Below are positions 1 through 64,000 of a stretch of DNA of 64,000 bases, in pieces. Numbering within the stretch: position 1 is the first letter of the stretch; every line of letters begins with the position of its first letter. This stretch comes from Hyaloraphidium curvatum SAG 235-1. Lineage: Eukaryota; Fungi; Monoblepharomycota. The notes below the pieces were generated by a model that did no database searches, was not told the origin of the DNA, and was given only the letters and a program-made list of their open reading frames with translations. The DNA is taken from contig JAIVFI010000024.1 of assembly GCA_025558095.1 (NCBI GenBank), forward strand, positions 496,001 to 560,000, read 5' to 3'. The position numbers were made by a program, and so were the translations under genes.

Positions 1-2095
1 CTCTTGAGCGACGTGGCGGACAAACAGTGCGAGCGTCGAGAAGAGGTTCTGCCTCTTCGCCGGCCCTTCTACAACCCTGGTGCCATGCAGAACGAGATTG
101 AACTGCGGAGGTGCTCGGGAGGATTGCCGTATTTGCACCGAACGCGTGGGATCTGGGCAAACGACCGGGTGGGTCAGCGTCTCCCGCCGCGAACATCCTG
201 CACAACTCACCGGGCTTGCCGTCCGGGGGAACGAAGAACTTGCTTGTGAAGGGTGTTAGGCTCGTCACGGCAATACCGGCCATCTGGATCTGAATATCCA
301 GAAACGTGAGGAGGCAATGGAGCACGAGCTGCACGCGAGACGCGGTGTGAGGCACACACGATCCCAAGAACAGCACTCATGCAAACCTCTGCATCCGTCG
401 GCCGTTGCCGGGTCCACTCTTCCCCTCCGAATGCACCGCCCCCGTCCCACCGGAAGGCAGAGAGCATGCTACCGACGGCCAAATCGCGAATGCGCGCGAC
501 AATGTAGTCCCGTGAGAAACGTGAGAACGTTTCGGTCGCAGGAAGGGTCAGGTACAGCTCCAGCAGCAGCCGCTTTCGCACGATAGGGTCGTTCGGCCTT
601 GCGGTGTAGAGGGCGCCCAAGCTCCCAGGTTTCTGCGCCGGCTGTTGCGAAGCCGTGGATTGGAAAAAGCCGCCAAACGCCGAGGGTTTCGGCTGGAAGA
701 GAGAAGTTGCCAAAGAAGGTGCCGGGGGCGGGGCGGCGTTCGGGGCAAGCATCTTGAGCCCGCCCTTGTTCAGGTCCACAATCCCCAAAAGATCGAGCGC
801 AGGATAGGCCAGGTACGCGCTCCTCGTGGTCAAATGTGCCAGGCCCTCGGCCTCGAGCGACGTGTCCACCTCGTTGATGACGGCGGCAAGGGGCTCAAAA
901 ATCATGGTCGACAGCCACCGCCGCATGCGCTCGATAGCCTCGTCCGACACGTCCGGTCCAGCGCCGAGGTCACGCGCGGCATCCACCGCCCCGGCAGAGG
1001 CCACGTGATAGTGGAGCGCAGGAGATGGAGGCGTCGTGCGACCGCCCAGGGGTGTAGACAAGAGGGGAGGTTGCGGCAAAGAAGGAGAGAAGAAGGTACC
1101 GTTGGCAGCCGGGCCCGGTTGGATCATCGACGGCCCCTGCGGCGACTGCAAAGGGCTGGTGAAGGAAGACGTGAACGCCGGCGCAACAGGCGACGAAACT
1201 TGGGCTGACGACCCGAGGGTGCTCGAGGGCGAGAAGAGGATGGGATCTGCCACTAGTTCGTCAGAGTGCCGAATGGATGGTTGCGATGTGCCTTACGGGC
1301 GCGAACGTAGCTCGCTTCCGGTGAAGAGAGCGTAGAGGCCTGTTGGAGCACACGTTCCAGCGCTGAAGTATGCAGAGAGGAATCGGTAAGTGGGCAGCTT
1401 GGACGGGCAAGCTTGGGCAACCGACCTCTCCCGTCCCGTACAGGTTCGCTGTTCGTGCCCATCCTGAGCAAATAATTGCTCAGCGGAGATATGGGGCTGA
1501 ACTGATCCGTTGCCATCGAGTTCGCCAGGGGCGTCGGCGTGTGCGGAATCTGCGCCGGCATCGCGGATGTCGGCGACGAGAGGGGCATCCGCGGCGGCGA
1601 CATCATAATGGCATCAACTTCCATGGTCACGGGCGTTCCGGCCCGGCTACCAGGAGGTGCCGCGGGCGTCGAAGCCAACTGCCTCTTTGCCTCCTCTGCC
1701 TTTCTCGCTGCCTCGGCCGCTGCCCAAGTCCTAAAGTCAGGGAGAGGTTTCGCAGCCCGTCCCTTGAGCAGCGGCGGCACGAGGTTGGACCCAAAAAGCA
1801 CACATGCGGCGAGGACGAGGTATGAAAGGAAGGAAAACGCCCCAGCGAACTGTAGACCAATCCAAGCGCCGGTCGCGACCACGAGGGCCGCACCGTTCGC
1901 CCAGGCAGCCGCTCTGTCCTCGTCCGTGACTGTCTGGGCTCTGACCAGGGCGTCATATTGATCCCAAAGGCGCCCAGACTGCTCGGCACGGGCCAACGGG
2001 CTCGTGGCCTGCGAGAGCGGCCGCGAGAAGGATCTCGGGGTTCCCAGCACCGCGGTCCCGCCCGTCGACGGGCTCAACAGGCCTGTTCCGTTCAT
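1..2095 (-). CDS. TMEM209: TMEM209-like nuclear envelope protein (multi-exon, 3' end runs off the window)
   Basis: Two N-terminal TM segments and an S/P-rich middle. Spliced motif YIVARIRDLAVGSMLSAFRWDGGG..W...PTDAE|LVLHCLLTFLD and C-terminal PPQFNLV..RQNLFSTLALF match the TMEM209 family. GT-AG introns at ~1363-1425 and ~1253-1296, plus two more near 330-386 and 155-210. Confidence 0.8.
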
Positions 2096-2698
2096 TTCCG
2101 CGGGGCAGAAGCTTCCAAAACGCCCCGGGGAAAGTGCCGGCCGGCAGGTACCGCGTCGATGCGTTCAAAACCGTCCGAGAACACGACCACCAGGCCAGGT
2201 CGCGGGCCTAGATGACTTTCCGCGACTTTAGAACGCGGCAACGACCCTCGGCATTTAGATTCGGTCGCGTCAGTCCGGGCGGGCAGGTGTGTGTGATCAG
2301 TCGGGCGGGCCGCGCTTGGCGCGCTCAAAGCGCCGCGAACTCCGCCCTGCCATTTGAATTGGGCGTCAACAACGGAGCCGACCGAAGAGCGGTGCGACTG
2401 CATAGGGCACTGTGCGGCTCCATAACTCGCTAGGCTCCGTGCATTTCCGTTCCCGCCGCGCAAGGTGCAGGCCGACTGCCCCGGCCACGCCGCTCGCGCC
2501 AGGCATTGATCAACCCGCACCGTTCTCTCCCCCGCGGACGGCGCCGGCCAAAACCGGGTGTCGTAACGATCGTGGCATTAACCACCACTTTTGGCCTGCG
2601 CACGCTTCCGCGGGGCACCTTGCCGTCGCCGACCCTGGTCGCTCGCTACCTGTCAGCAGCGGCTCCAAGCTTCAGTGACCCTTGCGACTCCGACAAAC

Positions 2699-4773
2699 AT
2701 GGCCAACAGTACCACGGCCGTCGACCTGCGAGAGTCGCTGTCATGCCTCGAGTTTTCCTACTCGTTCCTGCAGGCAGAGTGCATTGCCCGGCGCACCACC
2801 TGCGTCGACTGCGGAACCCCTTGGGGCTGCCTGCCCAGGTCCTTGCTCTCGCCAGGGACCGCGGGCGGCTTTGCTTGCCCTGTCCGTGAGTGACCTTTGG
2901 CCTACCTCGGAACTGTGCTGGAACCAAGTCTGACACCGGCTTGACATGACAGCATGCAGCCCGTCGACGTCCAGCCAATGTGCCTTGCTCATGGTCACCG
3001 ACCCCACGAAGCCTGTTTTCCCGACCGATATGCGCTGCATTTTTGGGACGGCCGGAGGTTGGTCCCTCGCTCTTGTTGTCCCTCGGCGCTGATCAGCTTG
3101 ACACACCTTTCAGGAGCCGTCGACTGTCGAATCAACTGTCAGGTGCACGGACCCGGCTCTTGCTCGGGTGGTGTGCCCTGCGGGCAGCCAGCGATGTCGG
3201 GTGAAACCGTCTCGCCGAGCTACCTGGGCTGGTGGGAGTGCGGGCCCACTTGCCTCGACCAGATCCGAGCTCTCGGCCTTTGCACCAGTGAGTTCCCGAA
3301 AGCCTGCAAGCCGTTCGAACGGACCTGATCGGTCACCTCCTAACGTCAGTCTCTGCATTCAACGCAACGGTCATGGGAGGGGTTCCAGTTGCGTCCTCCA
3401 CCACAGTCACGGCCAAAAGCACCGCTGCTGCTACATCGTCCGTATCGAAACAGTCGTCTGGCTCCTCCAATGTGTCACGTAAGGCAACCGCCACATCTGC
3501 GGGCGTCTCCACGACCTCAACCACTTCTTTTGCTGTTCCCACGACCACATCGACGCTGAACTCCACGGCTGTCGGAATCAACACAGCTTCGCCATCCCAG
3601 GGGTCCTCCAACACCTGGGTGATCCTCGGAGCTACGATCGGGTGCATCGCCGCAGCCATCGCAATCGCGGTCGGCCTGTTTGTGTTCACGCGTCGGTCCA
3701 AGAACAAGAAAGCCGCTGGGGCAAACGACGACTTTTCGGACGGCCGGCCGCTCAAGCGTGATGCTTCGCACGACATGGTGGAGCTCACCGATTCCGGGCG
3801 CATGGAAGCGGAGCCCGAGAACGCGACGACGATTGCGGCCGCGGGTGTCGGCGCCAGCGTGCCCTCTGCCGATTACCTGCCTCCGCTGCCTGCTCCGGTC
3901 AACCGCCCGCCTTCGATCTGGGACCCCGACTTTTTGCCCGTCCCGCCGGCGCGAAAGCCTTCCGTGACCACCGCACCGCCGAGCCGGGGAACGGTCGAAA
4001 GCAGCCAGGGACCGATCAAGCCCAATGCATCGAGCAAAGCTGCCACCGGCCCTTTGCTGCTTGTTCCTCGGTCGGCTTCCGTTCCGACGATCGCGGACGA
4101 ATCTCTGCCGAGGCCCAAACCGGCCATTGTGGCACCTGTAGCTGCCGCAAACCTCTCGCGGAGCAGCTCCGCTCACCTGCTGGCCGCGGACGGGGCTTCG
4201 CTCTACGCACAGAGCGAAGCCGAGTCGGTCGGGGGCATGAATGCGTATCGCACTGTCACGACATCCAAGCCCGACATCGAGCGCATCTTGGCCAATGTTG
4301 GCGACGATGCAGATGAACAGGAGCTCGAGTTCGGCCTTTCCAGGTACTCGAGCCTGGGATCGGCAAGCATCGCCGAACTGCATCGTTACATGCTGGAGGA
4401 AGCGCAGGCGGCTGCCCCTGCGGACGAACCCACCCGGCCAGCGACGCCTCCCCAGCTGGCTCTCCCTTCGCTCAACAGCGTTCGCAATTCGATTCATTCA
4501 ACGGACCAGGGCCCGGTGCAGGAGCTTCCCCGCGCGGACCTTGCGAATCTCGCGGCTTCCCCGATCAATCGCTTGGGCATCACCCCGGCTCCCAAGCCCT
4601 CGATGATCTTGCCCTCTTTTCCATCGGTCAGGCAGCAGACTCTGAATGCAGCGAAGGCCACTGGGACTGTCGCTCCCGCTTCTGGAACAGGAGAGGTGCA
4701 GAGCTCGGGTTATCGTCTACCTTCCTGGTACGCGGAATCGGATTCGTACAAGTCCCAACAACGCGACCCATAG
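2699..4773 (+). CDS. Single-pass membrane protein: Cys-rich N-terminal region, Ser/Thr-rich stalk, TM helix, Pro-rich cytoplasmic tail
   Basis: Introns 2886-2952, 3058-3112 and 3288-3349 join the frames cleanly into the 3373-4773 ORF. TM helix WVILGATIGCIAAAIAIAVGLFVF is followed by a basic stop-transfer RRSKNKK. Start codon uncertain. Confidence 0.7.
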
Positions 4774-4852
4774 ATTTATGCTCGTGCGAAGCTTCCCGGA
4801 GCGTCAAAGTAGATTGCAAATAAGTGTAGAAGCTTACATCCATCAGTCGCGG

Positions 4853-6024
4853 TTACTCTGCCTTCTTGGCCTCCAGATCGATCAGCTTCTCGGTGATCTC
4901 GTGGTCGCGCGAGTCGAACTCGTCGCTCTCGTTCTGGTACACGACCGGCCCACCGCCTCCCTTGGCAGCCTCCCTGCGCTTCTTCTCGAATCCACGCCAC
5001 TTCATCGTGATCCAGAAGGTCCAGATGAAGTTGAGCGAGCCCATCAAGGTCACGTTTGTCACGGTGAGCAGCTTGACCATGAACGGCATCTCCTTGAAGC
5101 GCTCCAGGAACGGTCTCACTCCGCCAACGTTTCCAAAGGCATAGTACAGCGTGTAAGGGAAGACCCAAACACGGAAAACGAAGAAGGAGAGGGCGCGCGT
5201 GAAGAGTGTCGCCGACAGCAGCTTCACCGCACGGGGATCGGAAGAGATGTGCGCAGAGCGCGAGGAAAACGAGGTGGCCTGGGGCACTGGCGGCGCGGTA
5301 GACGAGGTAGACGCGGCGCCCTTCGTGGCGCTCTTGGCCGCTATGCCGTCGGCGTTGGCCCGTCGCGGCGCGTATTCGGCAAGGTATAGGGGGTAGATCT
5401 TCTGGACATACCACAGCATGTTGGTGGTAAAGGCGGTGAGCTCCGTCTGCGTGAAGCAGGTCGGTGAGAGTCTGGGCGGGAACGAGGCCTCAAAAAACTC
5501 ACCAGTCCGAAAAAGACGGGGAAGTAGACCAGCTGCCGGTGGGTCAGAATGGTCAGCGCTCCGCTGATGCCCATGGCATGGTGAAGCCACATGGTCCAAT
5601 GCTCTCCTCCCTGTAGATGCATGACGATGGCATCGCTGCACGAGCCGCGATGAATTGTCGTCCCTCGGATCCGGGTGTCAACCCACTAGAGAACGTAGCC
5701 AAGGTAGTTCGAGAACATGTCGTCCACGAGCGGCGGGTACGCGTCAAAGACGGCGCCCGGCGGGCGGAACGCCTGGTCCCGGAAGCAGACGAGGATGCTG
5801 GACACCGACAGCATGACCGAGTTGGCGGTCGAGCAGACCTTCTCGTCCATGTGCAGGCGGTCCTTTCGGCTCAGCCGGTCCACCACGCGGCTCCCAAATA
5901 GCCGGACGAAAACGCGATCCGCCGCGTAGTGCAGAGTCCACATTCCTACGAAGGCTCCGGCGATGCGCGGCAAGTTGATTTCGGCGAGGGACGCCAGCGC
6001 CCTGGACATTAGGTCCGCGGCCAT
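4853..6024 (-). CDS. TLC (TRAM/LAG1/CLN8) domain membrane protein, TMEM56/TLCD4-like
   Basis: Spliced reading GYVLYDAIVMH..WLHH...FFGL|TELT..TNMLW...FFVFRVW...LNFIWT matches TLC motifs; two GT-AG introns. Confidence 0.85.
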
Positions 6025-6999
6025 CCTCAGCAACAAATCGTGCCAAAAGTGACTTCAGTAGGGCGCGCAGCGCGCAGGTCCGCCAGAGCCCGGACGGAAG
6101 ATGTTGTGGCGGCTGGCGACCGCCGCCGGGGTCAAAACCCCGCCGACCTCGCCGAAGCAGACGTGGGTGAACGAATAAGAAGGGGAGTATTTGACGAACC
6201 GATCGGTCTGTTGATGCTATGGTACAGATGTCTCTAGTCTGGGTATCGTCCGAGTCCGTCGACTTGACTCCCTGTCTCGATCGCACGGTCCGGGGGTGAC
6301 CACACCCCGGACAGCGCGACCGAAGTAGGAGATCCGCCGCCGTACTCCTTACCTTGAACCGCGCTTCCCCAGCCTCAGCTTGTCGAAAAGCTTCCGGTAC
6401 CACTTGCGCTTGACCTCGGGCTCGGGCGCCTGCGAGACGTCCCCCGGGAGCGGATGCGAGTCCGAGATCGGGATACGGGGCCTACCTGGCAGTGCTCTCG
6501 AAAGGCCGCGCTCCGATCAGGCCGCTGAGCGAGCCGCCGCTCCTGGAGGACGACGAGGCGGAGGAGGGCAAGGACGAGGCGGCGATCGACGGGGAAACGG
6601 AGCGCGCCGAGTCGGGCGCCACAACCGTAGCCATGCAACGTTCGAAGGGCATTTGGCGGCGTGATCGGCTCCCCGCGGGAAAGGCCGATCTTCGAGTGCC
6701 TTCTCGTGTTTACATTCGCACCGAATTGATTGCGTGCTGCGCAGCGCCAGGTTGATGATTGGCGGCGCGGGAAGACCCCGGCATTCAGGGACTTCCGCGC
6801 CGCGATCGCAAACCCGGCCTCTGATCCACTCTTCCAGCAGCGATTGGCTGCGAGAGAGGGGAGCGTGGGAGGAGCGGAGCAGCATCCATCGCTGCATTCG
6901 GCGTTCGGAGAACTTCCAGTGCGGAGCAGTCGCCGCTTCGCACGGCCGTCCCCCACGGACGTGGCCGCAAGTGTCGACCCCCCAGTTCAGTAACACAGA

Positions 7000-9900
7000 A
7001 TGTCGTCGTCTGGCGTGGGTTTGCTTTTCTCGGCAGTTATATTTCACCACGCTCACGCGCCCCTGACCGGAATCGTGCCCTGCTCGCGATTCCCATCTCC
7101 CTCGCGGTCGCTCCCACCCGCTCGGACCCTGATCCCGCTGCGATGCAACGATGCAACCCGCAGTGGTTCTCCTCGATCTTCGGGTCAGGGTCGACCGCCG
7201 ACGCCAGCAAGGAGGCCGCCGAGGCCGTCGAATCGGCGGCCAACGAGGCCATCGAGGCGGTCGAGTCCGCCCTCAAGGGCACGGCGTCCCCGGCCCTCAA
7301 GGACGCCGCTGCCGCGGTGGACAAGGCGCTCTCCGAGGCCAAGAACTCGCCGAGCAGCGCGTCGCCAACCAGCGCCAGCAGGGGCTGGTTCAGTTTCGGT
7401 GCGTTGTCTCTCCTTCGCTGCGTGCATCGGTTGACCCGCACTCCCAGGTTCCGGAACGAAGGCAACTTTGACCTCTATCACGGTTCCCAACTGGGCATCC
7501 AAATGGGTCCCCGGAAAGCCAGTCGAGGTGGCCTGGACAGGCACAGGGCTCGAAGGAAACACGGTCCGCATTGAGCTGTGGAAGGACATACCGCTCCTGC
7601 CCGACGTGCTGATCGGCGTGCTCGAGGACGGCCACGACGCCGCGTCCCTCAAGTGGAATGGCCTGGTCGAGGTCGAAATTCCTCCCGGTGAGGTCTACTA
7701 CGTCGTCGTCTCCGTCGAAGGGAGCCCGCAGGTCAGGGTCCAGAGTGCCGATTTCGAGATCAAGGCCGCCGCCAGCGGCGAGACGGCTTCCGGAGAGTTC
7801 GAGGAGATCGTCGCAGAGGACCTACCTCCCGTCGATGCGGCGCAAGAGCCCGTCGCTGCGGCGTCGACCAGGTCGCTGGAAGCCGCTCCGGCTGCCGCCG
7901 CACAGCCTGCGGGCACCGACGGGTCGCCCGTTGCCGCCGATGAGGACGATGTCCAGCTTGGGACGGCCGTGGGCTCCAAGATCGGAGGATACGCCAGCGA
8001 CGGCCGTGAGTGCGTCGTCGGAAACTGGTGACGCATCGCATGCTTACTCCGGTTGCAGCCGCCATCGTCATTCATCGCCCGAACAAGCGGAGCGTGCTCC
8101 GCAACACCATCAAGGTCCGCTGGAGCTCGAGCAACGTCGATCCGGAGACGCCCCTTCGGCTTACCTTGTGGGACGATCTGCCGTGGCTCCCGGACGTTCG
8201 CTTGGCCACGTTCTCGGCCACGCCTCTCACTGTGGGCACTGGTGAATGCACATGGGTTCTGCCCCAGGGCATCGTTGCGTCGTCGCACAAGCGCTACTAC
8301 GTTCTGGCCGAAACGATCGGAAACCCCGAGGGCGACGTGCGGACGCAGTCGGTGGCTTTCCCAGGCCCCAAGACCGACGGAAACGTGCAGGAATCGGCCT
8401 TAGCGCCGGCTGCCGAGGCTGCACCCACCGTGCGAACGAGTGGTGAGATCTCTGTGCAGCTCCTAAACATCTGGCGACGCTAACCGCACGTGCAGCGGCA
8501 TCCAAAACCGACGCTGCCGTGCCTGAGGAAGTGTCAAAGACGCTCGATGCTCCGACTGCGGATACGGCCGCTGGCAAGGACAAGGAGGCCATCGCCGGCG
8601 AGGAGACGGAGACCCTCATCAGCACCGTGCAAGACACCGTCCAGGGCACCCTGCGCTCCCTTGCGTCCCTGTTCAGCTTCGGCGGCAGCCCGTCACCCGC
8701 AACGGACGCTCCCGTCGGCGAATGGGATCCCCAGGCCGTGGCGGTCGGCGACGAATTGCCTGGCTGGGTGAAAGCCATTCGGTCTCTGCCGGACGACATC
8801 AAGGCGAGCGAGCTGCCCGACTGGACCGACCTGATCGCTTCCGACGGCGACATCCCGGCCGAGCTGCTCAAGGCATCGGGCGAGGACCTGCAGCCGTGGA
8901 TTGCTGCATTGCGTAGTCTTCCCGAACCAAGGAAGAGCGCGCTCCCGGACTGGGCGGCATCTGTGTCGAAGAATATCTCCCCGGCTGCCAAGAAGAAGAT
9001 CGTCGAGGCCATCAAGGACACGCTGCCCGACATCATCGAGGAAGCCGCAGCCGAGGCGGCCGAGGAGACTCAAGCGAAGGCCGAGATCGAGGCAGCGCCG
9101 AAAAGCAGGTCCCTGCCCCAAGCTGAAGGCGGGGAGGAAGAGTTCTCCGAGGACGAGGACGGCGAGGAAGCCGCCGACGACGAAGTCTACTGGGCTCACG
9201 CCATGGAGCTTCCCAACCTCGCCGAGAACCCCGAGAGCCTCGCACCGTGGGCCAAGAGAGTCAGGGCTGCGATGCCTCCGGACGTGCAAGAGGCGCTGGA
9301 CGAGCTCGCCAAGCTGGCCGAGGAGAACTCCCAGGTCGACGAGGACGGCGACGGGGTCCCTGATTACATTCAACGTGCCCAGGAGCTCCCGGCGTTGAAG
9401 GGACCCGGGGACGTGCCGTTGTTCATTTCCAAAGCTCGCGCTATGGCCCAGGCGCTCCCTGGGAAGGCGAAGCAGGTTCCTGCGGACGTGAAGCCCGAAG
9501 AAACCGACCGTCTCATCGAAGCTCTCGACGGAGCGCTCGGCGGCCTGTTCGCTGAGCAGGAGGTATGTGACACGTGCCGAACTTCCAAACAACAGCTGAC
9601 CGAATCCAGCCAACGCAGAAGCAGAGTGCACCGGAAACAGCCGCTCTGGCTTCTGCATCGTCGCAGCCGCCGTCCTCCATCAAGCCTGACCCCAGTACGT
9701 GTTGCAGTACGAACTCACACGTGCAGTACGTGACGGACTTTCTGCTTCAGGCCTCGTCCAGCCCGTGCGGGGCGTCATTCTCGGGACCGCAGAAGAGCCC
9801 GAGAGGACCCAAGTGGACGCTCCTTCTGGAACCGAAGCCAAGCCGGGTCCGGAGAACATTAAGCCACGGTCTGGAGGCGTCGCTCCTGCAGAGATTTTCG

Positions 9901-12900
9901 AGGAGGAATCTGCGGAAAGCGACGTGCCAATCAAAGCTGGCGACCCCGGAACGGTCAAGACCGGAGGAGCTCCTGCTGCCGTGAGTAGACCCGAGCCGGT
10001 CCGCAACCCACCCGTATTGACCTCGCGTCAATTCAGTCTCGGGGAGCCCCTGCGACCGATGTTGCAGCAGCCGAGAAAGCTCTTGAGAAAGCAGAAGAAG
10101 CTTCAGCAAAGGTCTTTGATGACTTCGCCACGGACCTCGCCGCGTCGGTTGGCGACGCGCTAGCCGAAGCGGGCGCTGGCACGGACGATGCGATGGGAGA
10201 GCTCGCAGCCGCAGCCAAGGAAGACGTGCAGGACGGCATGGACGAGATCGCGGACGAGGTCGCGAAGGCGGGGGAGGCGCCGGGTGATGCCGCCGCCGGA
10301 GCCGAAAAGCCGGTTGGTGACGGCGCTGCCGCTGCCGAAAAAGCCCTCGGCGATGCCGCCGCTGAAGCGGAGAAGGCCCTAAGTGACATCGCCGCCGAGG
10401 CGGACAAGGTTCTGGGAGACGCTTCTGCGGGCGCGGAGAAAGTTCTCGGCGATGTGGCTCCTGCTGCTGAGAAAGCCTTCGGCGACGCCGCCGCTGGAGC
10501 CGAGAAGGCCCTAAGAGACATCGCCCCGGAGGCGGACAAGGCGTCTGGACCCGCTGCGGGCGCGGAGAAAGCTTTCGGCGACAGTGGCGCTACTCCCGTT
10601 GCCGTTGCAGAGGGCGCCCTCGCCAAAGCCGAGGCTGCCGAAGACAAGGAGCTCGACAAGGCCGCCGATGCGATCGCCGACGCGGTCGGGGATGCGCTCG
10701 TCAACGCCGAGGCTGGCGCCGAAAAGGCGCTGGACGACCTTGCCGCAGCCGCCAGCGCCGACGTTGCCGCTGGAGTGGACGCCGCCGGCCCCGAGATTAC
10801 CCGGCAGGACATTAAGGCTCCCGCGATCGCCGTCGCCGCCGCTCTTCCCGCCGTCGCCGCCGCTCTTCCCGCCGTCGCCGCCGCTCTTCCCGCCGTCGCC
10901 GCCGCGGTTGCCCTTCCCAAGGCTGCCGCCGTGCCGGCGGTCGAGGGCGTGCTCCCGAAGGGCGAGCTCACGCTGCCGCAAATCCCCGGCGTGGACCTCA
11001 AGGGAGTCGAGGCCGCCCTCGGCGACCTGAAAGCCGCGATCCCCGAGGCCGAGCTGGGCAAGCTGGAAGCTGCGCTGAAGGACATTGGCAAACCCGACTT
11101 CAAGCTGCCCGAGATCGCCGGCGTGGACCTGAAGGTGTGGTTGCCCAATAGCTTCGCTGAAGCTTCTCTAATGCGCTTCACATAGGGCCTGGAGACCGCG
11201 GTCAAGGACCTGAAGCTTCCCGATGCGCCGGCGCTGGATGCCGTTGTCGAGGAGGTCGTTGGCGAGGTCGACGTGCCTCTCAAGGCCCCCGAGATCAGCA
11301 CCGCGGCTCCCCAGGTGCCCAAGATCGATGCGGCGCTTCCTGACGCGCCCAAGCTTGAAGCCGCGCTGCCGGACGTGCCAAAGCTCGACGCCGCGCTGCC
11401 CGACGCGCCCAAACTCGATGCCGCGCTGCCCGATGTGCCAAAACTCGACGCTGCGCTTCCTGATGCGCCCAAGCTCGACGCTGCGCTTCCGACCCTCGCT
11501 GCCGCCGTGCCGGCGGTCGAGGGCGTGCTCCCGAAGGGCGAGCTCACGCTGCCGCAAATCCCCGGCGTGGACCTCAAGGGAGTCGAGGCCGCCCTCGGCG
11601 ACCTGAAAGCCGCGATCCCCGAGGCCGAGCTGGGCAAGCTGGAAGCTGCGCTGAAGGACATTGGCAAACCCGACTTCAAGCTGCCCGAGATCGCCGGCGT
11701 GGACCTGAAGGTGTGGTTGCCCAATAGCTTCGCTGAAGCTTCTCTAATGCGCTTCGCATAGGGCCTGGAGACCGCGGTCAAGGACCTGAAGCTTCCCGAT
11801 GCGCCGGCGCTGGATGCCGTTGTCGAGGAGGTCGTTGGCGAGGTCGACGTGCCTCTCAAGGCCCCCGAGATCAGCACCGCGGCTCCCCAGGTGCCCAAGA
11901 TCGATGCGGCGCTTCCTGACGCGCCCAAGCTCGACGCTGCGCTTCCGACCCTCGCTGCCGCCGGGCCGGCGGTCGAGGGCGTGCTCCCGAAGGGCGAGCT
12001 CACGCTGCCGGAAATCCCCGGCGTGGACCTCAAGGGAGTCGAGGCCGCCCTCGGCGACCTGAAAGCCGCGATCCCCGAGGCCGAGCTGGGCAAGCTGGAA
12101 GCTGCGCTGAAAGACATTGGCAAACCCGACTTCAAGCTGCCCGAGATCGCCGGCGTGGACCTGAAGGTGTGGTTGCCCAATAGCTTCGCTGAAGCTTCTC
12201 TAATGCGCTTCGCATAGGGCCTGGAGACCGCGGTCAAGGACCTGAAGCTTCCCGATGCGCCGGCGCTGGATGCCGTTGTCGAGGAGGTCGTTGGCGAGGT
12301 CGACGTGCCTCTCAAGGCCCCCGAGATCAGCACCGCGGCTCCCCAGGTGCCCAACATCGATGCGGCGCTTCCTGACGCGCCCAAGCTCGACGCTGCGCTT
12401 CCGACCCTCGCTGCCGCCGGGCCGGCGGTCGAGGGCGTGCTCCCGAAGGGCGAGCTCACGCTGCCGGAAATCCCCGGCGTGGACCTCAAGGGAGTCGAGG
12501 CCGCCCTCGGCGACCTGAAAGCCGCGATCCCCGAGGCCGAGCTGGGCAAGCTGGAAGCTGCGCTGAAGGACATTGGCAAACCCGACTTCAAGCTGCCCGA
12601 GATCGCCGGCGTGGACCTGAAGGTGTGGTTGCCCAATAGCTTCGCTGAAGCTTCTCTAATGCGCTTCGCATAGGGCCTGGAGACCGCGGTCAAGGACCTG
12701 AAGCTTCCCGATGCGCCGGCGCTGGATGCCGTTGTCGAGGAGGTCGTTGGCGAGGTCGACGTGCCTCTCAAGGCCCCCGAGATCAGCACCGCGGCTCCCC
12801 AGGTGCCCAAGATCGATGCGGCGCTTCCTGACGCGCCCAAGCTCGACGCTGCGCTTCCGACCCTCGCTGCCGCCGGGCCGGCGGTCGAGGGCGTGCTCCC

Positions 12901-15900
12901 GAAGGGCGAGCTCACGCTGCCGGAAATCCCCGGCGTGGACCTCAAGGGAGTCGAGGCCGCCCTCGGCGACCTGAAAGCCGCGATCCCCGAGGCCGAGCTG
13001 GGCAAGCTGGAAGCTGCGCTGAAAGACATTGGCAAACCCGACTTCAAGCTGCCCGAGATCGCCGGCGTGGACCTGAAGGTGTGGTTGCCCAATAGCTTCG
13101 CTGAAGCTTCTCTAATGCGCTTCGCATAGGGCCTGGAGACCGCGGTCAAGGACCTGAAGCTTCCCGATGCGCCGGCGCTGGATGCCGTTGTCGAGGAGGT
13201 CGTTGGCGAGGTCGACGTGCCTCTCAAGGCCCCCGAGATCAGCACCGCGGCTCCCCAGGTGCCCAACATCGATGCGGCGCTTCCTGACGCGCCCAAGCTC
13301 GACGCTGCGCTTCCGACCCTCGCTGCCGCCGGGCCGGCGGTCGAGGGCGTGCTCCCGAAGGGCGAGCTCACGCTGCCGGAAATCCCCGGCGTGGACCTCA
13401 AGGGAGTCGAGGCCGCCCTCGGCGACCTGAAAGCCGCGATCCCCGAGGCCGAGCTGGGCAAGCTGGAAGCTGCGCTGAAGGACATTGGCAAACCCGACTT
13501 CAAGCTGCCCGAGATCGCCGGCGTGGACCTGAAGGTGTGGTTGCCCAATAGCTTCGCTGAAGCTTCTCTAATGCGCTTCGCATAGGGCCTGGAGACCGCG
13601 GTCAAGGACCTGAAGCTTCCCGATGCGCCGGCGCTGGATGCCGTTGTCGAGGAGGTCGTTGGCGAGGTCGACGTGCCTCTCAAGGCCCCCGAGATCAGCA
13701 CCGCGGCTCCCCAGGTGCCCAAGATCGATGCGGCGCTTCCTGACGCGCCCAAGCTCGACGCTGCGCTTCCGACCCTCGCTGCCGCCGGGCCGGCGGTCGA
13801 GGGCGTGCTCCCGAAGGGCGAGCTCACGCTGCCGGAAATCCCCGGCGTGGACCTCAAGGGAGTCGAGGCCGCCCTCGGCGACCTGAAAGCCGCGATCCCC
13901 GAGGCCGAGCTGGGCAAGCTGGAAGCTGCGCTGAAGGACATTGGCAAACCCGACTTCAAGCTGCCCGAGATCGCCGGCGTGGACCTGAAGGTGTGGTTGC
14001 CCAATAGCTTCGCTGAAGCTTCTCTAATGCGCTTCGCATAGGGCCTGGAGACCGCGGTCAAGGACCTGAAGCTTCCCGATGCGCCGGCGCTGGATGCCGT
14101 TGTCGAGGAGGTCGTTGGCGAGGTCGACGTGCCTCTCAAGGCCCCCGAGATCAGCACTGCGGCTCCCCAGGTGCCCAAGATCGATGCGGCGCTTCCTGAC
14201 GCGCCCAAGCTCGACGCTGCGCTTCCGACCCTCGCTGCCGCCGGGCCGGCGGTCGAGGGCGTGCTCCCGAAGGGCGAGCTCACGCTGCCGGAAATCCCCG
14301 GCGTGGACCTCAAGGGAGTCGAGGCCGCCCTCGGCGACCTGAAAGCCGCGATCCCCGAGGCCGAGCTGGGCAAGCTGGAAGCTGCGCTGAAAGACATTGG
14401 CAAACCCGACTTCAAGCTGCCCGAGATCGCCGGCGTGGACCTGAAGGTGTGTCACACCACTAGCATGCAGAACACCGCGCCTAACTGTTGCGCTCGTTGC
14501 AGGGGCTTGAGGCTGCCGTCAAGGATGTGAAGCTGCCGGAGCTGGCGGTGCCGTCGCTGGACGCGCCTTCGATCTCGGCCTCGCTGCCCGACGCGCCCAA
14601 ACTCGATGCCACGCTGCCCGATGTGCCAAAACTCGACGCTGCGCTTCCTGATGCGCCCAAGCTCGACGCTGCGCTTCCGACCCTCGCTGCCGCCGTGCCG
14701 GCGGTCGAGGGCGTGCTCCCGAAGGGCGAGCTCACGCTGCCGCAAATCCCCGGCGTGGACCTCAAGGGAGTCGAGGCCGCCCTCGGCGACCTGAAAGCCG
14801 CGATCCCCGAGGCCGAGCTGGGCAAGCTGGAAGCTGCGCTGAAGGACATTGGCAAACCCGACTTCAAGCTGCCCGAGATCGCCGGCGTGGACCTGAAGGT
14901 GTGGTTGCCCAATAGCTTCGCTGAAGCTTCTCTAATGCGCTTCGCATAGGGCCTGGAGACCGCGGTCAAGGACCTGAAGCTTCCCGATGCGCCGGCGCTG
15001 GATGCCGTTGTCGAGGAGGTCGTTGGCGAGGTCGACGTGCCTCTCAAGGCCCCCGAGATCAGCACCGCGGCTCCCCAGGTGCCCAAGATCGATGCGGCGC
15101 TTCCTGGCGCGCCCAAGCTTGAAGCCGCGCTGCCGGACGTGCCAAAGCTCGACGCCGCGCTGCCCGACGCGCCCAAACTCGATGCCGCGCTGCCCGATGT
15201 GCCAAAACTCGACGCTGCGCTTCCTGATGCGCCCAAGCTCGACGCTGCGCTTCCGACCCTCGCTGCCGCCGTGCCGGCGGTCGAGGGCGTGCTCCCGAAG
15301 GGCGAGCTCACGCTGCCGCAAATCCCCGGCGTGGACCTCAAGGGAGTCGAGGCCGCCCTCGGCGACCTGAAAGCCGCGATCCCCGAGGCCGAGCTGGGCA
15401 AGCTGGAAGCTGCGCTGAAGGACATTGGCAAACCCGACTTCAAGCTGCCCGAGATCGCCGGCGTGGACCTGAAGGTGTGTCACACCACTAGCATGCAGAA
15501 CACCGCGCCTAACTGTTGCGCTCGTTGCAGGGGCTTGAGGCTGCCGTCAAGGATGTGAAGCTGCCGGAGCTGGCGGTGCCGTCGCTGGACGCGCCTTCGA
15601 TCTCGGCCTCGCTGCCCGACGCGCCCAAACTCGATGCCGCGCTGCCTGATGTGCCAAAATTCGACGCTGCGCTTCCTGATGCGCCCAAGCTCGACGCTGC
15701 GCTTCCGACCCTCGCTGCCGCCGTGCCGGCGGTCGAGGGCGTGCTCCCGAAGGGCGAGCTCACGCTGCCGCAAATCCCCGGCGTGGACCTCAAGGGAGTC
15801 GAGGCCGCCCTCGGCGACCTGAAAGCCGCGATCCCCGAGGCCGAGCTGGGCAAGCTGGAAGCTGCGCTGAAGGACATTGGCAAACCCGACTTCAAGCTGC

Positions 15901-18900
15901 CCGAGATCGCCGGCGTGGACCTGCAGGTGTGGTTGCCCAATAGCTTCGCTGAAGCTTCTCTAATGCGCTTCGCATAGGGCCTGGAGACCGCGGTCAAGGA
16001 CCTGAAGCTTCCCGATGCGCCGGCGCTGGATGCCGTTGTCGAGGAGGTCGTTGGCGAGGTCGACGTGCCTCTCAAGGCCCCCGAGATCAGCACCGCGGCT
16101 CCCCAGGTGCCCAAGATCGATGCGGCGCTTCCTGACGCGCCCAAGCTTGAAGCCGCGCTGCCGGACGTGCCAAAGCTCGACGCCGCGCTGCCCGACGCGC
16201 CCAAACTCGATGCCGCGCTGCCCGATGTGCCAAAACTCGACGCTGCGCTTCCTGATGCGCCCAAGCTCGACGCTGCGCTTCCGACCCTCGCTGCCGCCGT
16301 GCCGGCGGTCGAGGGCGTGCTCCCGAAGGGCGAGCTCACGCTGCCGCAAATCCCCGGCGTGGACCTCAAGGGAGTCGAGGCCGCCCTCGGCGACCTGAAA
16401 GCCGCGATCCCCGAGGCCGAGCTGGGCAAGCTGGAAGCTGCGCTGAAGGACATTGGCAAACCCGACTTCAAGCTGCCCGAGATCGCCGGCGTGGACCTGA
16501 AGGTGTGTCACACCACTAGCATGCAGAACACCGCGCCTAACTGTTGCGCTCGTTGCAGGGGCTTGAGGCTGCCGTCAAGGATGTGAAGCTGCCGGAGCTG
16601 GCGGTGCCGTCGCTGGACGCGCCTTCGATCTCGGCCTCGCTGCCCGACGCGCCCAAACTCGATGCCGCGCTGCCCGATGTGCCAAAACTCGACGCTGCGC
16701 TTCCTGATGCGCCCAAGCTGGAGGCATCCTTACCCGATGCACCGATTCTTGTGGCCGCGCTTCCCGCGTTGGCCGCTGCCGTGCCCGCTATTGAGGCGGT
16801 CCTTCCGAAGGGCGAGCTCAAGCTCCCCGAGATTCCGGGCGTCGACCTGAAGGGAGTCGAGGCCGCGCTTGGCGAGATCAAGGCCAAGCTGCCCGAGGCC
16901 GACCTGGGAAAACTGGAAGTTGCGCTCAAGGACATAGGGAAGCCAGAGTTCAAGCTCCCTGAAATCCCCGGCGTCGATCTCTCTGTAAGGATTTGGAGCT
17001 GCCATCCAGGTGATGCGTCTTACCGCCTTGTCTTCAGGGTCTTGATGCAGCGGTTAAGGGGGTCACTCTTCCGGAGCTCAAGGCCCCGGAACTTCCGTCG
17101 CTCGACGTCAAGCTGCCTTCCATCGACGCAAAAGTGCCCGACATTAAGGCCGAGCTCCCCTCGCTCGACGCGAAGCTGCCAGAGCTCAAAGCGCCCGAGA
17201 TTCCGTCTATTTCGGCCGCTCTCCCGGACGTCAAGGCCCCCGAGCTGCCCTCTCTCGACGCGAAGCTGCCAGAAATCACGGCCCGAGCGCTGCCTACCAT
17301 TGACGCCACTTTGCCGGAGCTCAAAGCCCCCGAGCTGCCCTCTATCGACGCGAAGCTGCCAGAGCTCAAAGCGCCCGAGATTCCGTCTATTTCGGCCGCT
17401 CTCCCGGACGTCAAGGCCCCAGAGCTGCCCTCTCTCGACGCAAAGCTGCCAGAAATCACGGCCCGAGCGCTGCCTACCATTGACGCCACTTTGCCGGAGC
17501 TCAAAGCCCCCGAGCTGCCCTCTATCGACGCGAAGCTGCCAGAGCTCAAAGCGCCCGAGATTCCGTCTATTTCGGCCGCTCTCCCGGACGTCAAGGCCCC
17601 AGAGCTGCCCTCTCTCGACGCAAAGCTGCCAGAAATCACGGCCCGAGCGCTGCCTACCATTGACGCCACTTTGCCGGAGCTCAAAGCCCCCGAGCTGCCC
17701 TCTATCGACGCGAAGCTGCCGGAGCTCAAAGCGCCCGAGATTCCGTCTATTTCGGCCGCTCTCCCGGACGTCAAGGCCCCGGAGCTGCCCTCTATCGACG
17801 CGAAGCTGCCAGAGCTCAAAGCGCCCGAGATTCCGTCTATTTCGGCCGCTCTCCCGGACGTCAAGGCCGCGGAGCTGCCCTCTATCGACGCGAAGCTGCC
17901 AGAAATCACGGCCCGAGCGCTGCCTACCATTGACGCCACTTTGCCGGAGCTCAAAGCCCCCGAGCTGCCCTCTATCGACGCGAAGCTGCCAGAGCTCAAA
18001 GCGCCCGAGATTCCGTCTATTTCGGCCGCTCTCCCGGACGTCAAGGCCCCGGAGCTGCCCTCTATCGACGCGAAGCTGCCAGAAATCACGGCCCGAGCGC
18101 TGCCTACCATTGACGCCACTTTGCCGGAGCTCAAAGCCCCCGAGCTGCCCTCTATCGACGCGAAGCTGCCGGAGCTCAAAGCGCCCGAGATTCCGTCTAT
18201 TTCGGCCGCTCTCCCGGACGTCAAGGCCCCGGAGCTGCCCTCTATCGACGCGAAGCTGCCAGAGCTCAAAGCGCCCGAGATTCCGTCTATTTCGGCCGCT
18301 CTCCCGGACGTCAAGGCCGCGGAGCTGCCCTCTATCGACGCGAAGCTGCCAGAAATCACGGCCCGAGCGCTGCCTACCATTGACGCCACTTTGCCGGAGC
18401 TCAAAGCCCCCGAGCTGCCCTCTATCGACGCGAAGCTGCCAGAGCTCAAAGCGCCCGAGATTCCGTCTATTTCGGCCGCTCTCCCGGACGTCAAGGCCCC
18501 GGAGCTGCCCTCTATCGACGCGAAGCTGCCAGAAATCACGGCCCGAGCGCTGCCTACCATTGACGCCACTTTGCCGGAGCTCAAAGCCCCCGAGCTGCCC
18601 TCTATCGACGCGAAGCTGCCGGAGCTCAAAGCGCCCGAGATTCCGTCTATTTCGGCCGCTCTCCCGGACGTCAAGGCCCCGGAGCTGCCCTCTATCGACG
18701 CGAAGCTGCCAGAGCTCAAAGCGCCCGAGATTCCGTCTATTTCGGCCGCTCTCCCGGACGTCAAGGCCGCGGAGCTGCCCTCTCTCGACGCGAAGCTGCC
18801 GGAGCTCAAAGCGCCCGAGATTCCGTCTATTTCGGCCGCTCTCCCGGACGTCAAGGCCCCGGAGCTGCCCTCTATCGACGCGAAGCTGCCAGAAATCACG

Positions 18901-21120
18901 GCCCGAGCGCTGCCTACCATTGACGCCACTTTGCCGGAGCTCAAAGCCCCGGAGCTGCCCTCTCTCGACGCGAAGCTGCCAGAGCTCAAAGCGCCCGAGA
19001 TTCCGTCTATTTCGGCCGCTCTCCCGGACGTCAAGGCCCCGGAGCTGCCCTCTCTCGACGCGAAGCTGCCAGAGCTCAAAGCGCCCGAGATTCCGTCTAT
19101 TTCGGCCGCTCTCCCGGACGTCAAGGCTCCGGAGCTGCCCTCTATCGACGCGAAGCTGCCAGAGCTCAAAGCGCCCGAGATTCCGTCTATTTCGGCCGCT
19201 CTCCCGGACGTCAAGGCCGCGGAGCTGCCCTCTCTCGACGCGAAGCTGCCAGAGCTCAAAGCGCCCGAGATTCCGTCTATTTCGGCCGCTCTCCCGGACG
19301 TCAAGGCCCCGGAGCTGCCCTCTCTCGACGCGAAGCTGCCAGAGCTCAAAGCGCCCGAGATTCCGTCTATTTCGGCCGCTCTCCCGGACGTCAAGGCCCC
19401 GGAGCTGCCCTCTATCGACGCGAAGCTGCCAGAGCTCAAAGCGCCCGAGATTCCGTCTATTTCGGCCGCTCTCCCGGACGTCAAGGCCCCGGAGCTGCCC
19501 TCTATCGACGCGAAGCTGCCAGAAATCACGGCCCGAGCGCTGCCTACCATTGACGCCACTTTGCCGGAGCTCAAAGCCCCGGAGCTGCCCTCTCTCGACG
19601 CGAAGCTGCCAGAGCTCAAAGCGCCCGAGATTCCGTCTATTTCGGCCGCTCTCCCGGACGTCAAGGCCCCGGAGCTGCCCTCTATCGACGCAAAGCTCCC
19701 TTCGATCGATGCAGCGTTGCCCGATGTGAACCTGGGCGACGTCAAGCTCCCAGAGATCCCCGGCGTGGAGCTCGCAGGCGTCAAGGCGGCCCTTGGCGAC
19801 CTCAAGCTGAAGATGCCCGAGGCCGACTTTGGCAAGCTCGAGGCGTCGCTCGGCGACATTGGCAAGCCCGGCTTCAAGCTCCCGGAGATCCCCGGGGTCG
19901 ACCTTTCGGTACGTCGTAGTCTCGTGTCGGTTTCGGGCAGGTCTCTGATCACCTCTACTCGCAGGGTCTTGATGCGGAGATCAAGGGTTTGAAGCTGCCG
20001 GAGGTCGCGTTGCCCGCGGTTGCTTTGGACGCGAAGCTACCATCTGTCGATCTCCCTTCGGTCGACGTCAACCTCCCGACCGTGGATGCTTCCCTGCCCA
20101 GCATTTCGGGCGACTTCAAACTCCCCGAAATTCCCGGCGTCGATCTCGGCGGCGTCAACGCGGCCCTCGGCGACCTCAAGATGAAGATGCCGCAAGCGGA
20201 CTTTGACAGCATGTTGGGCTCGCTCAAGGGTATCGGCACCCCGGGATGGAAGCTCCCGAACCTGTCGGCCATGTTCCCGGGCATCGACTTCAAGGTACGC
20301 ATGAACTCATGCCCCGCGCGATCCCTCCCTGACGCTCCGCCGTCCAGCCCCTCGGTGTCGCCGTCGCCGGTGCCCTGGGCGTCGCGGTGAGCACCGACGC
20401 CCCCGTGACGGCAGAGAGCGTGGACCGCCTCCAGGCCGCGGCCCGCTACCGCGTTTTGGCCATGATTGACTTCGCAAGCGCCATCATGCGCGAACGCATG
20501 CCTGCTGCGGTGGGTTGGACATGCATTCGTGACGGACGGAGCGCTGATTCGCATCTTCATGCAGCACAAGCGCTACACGCGCGGGGGCAAGTCGATCTAC
20601 GCCCCGATCGCCTCGGGCGAAGAGCTCCAGCGGAACGCAGGGCAAGACTTTGTCGCCTCGTTCCGTGCGGAAAACCTGGATCGGAAGGACTTCCTAGGCA
20701 AGAGCGATCCGTACCTCCGCGTCCTGCGCCCGACGCGCGAGGGCGGCCTCATCCCGATCGCCGACACCGAGGTCGTGCCCAAGGAGCTGAACCCCAAGTG
20801 GAAGCCGCTCGCGCTGCACGTCGACGCCCTGTGCCGTGGTGACATGGACGTGCCCCTCCTGTTCGAAGTCTGGGATTCAGATCAGGGGAGCGATGATGAC
20901 TTTATCGGTTTCGCCGAGGCGAGCGTCAACGACCTCATCAAGGCCGCAGGCGGGCGGGTCAAGTTCCCGCTTATCAACCCGTCGCTCGCAAAGAGCAAGA
21001 AGAACTACGTGGACTCCGGGAAGCTGATCGTGAGTGGGACCGCGCTCGCGCCCCCTGCGGTATCTGATCCCCCCGATCGCGCAGCTGGACACGTACAGCA
21101 TCACTCAGAAATCCGGGTAG
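7000..21120 (+). CDS. Giant (~4,250 aa) repeat protein: 2 Ig-like domains, acidic helical region, 11-mer repeats, AHNAK/periaxin-like repeats, C-terminal copine-type C2 domain
   Basis: 24 GT-AG introns: 7015-7163, 7399-7447, 8006-8058, 8443-8495, 9563-9609, 9695-9750, 9981-10036, nine 51-nt and three 56-nt repeat introns, 16985-17037, 19909-19964, 20295-20347, 20510-20564, 21030-21084. Removing them gives one open frame of 12,759 nt ending GKLILDTYSITQKSG*. C2 motifs: NLDRKDFLGKSDPYL, TEVVPKELNPKW, FEVWDSD..SDDDFIG. Confidence 0.8.
10926..16984 (+). repeat. Tandem array of exon+intron units (456-bp units, then 1,028-bp higher-order units)
   Basis: Near-identical ORFs recur every 456 bp (11849, 12305, 12761, 13217, 13673, 14129) and every 1,028 bp (14488, 15516, 16544). 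Each unit includes its intron. Confidence 0.95.
17134..19700 (+). repeat. Coding minisatellite of 45-bp (15-aa) monomers arranged as 90- and 180-bp higher-order units
   Basis: Monomers PELKAPEIPSISAAL, PDVKAPELPS(L/I)DAKL, PEITARALPTIDATL and PELKAPELPSIDAKL; roughly 57 monomers in total. Confidence 0.95.
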
Positions 21121-21596
21121 AGTAACGTAACTGTCGTATGCTATGGCGTGTAGACAACCAAACTGCGTCGCAATCTATTGTTCTGCTGTCGTTCAATCGT
21201 GGCAGGTGACCCAGAGACGGGCTGTGCACGTAAAGTTACGGTCCAAGCTTTCCTGCTACTCGAAGGCCGTCTGATCGCATCAATCGCGATCAGGTTCTCA
21301 CGCTTTTGTCGCCCAACGGTGACTGGTGTGATCGGTGGCGAAGAGGATTGGGGTATGGGAGTCACGGACCTGCATTGGCATCTGAGCGGCACCGGACCCC
21401 CGGAAAGTGAGACTAGGGTTATCAATTGGCAGATGTACGTGGTCCATGCCACCGTGCAAGCATCACGGAACGCGCGCATCGAGCCGAGATAGCAATGGTG
21501 GGTGGCTGTGTGGCCTCACCTCCACCCGAGTTCAGCCGGAACCGAAGCCCGCGTGACCTCGGACACACCATTCGAAGCTGCTCACCGCCTGCAAAC

Positions 21597-22332
21597 ATGA
21601 CCCGGCTCGCCTCCGCATTCCGGGCGGCGCTTGCGCCGACGTGCGCCGCCCGCTCAGCCGGCCTCGCGCGCGTCCGCGCTCCCCGCGTCGCTGTTGCGGC
21701 CCGCGCGATCGCGTCGTCCGCCGCCGCGCGCGCGCCGAGCCCCGCGGCGCGCCCGCTGCCGCCGCCGGCCGAGCTGCTGCACTCATTCGACGAGGACCTC
21801 TCCGCGCTGTTCGACCGCGACGGCCGCGGCGCTGGCGAGGCGCTGGCAGCCGAGCCCTTCGCCGCAGACTTCTTCTTCGACCAGCCGCAGCTGGACGACG
21901 CCTCGGAGGAGGAGGCGCTGCGAGCCGTGCTGGAGGGAGGTCGGTGGTTTCATCTCCTTCGCCGGGGCCTTGTTTGACGCCCGATCGCAGAGTACAAGCG
22001 CCACCTGTACCAGAGCCGCCGCACGTCGCCCACGCTCGGCTCGATGGGCGACTACGTGCAGCTCTTCGAGGAGGCCAACCCGCCGGAGCTCGCGCCGTAC
22101 TACAAGCGCCGACTACAAGCGCCGGCTTTCAGCACCACGACGTCGGTGTTCGAGGGCATGGACGAGGAGGCCAACCCGCCTGAGATGTCTCCCGGTGAGC
22201 ACCTCCGGCGGCCCGGCTCTTCGGTGGCGGTCGCTGACGGCCCGCATGCCCCTCCCAGAGTTCAAGCGCAACCTGAAGGAGCACGCCCGCCCGCTCCTCG
22301 AGCGCCTCGTCATCCCCGGCGGGTCCAGCTAG
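21597..22332 (+). CDS. Hypothetical protein with mitochondrial-presequence-like N-terminus (3 exons)
   Basis: Arg/Ala/Ser-rich, acid-free N-terminus. Introns ~21940-21990 and ~22195-22258 join three ORF segments; strong GC3 coding bias. Confidence 0.6.
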
Positions 22333-22756
22333 GCGCTGGCCGCCCGGCACCCGCCAGCACTGTAGATACCGCTCGATTGCCAACCGTGTGGCCCGCGTGA
22401 CGGCCGGAACTGTGTATTGCCATCGTATGTTGTTGTGATTCCTGGCGCGATTGTGTGCGAGTGAGGGGACAGGCGATCTTGGATGGGAATGAATGCTGTC
22501 TGCTTGAAGTGATTTGAATTGATTGGTGTTGCTACATCCTCACGATCTCGCTCTGGGGCCGATGCCTCATCAATACCTCTCTCGCACACTGTCCGCTCGT
22601 ATTCGTCCATCACTCAACAGGATGGCCTTCCACATCATCCAATCCTTCTTCAATATCGGTTGCTGCCGCACTGCCCGAGAAGCCGCGTTATCCTGGGGTT
22701 AAATCATCGCGTTGCGCGAGCTCACCATGCTGTCGATGGTCCGCATGCTGCGCATG

Positions 22757-23869
22757 CTACTCGCTAGCACTCGTCGCCATCGCTTCCTTGGTGGCGCGCG
22801 GCGGGGACCTGGCCTTGATGGGGTTCTGCAAGTCCGGCAGCAGCCTCCGAAGCTTGTTGAAGTCCCCACCCCACATCGTGATATAGGGCTCTCCGTCCTG
22901 CATCCGCACGAGCTCCACTCGGGCGGGTGGCTCGTGGAGGCGCCCGAGCAGGTCCCAGATCGTTTCGCGCCAGAAGCTATCGGGGAGCCCGGCGTCTTCG
23001 CAGCCACGGATCCGGATGCACTGCGGGGCAAACCTGGGGGTGCCGACGGCCGCCTCGAGCTGGTTGGGGTAGATCTCCACGCGCGCAACACGGAAGAACT
23101 GCAAGACACTGGCGAGGCGCGGATGTCCGTGGAGATCGGCAAGCCTTTCCACGTCGCCCGACTCGATCGGCCATTCGAACCCTTTGGGCGAGGTGAAGCG
23201 GAGAGCTTCAAGGCCCGGAAACATGGCATCTACTCGTACCAGAATTCCTTCATGTTCAAGGGGTGCACACCCAGGGTTTCGACCTTCAAGCACTTGACCT
23301 GAGGCACAATGGGCCTCAGGGGGTGGCTGAAGGCATGGAAGTTCGACAGCGAAATGGTGACTTCTTCGGGGTCCGGCCCCGCGTGCGAAAGGAGGCGGCA
23401 CAGATGCCAGTCGTTGTCCCGCAGTGCGCTGTCCGGGCCACGAGACATCGAGGGCTGCGCCATATAGCAACCGCGACTGCCTTGAGCTGCGGCATGAACC
23501 TGATTCCGATCTTGATGAGGGGTTCCTCGTACAAGAACGACAAGTCGCAGCGGAGATCGAGGCTTCGAACGTGTGCGAACCTGCCCTCCGGGGCCATGGT
23601 CCTCACTTCGTTCTCCCACGAGGAAGGCTTCCGCCAGACTTCTTGGATCGCCAGCTCATTCATCAGAGCCGGCATCCCGGCCTCGTAGGTAACATTGCTG
23701 CAGCGCACGAACTTCGCAAGAGTGCCCCGGAGGCGGGCCGCGGCGAGCTGCTCGGCAACGGCCGTGAGGACCTTGGGGGGGGGGGCGCGAGTGATGCAAC
23801 GGAGGGCGAGCCGGCAGCAGCACTTTCGGGCGGCAGGATGGCGGGGCCGACAACAAGAGACGCTTCCAT
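22757..23869 (-). pseudogene. Frameshifted F-box-like protein pseudogene
   Basis: Protein-like sequence switches frame several times without usable splice sites (SLAP/PKVLTAVAEQLAAARLRGTLAKFVRCSNVTYEAGMPAL...). The first shift is at a G11 run, 23775-23785. Confidence 0.5.
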
Positions 23870-24129
23870 CGTCGTGTGGTGCCAGTGAACGAGAGAGCGG
23901 CAGAAACGGCGGGGGGTCCTCCGAATGGTTGCTCCGGTGAATGTGATGGCAGGTCGGGCGGCTCTAGTACCATGTACAGACCAAACCAAAATGTCGTGCG
24001 ACTCCCGGTCGGGCACGAAAACCGCGAGCAGATCGGGAGACTACCCTTCAATAATGCCGTTTCATAGGAGACCGCCTCACGTCTATTCAACAAAGAACCT
24101 CCGATGCTTCAGATTTCAATCATCGCCCA

Positions 24130-24884
24130 CCGGGCATCGACTTCAAGGTACGCATGAACTCGTGGCCCGCGCGATCCCTGCTGACGCTCCGCCCCAGCCC
24201 CTCGGTGTCGCCATCGCTGGTGCCCTGGGCGTCGCGGTGAGCACCGACGCCCCCGTGACGGCAGAGAGCGTGGAGCGCCTCCAGGGCGCGGCCCGCTACC
24301 GCGTTTTGGCCCTGATCAACTTCGCAAGCGCCATCATGCGCGAACGCATGCCTGCTGCGGTGGGTTGGACATGCATTCGTGACGGACGGAGCGCTGATTC
24401 GCATCTTCATGCAGCACAAGCGCTACACGCGCGGGGGCAAGTCGATCTACGCCCCGATCGCCTCGGGCGAAGAGCTCCAGCGGAACGCAGGGCAAGACTT
24501 TGTCGCCTCGTTCCGTGCGGAAAACCTGGATCGGAAGGACTTCCTAGGCAAGAGCGACCCCTGTCTTCGCGTCCTGCGCCCGACGCGCGAGGGCGGGCTC
24601 ATCCCGATCGCCGACACCGAGGTCGTGCCCAAGGAGCTGAACCCCAAGTGGAAGCCGCTGGCGCTGAACGTCGACGCCCTGTGCCCCGGTGACATGGACG
24701 TGCCCCTCCTGTTCGAAGTCTGGGATTCAGATCAGGGGAGCGATGATGACTTTATCGGTTTCGCCGAGGCGAGCGTCAACGAGCTCATCAAGGCCGCCGG
24801 CGGGCGGGTCAAGTTCCCGCTCATCAACCCGTCGCTCGCAAAGAGCAAGAAGAACTACGTGGACTCGGGGAAGCTGATCGTGAG
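24130..24884 (+). pseudogene. Duplicated fragment of the giant gene 3' end (pre-C2 and C2 exons, with introns)
   Basis: Near-identical to 20277-21034 including two introns. Substitutions include DPY->DPC. No upstream exon and no terminal exon. Confidence 0.85.
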
Positions 24885-24946
24885 GCGGTTTGCGTTGACG
24901 AATACATATCGAATACATATCGAATGACAGTGGTGCAGAAGCCCTC

Positions 24947-25645
24947 TCACTCGTCGTCGTCGCCGCCGCCTCCCTCACAGTCGCACCGGCAATCCTCGCA
25001 CAGTGATCTCTCGCACACTTCGCACGTCCTCGTCTCGTTGCAAGCCTCGCAATAGCCGTCCGCGCGCTCTTCGCATTCGTAGTGCGGGCAGTTCTCGCAG
25101 ACCCCGGATCCGCAGCCCTGGCATTCGACGCCTCCGCGCCGGAGGCTTCCGCACGGGGTGCAGATAGCGCCCGGGGGCTTGCCGCGCATGTACTGCGGCG
25201 CGCAGCCGCTGCACATCCTCCCGCCTCCCTCCCTGGGGTACGTCGGGCCGCATTCCTGGCAGAACATGCCCCAGCATTCCTCGCAGATGACAAAGCCCCC
25301 GCATGCGTCGCAGTAGAAGAGGCCGCAGCCCCAGCACGTGCCCCCGCGGTTCGGACAGCCCTCCTCCCCGCAGCCTCCCGGCTCGCCGCACTCCTCGCAC
25401 GGCGGGAACGAATCCCCGGGCTCGACGGGCTCCCCGCAGTGCGGACACACGTCTTCCTGCGGCGATGGCCCGTCGGACGCGTCGCCCGAGCCCTGGTCGT
25501 CGACGGGCCCTGGCTTCGGGTCCGGCGCTCCGGCGTTGGGCCACGCGGGCGTCTCTAGCAATCCCGGGCCCGAGGTCGTCTCCGCTGCAGCAGTCTTCAA
25601 TCGCTTCGGGTGCGGCGCCGCGGACACGTCCCCGACGTGCTTCAT
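24947..25645 (-). CDS. Cys-rich protein with tandem CxxC repeats (putative multi-zinc-binding)
   Basis: About a dozen CxxC pairs (CPHC, CEEC, CWGC, CDAC, CQEC, CSGC, CTPC, CQGC, CENC, CEAC, CEVC, CEDC); N-terminal PKRLK NLS-like motif. Confidence 0.65.
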   Translation of the reverse strand: MKHVGDVSAAPHPKRLKTAAAETTSGPGLLETPAWPNAGAPDPKPGPVDDQGSGDASDGPSPQEDVCPHCGEPVEPGDSFPPCEECGEPGGCGEEGCPNRGGTCWGCGLFYCDACGGFVICEECWGMFCQECGPTYPREGGGRMCSGCAPQYMRGKPPGAICTPCGSLRRGGVECQGCGSGVCENCPHYECEERADGYCEACNETRTCEVCERSLCEDCRCDCEGGGGDDDE

Positions 25646-25760
25646 TGCGCGGTAGCTGGCGAAACTCCGAAAACCTGTCAGCATCATCGATCGCCGTTCT
25701 CTCTCTCTGTCGGGCGCCCGTCATGATCTTCATCAAAGCTGAACACAGAAACGAACACAA

Positions 25761-27507
25761 TCAACCGCCCTCGACCTTTGCATCCGCCTCGGGCACCACC
25801 AACCCGCCCTCCCTGGCCACCACGGCCTCGAGCAGCCCCAGCACCCTCCCCAGCCTCTCCTCCACGCTCCTCAGCCTCGCCTCGGCCTCCTTGGCCCTCT
25901 CCTCGCTCCTCTCCAGCAACCTCTTCACCTCCTCATCCCCTCCCGGCGGCGGCACCTCCGGCTCCGCCTCGAGCGGCACCTCCTCCGAGTCCGGATCCAC
26001 CAGCTCCGGGCCCGACCCGGGCGGCGCGGGCGGCGGCGTGGGGTCCCCGCCCCATATCCTCGCCCTGACCCCGCGCCACCACTCCGACACCTTGCCCCTG
26101 CGCTTGCGCTTGAACGGATCGCGGTACGGCCTCCCCTCGATCTCGCAGATCCGCCACTCGGCGTGCCGGATGGCGTCCTTGATCCCCGCGATGCGCGCCA
26201 TGCTGACCTGGAACCGGTCCAGCACGCGCGAGTACGAGTTGGAGATGATGGTCATGGGCATGGCGAGCACGAAGAGGCCGGTGATCATGGCCAGGCAGGC
26301 GACGAAGCGGCCCTGCGCCGTGACGGGGGTGATGTCGCCGTCTGCCGAAGCGGGGGGTCAGCGGCGGCCGCGGCGGCGGAGGCAAGAAGGGGGTTACCCA
26401 CAGCCGACGGTGGTCAGGGTCACGGACATGAAGTAGAGCGAGGTCTCGATGGACTGGAACTTGGAGACGGTGCCGTTGTTGAGGGCGTCGTTGTAGATCC
26501 AGAGGCCCGTCACGGGATCGACGATGCACGAGGCCGATTCGGCGTCTGCGGGGTGTGGAAGAAGTGCGATCAGCCGGAAAAGCGGGGCAGGGCCCGCGCG
26601 GGGACCCACAGTAGACGAGGGTGCCGTAGAAGATCATGACGAGGGTGAAGACGACGAGCAGCGCGGCGATGCCGAAGCTCGACTCGCGGATGGCTTGCCA
26701 CAGCAGCACGATCTTGACGCTGCGGTTGGTCGAGAATATCTTGACCAGCCGCGCGAGCCGGAGCACGCGCAGGATCGAGAGGCCGATGTAGTTGCTCGTG
26801 GTCGCGTCGCCCCCCGAGGCGGCGGCCAGGCCCATGACGAGCCAGAAGGGGAGGGTGGTGAGGATGTCGAGGATGGAGAAGAAGCTCAGGAATTCGCCGA
26901 CGTTGCGCATTGCGAGCCAGTTGAGCACCAGCTCGACGGTGAAGCTGCAGTTTATCCCGAACATGACCCAGAAGGTTATCTTGCGCTCCAGCTCGTCCCC
27001 GGGCACCTGCCGGAACGCCGGCTGGCTGTTGATGATCATCATGATCACCGACAGGATGACGGTAAAGTTGGACCAGGCCGCCACGGCGACGCCGAGCTTC
27101 GAGTCGCCCGGGAAGCGCATGACGGAGCGCAGCCGGTTGCGCCACGCCGGCCAGCCGTCCACGGCCTTGACGTCCTGGTCCGAGCCGACCACGGCCTCCT
27201 CGGCGGCCTTGAGCTCGGCCTCGAGCTCGGCCTTGTGGGCCTTGAGCTCCACGAGCTCGCCGGTGGGGTCCTTGTCGTCCTTCGTGCCGCCGGCGGACGC
27301 GGGTTTGCCTGCGGGCGCCAAGCCGTTGGAGAGGGAGGCCAGGGCCATGTCGGGCGGCAAGAGATGGGAGGCGTCGGCGGCGGGCGGCGCGGGGTTGGCA
27401 CCGACCGGGTCGGGCGGCGCGTCGACCGGCACCAGCACCGCTGCCGCGCCCGCGGTCGGGAGGACCCCGGCAGACCCGCCCGGAGAGTCCGATGGGGCGG
27501 CCGCCAT
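25761..27507 (-). CDS. Voltage-gated potassium channel (6TM, Kv-like)
   Basis: S4 segment LRVLRLARLVK. Removing introns 26546-26609 and 26342-26401 restores LVYYAES and the filter TLTTVGYGDITP. S6 reads GLFVLAMPMTII. Confidence 0.93.
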
Positions 27508-27780
27508 GGCGCCGGGCGCGAAGCCGTGCTAGTTCCGGAGTCCGTCCGCGTTTCGGGGCTTGGGCACGATGGGGGTGATCGGATGCGCGTGGACCCGCGA
27601 TCCTCGACGGGGGCGGCGCCTTTCGACGTTCTGCAGTTGCGAGCGAGCAATACGTCCATCATCTCGTCTGCAGATCGCTCAGTGGACATCGCGAGGATGG
27701 ACGGCACGGCTCTCGTTCCTTGTTCGCCTTCCGAGGGCGAGTCCACCGCGTCCCGCCCACACCACGCCGATCTGCCTGAA

Positions 27781-28458
27781 TCACGGCAGCCACGCGCTGC
27801 TGTCGACCCCCGCGCCCATGCCCACGAGCCAGCCGCCGCGCTCGACCACGTCCACGCGCACCTCGCGGCCGTCCAGCCTGGTGACCAGCGTCAGCGCGGC
27901 GCGCACGCCCGTCGCCGCCTCTGGCCGCACGCGGACCAGCGCGTCGAACGTCGGCGGGTCGCAGCCGGGCGACAGCGCCCGCGGCGGGGCGGCGGGGCCG
28001 AGGGCGAGCACGTCGAGGTCGGCGCCCGAGCCGAGCAGGCCGAACGCGGCCTGCAGCGCGCCGACGAGCGCCTTCTTGAAGAACGCGGGCGTCGGCAGCG
28101 GCGGCGGCGCGGGGTACGTCAGCCGCAGCCGGAGGAAGTGGTGCTGCGGCGCCGACACAAATCGGCGCACGGGGGGCAGCGGGGGCCGCGACCCGTCCCC
28201 GGCCACGCCGGTGGGGGCCCCGCCGCCCTCGCCGGCCACGTCGTGCCCCGTCTTTGTCCGCTTTGCCGGGCGCTGCCCCGCGTCGTCCCCGCCCCCGCCG
28301 CCCTCCGCGTCGCCCTCGTCCGCCGACAGCTCGCGCGGCCCCTCGTCCCCCTCCCACGCCGCGCCCTCCGCGTCCATCGGGTCCTCCCCGTCGGCCGACC
28401 CGTCCTCGTCGCTCCCGCTCGCGTCGCCCAGCGAGATGCGGTCCTCCTCGTCCGCCAT
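27781..28458 (-). CDS. RNase P/MRP subunit, Rpp14/Pop5/Pop8-like
   Basis: Acidic N-terminal extension, then FKKALVGALQAAFGLLG..DLDVL..ALVRV..VRAALTL..VDVV..WL, the Rpp14/Pop8 pattern. Confidence 0.65.
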   Translation of the reverse strand: MADEEDRISLGDASGSDEDGSADGEDPMDAEGAAWEGDEGPRELSADEGDAEGGGGGDDAGQRPAKRTKTGHDVAGEGGGAPTGVAGDGSRPPLPPVRRFVSAPQHHFLRLRLTYPAPPPLPTPAFFKKALVGALQAAFGLLGSGADLDVLALGPAAPPRALSPGCDPPTFDALVRVRPEAATGVRAALTLVTRLDGREVRVDVVERGGWLVGMGAGVDSSAWLP

Positions 28459-28571
28459 CCCCGACGCGTTCTGTTGTTTGTTTGCCCGCGTGAGTCAGCC
28501 ATCCGCGGCAATGAGCGGCATCCCGCCTCTCGCGGTCGCCCAAACTCCGTGGCACCGTCCCCCCACCGACG

Positions 28572-29117
28572 ATGCTCCTCCGCGCCTCCGCGCGCCTCCT
28601 CGCCACCTCGGCCCCCGCCCGCATCGCACGCCGCCCGCTCGAGCTGCAGCCGCCCTTCGAAGCCATCCTGGCCGACATCTCCGCCGGCGGCTCCCTCTCG
28701 CGCAAGCTCGGCGCCGCGCCGGACCCCGATGCCGTGCCGGGCGGCAAGTCCCGGCGCGAGGCGTTCAGGGAGCTCGACGACGCGGAGCGGCGGGTCGCGG
28801 AGAGGCAGAAGGAGGGGAACAGGGTCCCCGTGCTGGCCGAGGAGGGCATCCGGGTCGCGGGGCAGGACGCGTCCCAGGCTGCCGAGGGGGACAAACCCGG
28901 GCTGCTGGGACTCGCGGAGAGGCTGAAGAAGGAGGGAGCGGGGTCGGCGGTCGGCAAGGAGGGCGGCCAGGGTGGGGGAGACGCCGCGGGGGGCGAGAAG
29001 CCCGCGGGGGGCAGGGGGGACAGGGCAGACAAGGCGGACGAGGACGAGAGGATCGGGCTCCTCGCGGTCGGGATGAAGCAGACGATCGAGGTCGTCGTCA
29101 AGAAGGGGAGGATCTGA
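28572..29117 (+). CDS. Hypothetical protein, possible mitochondrial presequence
   Basis: ATG-started 181-aa ORF with coding-like codon bias; N-terminus MLLRASARLLATSAPARIARR; divergent from the Pop8-like gene. Confidence 0.55.
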   Translation: MLLRASARLLATSAPARIARRPLELQPPFEAILADISAGGSLSRKLGAAPDPDAVPGGKSRREAFRELDDAERRVAERQKEGNRVPVLAEEGIRVAGQDASQAAEGDKPGLLGLAERLKKEGAGSAVGKEGGQGGGDAAGGEKPAGGRGDRADKADEDERIGLLAVGMKQTIEVVVKKGRI

Positions 29118-29363
29118 GCGCACGGCGCGTCGGGCGCGGACCGGACTCGGTGGAGGCAGTGGAGGCTGTTGACGCTTGACATCTCATCTCTTCCGCACAA
29201 CGACTACCCCTGGACATGGCTGGCTAGCATAGGCTGCTGACGGACATTTTCCGTAGACATCTGTTTGGAACATCTTGACACTGCATTTGTTTGGACGCGC
29301 GCACGGTCATCCTACCTCCACCTTTCTTTGACGGCTTCCTGACTCTGATGCATCCGCTTGTCA

Positions 29364-30297
29364 CAGGAACCTGCCCCGCCTTCCCAGGAAGCGCCTGGGC
29401 GAAGGCGCGAACTTTGGTGATGAACAGCAGCACGTCTCCGGGACCCTTCAACGCCGGGAGCTCCTGGGCACGTTGAATGTAATCAGGGACCCCGTCGCCG
29501 TCCTCGTCGACCTGGGAGTTCTCCTCGGCCAGCTTGGCGAGCTCGTCCAGCGCCTCTTGCACGTCTGGAGGCATCGCAGCCCTGACTCTCTTCGCCCGCG
29601 TTCTCGGCGAGGTTGGGAAGCTCCATGGCGTGAGCCCAGTAGACTTCGTCGTCGGCGGCTTCCTCGCCGTCCTCGTCCTCGGAGAGCTCTTCCTTCCCGC
29701 CTTCAGCTTGGGGCATGGACCTGCTTTTCGGCGCTGCCTCGATCCCGGCCTTCGCTCGAGTGTCCTCGGCCGCCTCGGCTGCGGCTTCCTCGAAAGTGTC
29801 CTTGATGGCCTCGACGATCTTCTTCTTGGCAGCCGGGGAGATATTCTTCGACACAGATGCCGCCCAGTCCGGGAGCGCGCTCTTCCTTGGTTCGGGAAGA
29901 CTACGCAATGCAGCAATCCACGGCTGCAGGTCCTCGCCCGATGCCTTGAGCAGCTCGGCCGGGATGTCGCCGTCGGAAGCGATCAGGTCGGTCCAGTCGG
30001 GCAGCTCGCTCGCCTTGATGTCGTCCGGCAGAGACCGAATGGCTTTCACCCAGCCAGGCAATTCGTCGCCGACCGCCACGGCCTGGGGATCCCATTCGCC
30101 GACGGGAGCGTCCGTTGCGGGTGACGGGCTGCCGCCGAAGCTGAACAGGGACGCAAGGGAGCGCTGGGTGCCCTGGACGGTGTCTTGCACGGTGCTGATG
30201 CGGGTCTCCGTCTCCTCGGTGGCGATGGCGTCCTTGTCCTCGCCAGCGGCCGCATCCGCATCGAGCAACTTTGACACTTCCTCAGGCACGGGAGCGT
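29364..30297 (-). pseudogene. Inverted, decayed copy of exon 5 of the giant gene
   Basis: Reverse complement matches ~8511-9482 at high identity, with in-frame deletions and a frameshifting deletion after ...PNLAEN. Confidence 0.9.
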
Positions 30298-30408
30298 AAC
30301 CGTTGCCGGGATGGCGACGCCTGCCGAGGAGCCCGACAAGGAGAACGAAACAAAGCAGGAGCAGGTCAAGCCCCGCCCAATCATCTTGATCGCGCCTCGC
30401 ACGCTGCC

Positions 30409-31995
30409 TCACTCCATGCACGCCGTGTCGAGGGTGACCGTCACCCCCGCCGTCCGCAGGATCGACCACAGGCCCACGCCGACGGTGAACATCGTCACCG
30501 CAAACGTGCGCGCGGTCCCGTAGCGCACCACGAACCCCATGAACCGCGCCTCGCACCCGTCCGCCTGCGCGTAAGCCGCGATCAGGTCCGCGTACTCTGA
30601 GAGCGACCGCGCGGCAGGGGTGCCGGCGAGCCCGGCGACGCCCGCGCGGGCGAGGAGGAGCTTGGACTCGCGGTACGCGCGCAGGAGGAGGGACGAGGCG
30701 GCGGAGACCTGCGAGTTGGAGGAGGCGAAGTTGATGATGTCCGTGACGATGAGGACGAGGCTGAAGGCCAGCGTGAGGAGGCACCAGAGGGGGACGCACG
30801 TTCCCGCGGCGATGTTGGCCACGATGCCCACCAAGGGGGCGATCACGTAGCCGATGATGATGTAGGGCGTCGAAGAAAAGGCCGGGAACCTGTTCCGCCA
30901 GAGGAAAGCGAGCCGCTCGCAGACTCCCACGAACGGTTCCTGGTCAACTTCGGAAAAGGTGCCCCCGCGGAAGAGCGCCGTTTCGTGGTTGTCAAGGAAA
31001 GACGAGAGCGCGCGCTTGAGGCCGCGGGAGTGGAGCCGCAGCCCGAGGCGGACCGCGGCGACGTTGCCGCCCACGGTGACCATCGAATTGGTGGTGATGA
31101 TGAAAGCGGTTAATGCAACTGAAGAAATTGTCGTGCGGATGAGCGTCTCCGGTGCGGAATCAAGGCCAGCACACCCACGAAAAGCCGCTGCAACAAAAGC
31201 GCTCCACGGAGACGACCACGTCCTTTCGGAAAACGTCACAAGGACGGTGTACTGCCCGAAAAAGATCAGGGCAATCGAGATCACGGTCCGGTAAGCCTGT
31301 TCCAACAGCCTTAGTGCAACTGCGGACTGGAAGAGCGGGGCCACGCATTCTCCACAAGGACACAGGGGGTCCCCTTGGGAGTGCAGCACCAGCGACGGCG
31401 CGCTCCCTGGTTTCTCAGAGGCACCGGAATCGACCAGCTGGCGCCACCGAGCAAAGACGGCAAGCGGGTGGCCCGAAAGGTCCTGGTCCCGCGCGGCAAC
31501 CGTCCGCCCGCGCAGGAACAACCCCATCAAGCTCGCCGCTGCGATCGTCGTCGACAGTACCATCACGCAGGCGTAGCCGACCGCGAGGTTATCGAGCGGG
31601 AAGCGCCCGTCGTTGAACAGGAAAAGGGCGGGACCGAGCCCGACGGCGCAGAGGAACCACACGACCATGAACCATTTTAGCGATTTGACCCAGAACGGAG
31701 TCAGCGCGAGCTGGAGCCACACGAGGCCGCGAAGCACGGGCGACGCGGTCACGCCGGCGAGCAGCTCGGCGCGGCCCAACACCTCCGAACCCAGCTGGGA
31801 TTCGAGTGCGTCTTCGGGCGCGTTGGCGGCCTTTAGGAGGCGCTGAGCGGGCGGCTGGTGGGCGGGAAACATGGCAAGGGGCTCCGCCGTGGTGAAGAGC
31901 GGCCCCCGGCACACGAGGCAGTCCCGTGTTCCGTCCATGCCCAAGTCGCCGACGCCGGCCAGGGGAACCAAAGACGCAGGTGCTTCGACGCTCAT
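30409..31995 (-). CDS. 7-TM membrane protein, paralog 1 (7TMIC/DUF3537-like candidate)
   Basis: Seven hydrophobic segments; probable 60-nt in-frame intron 31119-31178; C-terminus ARFMGFVVRYGTARTFAVTMFTVGVGLWSILR...DTAC; homologous to the genes at 32149 and 58901. Confidence 0.8.
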   Translation of the reverse strand: MSVEAPASLVPLAGVGDLGMDGTRDCLVCRGPLFTTAEPLAMFPAHQPPAQRLLKAANAPEDALESQLGSEVLGRAELLAGVTASPVLRGLVWLQLALTPFWVKSLKWFMVVWFLCAVGLGPALFLFNDGRFPLDNLAVGYACVMVLSTTIAAASLMGLFLRGRTVAARDQDLSGHPLAVFARWRQLVDSGASEKPGSAPSLVLHSQGDPLCPCGECVAPLFQSAVALRLLEQAYRTVISIALIFFGQYTVLVTFSERTWSSPWSAFVAAAFRGCAGLDSAPETLIRTTISSVALTAFIITTNSMVTVGGNVAAVRLGLRLHSRGLKRALSSFLDNHETALFRGGTFSEVDQEPFVGVCERLAFLWRNRFPAFSSTPYIIIGYVIAPLVGIVANIAAGTCVPLWCLLTLAFSLVLIVTDIINFASSNSQVSAASSLLLRAYRESKLLLARAGVAGLAGTPAARSLSEYADLIAAYAQADGCEARFMGFVVRYGTARTFAVTMFTVGVGLWSILRTAGVTVTLDTACME

Positions 31996-32148
31996 TATCC
32001 CTAAGCTTCGATTTCGGTAACTGATGGTGCCGGCACCCGAGGATCGTCGGTAAACCCCGCGCAGTCGCGATCGACGACCAGCAGTCGCGTCCGATCGCGA
32101 ATTGACTGTGCACAGCCCGGGGAACTCCGCGCACAACCCGGACCCGCG

Positions 32149-33720
32149 ATGGCGAACGACCTGCTGCTGTCGCCCGCCGCGCAGCTCGCCGTCTTCCCCT
32201 CCCCGAGCGCCGGGCCGCCGCCCGACGTGCCGAAATGGCTTTGGCACCAAGACGCGGTCACTGCCGCGGCCGCCGGCCGCGCGGCGCGCCCGCTGACTCT
32301 GCACGTGCTACGCGAGGAGCTCGACAGGTCCGGGAAGCCGATGGGGACGCTGGTGGCCTGGGACATGATCCTCCGGACTCGGTTAAACGGGAGGCCTTTG
32401 CTGCTGCTTCCGCTGTTGGAGATCTCTGCGCTGCTGCTGTACTCCATGTGCTTCGTCTATGGGCTCGGCCTGTTTGGTGTTCGCAACCTGGTGGTCGCCC
32501 TGGTCGGGTTCGTGGTCGTCCGCCTCGCATGGATTCTTCCGGGTTACGGATTCGGGATCTATCGGGTTTTCACTTCGTCGGCGGAGGCTTCTCGATCCGT
32601 GGCCACGGATGCCAAAGCTCAGAAGGACGATCGCCGTGCGCCCGCCGCGGAGGAAGTGCTGTACGATTCCAGCGTTTACGCCCCACTTGTGCGCTATTCG
32701 CAGCTTCTTGCAGACGTCCTTCGGACGACAACCGATACAGAGGCCTCTGGAGCTTGCGATGCAGTAGATTCACTGCTTGAGCACGACGATTCCGACGACC
32801 TGTGTCCCTGCGACGGCTCAAAGTGCTTGGGACACATCTTTTCTTACGCAAGGAGCTTCATGCTGGCCTATGTTGTGGTTCATGCGCTCCTCAGCCAGCT
32901 CACCTTTGCTGTCTCTATCTGGTGGGCACCGGCAGTTACTCTGGCCCTAGCTGTGTGGGGCACCACGTGGTCGGCAGTGTTGTCCGGGGTGTTCATCGCC
33001 GTCCTCACCGTATTCTATTTCGTGGGCACGTTTTCGCCCGGAGTGGTCAACAACCCTAGCATTTTCGCGCTTGAGCACCGGCTTCGCCACCGATTGCTCG
33101 CTCTGGACCTGCAGGATCTCGTCGACCGGTTTTCCCGGGCTCTCGATTCCGAATCTGATCTCAGCGCGGACGTAAAGCTCGGAAACGTGGAAGCGGAACC
33201 GTACGTCGGCCTCCACGGACAGCTCATCGCGGACTGGCGCAGCGCCAACGCAATCTCGACCGCCCCCCGGCGCATGGTCGTTGTTTCGTTCTCTGCCGCG
33301 GCGCTCTGGGCCGTCGTCTGCATCGCCGTCGGCTCCTGCATCCCCGCGTTTTACCTCGTCCAAATGATCATCTCCCTGTGGACGCTCGTCCTGCAAGCGC
33401 TCGGGAGCGCGTACAAGAATCTTCAGCCGGCCCGCACGGCGGCGCAGTACCGCTCCGCCGCCCTCTCCCTCTCCGCGCTCGCTGCCCGGATCCCTCCGGA
33501 CCGCCCACGCCTCCTCGCCGCCGTTCGCGCGCACAGGGACGTGCTCCTCGCCTTCTCCGACCTGGACGCGAGCAAGGCGGGCTTCTTCGGGGTGCCGGTC
33601 ACGTTCGGGACGCTGAGGGCGATGATGGTGACGCTCGTAACGGTCGCCGCGGGCCTGTTTACTGTGCTGAGGGCGACGGGGGTCTACGTGACCATGGATT
33701 TGGCGTGCAGGTTGAGCTGA
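32149..33720 (+). CDS. 7-TM membrane protein, paralog 2 (7TMIC/DUF3537-like candidate)
   Basis: Intronless 523-aa ORF sharing LAxFP, HxxxDxxCPC, GSCIP and AGFFGVPVTFGTLR...DLAC motifs with its paralogs. Confidence 0.8.
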   Translation: MANDLLLSPAAQLAVFPSPSAGPPPDVPKWLWHQDAVTAAAAGRAARPLTLHVLREELDRSGKPMGTLVAWDMILRTRLNGRPLLLLPLLEISALLLYSMCFVYGLGLFGVRNLVVALVGFVVVRLAWILPGYGFGIYRVFTSSAEASRSVATDAKAQKDDRRAPAAEEVLYDSSVYAPLVRYSQLLADVLRTTTDTEASGACDAVDSLLEHDDSDDLCPCDGSKCLGHIFSYARSFMLAYVVVHALLSQLTFAVSIWWAPAVTLALAVWGTTWSAVLSGVFIAVLTVFYFVGTFSPGVVNNPSIFALEHRLRHRLLALDLQDLVDRFSRALDSESDLSADVKLGNVEAEPYVGLHGQLIADWRSANAISTAPRRMVVVSFSAAALWAVVCIAVGSCIPAFYLVQMIISLWTLVLQALGSAYKNLQPARTAAQYRSAALSLSALAARIPPDRPRLLAAVRAHRDVLLAFSDLDASKAGFFGVPVTFGTLRAMMVTLVTVAAGLFTVLRATGVYVTMDLACRLS

Positions 33721-33751
33721 GGTGAACCAGGGCTGGGCCGAGGCGCGGTGC

Positions 33752-33828
33752 TGGCCAGGGAGCGCAGGCTGGTGGTGGCCGAGGCAGATGCAAAGGTCGA
33801 GGGCTTGATGCTGGTTTTTCTCTGTTGC
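33752..33828 (+). repeat. Inverted duplicate of the last codons, stop and 3'UTR of the K+ channel gene
   Basis: tggccagggag..tggtggtg.ccgaggc.gatgcaaaggtcgagggc..ttgat matches the reverse complement of ~25742-25819 (AREGGLVVPEADAKVEG vs ARERRLVVAEADAKVEG). Confidence 0.75.
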
Positions 33829-33985
33829 AACGTATTGTCTTTATTCGTCAGAAGTGCTAGGCCGGAGGCGGCATCGAGAGGACGCGCGATCGAACTTGAT
33901 CACGAGGGTGGAGTTCCGCGCGCCAGGCTCCCGCGACGCGGCCAGCAGCTCAGCGCCTACCAGAGCCGCAAGGCCTTAGGCCGAA

Positions 33986-34978
33986 ATGGCGAGCCCGCGC
34001 TTCCAGGACCGCCGCATCGTGCTCGGTGGGGCCGTCGGCGAGCCCTTCTCGTTCGAGAGCGCGAATCCCGCCAACTACTTCGAGGCCCTCAACGCCCCCG
34101 ATGCCGCGCCGCGCGTGACGGTCTGGGGCCAGCTCTTCCGCCCTACGAGTGCCGCGTTGCCCGTGCCCGCCGTCATCGTCGTGCCGGGCAGCCTCGGCGT
34201 GGCCGACTCGCACCTTGCACACGCCGGTCGCCTCGTCGAGCTCGGCATCGCGGCCTTGGTCATCGACCCTTTCGGTGTGCGGGGCGTATCGTCGACCGTT
34301 GCCAATCAGGCCCAATACTCGTTCGCTGCGAGCGCGTACGATGTGCTGGCGGCGCTCCGGGCGCTGCAGGCCGTCCCGGGCATCGACCCGGCGCGCATCG
34401 GGGCGCAGGGACACTCCCGCGGCGGATCAGCGGTGCTCACGGCCGCCATGCGCCGGTTTGCGGAACCGATCCTGGCGCGGCGGGCACCCCAAGCTCCTCC
34501 CCTGCGCGCCGTCTACGCGGCGTACCCCTGGTGCGGCCACCAGTTCGACGATCCGGACCCCGGCAGCACGGTCGTCCGCACCATCATCGGCGAGCGCGAC
34601 GAATGGTGCTCCCCGCAGCAGGCGCAGGCCGCGATGCACGCGATCCGTCTTCGCGGGGGCAGGGCGGAGTTCAGGCTCGTCCCGGGCGCGCACCACAGCT
34701 TCGACCGGGAGAGCGGGGTGGAAAAGGTCGCCAACGCCAGCGTGACGCCCAACGCGCCGACGACCTATGTTGGGAACGACGGGGCGATGGTGCATCCCGT
34801 CACGGGGGTCGCGGATCCAAAGGCGACCGACCGCGAGCTGATGCTCTGGGCCGTCAAGGCCGGGTACGGAGTGAGGGGGGCGGCGATCGGCGGGGCGAAC
34901 GGGTCGCAGCAGCTGTTCCGGGAGGACATGGACGGGTTCTGGGCGGACGTGTTCGGGATCGCCCGTTCGAAGATGTAA
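33986..34978 (+). CDS. Dienelactone hydrolase-family alpha/beta hydrolase (intronless)
   Basis: Nucleophile elbow RIGAQGHSRGG, acid residue in IIGERDEW, His in GAHHSFD. Confidence 0.85.
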   Translation: MASPRFQDRRIVLGGAVGEPFSFESANPANYFEALNAPDAAPRVTVWGQLFRPTSAALPVPAVIVVPGSLGVADSHLAHAGRLVELGIAALVIDPFGVRGVSSTVANQAQYSFAASAYDVLAALRALQAVPGIDPARIGAQGHSRGGSAVLTAAMRRFAEPILARRAPQAPPLRAVYAAYPWCGHQFDDPDPGSTVVRTIIGERDEWCSPQQAQAAMHAIRLRGGRAEFRLVPGAHHSFDRESGVEKVANASVTPNAPTTYVGNDGAMVHPVTGVADPKATDRELMLWAVKAGYGVRGAAIGGANGSQQLFREDMDGFWADVFGIARSKM

Positions 34979-35014
34979 ATCAAAGGTGCTCGCTAATTTT
35001 ATACCAGATTTGCA

Positions 35015-35698
35015 ACCTTCCCCGCGCTCCCGCCGAACGCGTTGCACGCTCAGTGACGCTAGATTCAACATCCGGAAGCGCGAGACAATCGGAAAGTCGT
35101 CCATTCCACGGCGAGCTACGGCAGCGAAATCAATTGAAAAGTGCGACCCAGGTGACATAGGCACCTACCGGGGCGCGAACGAGCCTGCCGTCCACCATCG
35201 ACCAACGTCAAGGCACTCCCTGAGCCCCGATGCGGCCCGAGAACCCTTGAATCCGCGCCGGCGCCCCGCACCGTCGATGCCCGCTCCGGTCCACCTGCCG
35301 TCCTCGCCAACCGTGGCCTTCCCGGCACTCCCGCCGAGCGCACAGGACGCTCAATGAAGCTAGATTCAACATCCGAAAGCGCGAGACGTTCGGAAAGTCG
35401 TCCGTTCCAAGGCGAGCTACGGCAGCAAAATCAATTGAAAAGTGCGACCCAGGTGACGTGGGCACCTACCGGGAGACGAACAAGCCTGTCGCTCGCCATA
35501 ATCTGGCTTCAAAGCAATCTCTGAGCACCGGTGCGGCCCGAGAACCCTTGAATCCGCGCCGGCGCCCCGCACCATCGATGCCCGCTCCTGTCCACTTTTC
35601 GTCGCCGCGGAGCGGGGCCTTCCCTGCGGTTCGGTCGAGCGCCAAGCAGGTCCCAAAGGCCCAGATGAAGAATCCAAAAGCGCGAGACGATTGGAAAG
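35015..35698. repeat. Diverged ~301-bp tandem repeat (2 full copies plus partial flanks), apparently non-coding
   Basis: gctagattcaacatcc occurs at 35058 and 35359; a partial third start lies at ~35672. The period is not a multiple of 3. Confidence 0.9.
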
Positions 35699-35712
35699 CA
35701 GGCAAGGTCCCG

Positions 35713-36260
35713 TCACCGCTTCGGCATAGGCGGCACCGCCGCGAGCAGCGAATCCAGCAGCGCGTCGATCGATTTTCTGCCCCGAGCAGCGGATCAGCAA
35801 CGCCTCCGGGTCCAGCGACCGCCGCGACCCCACATTCTCTTGCCCAGCGCCGCGATGGAGCCCATCTCCGCGTCCAGCGCCTCGACGGCGTCGATGAAGG
35901 CTTCCACGCGCGCGGTCGAGTCCGCCACCGCTGCTGCGAGGGACGCAGCCGCGTCGCGGTGGATCTCGGAGGCGAGTGCGGTGGTGGACATTGCCTGCAG
36001 CGCGTCCGGACGCGTCGGTCGCCGTGACGGGTCAGCGCGAACAAGTTGGCGAGTCGGTTCCCCCCCACCGTCTCCATTTTGCCCCGCAGCGCGCGCATCA
36101 GCGCCTCCAGCTCCGCGCCGATCCTGCCGGCCTCCTCGTCGATCGCCGTGAGCAGCGCGGGGTCGAGCGGGATGGTCTGCGCGCGGCGCGTGTCGGGCGA
36201 GAAGATCGAGGGCAGCGCGAACGGGCGCGGCGACGGCGGGCGCGAGGGGGGCGGCGTCAT
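35713..36260 (-). CDS. BORCS6/BLOC1S3-like coiled-coil subunit (3 exons)
   Basis: Spliced product LLTAIDEEAGRIGAELEALMRALRGKMET|AMSTTALASEIHRDAAASLAAAVADSTARVEAFIDAVEALDAEMGSIAALGKRI|KSIDALLD fits the BORCS6/BLOC1S3 pattern. Confidence 0.65.
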
Positions 36261-36354
36261 GGTGAGCTGCGAGGTGCGAGGGAGGGCGACGCGTATCAAA
36301 GGCGTCCGGCGCCGTTCGCCGAGCAGAAGACGGGAGGCCGCGATCGCGCACGCG

Positions 36355-37816
36355 ATGATCGACGCGCGGGCTACATTGCACACCATGGCGGGCTCCAGCG
36401 AGCTCATCAAGCTGCGGCTCGAGTCGATCGACGACTGCCCGCTGCCCGAGTGGGAGCAGATCGTCGCCGAGTGCGCCGCGACAGACTCCGGGGCCCAAGT
36501 CTTCGGCAGCACCCTCCCGGAGCTCCTCGCGCTGCACACGCACGCGTTTGCCGCCGGGCGGGAGCCGAGGCCGAAGATGGCGTCGGCGCAGCTGCTGTTT
36601 GCGCTGCGTGCCTGCGGCCGGGAGGATCTGTGGGCCTCGTTCGTCTCGGACGTGCGCGAGGCCGCCAAGGATCCCCGGATGCGGGGGCAGCCCGTACGGG
36701 TCCTGCTGAGGACAGTGCCTCTCGATTTGGGCGCGAAGTTGGAGGACAAGAAGGGCGGTTACGTTCCGAAGACGACGAAGGAAGAGGTCTCGACACCGAA
36801 GCATGGCTCCTCCGCTCCAGCTTCCACGGACGAACGCGCTTCGGCCGCTCCGGCGATGCCGTCACCACCACCGCCACCTACTGCCGCGGTGGAGAACGAC
36901 GAGGAGGCAATTAGCATCAGCAGCGACTCGGAAGCTGACGGCGGGCGCGCGACAAGCTCCCGGATGGCAACCCCGGCACGCGCTCGGCCCGCGCAAAGCG
37001 CCACGCCCTCGGCTTCGGAGGTGCCGACGCCGAAAGCCAGGATCCGCAAGCGGAGAAATTTGCCGCTCTCTCCGAGCCCGTCTCCGAGCCCGTCTCTGAG
37101 CGACGGGCCCGACCGGCCTGGTGCCGAGCGTGCGGAATCGTCCGAGCTTTCCGAGCACTCCCTTCCGAGCGAATCCGACGAGGGATCCGACTACGAGAGC
37201 GGTCAAAAGCCCACAAAGAATGGGAACTCCGGATCCGAAAGCGCGAGCCAATCATCCGATGCTTCTTGGCGCGACAGCGCCGATCGACCCCGGCCAGCGA
37301 AACGGTCGGCGCCTCCGCCTGCAAAGCGCCGCAAAGAGTCCTCGGCGGAGCGAGGCACGGAGGAGCCCGAAACATCTGCTTCCAAATCTCCGCCGCGGCG
37401 CCAAACAAAGAAGGCCGGGCCTGGCTCCGCGGACGGGGATGGCTCCACGGTCTTCTTGACGGTGGCGACAAAGAATCGGTGAGGTTCCCCGGCCGCATTG
37501 CTGTGCCAACGTTCTGATGTCGTTCCAGGTATCCGCGGGGCAATTGCCAGACCGACAGGCCGATCCGGCAGGTCCTCCGACAGCATCTCTTGCGCGCCTA
37601 CTGCGATGTCGTATCGCAGAGGTCCCAAAGACTTCCACCCAGTACTATGTCTACACGGACGACACGGAACCCAACGTCGACCGCTTCTGGGAATGGCTTT
37701 TCAGTCCAGCTGGCCTCGCCAAGCTGCGGAGTTCGGGATCGGGAGCGGGCCAGCTGCTGCAGTGGGAGCGGGACCGGAGGAGGACGCAGAATCTACCTGC
37801 GCTTCCGGTCATCTGA
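36355..37816 (+). CDS. Hypothetical protein with a large S/P/R-rich disordered region and NLS-like motifs
   Basis: Long coding-biased ORF containing PPPAKRRK; probable intron near 37479-37528 joins the 37517-37816 ORF. Confidence 0.55.
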
Positions 37817-37917
37817 TGCTATTGTGGATTTAGTTGTTATGTGGAGATAATTGGATTGCGAGCGAGAGAGCAAGTGTCATGGGGGTGTTTCAAAATCGAA
37901 AGTGACAACCTCTTTCT

Positions 37918-39601
37918 TCACATGCGCGCCCGCACCCTCGTGTCCACCTTGCCCGTGTTGATCTGCGCGTTCGGCGGCAGGTCGCCGAACTTCTTGTTCT
38001 CCCTCGCCAGCTTCTCCAGCAGCGCCGCGGGCTTCAGCTCGGGGCCGTACTTGGATTCGAGCTCCTTCATCTTGTTGTACACCCTCTGGAGGCCAACGTG
38101 GTCGGCAAAGTACTGCGCACGTTGTGAGAGGTGGTTGCAAACACGTTCGAAAGCGAAAGACTCACCATCAAACCGCCCTTGGCGCGGGGAAAGCCGTAGC
38201 CATAGACATAGCAGATGTCGATGTCGGAAGACCGCAGCACCTTGCCCTGGTCCAGGATCTCGGCTCCCTCATTGATCATGGGGAACAGAAGCCGCTCGAG
38301 AATCTCGGTCTCGGAGAGCTTGTTCGAGGCGGTGTAGCCCTTCTCCTTCCTGAAATCTTCGATGACCTTCTCAGTGACCTTGGACGGAATCGCGCGCCTG
38401 CTTTCGTCGTAGTCGTAGTAGCCTGCGTTGGTCTTTGGGACCGCGCTTAGAACGGGGAGACTCATAACGTGAAGCCTTTGGTACCTTTTGGCCGCGCCGG
38501 TCCATCTCGCAGAGGCGCTCCCGGATGTCGCGGCTCGCGCTGGTCTCCTTGGACCACCCAATGTCAAGCCCCGAGAGATCGCTCATCTGGAAAGGTCCCA
38601 CTGAAGAGAACCGCACGTTAGAGGTCAAGCAAAACGTGCCTCGATCGGCGAAACGACGTACTCGGGAACCCGAATCCGAGGAGCACCTTGTCCACGTCCC
38701 AGGGCATTACACCCTCCTCGAGCACCAAGCGGTTCGCCTCGCGCTGACGCTGGTACAATATGCGATTTCCAACGAAACCGTAGCAAACTCCGGCCAGGAC
38801 CGGCACTTTCTGGATTTTCTTCGAAATGGCCATGGAAGCCGCGAGAACTTCGCGCGAAGTCTCGCGTCCCTGAACGATCTCGAGCATGCGCATCACATTG
38901 GCGGGGGCGAAGAAGTGCATGCCCAGAACTCCGCCTCTTCGCTCCGCCGGGACCGCAGTAGCAATCTCGTCAATGTCGAGGGCCGACGTATTGGAACCGA
39001 GCAATGCGGTCGGCTTGGAAACAGCGGCGATTTTCCTGAACACTTCCTGCTTCACTTTAAGATTCTCATAGATCGCCTCCGTGATCACGTCGCAGTCCGA
39101 GAGGGCAGAGTAGTCCATCGATCCAGTGAGAAGCGACATGCGCTTCTGCACGTCCTCGGCGGTGATACGGCCCTTCTTTGCGGTGTTTTCATAGTTCCTC
39201 CTAATGACCTCGAGTCCGCGCTTCAGGGCGGCCGCGTCGGCCTCGACGATCACGACGGGAATGCCGGCATTGGCGTAGCACATAGCGATCCCGCCACCTT
39301 TCGGGAACCGAAGCAGGTTGCCGATGTCCGCGCCAAGGAACCAAAGTCAGAGACCGAGCTTCGAGACTTCCTGCCTGGACAGGCTCACCCATCGTCCTTT
39401 CAGAAACCAAAATCAGAGATCGAGCATCACGAGCTTCGGCGCCGGACAAGCTCACCCTGCGCCAATCACGCCGACTTTCTCGATCTTCGGCATCGGAAGG
39501 TCCTCGGGGATCCCCGGGATTTTGTACGTCTCCTCCTCGGCCTTGGCGAGGTAAGACGCGGCGGCCTTCGGATCCGGATACGAGACGGCGGTCGAGGACA
39601 T
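37918..39601 (-). CDS. 3-hydroxyacyl-CoA dehydrogenase (HAD domains only), C-terminal -ARM PTS1-like
   Basis: Introns 39397-39455, 39298-39388, 38601-38661, 38433-38484 and 38113-38165 restore VGVIGAGTMGGGIA, EAIYEN, SNTSAL, GMHFFAPANVM, GFVGNR, FPMGPF and GQKTNAGYYDY. Confidence 0.92.
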
Positions 39602-39692
39602 CGTGGAGACGGCGACAGAAACGAGTGGGAGACGGTTGTGTTGATGGAGACGCCGCGGCGCGCGCACTGCGCGACCGAAACCGTTCGTGTCA

Positions 39693-41078
39693 ATGGAAAG
39701 CGATGGGCCAGGGCCAGCGTCCAGCGACCTCATCTCGCTCGTTGCAACGGTCTCGACCGTCCGCACCCATCGGAAGTACGCGTTCGTGGACCTCGTGCCG
39801 GCAGGGGAGGACACCGTGCCGGACACCTTGCCGAGACCGCTCCAGGTCGTGCTGTCGGAATCGACCGGCTTTACAATCTGCAGACTGGGAGCAGACTTTC
39901 GTGAAGCCGTGGAGCATTTCCATGACGGCGCCGTGGTTCGCGTTGAGGGTACGCTGGGCCAGACAAAGATCGGCACGCCTTCCGTCTTCGCCCGAGAAGC
40001 GGAGCTCATCAGGGTAGCTCCTGATCCCGGCAAAGTACTCCGGCTGCTTGTCTTTGCTTTCCATGACGGGCTGGATGACAAGCGCGGCGCAACGGAGGCC
40101 GCTTCTCGTGCTTTGGATCTCGACTTGGCGGACCTGTCAAAGAGGTTACCAAGCCCGCTACCCGCGGTCGTTGACATACTGCCCGGAAGCACTTTGTGGG
40201 ACTGTGCCGTGGATTTGGCTCTTCACCTTGCCGGTGCGTCGGCACGATCGAGAGCAAAGAGGCGCGCTGTTGCGAAACGCGAGCTTGAAGTCTTGGAGAG
40301 CGTTGAGCGCCAATTGGCCGCAAACGGCTCGTTGCTTGTTCCCAAACTTGTTGCATACGACGACTTGGACGTGCACGTTGGGCCGGAATCCGTCGTTCTC
40401 TCTTCCGACGTCCCTCACGACGATGTTGCGCGTCGCTTGGAGTATGAACGGACCAAAAAGGCACCGCAGATCGCCTGGTTCATTCGGACCGTTCGCGACA
40501 TGGTTAGCGCGCTTCCGCCGGACAAGCGTTGCGGGGACATCGTGGATGTCGGTGGCGGACGCGGCGGGCTGGCATGCGCACTGCTCCGTGCACTCGGGAC
40601 GGAGTTTCCGTCGATGTCCTTGCTGGCGGTGGACACCAATTCGACCTCGCTGGAGCAAGGCCGCCGGCTGGCGTCTCTATTGCCCTCGGAGCTTGTCGGT
40701 CGGATCCGTTTTGTTGAGGTGGATGCCTCGGCTGCCCCGTTCGAATTTTGGTCCTCGGTCTGTCTCTTTGTCTCCCTCCACGCCTGCGGCGGCTTGGCAG
40801 ATCTCGTGCTTTCCCTCGCCCGGCGCACGGACAGGCCGTATCTGATCTGCCAGTGTTGCTTTCCCAAGCACGCTAGCCTGAACCCTCGCGCAAACGACCC
40901 GGCGCTGGCAAGCGTGGCATCGCTCGCTGAATGTGATACCCCCGAAGTGCAGCATCGTGCCGCGGTGTGCGTGTCGTCGGCGAGGCTGGGCGGCGAGGGC
41001 AGCCTCTGGATGTTCGATCGCACATGGAGTCCGCGGAACTTGGTGCTCAGGGGCGGATTGCCGTGCGAGGAGGGCTAG
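39693..41078 (+). CDS. OB-fold + class I SAM-dependent methyltransferase (Methyltransf_32/METTL25-like)
   Basis: Motifs IVDVGGGRGGL, LHACGGLAD, CQCC and WSPRNLVL. The N-terminal segment resembles an aaRS anticodon-binding OB-fold. Confidence 0.8.
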   Translation: MESDGPGPASSDLISLVATVSTVRTHRKYAFVDLVPAGEDTVPDTLPRPLQVVLSESTGFTICRLGADFREAVEHFHDGAVVRVEGTLGQTKIGTPSVFAREAELIRVAPDPGKVLRLLVFAFHDGLDDKRGATEAASRALDLDLADLSKRLPSPLPAVVDILPGSTLWDCAVDLALHLAGASARSRAKRRAVAKRELEVLESVERQLAANGSLLVPKLVAYDDLDVHVGPESVVLSSDVPHDDVARRLEYERTKKAPQIAWFIRTVRDMVSALPPDKRCGDIVDVGGGRGGLACALLRALGTEFPSMSLLAVDTNSTSLEQGRRLASLLPSELVGRIRFVEVDASAAPFEFWSSVCLFVSLHACGGLADLVLSLARRTDRPYLICQCCFPKHASLNPRANDPALASVASLAECDTPEVQHRAAVCVSSARLGGEGSLWMFDRTWSPRNLVLRGGLPCEEG

Positions 41079-41868
41079 CTGGAGCATAGTGTAGTAGCCA
41101 AGAACGACCGTATTGTGGAATCGGAGAGAACAGGACCATACGTTGAAGATTCGCATGGTCGATCAGTCAGAGCTCGTCTGACGCTGGATCGTGATCCGTC
41201 ACCCTCTCCGCCCAACCATGGACCCCGAGACGCGTCGCGACCCCGACACGCGTCGAACGCGATGCTACAGTCGCAAGCTACAACATCAAATGTCGGGCTG
41301 CATTGTGCTGTCGGCATAGCGGTCTTCTACGGTCGAATGGCTGCAATGCGAGACGACAACGCGCTGTCGTGTTGCCCACGGTTCCACGGCACCTGGGCGC
41401 GAATTCCTTTTGACCGTTCCAGACATTCTCACTTTTTCTGAGCTCGTTGGACCCGCGATGTTTGGTTCCTGGAGTTCCTTCAGAGCATGAGGCTGGATCG
41501 CGGACTTCGAGCTTCTTCCGCTAGGATGTCGTCCGCGAGTCGAGTGGAAAGCATTCTGGTCATTGCTTCATAGCAGGTACGAGATGTATTCGCGTCTTCG
41601 GGATAGATTGATGTCCGGCAATCGTGATGGCGACCGGCGGGGTCGGGGCTGAGCGCGAGCTGAGCGAACTGATACACTCTCAACCCGTCAATTCTCGACG
41701 TCGTTGCTCCACAGAAAAGCTTCCGCTTCCCACATCCGCCCTACGCCTGAAACGTTTACAAGCGCGCCGATGAGCGCAGGGAGCGGCGGAACGGTGAGAG
41801 CTCGTGCTTGGGGAGTTTCGATCAATCCTGGGCACTCACGGTCGCATCCATCCCACTTCACGACCTAG

Positions 41869-44800
41869 ATGCTCTCAATCGTCGACGAGCTCATGGACCT
41901 GATCCGGCAGGCTGCGCCAGTCGGAGACCCGTCGGCTTGGGCCCGCGCGGTGCAACTTGTGCGAGCCCTAGAAAGGCGTGCAGACACACCCCAAGAAGCA
42001 AGGACCGCTGCGGCTCAGCTCCTCGTCTCCATGCAAGTCGGCCCCGCCGGTTCTTCTCATGCCCCTTTCTCTTGGCCGCATTGGATTTCGTTCATAAAAT
42101 TTGTCAATGAGGTTCGAGACAGAGGCCCGCAAAGGGCACCGGTCGGCTGATGGATGGAGCCTTCGCAGATATCGATTCGCAAGGCCTCCGTCTCCGGCAC
42201 TTCCATTGCACCTGCTCCGCAGCAAGAATCTACGAATGGGCCCGCAATCCACACTTCCGGCTCGACGACAACTTCCAGCTCTGCAAAGATCAATTTCAAC
42301 ATCGGCTCTGCTCCCCTTTCGAACCCGGCCCCGGCTTCATGTGCACCTGCCAAATCTACCGTTCAGACCACCAAGCTACTTCTTCCGATCACGGGCGCTC
42401 GGACGATGACGGCAAGGTCTTCTCCTTTCGGCCAGCGACCCCTGCCCAGGGCACCTCCCGCCGCTAAGAGAGCTGGTGACGGACATGACGTACCACCTGG
42501 AAAACGGGTGGCGCTCAACACGGTGAGCCTGGCGTATTTGCGATGAACGAAGACGCGGATAACGGACCCGCAGTCGATCCAGTCTTCGGGCTCGCAAGCG
42601 ACGACATGGAAGCGCTTCGACGGTCAAGGATCAACGTCATTGAGCACAAGAAAGCTGCGCGACTTGGTAGATCGTCCGTCATGCATGAACGTGTACCGTT
42701 CGCTGACTCGCTCGCAAAGTCTTCCAAGAATGTCGCCGCCAAGCCCGAACTCGCTGCGTCGACCGACAATGTTGAAGGCAGCGAGCCGATCAAGGCCATC
42801 GACATCGACATCGACAATGCCCCCGACCATCTGTACCCCTTTGCCTGGCTCTCGTTTGATGACCTCGAGTCAACGCACATAAGGTCAGGCTTCGGCACGA
42901 ACCGCATGCTTTTGGTGCTGACTATACCCTCTAGCTTCCCTCTCAAGGCACGCACTTACGAAGTTCAGGCCGCTGTCTCGTGGCAAGGGGGCGACAAAGG
43001 CAGTCAGGACATTGTCTTCCTTCCCGTTTCCGGCTCCAACCCCACTCTGCTCTTAGCATCCGAGTCCAAGGTGCTGCTGGAAAAGTGCAAGCGCTATGCC
43101 GCCTGTGTTTTCCGCCACCGTGCAGAGGAAACAATCGGCAAGCACATCTACGCTCTCCACGACAAGGGGCACGTTGCGCTTTGCGCCGTCCTTGAAATCA
43201 CGGACGGAATCTGGACTGGATTCAAGCTCGGCATTGCGCTCACGTCCAAAGCCATCTGCCATGGGACGCAAGCCGGTGACGCCGGCTCGCTGACCACGAA
43301 GGAGACCGAGAGCGTGTTCGTTGACGTGGGTTCGTTTCTGTTCCCTTGATGATCCGCTACTTAGTCGTCCGCGCTGCAGCATCACAAGCATCTCTTCGCA
43401 TACGTCATGTGCAAATGGCAGTCGCAGCCAGATGCGCACGGATATGGCAGTGCCGACATCGAGGCGCAGATGAAGTACTTCGAGCCGCGGAACTATGCAG
43501 TCGACCGTGATGACCTGCGGAGCTATCTGGAGAGTTCAAATGGGGATCCCACGGACGCTAGGGCGCTCTTGAGCATGATGAGGCTCCGCTCCGACGCTCT
43601 TGAACTGGAGCGTGCCGTGGACTCGCTGCCTGGGTCTCCGCCGCCGGCCCAGTTCTTCCCGCACCAGAAACTGGCCCTCTGCAGGCTCCTCGCCGCGGAG
43701 CGCGCACCTTGCAGCTTTGCCGGGGTGCTGCACCCGGGTTGGATACCTGTGAAGGTTGACGCGGCTCTATGGGGCAAGGCCATACGTGGGCTGCGCGAGC
43801 TGCGTGACCTCATCGCTCTCTGCCACTGGCCGACCGGAGCCTGGTCTTTTAAGTTCTTCGATGCTCCGCGCGCGCCATCCGCCATGATCGCGAGCGATGA
43901 GCCCGGGATGGGCAAGACGGCCGTCTTTTTGGAGCTCGCAAAGCAAGGCAAAGCCTTGGATGCCAAGCTGCGAGAGCAGGGCGTTCCCGAGGAGTTTGTG
44001 GGACGTCCCACCGTCCCGTGCACCCTGCTCATAGCTCCCTTGCTGCTCAAGGGTCAGCTGAAGGACGAGTTGAAGCTCTGGGGCCAGGGTCTTGAGCATT
44101 TGGATCTGGGAAGGAACGCCAGCTCCGCGCGCAGGAGCGAGGGCATCGAGCTCCACCATGTTGAGGCGACAGTGCGGAAGGTCTGGCCCAAGGATCTCGT
44201 TGTCGTTTACCACTCGAACGGCAAGCTCGACTGCGATGAGCGGGAGCTCTTGGCCGTGCGCTGGAGCAGGTTGATCGTGGATGAGGCGCACTTCCTGCAC
44301 AACGACAAGGGACATTTGGCTAGCCTTTGCGCCGAGCTTGCGTACGGAAGCGTCTTTCTGATTACCGCCACGCCTATCGGCTCGCGCCAACCCTTTGCGG
44401 ATCTTCGAAAGCTCGTCGACTTCCTGAACCTTGCCCCGTTTGCAGACGATCAGCTGCGCTACATTGTTGAAACCTCGTTCCTTTCGCCGGAGCAAAAGGC
44501 GCGGATCATCGTCGGTGTCATCGACAAGTGCTTCGTCCGCAGCACAAAGCGCGACATCAAATTGGAAGACATGGAGGAAGAGACGTACCTCGTCGATGCG
44601 TTGCCGGAAGAAAAGCGCCAGCATGCTTTGGTGCTTTGCTTGAACCGTCACCGCATGGAGCGTATGCACGCGGATGCCGAGCTCAAGAGGGTCGTCGAAC
44701 TGGCCAGAGACACTGCCCATCCGGGAGGAAGACTTCCGCAAGGGAAGCAGGCTGTCATCAACACCTTGGGGTCTTTCGAGCGGAGGATGCGCGCTGATCC

Positions 44801-46514
44801 AGACCTGCCTGCCGAGGCAAGCAAGCTGCACGACAGCGACCTGCTTTGGTTGGCCCGGTCGACCGGCCTGCCGCTCTCGGACCTTCCCGTCAGCGAATGG
44901 TTCGATGCAGAGTTCACGTCGCGGGACGGCTACAAGCGCACGACCTCGGTGATGGTGCGCGGCACCCTCGCGCTCTGTGCGGGAGAGCTTGCCGGCCGCA
45001 AGAGCATGAAGTCCACGTTCTTCTTCCAGACGGAGAGAGAAAGCTGGCAGCTGATCCAATTTGGGCTTGCATGGCGCCTCCTCTGCTACGCCGACCTCTT
45101 CGAGAAGGACGTCGACGAGGACGCGGCGATGATCGCCGCCTTCAAGCTTGCAGGACAGATCGTTGACAGGTACCGCGACAAGCTGGTGCCGTGGAAGACG
45201 CTCGAGCAGAAGGGCGCCGCGCAGTTCATCCCCAAGGGCATCGCGCCCAACAAACGGGTGAAAACGAACTTTGTTCCTGGTCAGAGGCAGCAGGGCATTC
45301 GTTTGGCGACGTCCTTTGCGCACGCTTCCGCGATCGTGGACAGGTGCGACCGCATCCAGCTCCTTTTGGAGGAGCAAGCTACGATCGGGGCCGAATGGGA
45401 CGCTGAAGAGAGGATGGACGAGATCACGTGTTCCTCTCCCGATTGCGGGCGCGATCTCCGCGACGATCGCCTCTTTGGCATCGTCTTTTGCTGTGTGGAG
45501 CTCAGGACCCTTTGCTTGCCGTGCTTTTCGACGGCACTCGAGGCAGATCCGAAGCGAATCGGGATTCGTTGCTCCGGGCCAGCGGAGCAGCATGGCAGCG
45601 ACGGCGCCGAGGAGCACGATGTGCCGTACTGGCGCCTTGCAATCATCGAGAACCCCAACGGACAGGAGCATGTGCCCGCGCCACTGGACCACGATGAAGA
45701 TTCCTCCTTCGGCTTTTCAAAAAAGGGCGACGGAGCCGATGATGGCGCCGCCAACGACGTCGCCGAGAACCCTGCCGACCAGGTCCGCGAGTTGCGACTG
45801 GAGTTCGGGACCAAGGTTGCATTCGCTGCGAGCCTCATCAGGGCCCGGCTAGGAGCCATCGGCAAAGGCTACAAGGCCCTGGTTTACAGCTCGCACAAGG
45901 AGGTGTGCAAGAACATGAAGGCTGCCCTGACCTTGGTCCTCGGCGACGCTGTCGATTACGTTTACCACTTCGAAGGCGGTGCCGAGGATCGGGCGCGCAT
46001 GCTGGTTGCCATGAACAGCTCCGCCTCGGTCGTGCTCATCATGGAGATGAAGGAGGAGACCACATGCGGCCTGCACTTTCCGCTCGGCCACGAAGTCTAC
46101 TTCCTGGACCCGCCGCCGTCGCCGAACATGGAGGAGCAGGCAAAGAGCCGGATCCATCGCCTCGGCCAGACCAAGGTGACGCGTGCCATCAGGCTCTACC
46201 TGGAACTGGACGGGAAGATCTCGGTCGATCAGGCTCTGTACCATGCCGTGCGAGGCCCCGGATCTCGCAAACAGGCCGGACCGGCTCACTGCCGCGAGGT
46301 TTATGCCCTCTGCTCGGGCGAAGCCCCGGAGGAGGACCCGGAGCAGGACTTCGTGGACGCTGAGGAAGGGGCGTCGATCATGGATGATGCGGAGGGGGGC
46401 GGCGAGGCCGTGGACGCCGACGGCGATGGAGCGGCGTACGGCGATGACGAAGACGACGACGTCGTCGAGAGCTCCGTGGTGGATGAGCGTGAGAGGCGCG
46501 AAACTCTGTTCTGA
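41869..46514 (+). CDS. Divergent SNF2-family helicase with RING-like insert (Rad5/16-like architecture)
   Basis: Phase-0 introns 42112-42168, 42523-42573, 42667-42719 and 43326-43379 join the upstream ORFs to the 43407 ORF. Motifs DEPGMGKT, IVDEAH, ITATP and QAKSRIHRLGQ; Cys cluster CSSPDC...CC...CLPC...C. Confidence 0.8.
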
Positions 46515-46714
46515 GCTGTCAAGAGGACGACATGTCACTCCCGGCCCATATCGCATGTTCCGCACCACAGAGTCCGTCATCTAGAAGAGATCATCTCTGC
46601 CATCTACATGCGGCTTTGATCCACCACGGAAATCATTCGTGAGTCGAGGTAGCTTTGAAGTGAGGCAAGGGAGTTTGGGATCGTCTCCCGCTTATCTCCG
46701 CCCCGCATCCGGCC

Positions 46715-47791
46715 ATGTCCGCGGCCGAGGCGGCCTCGCTGGCAACGCTGCCTGCCGAGCTCGTGCTCTGCGTGCTCCACCGCGTCCCGACGGCCGTGCT
46801 GCTCGTGCTGCGGGCCGCGTCCAAACGGCTTGCCTCCCTCTGCGATGCCACGCTCCGGTGGCGCGTCGATGCGTCGGCGGCCCACCGTTCCCTGGCCATC
46901 GAGCTCGTCGGGTGTTTCCGGCCCTGGGTCGGCGACGAGACGCGCTTCTGGTCGGTCTTTTATCGTGTCGTGGACGTCGTCTGCCCAGACGGGGTGACGC
47001 GAGAAGACGCTGGCTCCACACAAGCGGCGGATGCTCCCTTCCTCGAGTCGACAGTGGTTCTGGAGCCATGCGAGCAGCGGCTTTTGCGCTGCGCCTCGGC
47101 CTCGCAGGCCGCGGTGGCCCTCTGGACCCGAGGAGTTTTCGGGGCCGAACCCCCCGCTGCCGGGCGCTCTCGGCCGCGCCAGCCCCGGGACATCTACGGC
47201 TCGTCAGCGCTCTACGGCGCCGCATTCACGTACGACGCCTCGGACTACACCGGGACCGTGAAGGACATTGTCTCGTTTGACGTCTGCGAATCGGCTCCCT
47301 TTCGTTCCATCGCCGGCTTTACCGTCCCCACCCTTGAGCCTGCCTGGCTCGGACTGCGGGTCACGGGCCTCCTGGACGCCGACGAGGACGACTTCAACTT
47401 GTCTCCGACCCGCACCCCGTGCTTGCCGGCAGCGGCGCCGCCTCCGATCGCCGAAGGGCGCTCTGCGCAGATACCCTCCTTCCTCGGCCTCAGGACTGCC
47501 TTTGGCGCTTTCGTCGGCACGGCCCCGGGCATCGCCCTGCACCTCACTGTGTCGCCCGCCCGCCGGAGCCGCGGGTCGCCGCTCCAAATGGATGTTCAGA
47601 ACTGGGAGGGCGGCGCCCCGATCGGGTCGAGGCTGGCGCACCTCCTCCCGGGCAGGCTCGAGGTAAAGGGCGGGCTGTTGGTCGCCAAAGGGTGCTCGGG
47701 GAGGGAAGAGGCGTGGAAGAAGGGGAGAAAGGTTCGACCTGTGACCTTGCCTCTCGTGTGCACGAGGATCGAGGGATCGAGCGGATCGTGA
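46715..47791 (+). CDS. F-box-like protein
   Basis: N-terminal LATLPAELVLCVLHRVPTAVLLVLRAASKRLASLC is an F-box consensus. Confidence 0.7.
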   Translation: MSAAEAASLATLPAELVLCVLHRVPTAVLLVLRAASKRLASLCDATLRWRVDASAAHRSLAIELVGCFRPWVGDETRFWSVFYRVVDVVCPDGVTREDAGSTQAADAPFLESTVVLEPCEQRLLRCASASQAAVALWTRGVFGAEPPAAGRSRPRQPRDIYGSSALYGAAFTYDASDYTGTVKDIVSFDVCESAPFRSIAGFTVPTLEPAWLGLRVTGLLDADEDDFNLSPTRTPCLPAAAPPPIAEGRSAQIPSFLGLRTAFGAFVGTAPGIALHLTVSPARRSRGSPLQMDVQNWEGGAPIGSRLAHLLPGRLEVKGGLLVAKGCSGREEAWKKGRKVRPVTLPLVCTRIEGSSGS

Positions 47792-47938
47792 GGCCTGTAT
47801 GCCTTGCCATTGGCACATGAAGCAAGCACATAGAGATGGAACCTTGGGAGAAACCGTTAGATCACATGCGTCGGACGTTCGCGGTTGATGCGCGCGTCCC
47901 AACTGTCAGATACGGAACAGTTCCCTGCGCCCGCAAAC

Positions 47939-48982
47939 ATGGCCGCCCTCCGCGCGCTCGACGCCGTTGCGGTGGCGATTGCGCTGCCGACGCTCGCCAA
48001 GGACTTTGCGCACGCGGCGGGGCGGCGCACGCGCGTGGGCGATACGGCGGCCGGCGCGCTGTTCCGCTTCCTGGATTTCCGCACGGCGCACCTGCTGACG
48101 CCGGCGTCGTGGCTCGCCGTCGACTATTTGCTGGCGCGCGCCGCGCTGGCCGCGCTCCGCTCGCGGCTGTCGGCGCCGGCGAGGGCCGCGCTGGCGCTGC
48201 TCTCCGCGGTCGTGACTCCGCTGGCCGTCGTCTACCCGCTGCTGTGGATCTACAACGTCCTGGGCATGCTGGCGTGGCGCAACCCGCCGATCCACATCGA
48301 CAAGCGCGCACACTTCCCCCGCTCGGCGCTGTTCGAGGACCCGGCGACGTGGAAGGCGCTCCGGAAGGAGCTGGACGCCGTGCTGCGCGAGGACCCGCCC
48401 GACAGGCGCTTCCTCGATCTGTTCGGCAACGTGACCTTTGTGGAGGAGGGCCCGACGGGCAGAACGGGCGAGGGCAACGGCTGGAGGACCCTGTTCCTGC
48501 GGATGGGCGGCAAGGACGTCAAGGCAAACAGGGAACGCTTGCCGGCGCTGGCGGCCCTGCTGGACGGCATGCCCGAGGTTTACAATGCCTTTTTCTCCAT
48601 CCTCATGCCCGGAACCAGCTTGGCGCCCCACCGTGGCTACTTCAAAGGTTTCCTCCGATACCACCTGGGGATGGTCGTTCCCGAGCCGGACCTGGCGACG
48701 CTCATCGTCGGCGGCAAGCGATATCACTGGCGGGAGGTGGGCTTCCCTCAAGTCATCCCAGTTGTGGCAGCTAACTGTCATGTCCCGCCTTTCCAGGGCG
48801 AAGGCGTCCTCTTCGACGATATGTACATCCACGCGGTCGAGAATCGCTGCACCAAGCCGCGGATCGTGCTCTTCCTCGACGTCGTGCGGCCGCTCGGGAC
48901 CGTGGGCGCGGCGGCGACCAAGACGATGGGCTGGATCGTGGACAACCACCCGCTGCACGCGAGGATCAGGGACAAGCTGTAG
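47939..48982 (+). CDS. Aspartyl/asparaginyl beta-hydroxylase-family 2OG-Fe(II) oxygenase with N-terminal membrane anchor
   Basis: FSILMPGTSLAPHRG..LRYHLG...W.E|GEGVLFDD..IH.V.N...RIVLFLDV; in-frame intron ~48737-48796. Confidence 0.88.
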   Translation: MAALRALDAVAVAIALPTLAKDFAHAAGRRTRVGDTAAGALFRFLDFRTAHLLTPASWLAVDYLLARAALAALRSRLSAPARAALALLSAVVTPLAVVYPLLWIYNVLGMLAWRNPPIHIDKRAHFPRSALFEDPATWKALRKELDAVLREDPPDRRFLDLFGNVTFVEEGPTGRTGEGNGWRTLFLRMGGKDVKANRERLPALAALLDGMPEVYNAFFSILMPGTSLAPHRGYFKGFLRYHLGMVVPEPDLATLIVGGKRYHWREVGFPQVIPVVAANCHVPPFQGEGVLFDDMYIHAVENRCTKPRIVLFLDVVRPLGTVGAAATKTMGWIVDNHPLHARIRDKL

Positions 48983-49357
48983 GGCGCGCCATGCTGTTGC
49001 GTGGCTCGCGTGGACCTATTTGGGAAGGAAGTGCGCGCAGCGATGGAGTCTAGTCTTTTGAGTACTCGTAATCGAATAGTACGTGCCGCCTCCTTTCGAG
49101 CGGTCCGTGTCCGCGGCTTCTGACACTCTTTCAAGACCATTTGGGGGATCGGGCCACAGCACACTAGGTAACGCCAAGGTTTGCGAGGGGTTTGGCCCTC
49201 GGATGACTTCCTTGGCCACAGGCTGGTCTGACTCCCAACGGGCCCGACAACACAGCCCTCGCGTCCCTCCGTCGAATCACATCTCGCAAACACACACCAG
49301 GCGGCGAATGGCCGCCAAGAACCAGTGGGCCACGCTAAGCGCACCTGGCCCGCCGCA

Positions 49358-51497
49358 ATGGTGGGTGCCTGCGCGCCGCCGCGATGCACCGGTGCCGCCG
49401 ACTCACTCCATGTCACCCGCCGCTCGCGCGCTCGCTGAATCGCTGTTTACTGGCGGCCGGTCACTGCTTACGCCGGCAGGCCTTCGAAAACTATCTCCGC
49501 TCCCTCACTACCTGCTTCTACCGCCGCAAGCGCATCTCCGCCATCCTCGCCGAGGCCGACGAGCTGCACTTCCGCCGCGCACTGTCAGTCTGGGACCTCC
49601 TGAGCCTCGGCATCGGCGGCATCATCGGCGCCGGCATCTTCTCGCTCACCGGCATCGCCGCGGGTGCCCATGCCGGGCCCGCCGTCATCGTGTCGTACGC
49701 AATCGCCGGCTTCGTGTCGTTGTTTGCTGCCCTATGCTATTCCGAGTTCGGCGCCTGCATTCCCGTCAGCGGCTCCGCCTATAGCTTCGTTTACACCAGT
49801 TTGGGCGAGCTGCTGGCGTGGATCGTTGGCTGGGACTTGATCCTGGAGTACCTCATTTCGGGCTCCGCGGTCGCCGTTGGCTGGTCCGCATACCTCGAGG
49901 CCTTCTTTGTGGACGCCTCCGGCGGAAAGATAGCCGGATTCTACGTGGGTGATCATTCTCTGCACCAGCGCCTCAACTCACACCCCACCTGGTTCGTATT
50001 GGCCCTGCTGCGATGCGCTGGGATTGGCCCTGCTGCGATGCGCTGGGCTACCAGTACCCAATCGTTACTGCTCCATTCATCTGGTTGGATGACAACGGCG
50101 GCGAAGTGGTGCGGCAGTGCAATGGACCAGATCCGACCGCTCCAGGGTATGAATGCGGGATCATCAATTTGCCAGCAATCGCCATCTGCCTCGCCCTGAC
50201 CATAGCACTGGTTGCGGGCACCAAGGAGACCGCCACGCTCAACAACATCGGCGTCTCCTTGAAGGTCCTCATCATCCTCATCTTCGTGTTCTCCGGGGCG
50301 CCGTTCGTCAACACTGCGAACTACCTGCCTTTCGTACCTCCGAGCGAGGGAGGAACCAAGTACGGAGTGCAGGGAGTTTTCAAGGCAGCGATGACTGTGT
50401 TTTTTGGATTTCTAGGTTTTGACGGCGCTACCACAGGTTGGTGCTTACCGGACTAAGCTTCCCTGATGCTGACCTTGCTCCAGTTGCCCAGGAAGCAAGA
50501 AATCCGCAACGCGATCTCCCTCTTAGCATCATGGGCAGCCTGCTCATTGCCACCATTCTCTGTGAGCTGCATCCGCTTCGTGCGTGCTGCAGAATGTATA
50601 ATCTGATGGATCATGATCCAGATATGAGTGTCGCCACGGTCATGGTTGGATTGGTTCCATACCCCGAGCTCAACACCGCGGCCCCCATGAGCGTCGCGAT
50701 TGCGGCCACAGGGCTCACGTGGCTCGCCGCCCTCACCGATTTCGGCGCCCTCCTTGGGCTCACTACCGTCATCCTCATCTCAATTATGGGCCAACCTCGG
50801 ATATTTGCCTCCATGGCCCGAGACGGCCTCATGCCCCGTACATTCGCAAAGATCAGCCCCAGAACCGGCACGCCGATCATGCCGACGATCCTGTGCGGCG
50901 TCCTTGCAGCCATCGGCGCCGGCCTGCTCCCGATCGACTTCCTGGCAAACATGACCAGCGTCGGCACCCTCATGGCTTTCTTCCTCGTTTGCCTCGCGCT
51001 CCCGGCTTCGAGGCTCCTCTACCCGGATGTCAAGCGGCCCTTCAAGATCGGCGGGGAGAGCAAGGCAGGGGAGGTGTTTATGTGGATGTGGTGCTTGTTT
51101 GGCGGTGAGTCTCTCGGGGTGCAGCGCATGTAATGCGCCTGAGCTGAATCCGTGATGCAGCATTTGTCTCTATGGGCCTCCTCGTGGTTTCGTCTATCGG
51201 CGTCACCCAGGTCGTCTACAGGGTGCTGGTCTGGGACGGGATCGGCATCATCTTCTACCTGCTCTACGGGTAGGTCGCAATCCGCCGATTGATGGCCAAT
51301 GTCTGATCTCTGCTCTCGTTCCAAGAGTGTGGAGCTCCAACCTGGCGAGGAATCCAGTGGGGGAAATGGACGGCGAGGAAGCCAAAGGGTCAGGGGCAAG
51401 CAAACCCGAAGGCGTCCAGGTCGCAGTCAAGCAGAGCGAGGAGATGGATGCTGAGGCGGGGGACGCCGAAGCTGTGTCGCGGACGGAGGCTGTGTAG
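49358..51497 (+). CDS. APC-superfamily cationic amino acid transporter-like permease (multi-exon)
   Basis: LGIGGIIGAGIF, AGPAVIVSY, CYSEFG..IPVSGSAY, GWDLILEY, FLGFD..QEARNPQRDLP, GQPRIFASMARDGL, SVGTL. Start uncertain (49308 or 49358). Confidence 0.92.
49998..50047. repeat. Perfect 25-bp tandem duplication inside an intron
   Basis: attggccctgctgcgatgcgctggg x2. Confidence 0.9.
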
Positions 51498-51689
51498 AGG
51501 ATCGTAGGACATCTATGAGCGCGGCGAGCAGCAGGTGCAGATCAGAGCTTTCGTGAAGTTGGTCTAGCTGTAAGGTAAACGAGAACTTCGTACACCGCAA
51601 TCTATCACGTTATTGTCCGCTGAAAGAACACGTTGAATCAAAAAGGGCTGTAATCCGGCTTCGGTGCTCTCACCTCTGTCCACGCGTGC

Positions 51690-52031
51690 TCACAAGTCCG
51701 GAGCAGGAGCGGTGGTGCGGACCTTGATCGTGATTCGGAAGTAGTCGTGGTTGTCTTTGAACCAGGTAGCACAAGCAGCTTCGCCGGTCCATGCGACGCC
51801 GTTCCAGTCACACTGGATGGTCACGTTGTCGTCGCGGACGGCCAGCAAGACGTCCGAGCGGTCGGGATTCTGCTTGACCAGCTTCCACTTGCGCAGGCCC
51901 TTCTCGTCGCCCTTTTCTTGCCTGACATCCCGCTGCATGCCGAAGTGGTCGAACGTGGCGGGGCCGAGGACCCAGCTGCCCTCGCGGCCGTCGAAGATCA
52001 CGTCCCGCGCCATGCGGGCGTGGTCCGTCAT
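51690..52031 (-). CDS. Small hypothetical protein (113 aa)
   Basis: Coding-biased ORF with globular-looking composition; no family recognised. Confidence 0.45.
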   Translation of the reverse strand: MTDHARMARDVIFDGREGSWVLGPATFDHFGMQRDVRQEKGDEKGLRKWKLVKQNPDRSDVLLAVRDDNVTIQCDWNGVAWTGEAACATWFKDNHDYFRITIKVRTTAPAPDL

Positions 52032-52270
52032 CGTCGGCAAGTCTGGTTTGGACCAAATCAGAGGAAAGAATGGAAGCAAGACAATCACTGCCTTGCCTAT
52101 TGACTCGCGGACGAAGCGTGTACGAGCGTAGGAGAGCAGAATTGTGCGGAATGAGTTGAGATGGTCGTTGAGAGGCGGTTAGATGAGCCAATACCAGGCC
52201 CCTCGCGTCAGCTTATACCGCCTACTCGAGCATCGCGATCCAAGTCTCGAACATGACCTGCTGCGCTATC

Positions 52271-52830
52271 TCAGGCGGAAGCCCGCCGATCGACCCGTCC
52301 GCGATCCACCGCTTCCACTTCGCAACCTCTAGCACGTCGCCCATCAGCGATCCGCTGTATATTGGAGTGCCAAGCGTCGTCAACATTGAACGGAACGAGC
52401 TTTGACGCGTTTGCTAGCATCCAGCTCACGGCTCCGTCGGCGAAGTAGTGCAGGGCATTAAGAAACGAGTCGTTCAAGCGGAAGGGGCCGACGACCTCCG
52501 TCCATCCAGGCCTGCAGGAAGCCAACGTGATCCAACGCGGCTGCGATGTCCGTCGCAGACCACGCCTCCGTTTCCGAGCCGCTCGGTCCTCCGACGTCCG
52601 GGTCCTCGAACATGGCCTCCTGTAGCGCCCGGACGCGCTCGTTCCTCTGCGCGGCGCCGGGCGGGGGAACGATCTCGCGCAGCTGCTCCGCGTTTCCCGT
52701 CGCGGCGGCGACGATGACGGGCGGCACAGTTGCGCTCTGCATTGATACAGCGCCGCAGATCGCGCAGAACGTCGAGCATTTCGGGGAGCGTCGCGCAGAT
52801 GGGAGGGGTGGGATCTTCGTCCCATGCGTG
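52271..52830 (-). pseudogene. Frameshifted ankyrin-like repeat gene remnant
   Basis: VIVAAATGNAEQLREIV and ATDIAAALDHVGFLQAW look ankyrin-like; the reading continues only via frame changes. Confidence 0.35.
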
Positions 52831-52842
52831 TAAGGCCGTTCG

Positions 52843-53367
52843 ATGTCCGAACCCGTCTCCCCGCCGCCGCTGTCTGCGCTCGGGCGGCATCCCCTGCTCT
52901 TTGCGCCGGCGCGGCTGCCCGCGGCGCGCATCGCGGGGCTGCTTCGGTTCCCCGGCCTGCCCGACGACGCCGACACCTGGCTGCTCGCCCCCGGCATGCA
53001 CCCCGTGCGGCGCGCAGAGGTCATGGGAATCGTCGTCGGTATCGAGCACACACGTGCCGCCACAATGCACATTTTGGACGACGGGACCGGCGTGGTCCGC
53101 GTGGTCGAGCTGATACCCAAGGACAGGCAGAACTCCATGGACTCCCCGCGGACATTCGAAATCGGAACACTGCTGCGGGCCTCGGGGATCGTCACGCAGT
53201 GGGGTGAGCAGATGAGGCTGACCCTGAACGACGCGAGGGTCGAGGAGCCCGCCGCGGAGCCGGCGTGGTGGTTGGGCTGCGTCGAGCTGGAACGGGACGT
53301 GTACTCGAAGCCGTGGGACGTCGTGGCGGGCCTGAGGGACGAAAAGAAGGAGCAACCTCGGACATAA
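52843..53367 (+). CDS. STN1: CST complex subunit Stn1-like OB-fold protein
   Basis: HPVRRAEVMGIVVG..LDDGTG...EIGTLLRASG.V..W....L...DVYSKPW follows the Stn1 N-terminal OB pattern. Confidence 0.75.
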   Translation: MSEPVSPPPLSALGRHPLLFAPARLPAARIAGLLRFPGLPDDADTWLLAPGMHPVRRAEVMGIVVGIEHTRAATMHILDDGTGVVRVVELIPKDRQNSMDSPRTFEIGTLLRASGIVTQWGEQMRLTLNDARVEEPAAEPAWWLGCVELERDVYSKPWDVVAGLRDEKKEQPRT

Positions 53368-53576
53368 GCTGCCATTGGGTGCGAAGGGCAAATGGTTGTG
53401 GTTCTCCAGCTCCAGTCAGCTGCCCGAATTCGACTCCCTACCGGGGCCGCAACTGATTGTTCTCTGACGTTCAAGAGGCTCATAGACATTAGTCTCTAAA
53501 TGCCGGTAATAAACTAGACTACACATTTACGTGCCCGGCGTAGGAGCACCTCTTGGATAGATACTTCGCCTTTCGC

Positions 53577-54981
53577 TCACTTGAACGTGCCCGGCACCAC
53601 GCTCTGCCACACCTCCAGGAAGCCGAACCGGCCCCAAGCCTTCCGGATCCGCTCCTTGTCGCCGATATGGCTCAGGTACTCGTCGAACTTCTCCTGCAGG
53701 AACTTGGCCGCCCCGCCGAGCCCGCCGAGGTCCGTGAACCTGCCCAGGTGGTCCGCCCAGAAGAATCCCTCCTGGAACCCGGGCTTTCCGTCGTTCTCCT
53801 TCCCGGGCAGCCTCACGACGCCCTTGACGAACGCCGCGAGGTCCTTGTACGCCTCGATGCACGCGGGATCGTAAAACTCCTGTGCGAAGAAGTGGGTCGC
53901 CTCGGCGTACACGACGCAGCGCGACGGAATGCCCGCTCCGGTAAGGCGACCGTAGAGCAGAATCCCGTCGTCCCGCAGCCTGTCAACGTCTCCGATCTCG
54001 ATCCAGGTGGGCGGGAAGCCGCGTGACTTCAGCTCCGCGGGGTCGGCGCGGAGCGGAGACACGACAGGGTCCGTGAGAAGCTCCCGAGAGGGCACGTAGG
54101 CGGGCAGTGCGACAGGATCCTCGCCTCCGACGTGCGCCTCGGAACGGCCCGAGAGAATGCACTGCGTCGCCGTGTGCGTCGAGGGACCCGAGTACAATGG
54201 GTCAACGAACGGCGTCCACAGCGCGAGGCCGGCGGGTTTCGGCATGTCGTGGAGGGTCAGGTAAACGCAGAGGGCCGCGGCGAGATTTGATCCCGCGCTG
54301 TTGCCCGAGACGACAATTTGGCTCGGCTGGTAGCCCTGCTCTTCGATAAGCCACTGAAATTGGGAGAAAATGAGCTTAGGCGACGGCAATACATTGCCAA
54401 AGTGATCCCACCATGAAGGACGAAACCGCGTCGTGGAGGGCGCAAGGGTACGGCTCCGCCGGCGCGAGCCGGTACGTCGGCGCGACCAGCTTGACGCTGC
54501 CGCCCACCAGCTGTGCCAGGCGGATGTTGTGGGCGCGGACGTTGGCAGGCTCCCCGATCGTGTAGCCACCGCCATAAAACTTGAGCACGATGGTGTGCAC
54601 CGCCTTGTCCGTCGCGCGGCTCGCCTCGGTCTCCACGATCTCGGCCTCGATGGGGTCCACCAGGCCCTCGAGGAGATCGTCGGCGAACTTGCGGCGGGGG
54701 ATCACTGCGGTCGAGAAGAGCAGGCCCTCGGGCATCTTGGGCGGCTTGGCACCGTGCACCTTTGGCCGCCGCTTGGGCGCGTCCGGGGACGGCCGCATGA
54801 GGGCGCCGTATTTGATGAGGCCGCGGAGCATGCTGTTGGCGAAGTCGCGGAGCATGGACCAGTGCTCGATCTTCGGGTCGCGCTTCAATATGCCGAGCGC
54901 TTGGAGAAGGTGCGACCCGAGGACGCGGACGCCGACCGGCCCCAGGAGGGCGAGGGCAACAAAGGCGGCCTTGGCCGACAT
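53577..54981 (-). CDS. HSL/GDXG-family alpha/beta hydrolase
   Basis: YGGGY, YRLAPAEPYPCALHDA, GNSAG, DRLRDDG and EATHFF; one intron ~54364-54427. Confidence 0.88.
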
Positions 54982-55261
54982 GGCGGCGGCGGTGCGGAGA
55001 GGTTTGCTCGAAGCAGGTTGCCGAGGTCGCCGACTGGAGGTGGGCGTGGGGGACGTGTTTACCCGCGACGTCAATTTAGGCTCCGCCGTTGCTGCTTCGA
55101 ATCTCGAGCGCCGACCGGAAGCGCATCTCAGGTGCAGTTGTAAGAAGTGGATGTCTCCTTGCAGCTCCACGAGCGATTCGGTCTAGGTAGACAAAGATGC
55201 CGCTGCTCAGTTGCCAGCTTTGTCCTCAGCTCCCCCTCTGCTCGTCAACCCCCGCCTCCCC

Positions 55262-55689
55262 CTGTCGAGTATCAACTCTGCCGCCTCGCTGATGCTCCAA
55301 AAGATGCCCACGTCGGCCCGCAAGTTCGTCGTCGACGGCAAGAGCACGTACATGCCCAAGGTCGGCATCGAGGAGCTCGCCAAGAACGCCGGGCAGGACC
55401 TCGTGCTCAACCTGAGGGCCGAAAAGGTGAGAATCGGTACTGCATAGCGAGTCCGCAAGGCTAACAGCGAGATTTTTTTGAGTTGGACAAGCGCGACAGC
55501 GGCTTCCTCGGGTTCGGCGGCAAAGGCAGCGATCCGTTCCTCGTCATCAGCCGGCCGAGCCGCGAGGGCGGCCTGGTGCCGATCGTGCAGACCGAGGTGG
55601 TGCCCAAGAACCTGAACCCCACGTGGCAGCCGCTGCGTCTGCACCTGGACGCCCTGTGCCGCGGAGACTTGGACGTGCCGCTTCTGCTC
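55262..55689 (+). pseudogene. Truncated fragment of a diverged paralog of the giant gene's pre-C2+C2 region
   Basis: GKSTYMP..EELAKNAGQD..RAEK|LDKRD..GSDPFL..RPSREGGLVPI..TEVVPKNLNPTW..LDALCRGDLDVPLL aligns to 20450-20862. It has its own intron (55427-55482); similarity stops mid-C2. Confidence 0.75.
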
Positions 55690-55925
55690 CGCTCCGAGGA
55701 TGCCGTCGCCGGGACTCTTCCTCCCCTGTTTCGTGCCCCAGAACGTGCTGAACAGCGCCCACGCCAATGACACGGTAGACGACATGGCACGGGAGCAGAC
55801 GAGCACTGACACTCGCAAGCCACTCCTTCCAGCGCAAATGAAGCGGCGGCGGCTTGACGAACACGTCCCCGTTCGGCTGACCCTCGCACATGGCCTCCTC
55901 AAGCAGCTCGCACTTCTTCCAATCC

Positions 55926-56405
55926 TCATAAGCAGCTCCGCCTGCAGACCGGGCACGCGGCCTTCTCTAAAAGCCAGAAGTCCACACACCCCGCGTGGAA
56001 TGTATGTTGGCAACCGAGGGTCCGCAGCGCCGACGGCGCCTCCCGGGGAGCGAGGGCCGACAAGCACACACAGCAGTCCTCGCCCGCAACGTCGGGTCTT
56101 TGCGGGTCCGCCGTGTCCGGTTGGCCGTCTGGGTGTCCCGGGATCCACTGCGGAAACTTGTCCTCTATCGCCTCGGGCGCCATCGCACCCCCGGAACCCC
56201 CGCCTGTCCCGAGCAGCATGGACAGCGGCGCGGCAATGGCGGTGGCCAGTAGTGCGAGGCCGCCGCCAGAGTCGCCGAACACGCGCTTCGCGATTTCGGT
56301 CAGGCCTATGAACGCCGCGAAGCCCAGCGCCGCCGATGCCGCCTGCAGCGCCGCCAACATGGCGACCGTCGACAGCGGGAGGTCGCCCGCGTCGAAATCG
56401 TCCAT
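55926..56405 (-). CDS. Small membrane-anchored RING-H2 E3 ligase-like protein
   Basis: CVC...CQHTFHAGC..W....CPVC; hydrophobic N-terminal helices. Confidence 0.75.
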   Translation of the reverse strand: MDDFDAGDLPLSTVAMLAALQAASAALGFAAFIGLTEIAKRVFGDSGGGLALLATAIAAPLSMLLGTGGGSGGAMAPEAIEDKFPQWIPGHPDGQPDTADPQRPDVAGEDCCVCLSALAPREAPSALRTLGCQHTFHAGCVDFWLLEKAACPVCRRSCL

Positions 56406-56544
56406 TATGGAAGGGAAGGCGGCCTCCAGTTTCGAAAGTGTGTGAGGTGAACCGCGGTGCGCCAGCTCAAAGCTCAGCGGGGACGAAACGTCAGAAGGTC
56501 GTTTTCTCTTTCCATCCAACGCGCCGAAAAGAACCGCAGCCGCC

Positions 56545-57162
56545 ATGCAGACTGCTGCCGGAAACGTTTCGCCCTCCCTTGCTTCGGTTTCCGCCCGCGC
56601 TCGCGCTCTTGAGGCCGACTTTCGCGCCGCCCTGGAAGCCGCGGGGGGGTCGGTCGAGCAGGCCGCCGCGGTGCTCGCCGGCTCAGGGGGGACGCTGAAC
56701 ATTGTGGCACAGTCTCCGCACCTGGCTGAAGTCGAACTGTACCTTTTCTACCCTGGGCAGGAGGCCGCGATGATGCCGCGTGAGATTCTGGAGAAGGTGA
56801 AAGTATTCAAGATCACGGGATGCTCCGGACTGTCGGATGTGGCGTGCCTGCCGGAATTTGCACCACGGGAGGTTCGCCTCGACATGGATACAGAGGACGA
56901 AGCGGACGTTGTCTGGGGCACCGTGCGGCAGATGACGTCGGTCGAGTTGCTAGAGATCGTGGACGAGGTGCCGACGAGCGAACTCGCCTTGGGCCTGCCG
57001 CGCAACCTGAAGCTGGATCACGATCAGACCGACGTCAAAGAGCACTTGCGCGTGACGAACGAACTTGCCAAAGCGGACCTGAACGGCATAAGGCTGGAAT
57101 ACGGCGACCACTATGTCGGGGTGTGTGACATCGGGCACGTGACGCTGGATCCCGACCAATAG
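56545..57162 (+). CDS. Hypothetical protein (UBA-like N-terminus, LRR-like remainder); possibly partial
   Basis: RAALEAAGGSVEQAAAVL resembles a UBA/CUE helix pair; the ORF is coding-biased. Confidence 0.4.
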   Translation: MQTAAGNVSPSLASVSARARALEADFRAALEAAGGSVEQAAAVLAGSGGTLNIVAQSPHLAEVELYLFYPGQEAAMMPREILEKVKVFKITGCSGLSDVACLPEFAPREVRLDMDTEDEADVVWGTVRQMTSVELLEIVDEVPTSELALGLPRNLKLDHDQTDVKEHLRVTNELAKADLNGIRLEYGDHYVGVCDIGHVTLDPDQ

Positions 57163-57354
57163 ATGCATCTCCGTTGGCGGTCTGGGAAGAGGCCCGAGTC
57201 TCGGCGCAGACTAGTGTAAGATTGGGCGCAATCACCGCTTTTGCGATACACACGCATCGCACGCATCGCAAGCTAGATGTCCTCGCTCCGTGCCTCACGC
57301 CGGTGGACCTCTCCAGATGGTCCGAGAAAGGTATGTAGCACTCAATGGTCAAAG

Positions 57355-58901
57355 TCAACCGGGGCAGATCGAATCCATCACCACGGCGACGCCGAACGAC
57401 TTCAGGATCCCAAACAGCGCGAACGACACCGTCGCGGCCGTGATGAATAGGTTTCTCAGCACCGTCGCGTCGACGACGAACCCCAGGAACCTCGCCCTGT
57501 GCGCCTTTGACCCCGCGTACTCGGCCAGCAGCTCTCTGTGCCTCCTGAGCACCTGCACCGCGCACGGGGCCGCGTGCCTGCGGCGCGCGAGGAGTTCCGA
57601 GATCTCGCGCCGCGCCCAGAGGTACGTGTCCGCCACGGCGTCGAGCTCCCGGTTGCGGGAGGCGGTGTGGACGAGGTCCGTGCAGAGGAGGGAGCCGGAG
57701 CCGAGGTAGAAGGACCAGATGGCGTAGAAGGGGATACAGCGGGCGACGGCCTGGGTAGGGAGATCAGACGGGGTGACGTAGCGGGCGGCGGGGAACTCAC
57801 GGCGTTGATGACGGCGCCGAGGACGATGGTGGCGAAGGCGCTGCTGAGCATTTGCGCACCCGTGTTCGGGGCCAGAAGCCCGCTCGAGATTTCGCGGGCC
57901 AGGGAAGCGTGGAAGTGCTGGTAGAGCTCGGTATCGGGCTGGGCCGCGAACGCCCGTTCGGCGTCCTCCGCCGGCGCCGAGAGCATGGGTTCGTATCGCG
58001 CCAGGAAGTCCGAGAGCGCGAGCCGCGCGGCGCGCACGCGCAGCCGAGTCGAGAGGTCCGAGAGCGCGACGTTGCCCGTGAACCGCGAGCCTTGGTTGAC
58101 GCCGTGGTAGAGGACGACCTTGGCGACCGAGAGGACAAAGAGCGGCGCTCCGTACCACGACGTCCACGTGGTCGAAGCAAAGGTGACAAAGACGGTGTAG
58201 AGTTCCAAAAAGGACATCCAGATAAAGAAGATCGGGACACGGCCGGCGAGTTCGGCCACGCGCAGGCGACCGACCCGCGCGGCAACGCTGCCGGCGCAAC
58301 CCGGGTCCGGGCAGGGGCAGACCTGGTCCCCTGCTTTGTGGGTGACCAGCGCAGGAGCCGAAGCCGCGGTTGCCGCTGCGTGTTTTGGAGCCTCGGTCCC
58401 GACATTGCCAACGAGCTGCATCCAGCGGGCCAGCTGCGCCTGCGGGAGGCCGCTCAGGTCGGCAACATCCTTCACCCCGCTGCTTGAGCGGCGCCACGAA
58501 GCGGCCAACACCAGCAGGATGATGAGCAGCACCGTCTGCGAAATTGCCAGAAGGCCGATGACTATGTTGACGCTGCTGAACAGGCCCGATCCCGCGGCCA
58601 ACACCCCGGTCGCGACGATGCCGGCCACTTCAGCAACGGCCAGGAATGCAGAGCGGGCGTAGAACCGCCGCGCCAACGGCGTGAGCCAGAGCTGCCACCG
58701 CGTCATCCTCCCGATGGCCGACTTTGCGCCGAGCGTCGCGACGAGGGCCCGGGGCGTGAGCGGGTCCCGCGTCCGCAGCGCCGCCGCGGGGTCGAACGCC
58801 GAAAACGCGTCGGCGGGCGCGAGCGTGGGCTCCGCGGGGAGCGCCATGGGGAATAGAGCAAGCCATTCGCGGTCCGTGAACGAGAGCGGCGGCGAGTCCA
58901 T
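57355..58901 (-). CDS. 7-TM membrane protein, paralog 3 (7TMIC/DUF3537-like candidate)
   Basis: Intron 57751-57800 joins the two ORFs (AVINA|AVARCIPFY); C-terminus ARFLGFVVDATVLRNLFITAATVSFALFGILK...DSICPG. Confidence 0.8.
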
Positions 58902-59100
58902 CGTGGCCGTTCCAGCCGCGCTCCCGGGGGCGAGGACGGTCCACGAGCACTTTAGGATGCCCGACGCGCTAGTTTCGGCGGCAGCGACCCAGGCCGGTCA
59001 GGCGATCCACGGGGGAGGGAGCGGAGTGATTGCGCAATTTGCCGCCGCGGCTGCGCCGACGCCACCCGCGACTCTTCCCGTCTCCGGGATTCTTCGAAGG

Positions 59101-60041
59101 ATGTCGGGGGAAAGCTCCGATCTGTGCGATGCCGACGCGCACAAGGCCGCCGTCGCCGCGCGCTCTACAATCCCGGCTTCGCGTTCCCCGCGTGGACGGT
59201 GGACCCCGCGGCGTGGAACGACGCGGACTTTGCCGCGACGCGCGTGCTCCACCACGCGTCGGACGCCCTCGCCGACGTGGTGCGCGTGGCGACGGAGCGT
59301 GAGCCGTGCAACATCGCGATGAACAGGCTGTACGACGAGGACGGCATGCGGAAGGCGTTCGGCTGGTCGCGCGGCGCGTACGCGGACTCCGTGCCGGGGA
59401 GGCCGATGCCAAACATCGCGGTGGTGTGCCGTGCGACGGTGCAGCTGGCCAAAAGGAGGGTGCGGGCGTGGGTCGTCAACCTGGTCGGCGTGGCCCACGA
59501 CTCGCGGTCTCAACCCGACTACAAAGTGTTTACCACGCGGGAACAGGTGCTGGCCGCGTACAGGCGGATCTGGCAGCTGGGCGTCGCCGCAGCCCTGATG
59601 CTCCGCAAGGAGCACGGCGTGGACGTTTTGCAGGTGTACAACGTCGGCGGCGGGGCCTTCTCCGGCTCGCTGTTCGACGACTTTGTCCGCGAGTGCTTCG
59701 AGCCCGCATTCCTGCCCCTCCTCCCGCGGCTGGAACAGGCCGGCGTGCGGGTGGCAGGCTACGACGTGCGGGCGCGCAGGTTCGACGGCGGGTGGATACC
59801 CAACGTGCTCGAGGACATGGACAACGGCGCCCTGGCGCGCATGCTGTGGGTGAACGCGTGGGACCCCTGGTCGCTGATCGGCAACGGCAACGCCCGTGAC
59901 GCATCGCTGGACGGATTTGGGGGGCGGTGCTCGAACCTGGCGGTGCTGGGGTGGCCGCGGACCAACCCGCACCTGAAGTACGTCGTCGCCGTCAGCGGGG
60001 AGGGCGAGGATGGCCATGAAGCGCATAAACAGGAGCTGTAG
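59101..60041 (+). CDS. Intronless hypothetical protein, macrodomain-like candidate; 1-nt frameshift near 59160
   Basis: Globular 290-aa region with VVNLVG..DS..QPDY, VGGGAF and VNAWDPWSLIGNGN..D.SLDG. The best ATG (59101) is out of frame by one base. Confidence 0.55.
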
Positions 60042-60499
60042 AACGTTCGAATGCGATCCTAAAAGAGCAGCAGGAAGAACAAAGATGACGATAGGTGGTG
60101 CGCGTCTTGAACATAGGGGGTCCCGATCGGAGCGCTGCGCGTCCCTAGCCGGATCCGTTCCCGACGCCCAATACGCTGTTCAGAGCATTTCTATTTTTCT
60201 AGTTGCTGCAATGATTCCACATGCCCTCGGCCGTCTTTTGTTCCGGTTCAGCAACGATTTTGACCGGGTTTGGCGCAGAGATCTCTGACTCGATTCCATC
60301 CACATCGTCCCTCACTCTCTGCGCACCTTTTCTGCCTCCAGATGGGCCCTTAAACGCGTCTATCTGCCCGAAATTGGGAGATTGGGCTCAGGGGTGACGG
60401 CCTCTCCACGAGGAGCCCTTCACGGCCTTCGACAAGCTGGAGCTCGAGATTCAAAGAGACGCACAGCGCGCACCGAAAGAGAGTCTTGCAGCCATAGAA

Positions 60500-61446
60500 G
60501 CTTTGATAAACGGTATAGACGCGAAGGACTGGCACGGCGCCACGAGCCCTGACGCGTTCGCCGCCTTGCTTTCGTGGACTTCGCAGCCAGGAGCGGACGC
60601 CCCCTCGCCTTCAGACCGGCCTCGCTCGCCCCAGGGCCGCGAACGCACTCTTCGGAAAGCAAGACACGGGCGACATGCCTTGGGATGCCAAAGCGGAGGC
60701 AGCCCCCTCCGGGAAAGGCCGCCCCCCACTTATAGGCCTTTTCACGCCCTTCCTAGATGAGCTAAACCCGAAATACACCGTGCAGCGGCAGGATCAATCG
60801 CCAACGGTGTGTTCCCTGTCGGCCTCTGCGTGCCAGGTTTTGACCCACGGGCTCTTCCAGCTCCCTACCACGCCGTGGATGCCGAAGTCCAAAGGGGCAG
60901 GCACAAGCGCAGGCTCCGAAACCCTTGCGCGACGAGGAGAAGAAGCGCACCGAAGCCGCTGAAAAGCAACGTCTCGTCGGGCTGTGGGGACACGAGGCGA
61001 TCGGCCGCGTGGTCGAATCCAAGGGCGCGATCTTCGACGATCCGAGCTACACGGCCACGGAGAGTCCCTCTACGACTTCGTGGAAGCGCACGCGGGGCCG
61101 GTGGTGGCAGCGGTTCTCAAGGAAGCTTCCTAGGCCAGGATCGTGTCCGATCATGTCATCTCGATGGTGCGGGCCATGCTCGACGAGGAGATCACCAAGT
61201 GGCAGTCGCAGACTGCGAACGCCGCCCGTGAAGGACCCGCCACCAAACGAGCGAGACTCGGACAAGACGCACCGAAGGTCTGTCGTTTTGCGGTTCGTCG
61301 TTCCTATATCTCATCGCCACTTCCATTACCAGAACGATCTGCTCGACACTGCCTGCCACGCTCTCGCTCCTGCAGGCCGGCTGCGCACGGCAGCCCTTCT
61401 CGCGGTCACGTTCGTAGTCGACTACCTGAAGCGGAAGCGCGGGTGA
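60500..61446 (+). pseudogene. Decayed multi-exon gene of unknown family
   Basis: Protein-like segments in alternating frames with plausible introns (~60787-60860, ~61278-61331) but several unexplained frameshifts. Confidence 0.3.
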
Positions 61447-61655
61447 TGCGGTAGAGGTGGCCGCACCCCAAGTGGTCGGCCAGAAAGGACTGATTGATGG
61501 ACAGCAGCCCATCGGGCGCGACATGGTAGACGGATACTCGAAGACTAGGGTGAATTGGTTCTCGAATAGATGATCGACGTGCTAGAAAGGTCGTGCGAGG
61601 CCGACGTCGTCTCGTTGGGAAGCCGAGGACGTGCCTCCGGGGACTGGCAAGAGAG

Positions 61656-62692
61656 TCAATCCAAGTCTCTTTCTACCTCTTCAAAGAATCGACACATAGC
61701 ATCCGCCGTTGCACCATCATCCATAAGATACGTTGAGTGCCCAACGTCCTTGAGCAGCACGTAGGTGAAATCCGGCAGGGCTTCGGTAAACAGGTCGCCT
61801 CCGACCGTGTGGGGCACAAGGAAGTCGCGGTCCCCGTGAACAACGAGAAACCGCGGTCCGTCAGAGTTCAGTGCCCGCAGGTCCGGGGTAAGGTCAAACT
61901 CGCCGTTGGCCGCGCGGTATCGGGCCAGCACCTCGGCCGGTTTGGTTCCGCGCGCCACCTCCTCGGCCTCCTGCCGCACGAGCGCGTCCACCTTTTCGGG
62001 GTTTGCGGCGGCCCACTCGGGTGTGAGCGAAGCGATCCACGACACCCTTTGCACCCTCGCTTCACCCTCTTCCTCCGTGATGAGCCCGGCCGCGAGGTCC
62101 TCCGCCACCCGCGCCCGTTCGGCGTCCAGCAGCGAGAACCACGGGGATTGGTTTGAGGCGTCAAACTTCCTCCTGGGGGCAGTGCAGATGAGCGCCACGC
62201 CCGCGAGTCGCAGTCGGGAAGACGTCCAGGATGGGTCCGACCGGCTCGTGCCGGGATACACTTTGAAGACGGCGTTCTGGGAGACATAGCCACCGAACGA
62301 CACGCCCCCAAGGTGGAACCTGTCCAGACCTGCCTCACGGGCTATGCAGAGCACGTCATCGGCAAAGACTTCGTGGGACGTGATCGCGTCTAGTCCGGCA
62401 GCATCCAGCACCGATTCTCCGAGGCCGCGGTTGTCGACCACGACCACATCCCGGTCGGCCAGGAGACGGAATCCAAAGTCACCCCACTCGTGCTTCAGAC
62501 GACCGCTGAAATTGGTTGAGCTGGAGGTGGAATGCGGCGGGAAACCACTCACAAGCCGCAGACGAGGATCAGCGGGAGACCGGACTTTTCCGGGCTCCGG
62601 CAGGCCAATCGCCGAAATGCGATCCGGGATCCGTCCCGTCCTGTTGCGAAACGCGTCTGTACCGCGTCGTAGATCGCTTCAAAGTCCGCCAT
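61656..62692 (-). CDS. Alpha/beta hydrolase fold-1 enzyme
   Basis: PLILVCG, DNRGLGES, GVSFGG, VVHGDRD and VGH; one intron near 62506-62552. Confidence 0.88.
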
Positions 62693-62788
62693 CGCCCGAG
62701 CTTCGGCCAGGGAAGACGCGAAGCCTTGACTTATTTGCTTCCAAACCTTTACCTCGTCCACCTCCTCGTTCCCCGGGCATTTGTGGCG

Positions 62789-64000
62789 ATGGAGGTCGAC
62801 GAACCTTCTGGCGGCGCGCCTCTGCGGCTCTCTCCGGTCTCTGCGTCAGCGGGATTGGCGCCCGACGCGTCGTACGGCGATGCGCGGTCAGCGCTGCTCT
62901 CCGGCTTGGCCGCCGCCCTCGCCGAGGCCCGCGCCGCGGGCCGTGCCCCCGAGCGGCTCATAAAGGACGCCCTCGAGCGCCACTTGGGCTCGCTGCTGGC
63001 GCCGCCGCAGACGCCCGAGGCCGGCGAGGAGGACAAGCTGGCTTCGCTGAGGCGGCAGCGGCGTGCCGAGATGCGCAAGCTGCTCGACTCGCAGGGCATG
63101 AAGATCGAGCTGGCGAAAATCATGGATGATCTGGAGGAGCCGAATTTCGACCCGCTGTACAATCTTCTGGACGCGTCGCTGCTCTCGGCGGAGCTTGGCT
63201 ACTCGGACTCGAACACGCCCATGAACATGGTTGAGGAGGTCATGGATGCTGTCACAATCGAGGGCACTGAACGTATTTTCGATTGGATGGAGCTGCGGAG
63301 CGAGCGGTTGACGGAGGTTGGCAGCGCAAGCCGGCCAAGTCGACTTCTGCTAAACCTCCCGGCCACAGAGTATGCAGCCCAATAAGGGCAAGGGCCTGAC
63401 CCTCCTCCGCCTCTGCAACGAGCTCCTGCGCCGCCTCTCTCGGACGCAGAACACCGTTTACTCGGGCCGGATCCTCATGTACCTCTCCACCGTGTACCCG
63501 CTCTCTGAACGCTCCGGCGTCAACCTCCGCGGCGACTTCAACAAGGACAACGTCACCCACTACGAGGGCGAGGACATCGAGGACGAGGACGAGCCCATGA
63601 CGGAGGAGGGCGGCGAGGGCGAGGCCGAGGGGGACGTGGAGGCGCGGTTCTACCGCAGATTCTGGGGGATGCAGCGGTTCCTGAGCAACCCGCCGACGAT
63701 CCTGGCCGATGGCAACTTCGAGCGCTTCCGATCGGTGAGTTCGGGGACGAACTTTCTTGTGTTCACGGCATGCTTACCGCGACGTTCGCAGGTTGTGGAG
63801 ATGACCCTCTCCCGCTTTGAAAAGATAGCCGCCGACAACGAGCCCAAGGACACCCCATCGAACTCGGCGGGGCCGTCGTCGCGCGAGGGCTCTTCCTCCG
63901 GCTCGTCCTCCCGGAAGCGCAAGCAGCGTCCCGACGACCGCGCCCTGGGCAAGGAGGAGACCTTCTTCTTCCCCAAGTTCCTGACCAGCCCCAAGCTGTT
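62789..64000 (+). CDS. THOC1: THO complex subunit 1 (Hpr1/THOC1), 3' end runs off the window
   Basis: Spliced LTLLRLCNELLRRLSRTQNTVYSGRILMYLSTVYPLSERSGVNLRGDFN and FFPKFLTSPKL. Confidence 0.93.

What the first reader, a model, noticed from the sequence alone, without database searches (positions are those of the whole stretch)
7000..21120. Hidden ~4,250-aa giant protein: AHNAK/periaxin-like repeats capped by a Ca2+-type C2 domain
Seen: about 20 fragmentary ORFs join through 24 canonical introns into one frame. Domain order: GWF motifs, two Ig-like domains, an acidic helical region, 11-mer repeats, roughly 2,900 aa of P-E/D-L/I/V-K-rich repeats, a short unknown domain, then a copine-like C2 with its Asp ligands. 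No signal peptide or TM helix. Known: AHNAK/periaxin use similar Pro-spaced repeats as membrane scaffolds, and AHNAK works with the C2 protein dysferlin in Ca2+-triggered membrane repair. Inference: a convergent one-chain Ca2+-dependent membrane tether, spring or wound-repair scaffold in a fungus.
Basis: partly seen in the sequence, partly recalled or inferred. Interest (0 to 1): 0.8.

Follow-up and report, generated by a model that had tools for sequence, protein, structure and literature searches.

The report
Giant AHNAK-like repeat protein with C2
A freshwater early-diverging fungus (Hyaloraphidium curvatum) has an expressed, apparently unannotated gene for a protein of about 4,250 residues: a very long proline-punctuated repeat rod resembling vertebrate AHNAK and periaxin, ending in a calcium-type C2 membrane-binding domain.

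Summary
On the + strand, 25 exons joined by 24 GT..AG introns give one frame from 7000 to 21120: 4,252 aa, 434 kDa, pI 4.4. A spliced transcript contig with no mismatches confirms the last four introns. It puts the C2 exon on the same RNA as the last repeat exons. Two environmental RNA runs confirm two of those introns. Introns 1-20 are inferred from splice signals, frame and GC3.

The C2 domain is solid (Pfam 8.6e-14). Its best solved relative is the copine BONZAI1 C2B, and all five acidic Ca2+-ligand positions are present.

The AHNAK/periaxin likeness is measurable. The 957-aa repeat exon finds only vertebrate AHNAK-like and periaxin proteins (E 1e-33 to 5e-16), and shuffled or reversed queries score below zero. 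There is no PDZ domain and the gene has many introns, so membership is not shown.

The genome is Hyaloraphidium curvatum. It holds a roughly 1,900-aa paralog with the same repeats and C2, and a third gene with the same repeat unit ending in SH3. Three environmental fungal fragments show the same junction from repeat to helix to C2. No public predicted protein contains this C2 exon.

The function, a cytosolic Ca2+-recruited membrane scaffold, is inferred. A wound-repair role has no support. Sibling first-reader notes on this window had already flagged parts of this gene.

The parts
7000..7014 (+). Exon 1 with the proposed start codon (MSSSG). An alternative start is the ATG at 7143, inside the proposed intron 1.
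   Evidence: Splicing 7015-7163 creates a GWF motif like the second one. Paralog B also begins M-SWF. No RNA check.
7164..7398 (+). Exon 2: GWF motifs flanking an Ala/Glu-rich segment.
   Evidence: GC3 0.94.
7448..8005 (+). Exon 3: beta-sandwich domain 1 plus an acidic linker.
   Evidence: Pfam PF10342 3.3e-4, below cut-off. AF2 model has 8 strands, pLDDT 61, pTM 0.52. Foldseek gives only weak beta-sandwich hits.
8059..8442 (+). Exon 4: beta-sandwich domain 2, a paralog of domain 1.
   Evidence: 28% identical to domain 1 with shared W, LW.D.P.LPDV and YYV motifs. Pfam PF10342 0.05.
8496..9562 (+). Exon 5: acidic region of 355 aa with LPxW micro-repeats. No known family.
9610..9980 (+). Exons 6 and 7 (9610-9694 and 9751-9980), separated by intron 9695-9750.
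   Evidence: Hand-placed intron. It removes the need for the weak intron the automatic model placed at 10144-10214. GC3 is only 0.61-0.64.
10037..11134 (+). Exon 8: acidic helical part, 11-residue repeats (about 10289-10581), Ala/Pro/Val tract (21-bp repeat 10828-10905) and the first core repeat unit (10973-11134).
   Evidence: One open frame from 9989 to 11182 links the non-repeat part to the repeats. TRF periods of 33 and 132. Homologous exon in paralog B.
11186..16984 (+). Exons 9-20: twelve exon-plus-intron cassettes (exons of 396, 405, 426 or 525 nt; phase-0 introns of 51 or 56 nt). Each exon ends in a core unit.
   Evidence: TRF period 456, 8.1 copies, 94% match. Introns listed. Copies are 99-100% identical at protein level. 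These introns were not checked with reads.
17038..19908 (+). Exon 21: 957 aa, 56 regular 15-residue monomers of four main types, then core unit 14.
   Evidence: TRF periods 180, 270 and 450. Monomer census. The only database matches are AHNAK-like and periaxin. X1 contigs cover its 3' end.
19965..20294 (+). Exon 22: last, diverged core unit.
   Evidence: On the spliced X1 contig. The intron before it is confirmed by X1 and X4.
20348..20509 (+). Exon 23: Ala/Gly/Val-rich stretch plus a conserved helix (..IDFASAIMRERMP..).
   Evidence: Spliced in X1 and X6. The helix is conserved in paralog B and in L026, L028, L029 and P0036.
20565..21029 (+). Exon 24: lead-in strand and C2 domain (Pfam match about 20658-20957).
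   Evidence: PF00168 8.6e-14. BONZAI1 C2B 7e-21. Acidic positions D42, D48, D104, D106 and D112 of the exon are conserved in the family.
21085..21120 (+). Exon 25: last 11 codons and the TAG stop.
   Evidence: Intron 21030-21084 is skipped in the X1 contig.
21121..21447 (+). 3' untranslated stretch covered by the same transcript contig.
   Evidence: table 8, record 1.
24130..24884 (+). A 96.4% identical DNA copy of 20277-21034: the helix exon, its two flanking introns and the C2 exon, without the last exon.
   Evidence: Its 5' junction is seen in an independent DNA contig of X2 (table 5c). C2 Pfam 7.6e-13.

Best explanation
This is one expressed gene of Hyaloraphidium curvatum. It encodes a cytosolic, strongly acidic protein of about 434 kDa that is mostly extended.

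Shown:
- The reading frame.
- The splicing and expression of the C-terminal part.
- A bona fide C2 domain with all five acidic Ca2+-ligand positions.
- A 2,900-residue repeat region with a proline about every 7 residues, whose ordered motif resembles AHNAK and periaxin.
- The same repeat unit in two further genes of this genome, ending in C2 or in SH3.

Inferred: the C2 domain, with the conserved helix in front of it, docks the C-terminal end onto acidic phospholipid membranes when Ca2+ rises. The repeat rod could reach on the order of a micrometre if fully extended. It carries 15 short helical core units that may act as spacer and interaction sites. The N-terminal WF motifs and the two beta-sandwich domains would hold a second, unknown partner. 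Together this would make a long membrane-cortex scaffold or tether whose targeting head is exchangeable.
For: - One frame through 24 canonical short introns; high GC3 in most exons; lower GC in 22 of the 24 introns.
- RNA contig joining the repeat exons to the C2 exon with 0 mismatches, plus two independent environmental RNA runs.
- C2: Pfam 8.6e-14, BONZAI1 C2B 7e-21, ligand positions conserved across family members.
- Paralog B has the same order: WF N-terminus, 11-mers, cores, 15-mer array, helix, C2.
- Gene C has the same cores plus SH3, PF00018 2.2e-12.
- Environmental relatives L026, L028 and L029 show the same core unit, intron, helix and C2 junction.
- No hydrophobic N-terminus or clean transmembrane window.
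- AHNAK/periaxin similarity: E down to 1e-33, negative scores for shuffles; profile match at 90% probability.
- Most common Pro-Pro spacing is 7 and the mean is 7.03, as described for AHNAK (PMC2196192).
Against: - Introns 1-20 and the start codon are unverified by RNA.
- Retaining intron 9981-10036 would end a shorter protein at 10163.
- Retaining a 51-nt cassette intron would stop at its TAG.
- Repeat copy number rests on one assembly.
- Kre9/KNH-like domains are usually extracellular.
- AF2 gives low confidence for the repeat unit (pLDDT 54), so rod or spring behaviour is conjecture.
- No experiment bears on Ca2+, lipid binding or localisation.
- H. curvatum is, to my knowledge, a walled unicell, so the cellular need for such a tether is unknown.
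Confidence: 0.6

Rival explanations
1. The locus is two or more transcription units or isoforms. For example, an N-terminal protein with the beta-sandwich and acidic parts (exons 1-7), and a separate repeat-plus-C2 protein starting in exon 8, like paralog B, which lacks the beta-sandwich part.
For: The N-terminal exon has no paralog in the genome and no homolog. Paralog B has a different N-terminus. Exons 6 and 7 have the weakest GC3. Introns 1-7 were not checked with reads.
Against: All seven introns have good donor, branch and acceptor signals and the usual 47-56 nt length. The homologous exon of paralog B also starts at an acceptor, not at a start codon. No promoter or stop signal is evident between the two parts.
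Confidence: 0.12
2. The repeats are true homologs of AHNAK and periaxin. An ancient opisthokont repeat scaffold would survive in vertebrates and in this fungal lineage, rather than arising by convergence.
For: The only significant hits among 5.8 billion proteins in the 526-1675 aa length band are AHNAK-like and periaxin. The similarity depends on residue order. The profile match extends into the core unit.
Against: - No PDZ domain in any exon.
- A multi-intron gene against the intronless AHNAK (PMC2196192).
- Identity of only 27-31% over short amplified motifs, which converge easily.
- HMMER bias terms are very large.
- No intermediate taxa are known. The search was limited by length band and to 8,000 candidates.
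Confidence: 0.15
3. The gene is real, but its size is not. The near-identical 456-bp cassettes and the 2.5-kb minisatellite are mis-sized by the assembly, so the protein may be much shorter or longer.
For: Cassette copies are 99-100% identical. The short DNA contigs of X2 cannot span the arrays.
Against: The copies carry ordered variants, such as an alternating Lys/Asn site, two intron types and a 1,028-bp higher-order unit. That pattern fits real tandem duplication. The assembly has only 55 contigs.
Confidence: 0.15
4. It is not a Ca2+-switched tether. Instead it is a disordered, hydrophilic protectant or condensate-forming protein, with LEA-like 11-mers and a polyampholyte rod, whose C2 gives only constitutive membrane affinity.
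For: Low AF2 confidence. The 11-residue repeats are expanded in paralog B. The charge is extreme: 728 acidic against 402 basic residues.
Against: All five acidic ligand positions are kept across diverged family members, which argues for selection on Ca2+ binding. The SH3-ended paralog points to specific protein docking.
Confidence: 0.13
5. It is a secreted or cell-wall proline-rich structural protein.
For: Weak Kre9/KNH-like matches. The repeats are proline-rich.
Against: No signal-peptide-like N-terminus. C2 and SH3 are, from general knowledge, typically intracellular modules. The Kre9 hits are below Pfam's threshold.
Confidence: 0.04

Closest known systems
AHNAK, AHNAK2 and periaxin (vertebrate giant scaffold proteins)
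   Same: - Very long arrays of short proline-centred motifs with alternating hydrophobic and charged residues.
- Higher-order units of about 130 aa (135 here, 128 in AHNAK).
- Predicted extended or disordered structure.
- Direct sequence similarity of the repeats.
- AHNAK reaches membranes through Ca2+-regulated partners, annexin A2 with S100A10 (PMC7072810).
   Different: No PDZ domain. The gene has many introns, whereas AHNAK is intronless. It is strongly acidic. A short helical hairpin core sits in each unit. The Ca2+-sensing membrane module is part of the same chain. It is a fungus, not a vertebrate.
Copines (for example Arabidopsis BONZAI1)
   Same: The C2 domain is most similar to the copine C2B among solved structures (7e-21), including the ..D.KD..GKSDP.. 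loop.
   Different: There is a single C2 at the C-terminus, and no second C2 or von Willebrand A domain in any exon scanned. A family-specific helix and lead-in strand precede the C2.
Ferlins (dysferlin)
   Same: Ca2+-type C2 domains on a large protein.
   Different: One C2 instead of five to seven, and no C-terminal transmembrane anchor.
Leashin, the giant repetitive Woronin-body tether of filamentous ascomycetes (from my own knowledge, not tested here)
   Same: A fungal, multi-thousand-residue, acidic, repetitive and presumably elastic tether with distinct binding ends.
   Different: No sequence relation was tested or seen. Leashin has no C2. To my knowledge H. curvatum is a non-hyphal unicell without Woronin bodies.

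Membership tests
C2 domain (PF00168) | Profile match above Pfam's gathering score | tested here: met
   52.1 bits against a cut-off of 22, E 8.6e-14. The copy and paralog B also match.
C2 domain, Ca2+-binding type | Five acidic ligand positions: two in loop 1 (D-x5-D within ..D..G.SDP..) and three in loop 3 (D-x-D-x5-D) | tested here: met
   D42, D48, D104, D106 and D112 of exon 24. They are conserved in the family; the last is Glu in two members. Mapping to ligand positions follows established knowledge of C2 domains.
C2 domain, Ca2+-binding type | Ca2+-dependent phospholipid binding | not testable with these tools
   Needs a liposome assay.
Copine | Two N-terminal C2 domains followed by a von Willebrand A (copine) domain | tested here: not met
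   Only one C2. No other Pfam domain above threshold in any exon.
AHNAK/periaxin | N-terminal PDZ domain | tested here: not met
   No PDZ match in exons 2-8.
AHNAK/periaxin | Long array of proline-centred heptad-like motifs in units of about 128 aa | tested here: met
   Modal Pro spacing 7, mean 7.03 over 2,903 aa. Exon units of 135 aa. Description of AHNAK taken from PMC2196192.
AHNAK/periaxin | Significant sequence similarity of the repeat domain | tested here: inconclusive
   E 1e-33 to 5e-16, with shuffles negative; hhalign 90%. Repeats inflate significance, so ancestry cannot be decided.
AHNAK/periaxin | Repeat domain encoded without introns (AHNAK) | tested here: not met
   24 introns, one per repeat cassette.
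Kre9/KNH-like Ig domain (PF10342) | Profile match above the gathering score | tested here: inconclusive
   21.8 and 14.8 bits against a cut-off of 24.6, but both cover nearly the whole profile. AF2 model is all-beta. No specific fold match.
Ferlin | [quoted passage not shown] | tested here: not met
   Single C2. The protein ends 11 residues after exon 24, without a hydrophobic tail.

The most novel reading that the evidence does not exclude
AHNAK-type micrometre-scale repeat scaffolds are not a vertebrate invention. An early-diverging fungal lineage has a family of them with exchangeable cortical heads (C2 or SH3). In this member the Ca2+ sensor that vertebrates supply through separate partners (annexin A2 with S100A10, dysferlin) is built into the same chain. 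That would make a one-protein Ca2+-triggered membrane-cortex tether.
Probability: 0.2. Interest if true: 0.8.

Novelty: new variant of a known kind. Interest (0 to 1): 0.62.

Why it matters
- It adds a large gene to a sparsely studied fungal lineage, and public protein sets miss at least its C-terminal part.
- It is a clear natural case of protein lengthening by duplicating whole exon-plus-intron cassettes.
- AHNAK/periaxin-like repeat chemistry would then exist outside vertebrates, which makes convergence against ancient origin testable.
- A compact C2 cassette bounded by phase-0 introns has been copied to several genes here. That makes a tractable model for how membrane-targeting heads are swapped onto scaffolds.

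Tried and rejected
- ESM Atlas look-up of the 135-aa unit: no usable hit.
- PDB profile search with the repeat alignment: nothing.
- Word search with the N-terminal beta-sandwich exon: no homolog.
- Word search with the C2 exon in its length band: only three distant small C2 proteins.
- Metagenome scan with the C2 alignment: two loci, both false positives from a bacterial enzyme.
- Literature searches for AHNAK with fungi or chytrids: nothing relevant.
- The 1,460-aa antisense ORF at 10033-14415 was rejected as a gene. It is the stop-free mirror of GC-rich repeats, and the intron signals and RNA joints run on the + strand.
- The automatic model's introns at 10144-10214 and 16985-17058 were replaced by 9695-9750 and 16985-17037 after reading the sequence.
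- The Ala/Gly/Val stretch before the C2 was considered as a transmembrane segment and rejected. It is only about 14 residues long and is not hydrophobic in the relative L026.
- The joined spliced protein was never sent to a search or fold tool. All searches were made exon by exon by reference. The joined form was built only inside scripts, for length, composition and hydropathy. For paralog B, the script printed a rough automatic joined model to its output.
Full report
**What is in the sequence**

The region is 63-69% GC. It holds two large tandem arrays: period 456 bp at 11445-15135, and periods 180/270/450 bp at 17152-19697.

The + strand ORFs read as sensible protein but are interrupted at regular points. 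The long minus-strand ORFs are Ser/Ala-rich mirrors of the repeats.

Each interruption is a short intron. An example is 12167-12217: GTGTGG, then CTCTAAT, then CATAG, 51 nt. It is in frame, and its only stop is the TAG that holds the acceptor.

**Gene model**

- A dynamic-programming model, corrected by eye at three places, gives 25 exons and 24 introns from 7000 to 21120.
- The product is 4,252 aa, 434 kDa, pI 4.36.
- GC3 in the chosen frame is 0.72-0.94 for most exons. It is 0.61-0.64 for the short exons 6 and 7.
- Intron GC is 0.49-0.63 for 22 of the 24 introns. Two confirmed C-terminal introns reach 0.68 and 0.73.

**RNA evidence**

Seven public runs hold part of 19700-21400. On 19650-24100, run X1 has a 1,399-nt contig with no mismatch. 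It skips 19909-19964, 20295-20347, 20510-20564 and 21030-21084, and then runs on to 21447.

That contig joins the end of exon 21, exon 22, the helix exon, the C2 exon and the last mini-exon. A wastewater metatranscriptome (X4) and a freshwater polyA library (X6) each confirm one of these introns.

The contig matches the parent gene, not the 96.4% copy at 24130-24884, and it starts upstream of the copy's boundary. So the C2 cap on the repeats is shown.

Introns 1-20 therefore rest on these points:
- their splice signals and frame;
- the cassette introns sitting at the same place (after ..GVDL[K/S], phase 0) as confirmed intron 19909-19964;
- paralog B having introns at the same places.

**Organism**

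Ninety-six Zn2Cys6 domains in the genome mark a fungus. A protein encoded at 55.2-55.8 kb of the window is KAI9015589.1 of Hyaloraphidium curvatum. It lies on a contig of 682,029 bp, which is the length of the window's contig. The lineage is Monoblepharomycota.

**Domains**

- *C2 domain.* Pfam PF00168 at 8.6e-14. The best solved relative is the copine BONZAI1 C2B at 7e-21. Acidic residues sit at all five canonical ligand positions and are kept in diverged relatives.
- *N-terminal domains.* The two domains are 28% identical to each other. They give sub-threshold but full-length Kre9_KNH matches. The AF2 model is all-beta, and Foldseek gives only generic beta-sandwich neighbours.
- *Other exons.* None matches any Pfam family; there is no PDZ and no copine A domain.
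- *Hydropathy.* There is no signal-like N-terminus. The most hydrophobic windows are proline-containing Ala/Val repeats.

**The repeats**

Fifteen copies of a core unit of about 54 residues are found. Each starts with ..LP.IPGVDL.. and ends with ..G.P.FKLP.I.GVDL.. They are separated by proline-punctuated spacers, including 56 regular 15-residue monomers of four main types.

AF2 with a 24-row alignment predicts only two short helices in the core and no confident structure elsewhere (pLDDT 54).

Over 2,903 residues, proline makes up 14.2%. The commonest Pro-Pro spacing is 7 and the mean is 7.03. That matches the published description of AHNAK's proline-centred heptads in 128-aa units (PMC2196192).

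The 957-aa exon was searched against 5.8 billion proteins in its length band. It found eight proteins, all vertebrate AHNAK-like or periaxin, at E 1e-33 to 5e-16. Global shuffles, same-permutation periodic shuffles and the reversed query all score below zero against the same proteins. A profile of the unit matches an AHNAK-like protein at 90% probability.

The likeness is therefore real at motif level. Repeats inflate such statistics, so ancestry stays open.

**Family**

The genome has three genes with this unit:
- this one;
- paralog B on the same contig, about 46 kb downstream on the minus strand. It is about 1,900 aa in a rough model, with the order WF motifs, 11-mers, seven cores, the same 15-mers, helix, C2;
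- gene C on another contig, with seven cores and a C-terminal SH3 domain.

The cassette of helix plus C2 also occurs in other places:
- as partial copies at 24130-24884 and 55211-55716;
- at the end of an unrelated 581-aa H. curvatum protein, KAI9009041.1.

Three environmental fragments from other fungi (L026, L028, L029) show the same core unit, intron, helix and C2 order. The intron before the C2 lead-in is conserved.

An exhaustive search of 1.84 billion cluster representatives with the C2 exon returned no identical or near-identical protein and no giant single-C2 relative. So the C2 exon of this gene is in no public predicted protein. To that extent, 'hidden' is justified.

**Interpretation**

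C2 and SH3 heads, the lack of export signals and the acidic extended rod all point to a cytosolic scaffold anchored at membranes or the cortex. Conservation of the ligand residues favours Ca2+-switched binding.

Tether length, elasticity, partners of the N-terminal end and any wound-repair role are conjecture.

**Limits**

- The spliced protein was searched exon by exon by reference only. No whole-protein search or fold was made.
- Array copy number was not verified.
- The AHNAK search was limited to proteins of 526-1,675 aa and to the 8,000 candidates sharing most words.

Noticed in passing
window 24130-24884: A 96.4% identical DNA copy of the parent's helix exon, two introns and C2 exon, lacking the last exon. 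Its frame runs on to a different short tail. Whether it is expressed or part of a small gene is unknown; X1 showed no contig up to 24100.
   Followed up: partly
window 55211-55716: A truncated copy of paralog B's helix-plus-C2 cassette. It is annotated in NCBI as the 118-aa hypothetical protein KAI9015589.1 and diverges in the middle of the C2.
   Followed up: partly
L023 2931-9763 (minus strand; G000:C24:562931-569763): Paralog B, about 1,900 aa in a rough automatic model. It has the same repeat units and C2 but WF-motif helical modules instead of the beta-sandwich domains, and a much longer 11-residue repeat array.
   Followed up: partly
L024 about 4100-7300 (G000:C20:26100-29300): Gene C: seven core repeat units in one 718-aa exon, followed by an SH3 domain (PF00018, 2.2e-12) and a second SH3-like stretch.
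   Followed up: partly
L025 about 3430-3820 (G000:C33:387430-387821): An isolated fragment 88-92% identical to part of the 135-aa unit. It breaks off inside the core and is probably a recent dead copy.
   Followed up: no
window 21558-22469: The next gene downstream on the + strand. It has two introns (about 21938-21989 and 22194-22258), both confirmed by a spliced X1 contig.
   Followed up: partly
window 10033-14415 (minus strand): A 1,460-aa stop-free antisense ORF rich in Ser and Ala. It is a by-product of the GC-rich repeat and could mislead gene finders.
   Followed up: yes
window 20295-20564: The exons of the C2 cassette are bounded by phase-0 introns, as are all repeat cassettes. This symmetry would let cassettes be duplicated or moved without breaking the frame, which fits the several copies seen.
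   Followed up: partly

Follow-up and report, generated by a model that had tools for sequence, protein, structure and literature searches.

A very large protein family with a predicted 7TMIC fold in the early-diverging fungus Hyaloraphidium curvatum: candidate chemoreceptor-like channels

Introduction

Three diverged genes for proteins of about 500 amino acids, found in a 64,000-nucleotide stretch of DNA (the window) from the early-diverging fungus Hyaloraphidium curvatum (Monoblepharidomycetes), raise the question of whether a fungus can possess its own repertoire of channels built like the OR and GR of insects and, if so, on what scale. Proteins of the 7TMIC superfamily are defined by seven transmembrane segments (TM) with the N-terminus inside and the C-terminus outside the cell, inner loops longer than outer loops, a long anchor formed by TM4-TM6, a split TM7, assembly into a tetramer whose pore is formed by TM7b, and ligand-gated conduction (PMC9998090). 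They have been described as sparse outside animals and plants, with one GRL gene in each of two Spizellomyces chytrids and small families in other lineages (PMC7746228). A receptor-like repertoire as large as the one described here has not been reported for the 7TMIC fold in any fungus, and a literature search found no paper linking Hyaloraphidium with 7TMICs or chemoreceptors.

Results

Three paralogues in the window

When the window was scanned in six frames with the family HMM, exactly three copies were recovered. Genes A and B are single-exon coding sequences in divergent orientation, both members of the 7TMIC-fold family; gene A (30409..31995, minus strand) encodes 528 amino acids plus a stop when read from its first ATG and gene B (32149..33720, plus strand) encodes 523 amino acids plus a stop. 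They are paralogues with 27% identity over 354 amino acids (E 4e-24). The 153 bp between their start codons (31996..32148) presumably function as a shared bidirectional promoter, judging by the positions of the genes. The start of gene A is uncertain, since ATG codons occur at 31995 (the first) and 31938 (the next); in the AF2 model of the longer form, the first 27 residues have a pLDDT below 50.

Gene C covers the whole span 57355-58901 on the minus strand. It appears as a copy split across two frames (HMM positions 7-380 and 378-507) because it contains a canonical GT-AG intron of 50 nt (57751..57800, GTGAGT...CCCAG), which shifts the frame by 2, the exon frames abutting at HMM positions 378-380. 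Exon 1 (57801..58901) translates into 367 amino acids from the N-terminus through S5 (263 bits against the family HMM), and exon 2 (57355..57750) into 131 amino acids plus a stop, including the CIP loop, S6, S7a, S7b and a C-terminal Cys (E 4.5e-38). Translation and searches treated each exon by itself, not as part of a joined, spliced product.

The preliminary description of this DNA had proposed three paralogues in a basal fungus, two of them head-to-head and the third at 57355-58901, and the open reading frames and the identity of the host agree with it on each point. The shared motifs that it listed are all present in alignments of 23 and of 43 family members, where they take the forms LALFP, (V/A)R(Y/W)xQL, VTLxxxxW, RLRxRA, CxPA, AxxNxQ and RARFxGxxVTxGxxR.

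Family size and selection

The same description had suggested a lineage-expanded family, and a profile scan of the genome together with a protein search made visible an expansion far beyond the first three copies. At least 84-85 full-length family loci were scored in the H. curvatum genome, drawn from 698-889 first-look candidates and all with E≤1.5e-112 against the family profile. A profile search of 1.84 billion representative proteins returned 461 matches at E≤1e-3, of which 283 reached E≤1e-30; all ten of the matches sampled were H. curvatum gene models in GenBank, named "hypothetical protein". Homologue searches with gene B and with the family alignment yielded at least three other proteins, the prefilter being saturated at 8000 candidates. 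The H. curvatum family probably totals 300-450 loci and has so far been seen in this species only. A search of metagenome contigs with a six-member subfamily alignment gave 156 pattern matches and no relative, which is a weak negative result.

Family members form small clusters, tandem or head-to-head, and in-frame stops occur in a few copies. Among the closest pairs of paralogues dN/dS is 0.20-0.48, indicating that these are constrained coding genes under purifying selection.

Topology and architecture

Hydropathy averaged over the family resolves seven hydrophobic segments, and the AF2 models of A and B each contain seven membrane-length helices plus a cytoplasmic helix, S7a, so that the two approaches agree on the number of TM that had been proposed. 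The predicted pattern of short outer and long, helical inner loops is likewise reflected in the measured lengths: the loops after TM1, TM3 and TM5 (EL1, EL2 and EL3) have 7, 12 and 5 amino acids, against about 87, 78 and 67 amino acids for the largely helical loops after TM2, TM4 and TM6 (IL1, IL2 and IL3). Lys and Arg residues in the 12-residue TM flanks average 9.9 on the side of the N-terminus and long loops and 2.9 on the opposite side (mean of 43 members). By the positive-inside rule, which is the basis of this assignment, the proteins are predicted to have the N-in/C-out topology that the preliminary description expected.

The helices of the gene B model are long; S4 (273-294 and 303-333), S5 (351-395) and S6 (400-447) each extend far beyond the span of a bilayer. 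These lengths suggest that S4-S6 project below the membrane bundle as they do in the anchor domain of 7TMICs. Behind them both models show a split TM7, a feature that the preliminary description had cited for the known families. In gene B, residues 453-509 (33505..33675, plus strand) form S7a (453-469), a 16-residue hairpin-like linker with RARFxG, and the membrane helix S7b (486-509), as assigned by DSSP on the model; in the gene A model S7a spans 460-476 and, after the linker, S7b spans 492-515. The B model therefore has lengths of 45 (S5), 48 (S6), 17 (S7a), 16 (gap) and 24 (S7b), and BmGr9 and MhOr5 have 52-54 (S4), 52-53 (S5), 45 (S6), 15 (S7a), 13-14 (gap) and 21-25 (S7b).

S7b, which we presume to be the pore helix by analogy with the known channels, is the most conserved TM in the family, with a pairwise identity of 0.43 against 0.17-0.22 for the others. 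Its consensus is R-x4-T-x2-T-V-x2-G-L-W-x2-L-R, and among 182 unique family members the gene B residues R490, T498 and R508 are conserved in 96%, 95% and 91% respectively.

A conserved loop motif and a cysteine pair

The TM2-TM3 loop, of about 70-90 amino acids, carries a family-specific and near-invariant H-x6-C-x-C-x(2-4)-C motif (H/C3). In gene B this is H-x6-C-x-C-x4-C at residues 212-226 (32782..32826, plus strand), with H212 conserved in 98%, C219 in 99%, C221 in 100% and C226 in 99% of the 182 unique members. The positive-inside rule places the motif in the cytoplasm, and it is a candidate metal (Zn) site.

Two further cysteines are each conserved in 99%. Cys397 (33337..33339, plus strand) belongs to the CxP motif in the 5-residue outer loop between TM5 and TM6, and Cys520 (33706..33708, plus strand) to a DxxCP motif in the short extracellular C-terminal tail. 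In the B model a strand at 397-399 lies beside one at 513-515, and we propose that C397 and C520 may form a disulfide.

Searches at the level of sequence

No match was found in 43 family members at E≤10 to the Pfam models 7tm_6 (PF02949), 7tm_7 (PF08395) or DUF3537 (PF12056), nor to these three models in A, B and both exons of gene C at E≤1. PF12056 and PF08395 were also without a match in the whole H. curvatum genome, as they were in the control genomes, and the family profile, run against PDB sequences, gave nothing at E≤10. Scattered matches to other Pfam models were sub-threshold and non-recurrent and were set aside as noise; one of them, GPHR_N, scored 16.9 bits where the cut-off is 22.1. 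As far as sequence searches can tell, the family resembles no known 7TMIC, and membership of DUF3537 or of the GR is thus unsupported at this level. The suggestion that the proteins were especially DUF3537-like in sequence, including their C-terminal motif, found no support at the level of HMMs; the sole pointer towards it is a list of language-model neighbours of B, in which DUF3537 clusters supply 5 of 30 matches with a score of 0.92.

Structural match to insect OR and GR

The AF2 models have pLDDT values of 89.8 (B) and 86.3 (A), although the two are not independent, since both were built from one shared alignment of 43 paralogues. Foldseek searches of the PDB placed OR/GR structures at the top rank for both models, with TM-scores of 0.2-0.5 and no E-value below 1e-3. 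When the Foldseek matches were re-aligned, OR/GR accounted for all of the best 19; the top ranks were held by all eight independent OR/GR clusters in the PDB, each with 80% or more of its length aligned, and the unrelated structures ranking below them covered only about 100-200 residues. A shape search of the ESM Atlas gave TM-scores of 0.64-0.68 to three animal clusters of 361-419 amino acids. The fold predicted by these models therefore specifically matches that of insect OR/GR, as the preliminary description had supposed, and no GPCR is among the best 50 rows of the PDB structure searches.

Identity in the structural alignments with OR/GR is 5-11%, and it might be argued that the family has converged on a 7TMIC-like packing with no shared ancestry or channel function, being for example a lineage-specific multi-pass transporter, scaffold or enzyme-like membrane protein whose long helices are like those of OR/GR only superficially. 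We regard convergence as rather unlikely. The top structural ranks contain no other family of membrane proteins beside the eight OR/GR clusters, the unusual split into S7a, linker and S7b and the helix lengths closely match BmGr9 and MhOr5, and conservation of S7b together with variability of S1-S6 is the pattern seen within OR/GR families. We infer that homology to 7TMICs, rather than convergence, accounts for the resemblance.

A tetramer prediction for four copies of residues 300-523, made without the family alignment, scored 0.00 and 0.04, values that carry no weight for or against a tetramer.

Discussion

A, B and C are, in our view, probably members of a very large H. curvatum family of chemoreceptor-like channels with the 7TMIC fold. 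Such a protein would begin in the cytoplasm and cross the membrane with seven helices joined by very short outer loops; S2 and S4-S6, extending far into the cytoplasm, would form an anchor bundle with the separate S7a helix. On the analogy of the solved OR and GR structures, this anchor bundle would hold four subunits together around a central pore lined by S7b. The ligand pocket that gates the pore would lie in the S1-S6 bundle, which is highly variable, and the family as a whole would represent a diversified repertoire of channels for sensing the environment. Tetramer formation, ion conduction and ligand gating are all extended to the family from that analogy. If S7b does form a pore, its chemistry should be unlike that of the cation-conducting ORs and GRs, because its outer end bears Arg508, conserved in 91%, and the Gln and Phe of the GR pore are absent.

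A reading that we consider improbable accepts the family as true 7TMICs but not as chemoreceptors; its members would then be channels that are constitutive or under internal regulation, or else membrane proteins comparable to plant DUF3537 or PHTF, and their copy number might reflect self/non-self recognition, defence or drift. The role of most 7TMICs outside insects is unknown, the long TM2-TM3 loop recalls the PHTF-like Class-B 7TMICs, and regulation from within the cell is suggested by the near-invariant H/C3 motif, predicted to be cytoplasmic. Furthermore, H. curvatum is to our knowledge non-motile, without a motile stage, so that chemotaxis is no obvious use for so many chemoreceptors. 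Against this, the family has diverged into hundreds of paralogues in which S1-S6 vary and the putative pore helix is conserved; together with moderate purifying selection (dN/dS of 0.2-0.5), small clusters and a few in-frame stops, this is a birth-and-death pattern, which is typical of ligand-receptor repertoires, and the nearest shapes in the Atlas are GRL-sized and not PHTF-sized. Seven-helix receptors of the GPCR or PAQR type, which share the seven hydrophobic segments and, in PAQR proteins, the N-in topology, are very improbable and we reject them: neither GPCR nor adiponectin-receptor chains occur among the best 50 rows of any of five PDB structure searches, no Pfam GPCR or HlyIII match was found among the 43 members at E≤10, the charge bias gives an N-in topology opposite to that of GPCRs, and long cytoplasmic helices with a split S7 are foreign to both.

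Returning to chemoreceptor-like channels, a stronger version, which we put forward only tentatively and think doubtful, is that H. curvatum has independently built several hundred ligand-gated channels. This would be one of the largest 7TMIC repertoires outside animals, with approximately one gene per 70-100 kb and a size like that of insect OR families, a fungal 'chemosensory genome' in which an H/C3 metal module would couple gating to intracellular regulation. If a fungus does maintain hundreds of diverged genes with the 7TMIC fold under selection, large receptor-style expansions of this fold would no longer be a speciality of animals. Such a fungus would also offer a unicellular, nerve-free system in which to probe what the ancestral fold does, be it to gate on ligands, to select ions or to respond to regulation by way of the conserved H/C3 loop, and add a deep new branch to the debate over homology and convergence within the 7TMIC superfamily.

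Comparison with known systems

Insect ORs and GRs, such as Orco, MhOR5, AgamOR28, AaegOR10, BmGr9, Gr43a and Gr64a, are Class-A 7TMICs that form tetrameric, ligand-gated cation channels. Their identity with the Hyaloraphidium family in structural alignments is just the 5-11% given above, and there is no HMM match. The animal GR motif TYhhhhhQF is reduced in the Hyaloraphidium S7b to, at most, its Thr (T498, 95%), with no conserved Tyr, Gln or Phe. The fungal proteins possess in addition an N-terminal segment of about 50 amino acids with LALFP, a TM2-TM3 loop of 70-90 amino acids with the H/C3 motif, a conserved Cys pair, one residue in EL3 and the other in the C-terminal tail, and a conserved Arg where S7b reaches its outer end; they occur in a fungus, which has no nervous system. 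Plant DUF3537 (PF12056) is a family with the 7TMIC fold and a language-model neighbour of B, but its HMM matches no Hyaloraphidium member.

Eukaryotic PHTF-like Class-B 7TMICs are described as having a long TM2-TM3 intracellular loop, in a preprint whose 'Fungi' category comprises Chytridiomycota and Blastocladiomycota only (Himmel et al. 2023, bioRxiv 10.1101/2023.08.30.555482). The Hyaloraphidium proteins have a long IL1 (mean about 87 amino acids), but this loop is marked by an H/C3 motif of its own, a search of the 43 members at E≤10 found no Pfam PHTF-domain match, and the animal proteins nearest in shape, of 361-419 amino acids, are not PHTF-sized.

No fungal Class-A 7TMICs have been described other than SpunGRL1 and SpalGRL1 of Spizellomyces (Benton et al. 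2020, PMC7746228); each is single-copy in its genome and was found through sequence similarity to GRLs (PMC7746228). The Hyaloraphidium family differs in that its copies number in the hundreds and that no link could be detected by sequence. Compared by description, the two are alike in belonging to early-diverging fungi and in combining 7TM with an N-in topology and long intracellular loops, and in each a single position of the four in the TM7 motif is retained.

Three paralogous genes in the window

The window, positions 496001-560000 of contig 24 in a 31.9-Mb genome of 55 contigs, has a G+C content of 65%. Since the nearest database proteins of its genes are each named 'hypothetical protein DFJ74DRAFT_...' of Hyaloraphidium curvatum, the preliminary description was right to place the host among basal fungi. 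A six-frame scan of the 64-kb window with the family HMM confirmed the three paralogues recognised earlier, recovering exactly genes A, B and C. The proposed head-to-head pair comprises two long, divergent open reading frames (ORFs): gene A at 30409-32304(-), whose first ATG at 31995 gives a product of 528 aa, and gene B at 32149-33720(+), encoding 523 aa. A distance of 153 bp separates the two start codons, and the products are 27% identical across 354 residues (E 4e-24). Gene C, at 57355-58901(-), is spread over two reading frames instead of forming one ORF, with a canonical 50-nt intron at 57751-57800(-) (junction ATCAACGCC/GTGAGT...CCCAG/GCCGTC) and a frame shift of two. This single intron lies at the end of S5, 4 codons ahead of the invariant cysteine of the CxP motif; searched separately and not as a spliced product, exon 1 (367 aa) covers family HMM positions 7-380 and exon 2 (131 aa) positions 378-507. 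Genes A and B and most paralogues examined are intronless; at loci L008, L013, L022, L023 and L029 the match begins only in mid-protein, which suggests that some family members carry introns further upstream.

Among neighbouring ORFs, one at 25933-27507(-), within a few kb of genes A and B, carries a Pfam Ion_trans domain (E 1.3e-13) and resembles a gene for a cation channel of the voltage-gated type. Directly downstream of gene B, a 330-aa ORF (33986-34978(+)) matches the dienelactone hydrolase (DLH, E 8.8e-11), prolyl oligopeptidase and PETase-like alpha/beta-hydrolase families, and the 1035-aa product of an ORF at 43407-46514(+) contains a helicase domain of the SNF2-related type (E 1.4e-15). 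Gene A is overlapped at its 3' end, in another frame, by a 438-aa ORF (29483-30799(-)), whose acidic, Pro/Ala-rich product was assigned to no family.

Family size and evolution

With gene B as query, a search of the H. curvatum genome returned at least 84 matches among 698 first-look candidates; they are spread over many contigs, and most are full-length open frames, 500-600 aa long. The genome-wide count with a family profile, built from 43 members, found 889 candidates, and all 85 that were scored fell at E<=1.5e-112; because only the best candidates are scored, these 85 loci are a floor. Among 1.84 billion representative proteins, the profile matched 461 at E<=1e-3, of which 406 also passed E<=1e-10 and 283 passed E<=1e-30. 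Ten matches sampled across the 152 listed of these 461 were, without exception, H. curvatum singletons annotated as 'hypothetical protein'. On these counts and species names, the 32-Mb genome probably carries about 300-450 gene models of the family. JGI metagenome contigs, scanned by pattern, yielded no relative.

Tandem or head-to-head pairs occur at other family loci, with paired copies at L043 (1402-2919 and 3238-4749) and L050 (1033-2568 and 2822-4384), and second copies on the opposite strand at L037 and L046. The L043 copies are 78% identical with a dS of 0.59, which points to recent duplication. Across the closest paralogue pairs (50-79% identity) dN/dS is 0.20-0.48; these are constrained coding genes with fairly fast evolution. 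At several loci an otherwise full-length match is broken by one in-frame stop codon, TGA, TAG or TAA (G000 contigs C31:552652-554154, C10:742981-744504, C28:112832-114286, C18:635013-636554, C7:67463-69022 and C26:256373-257836). Pseudogenisation, an intron or an assembly error might explain each of them; pseudogenes would fit birth-and-death evolution.

Conserved residues and predicted topology

Every motif listed from the three window genes is present in alignments of 23 and 43 family members. Over 182 unique members (gene B numbering), near-invariant positions from the N-terminal side to S6 are P17 (99%), R315 (98%), C397 (99%) and N424 (99%), followed towards the C-terminus by G481 (97%), R490 (96%), T498 (95%), G511 (98%) and C520 (99%). 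An H-x6-C-x-C-x(2-4)-C pattern, hereafter the H/C3 motif, is equally conserved (H212 98%, C219 99%, C221 100%, C226 99%). No other transmembrane (TM) helix comes near the conservation of the last one, whose mean pairwise identity is 0.43 against 0.17-0.22 in TM1-TM6.

Family-averaged hydropathy bears out the seven hydrophobic segments described earlier, with short loops after TM1, TM3 and TM5 (7, 12 and 5 residues) and long loops after TM2, TM4 and TM6 (about 87, 78 and 67 residues). Lysine and arginine in the 12-residue TM flanks number 9.9 on the side that bears the N-terminus and the long loops versus 2.9 on the opposite side, from which the positive-inside rule predicts the N-in/C-out topology previously suggested.

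Sequence relatives

The suggested likeness to DUF3537 did not hold at the level of primary sequence. Pfam searches of A, B and the gene C exons, and of the 43 members at E<=10, brought up no meaningful hit, with no match to DUF3537, 7tm_6 or 7tm_7 in either set; PF12056 and PF08395 found no match in the H. curvatum genome, though the control genomes were equally silent. The profile matched no PDB sequence at E<=10. The sole sequence-derived pointer to DUF3537, a lead and not a test, is the list of protein-language-model neighbours of B, in which DUF3537 clusters fill 5 of 30 places at 0.92, along with TMEM39 (0.93) and unnamed membrane proteins of ciliates (0.96). Sequence searches thus placed the family in neither DUF3537 nor the gustatory receptors (GRs).

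Predicted fold

AlphaFold2, run on the 43-paralogue alignment without templates, produced confident models of B (pLDDT 89.8, pTM 0.89) and A (pLDDT 86.3, pTM 0.86), which are not independent because both use one alignment. Structure searches returned the anticipated insect odorant receptors (ORs) and GRs. In Foldseek against the whole PDB these alone filled the top 13 rows for model B (best match BmGr9, E 4.9e-3, prob 1.00) and the top 8 for model A, with no E-value below 1e-3 and low TM-scores of 0.2-0.5. Exhaustive VIA-align comparison of model A with 48,161 representative chains ranked eight OR/GR chains 1-8 (MhOR5 13.4 to Gr64a 9.5), covering 80-95% of each chain length; the unrelated rows that followed matched only 100-200 residues of long helices. 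In the ESM Atlas, model B retrieved three unnamed animal clusters of 361-419 aa, from Cnidaria, Echinodermata and Arthropoda, with target-based TM-scores of 0.64-0.68 and 325-370 residues aligned; all other matches reached at most 0.48 by target in far shorter alignments.

Compared with published BmGr9/MhOr5 boundaries (PMC11100771), the predicted secondary structure of B follows the solved receptors closely. S1 (83-104, 22 aa) is followed by S2 with its cytoplasmic extension (111-156, 46 aa; 46/46 in BmGr9/MhOr5), S3 (228-264, 37 aa), S4 (273-294 plus 303-333; 52/54), S5 (351-395, 45 aa; 53/52), a 4-aa turn and S6 (400-447, 48 aa; 45/45). The split TM7 comprises S7a (453-469, 17 aa; 15/15), a linker with two short bridges (470-485, 16 aa; 14/13) and S7b (486-509, 24 aa; 21/25). 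Model A has the same elements; hence both models contain every feature that defines the fold, S4-S6 being long, S7a a separate helix in the cytoplasm and S7b a membrane helix. The seven-transmembrane ion channel (7TMIC) fold and topology are well supported and very probably correct, and homology with the 7TMIC superfamily is likely but unproven.

Proposed function and comparison with known 7TMICs

In solved ORs and GRs, tetramer and pore are built by the anchor bundle and S7b, and the ligand pocket by S1-S6 (PMC11100771). In the present family S1-S6 are variable, and S7b and the anchor motifs conserved, a pattern that, with family size, clustering and moderate dN/dS, would fit a diversified repertoire of ligand-gated channels. 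When residues 300-523 were modelled as a four-copy complex, the scores were 0.00 and 0.04, values that count neither way. The preliminary interpretation as a whole is partly supported, and ligand-gated channel or chemoreceptor function is a reasonable if tentative proposal, with odds a little short of even.

The point of note is the scale of 7TMIC-fold expansion in a fungus. Fungal GR-like genes in Benton et al. 2020 are only single genes in two Spizellomyces species (PMC7746228), and 'Fungi' in Himmel et al. 2023 (bioRxiv 10.1101/2023.08.30.555482) denotes Chytridiomycota and Blastocladiomycota only; our literature search found nothing linking Hyaloraphidium with 7TMICs or chemoreceptors.

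Several features set the family apart from known 7TMICs. The GR signature TYhhhhhQF is missing except for a Thr, and the outer end of S7b bears a conserved Arg (R508, 91%). The family adds an N-terminal segment of about 50 residues with an LALFP motif, and has a conserved Cys pair, in the 5-residue S5-S6 loop and the C-terminal tail, whose segments form adjacent strands in model B (397-399 and 513-515); with the N-in topology the pair would be extracellular or lumenal and could form a disulfide. An S2-S3 insert of about 70-90 residues carries an invariant R182 and the H/C3 motif, which would be cytoplasmic given the N-in topology and could be a candidate Zn site. A long TM2-TM3 loop is described by Himmel et al. 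2023 as the mark of PHTF-like Class-B 7TMICs.
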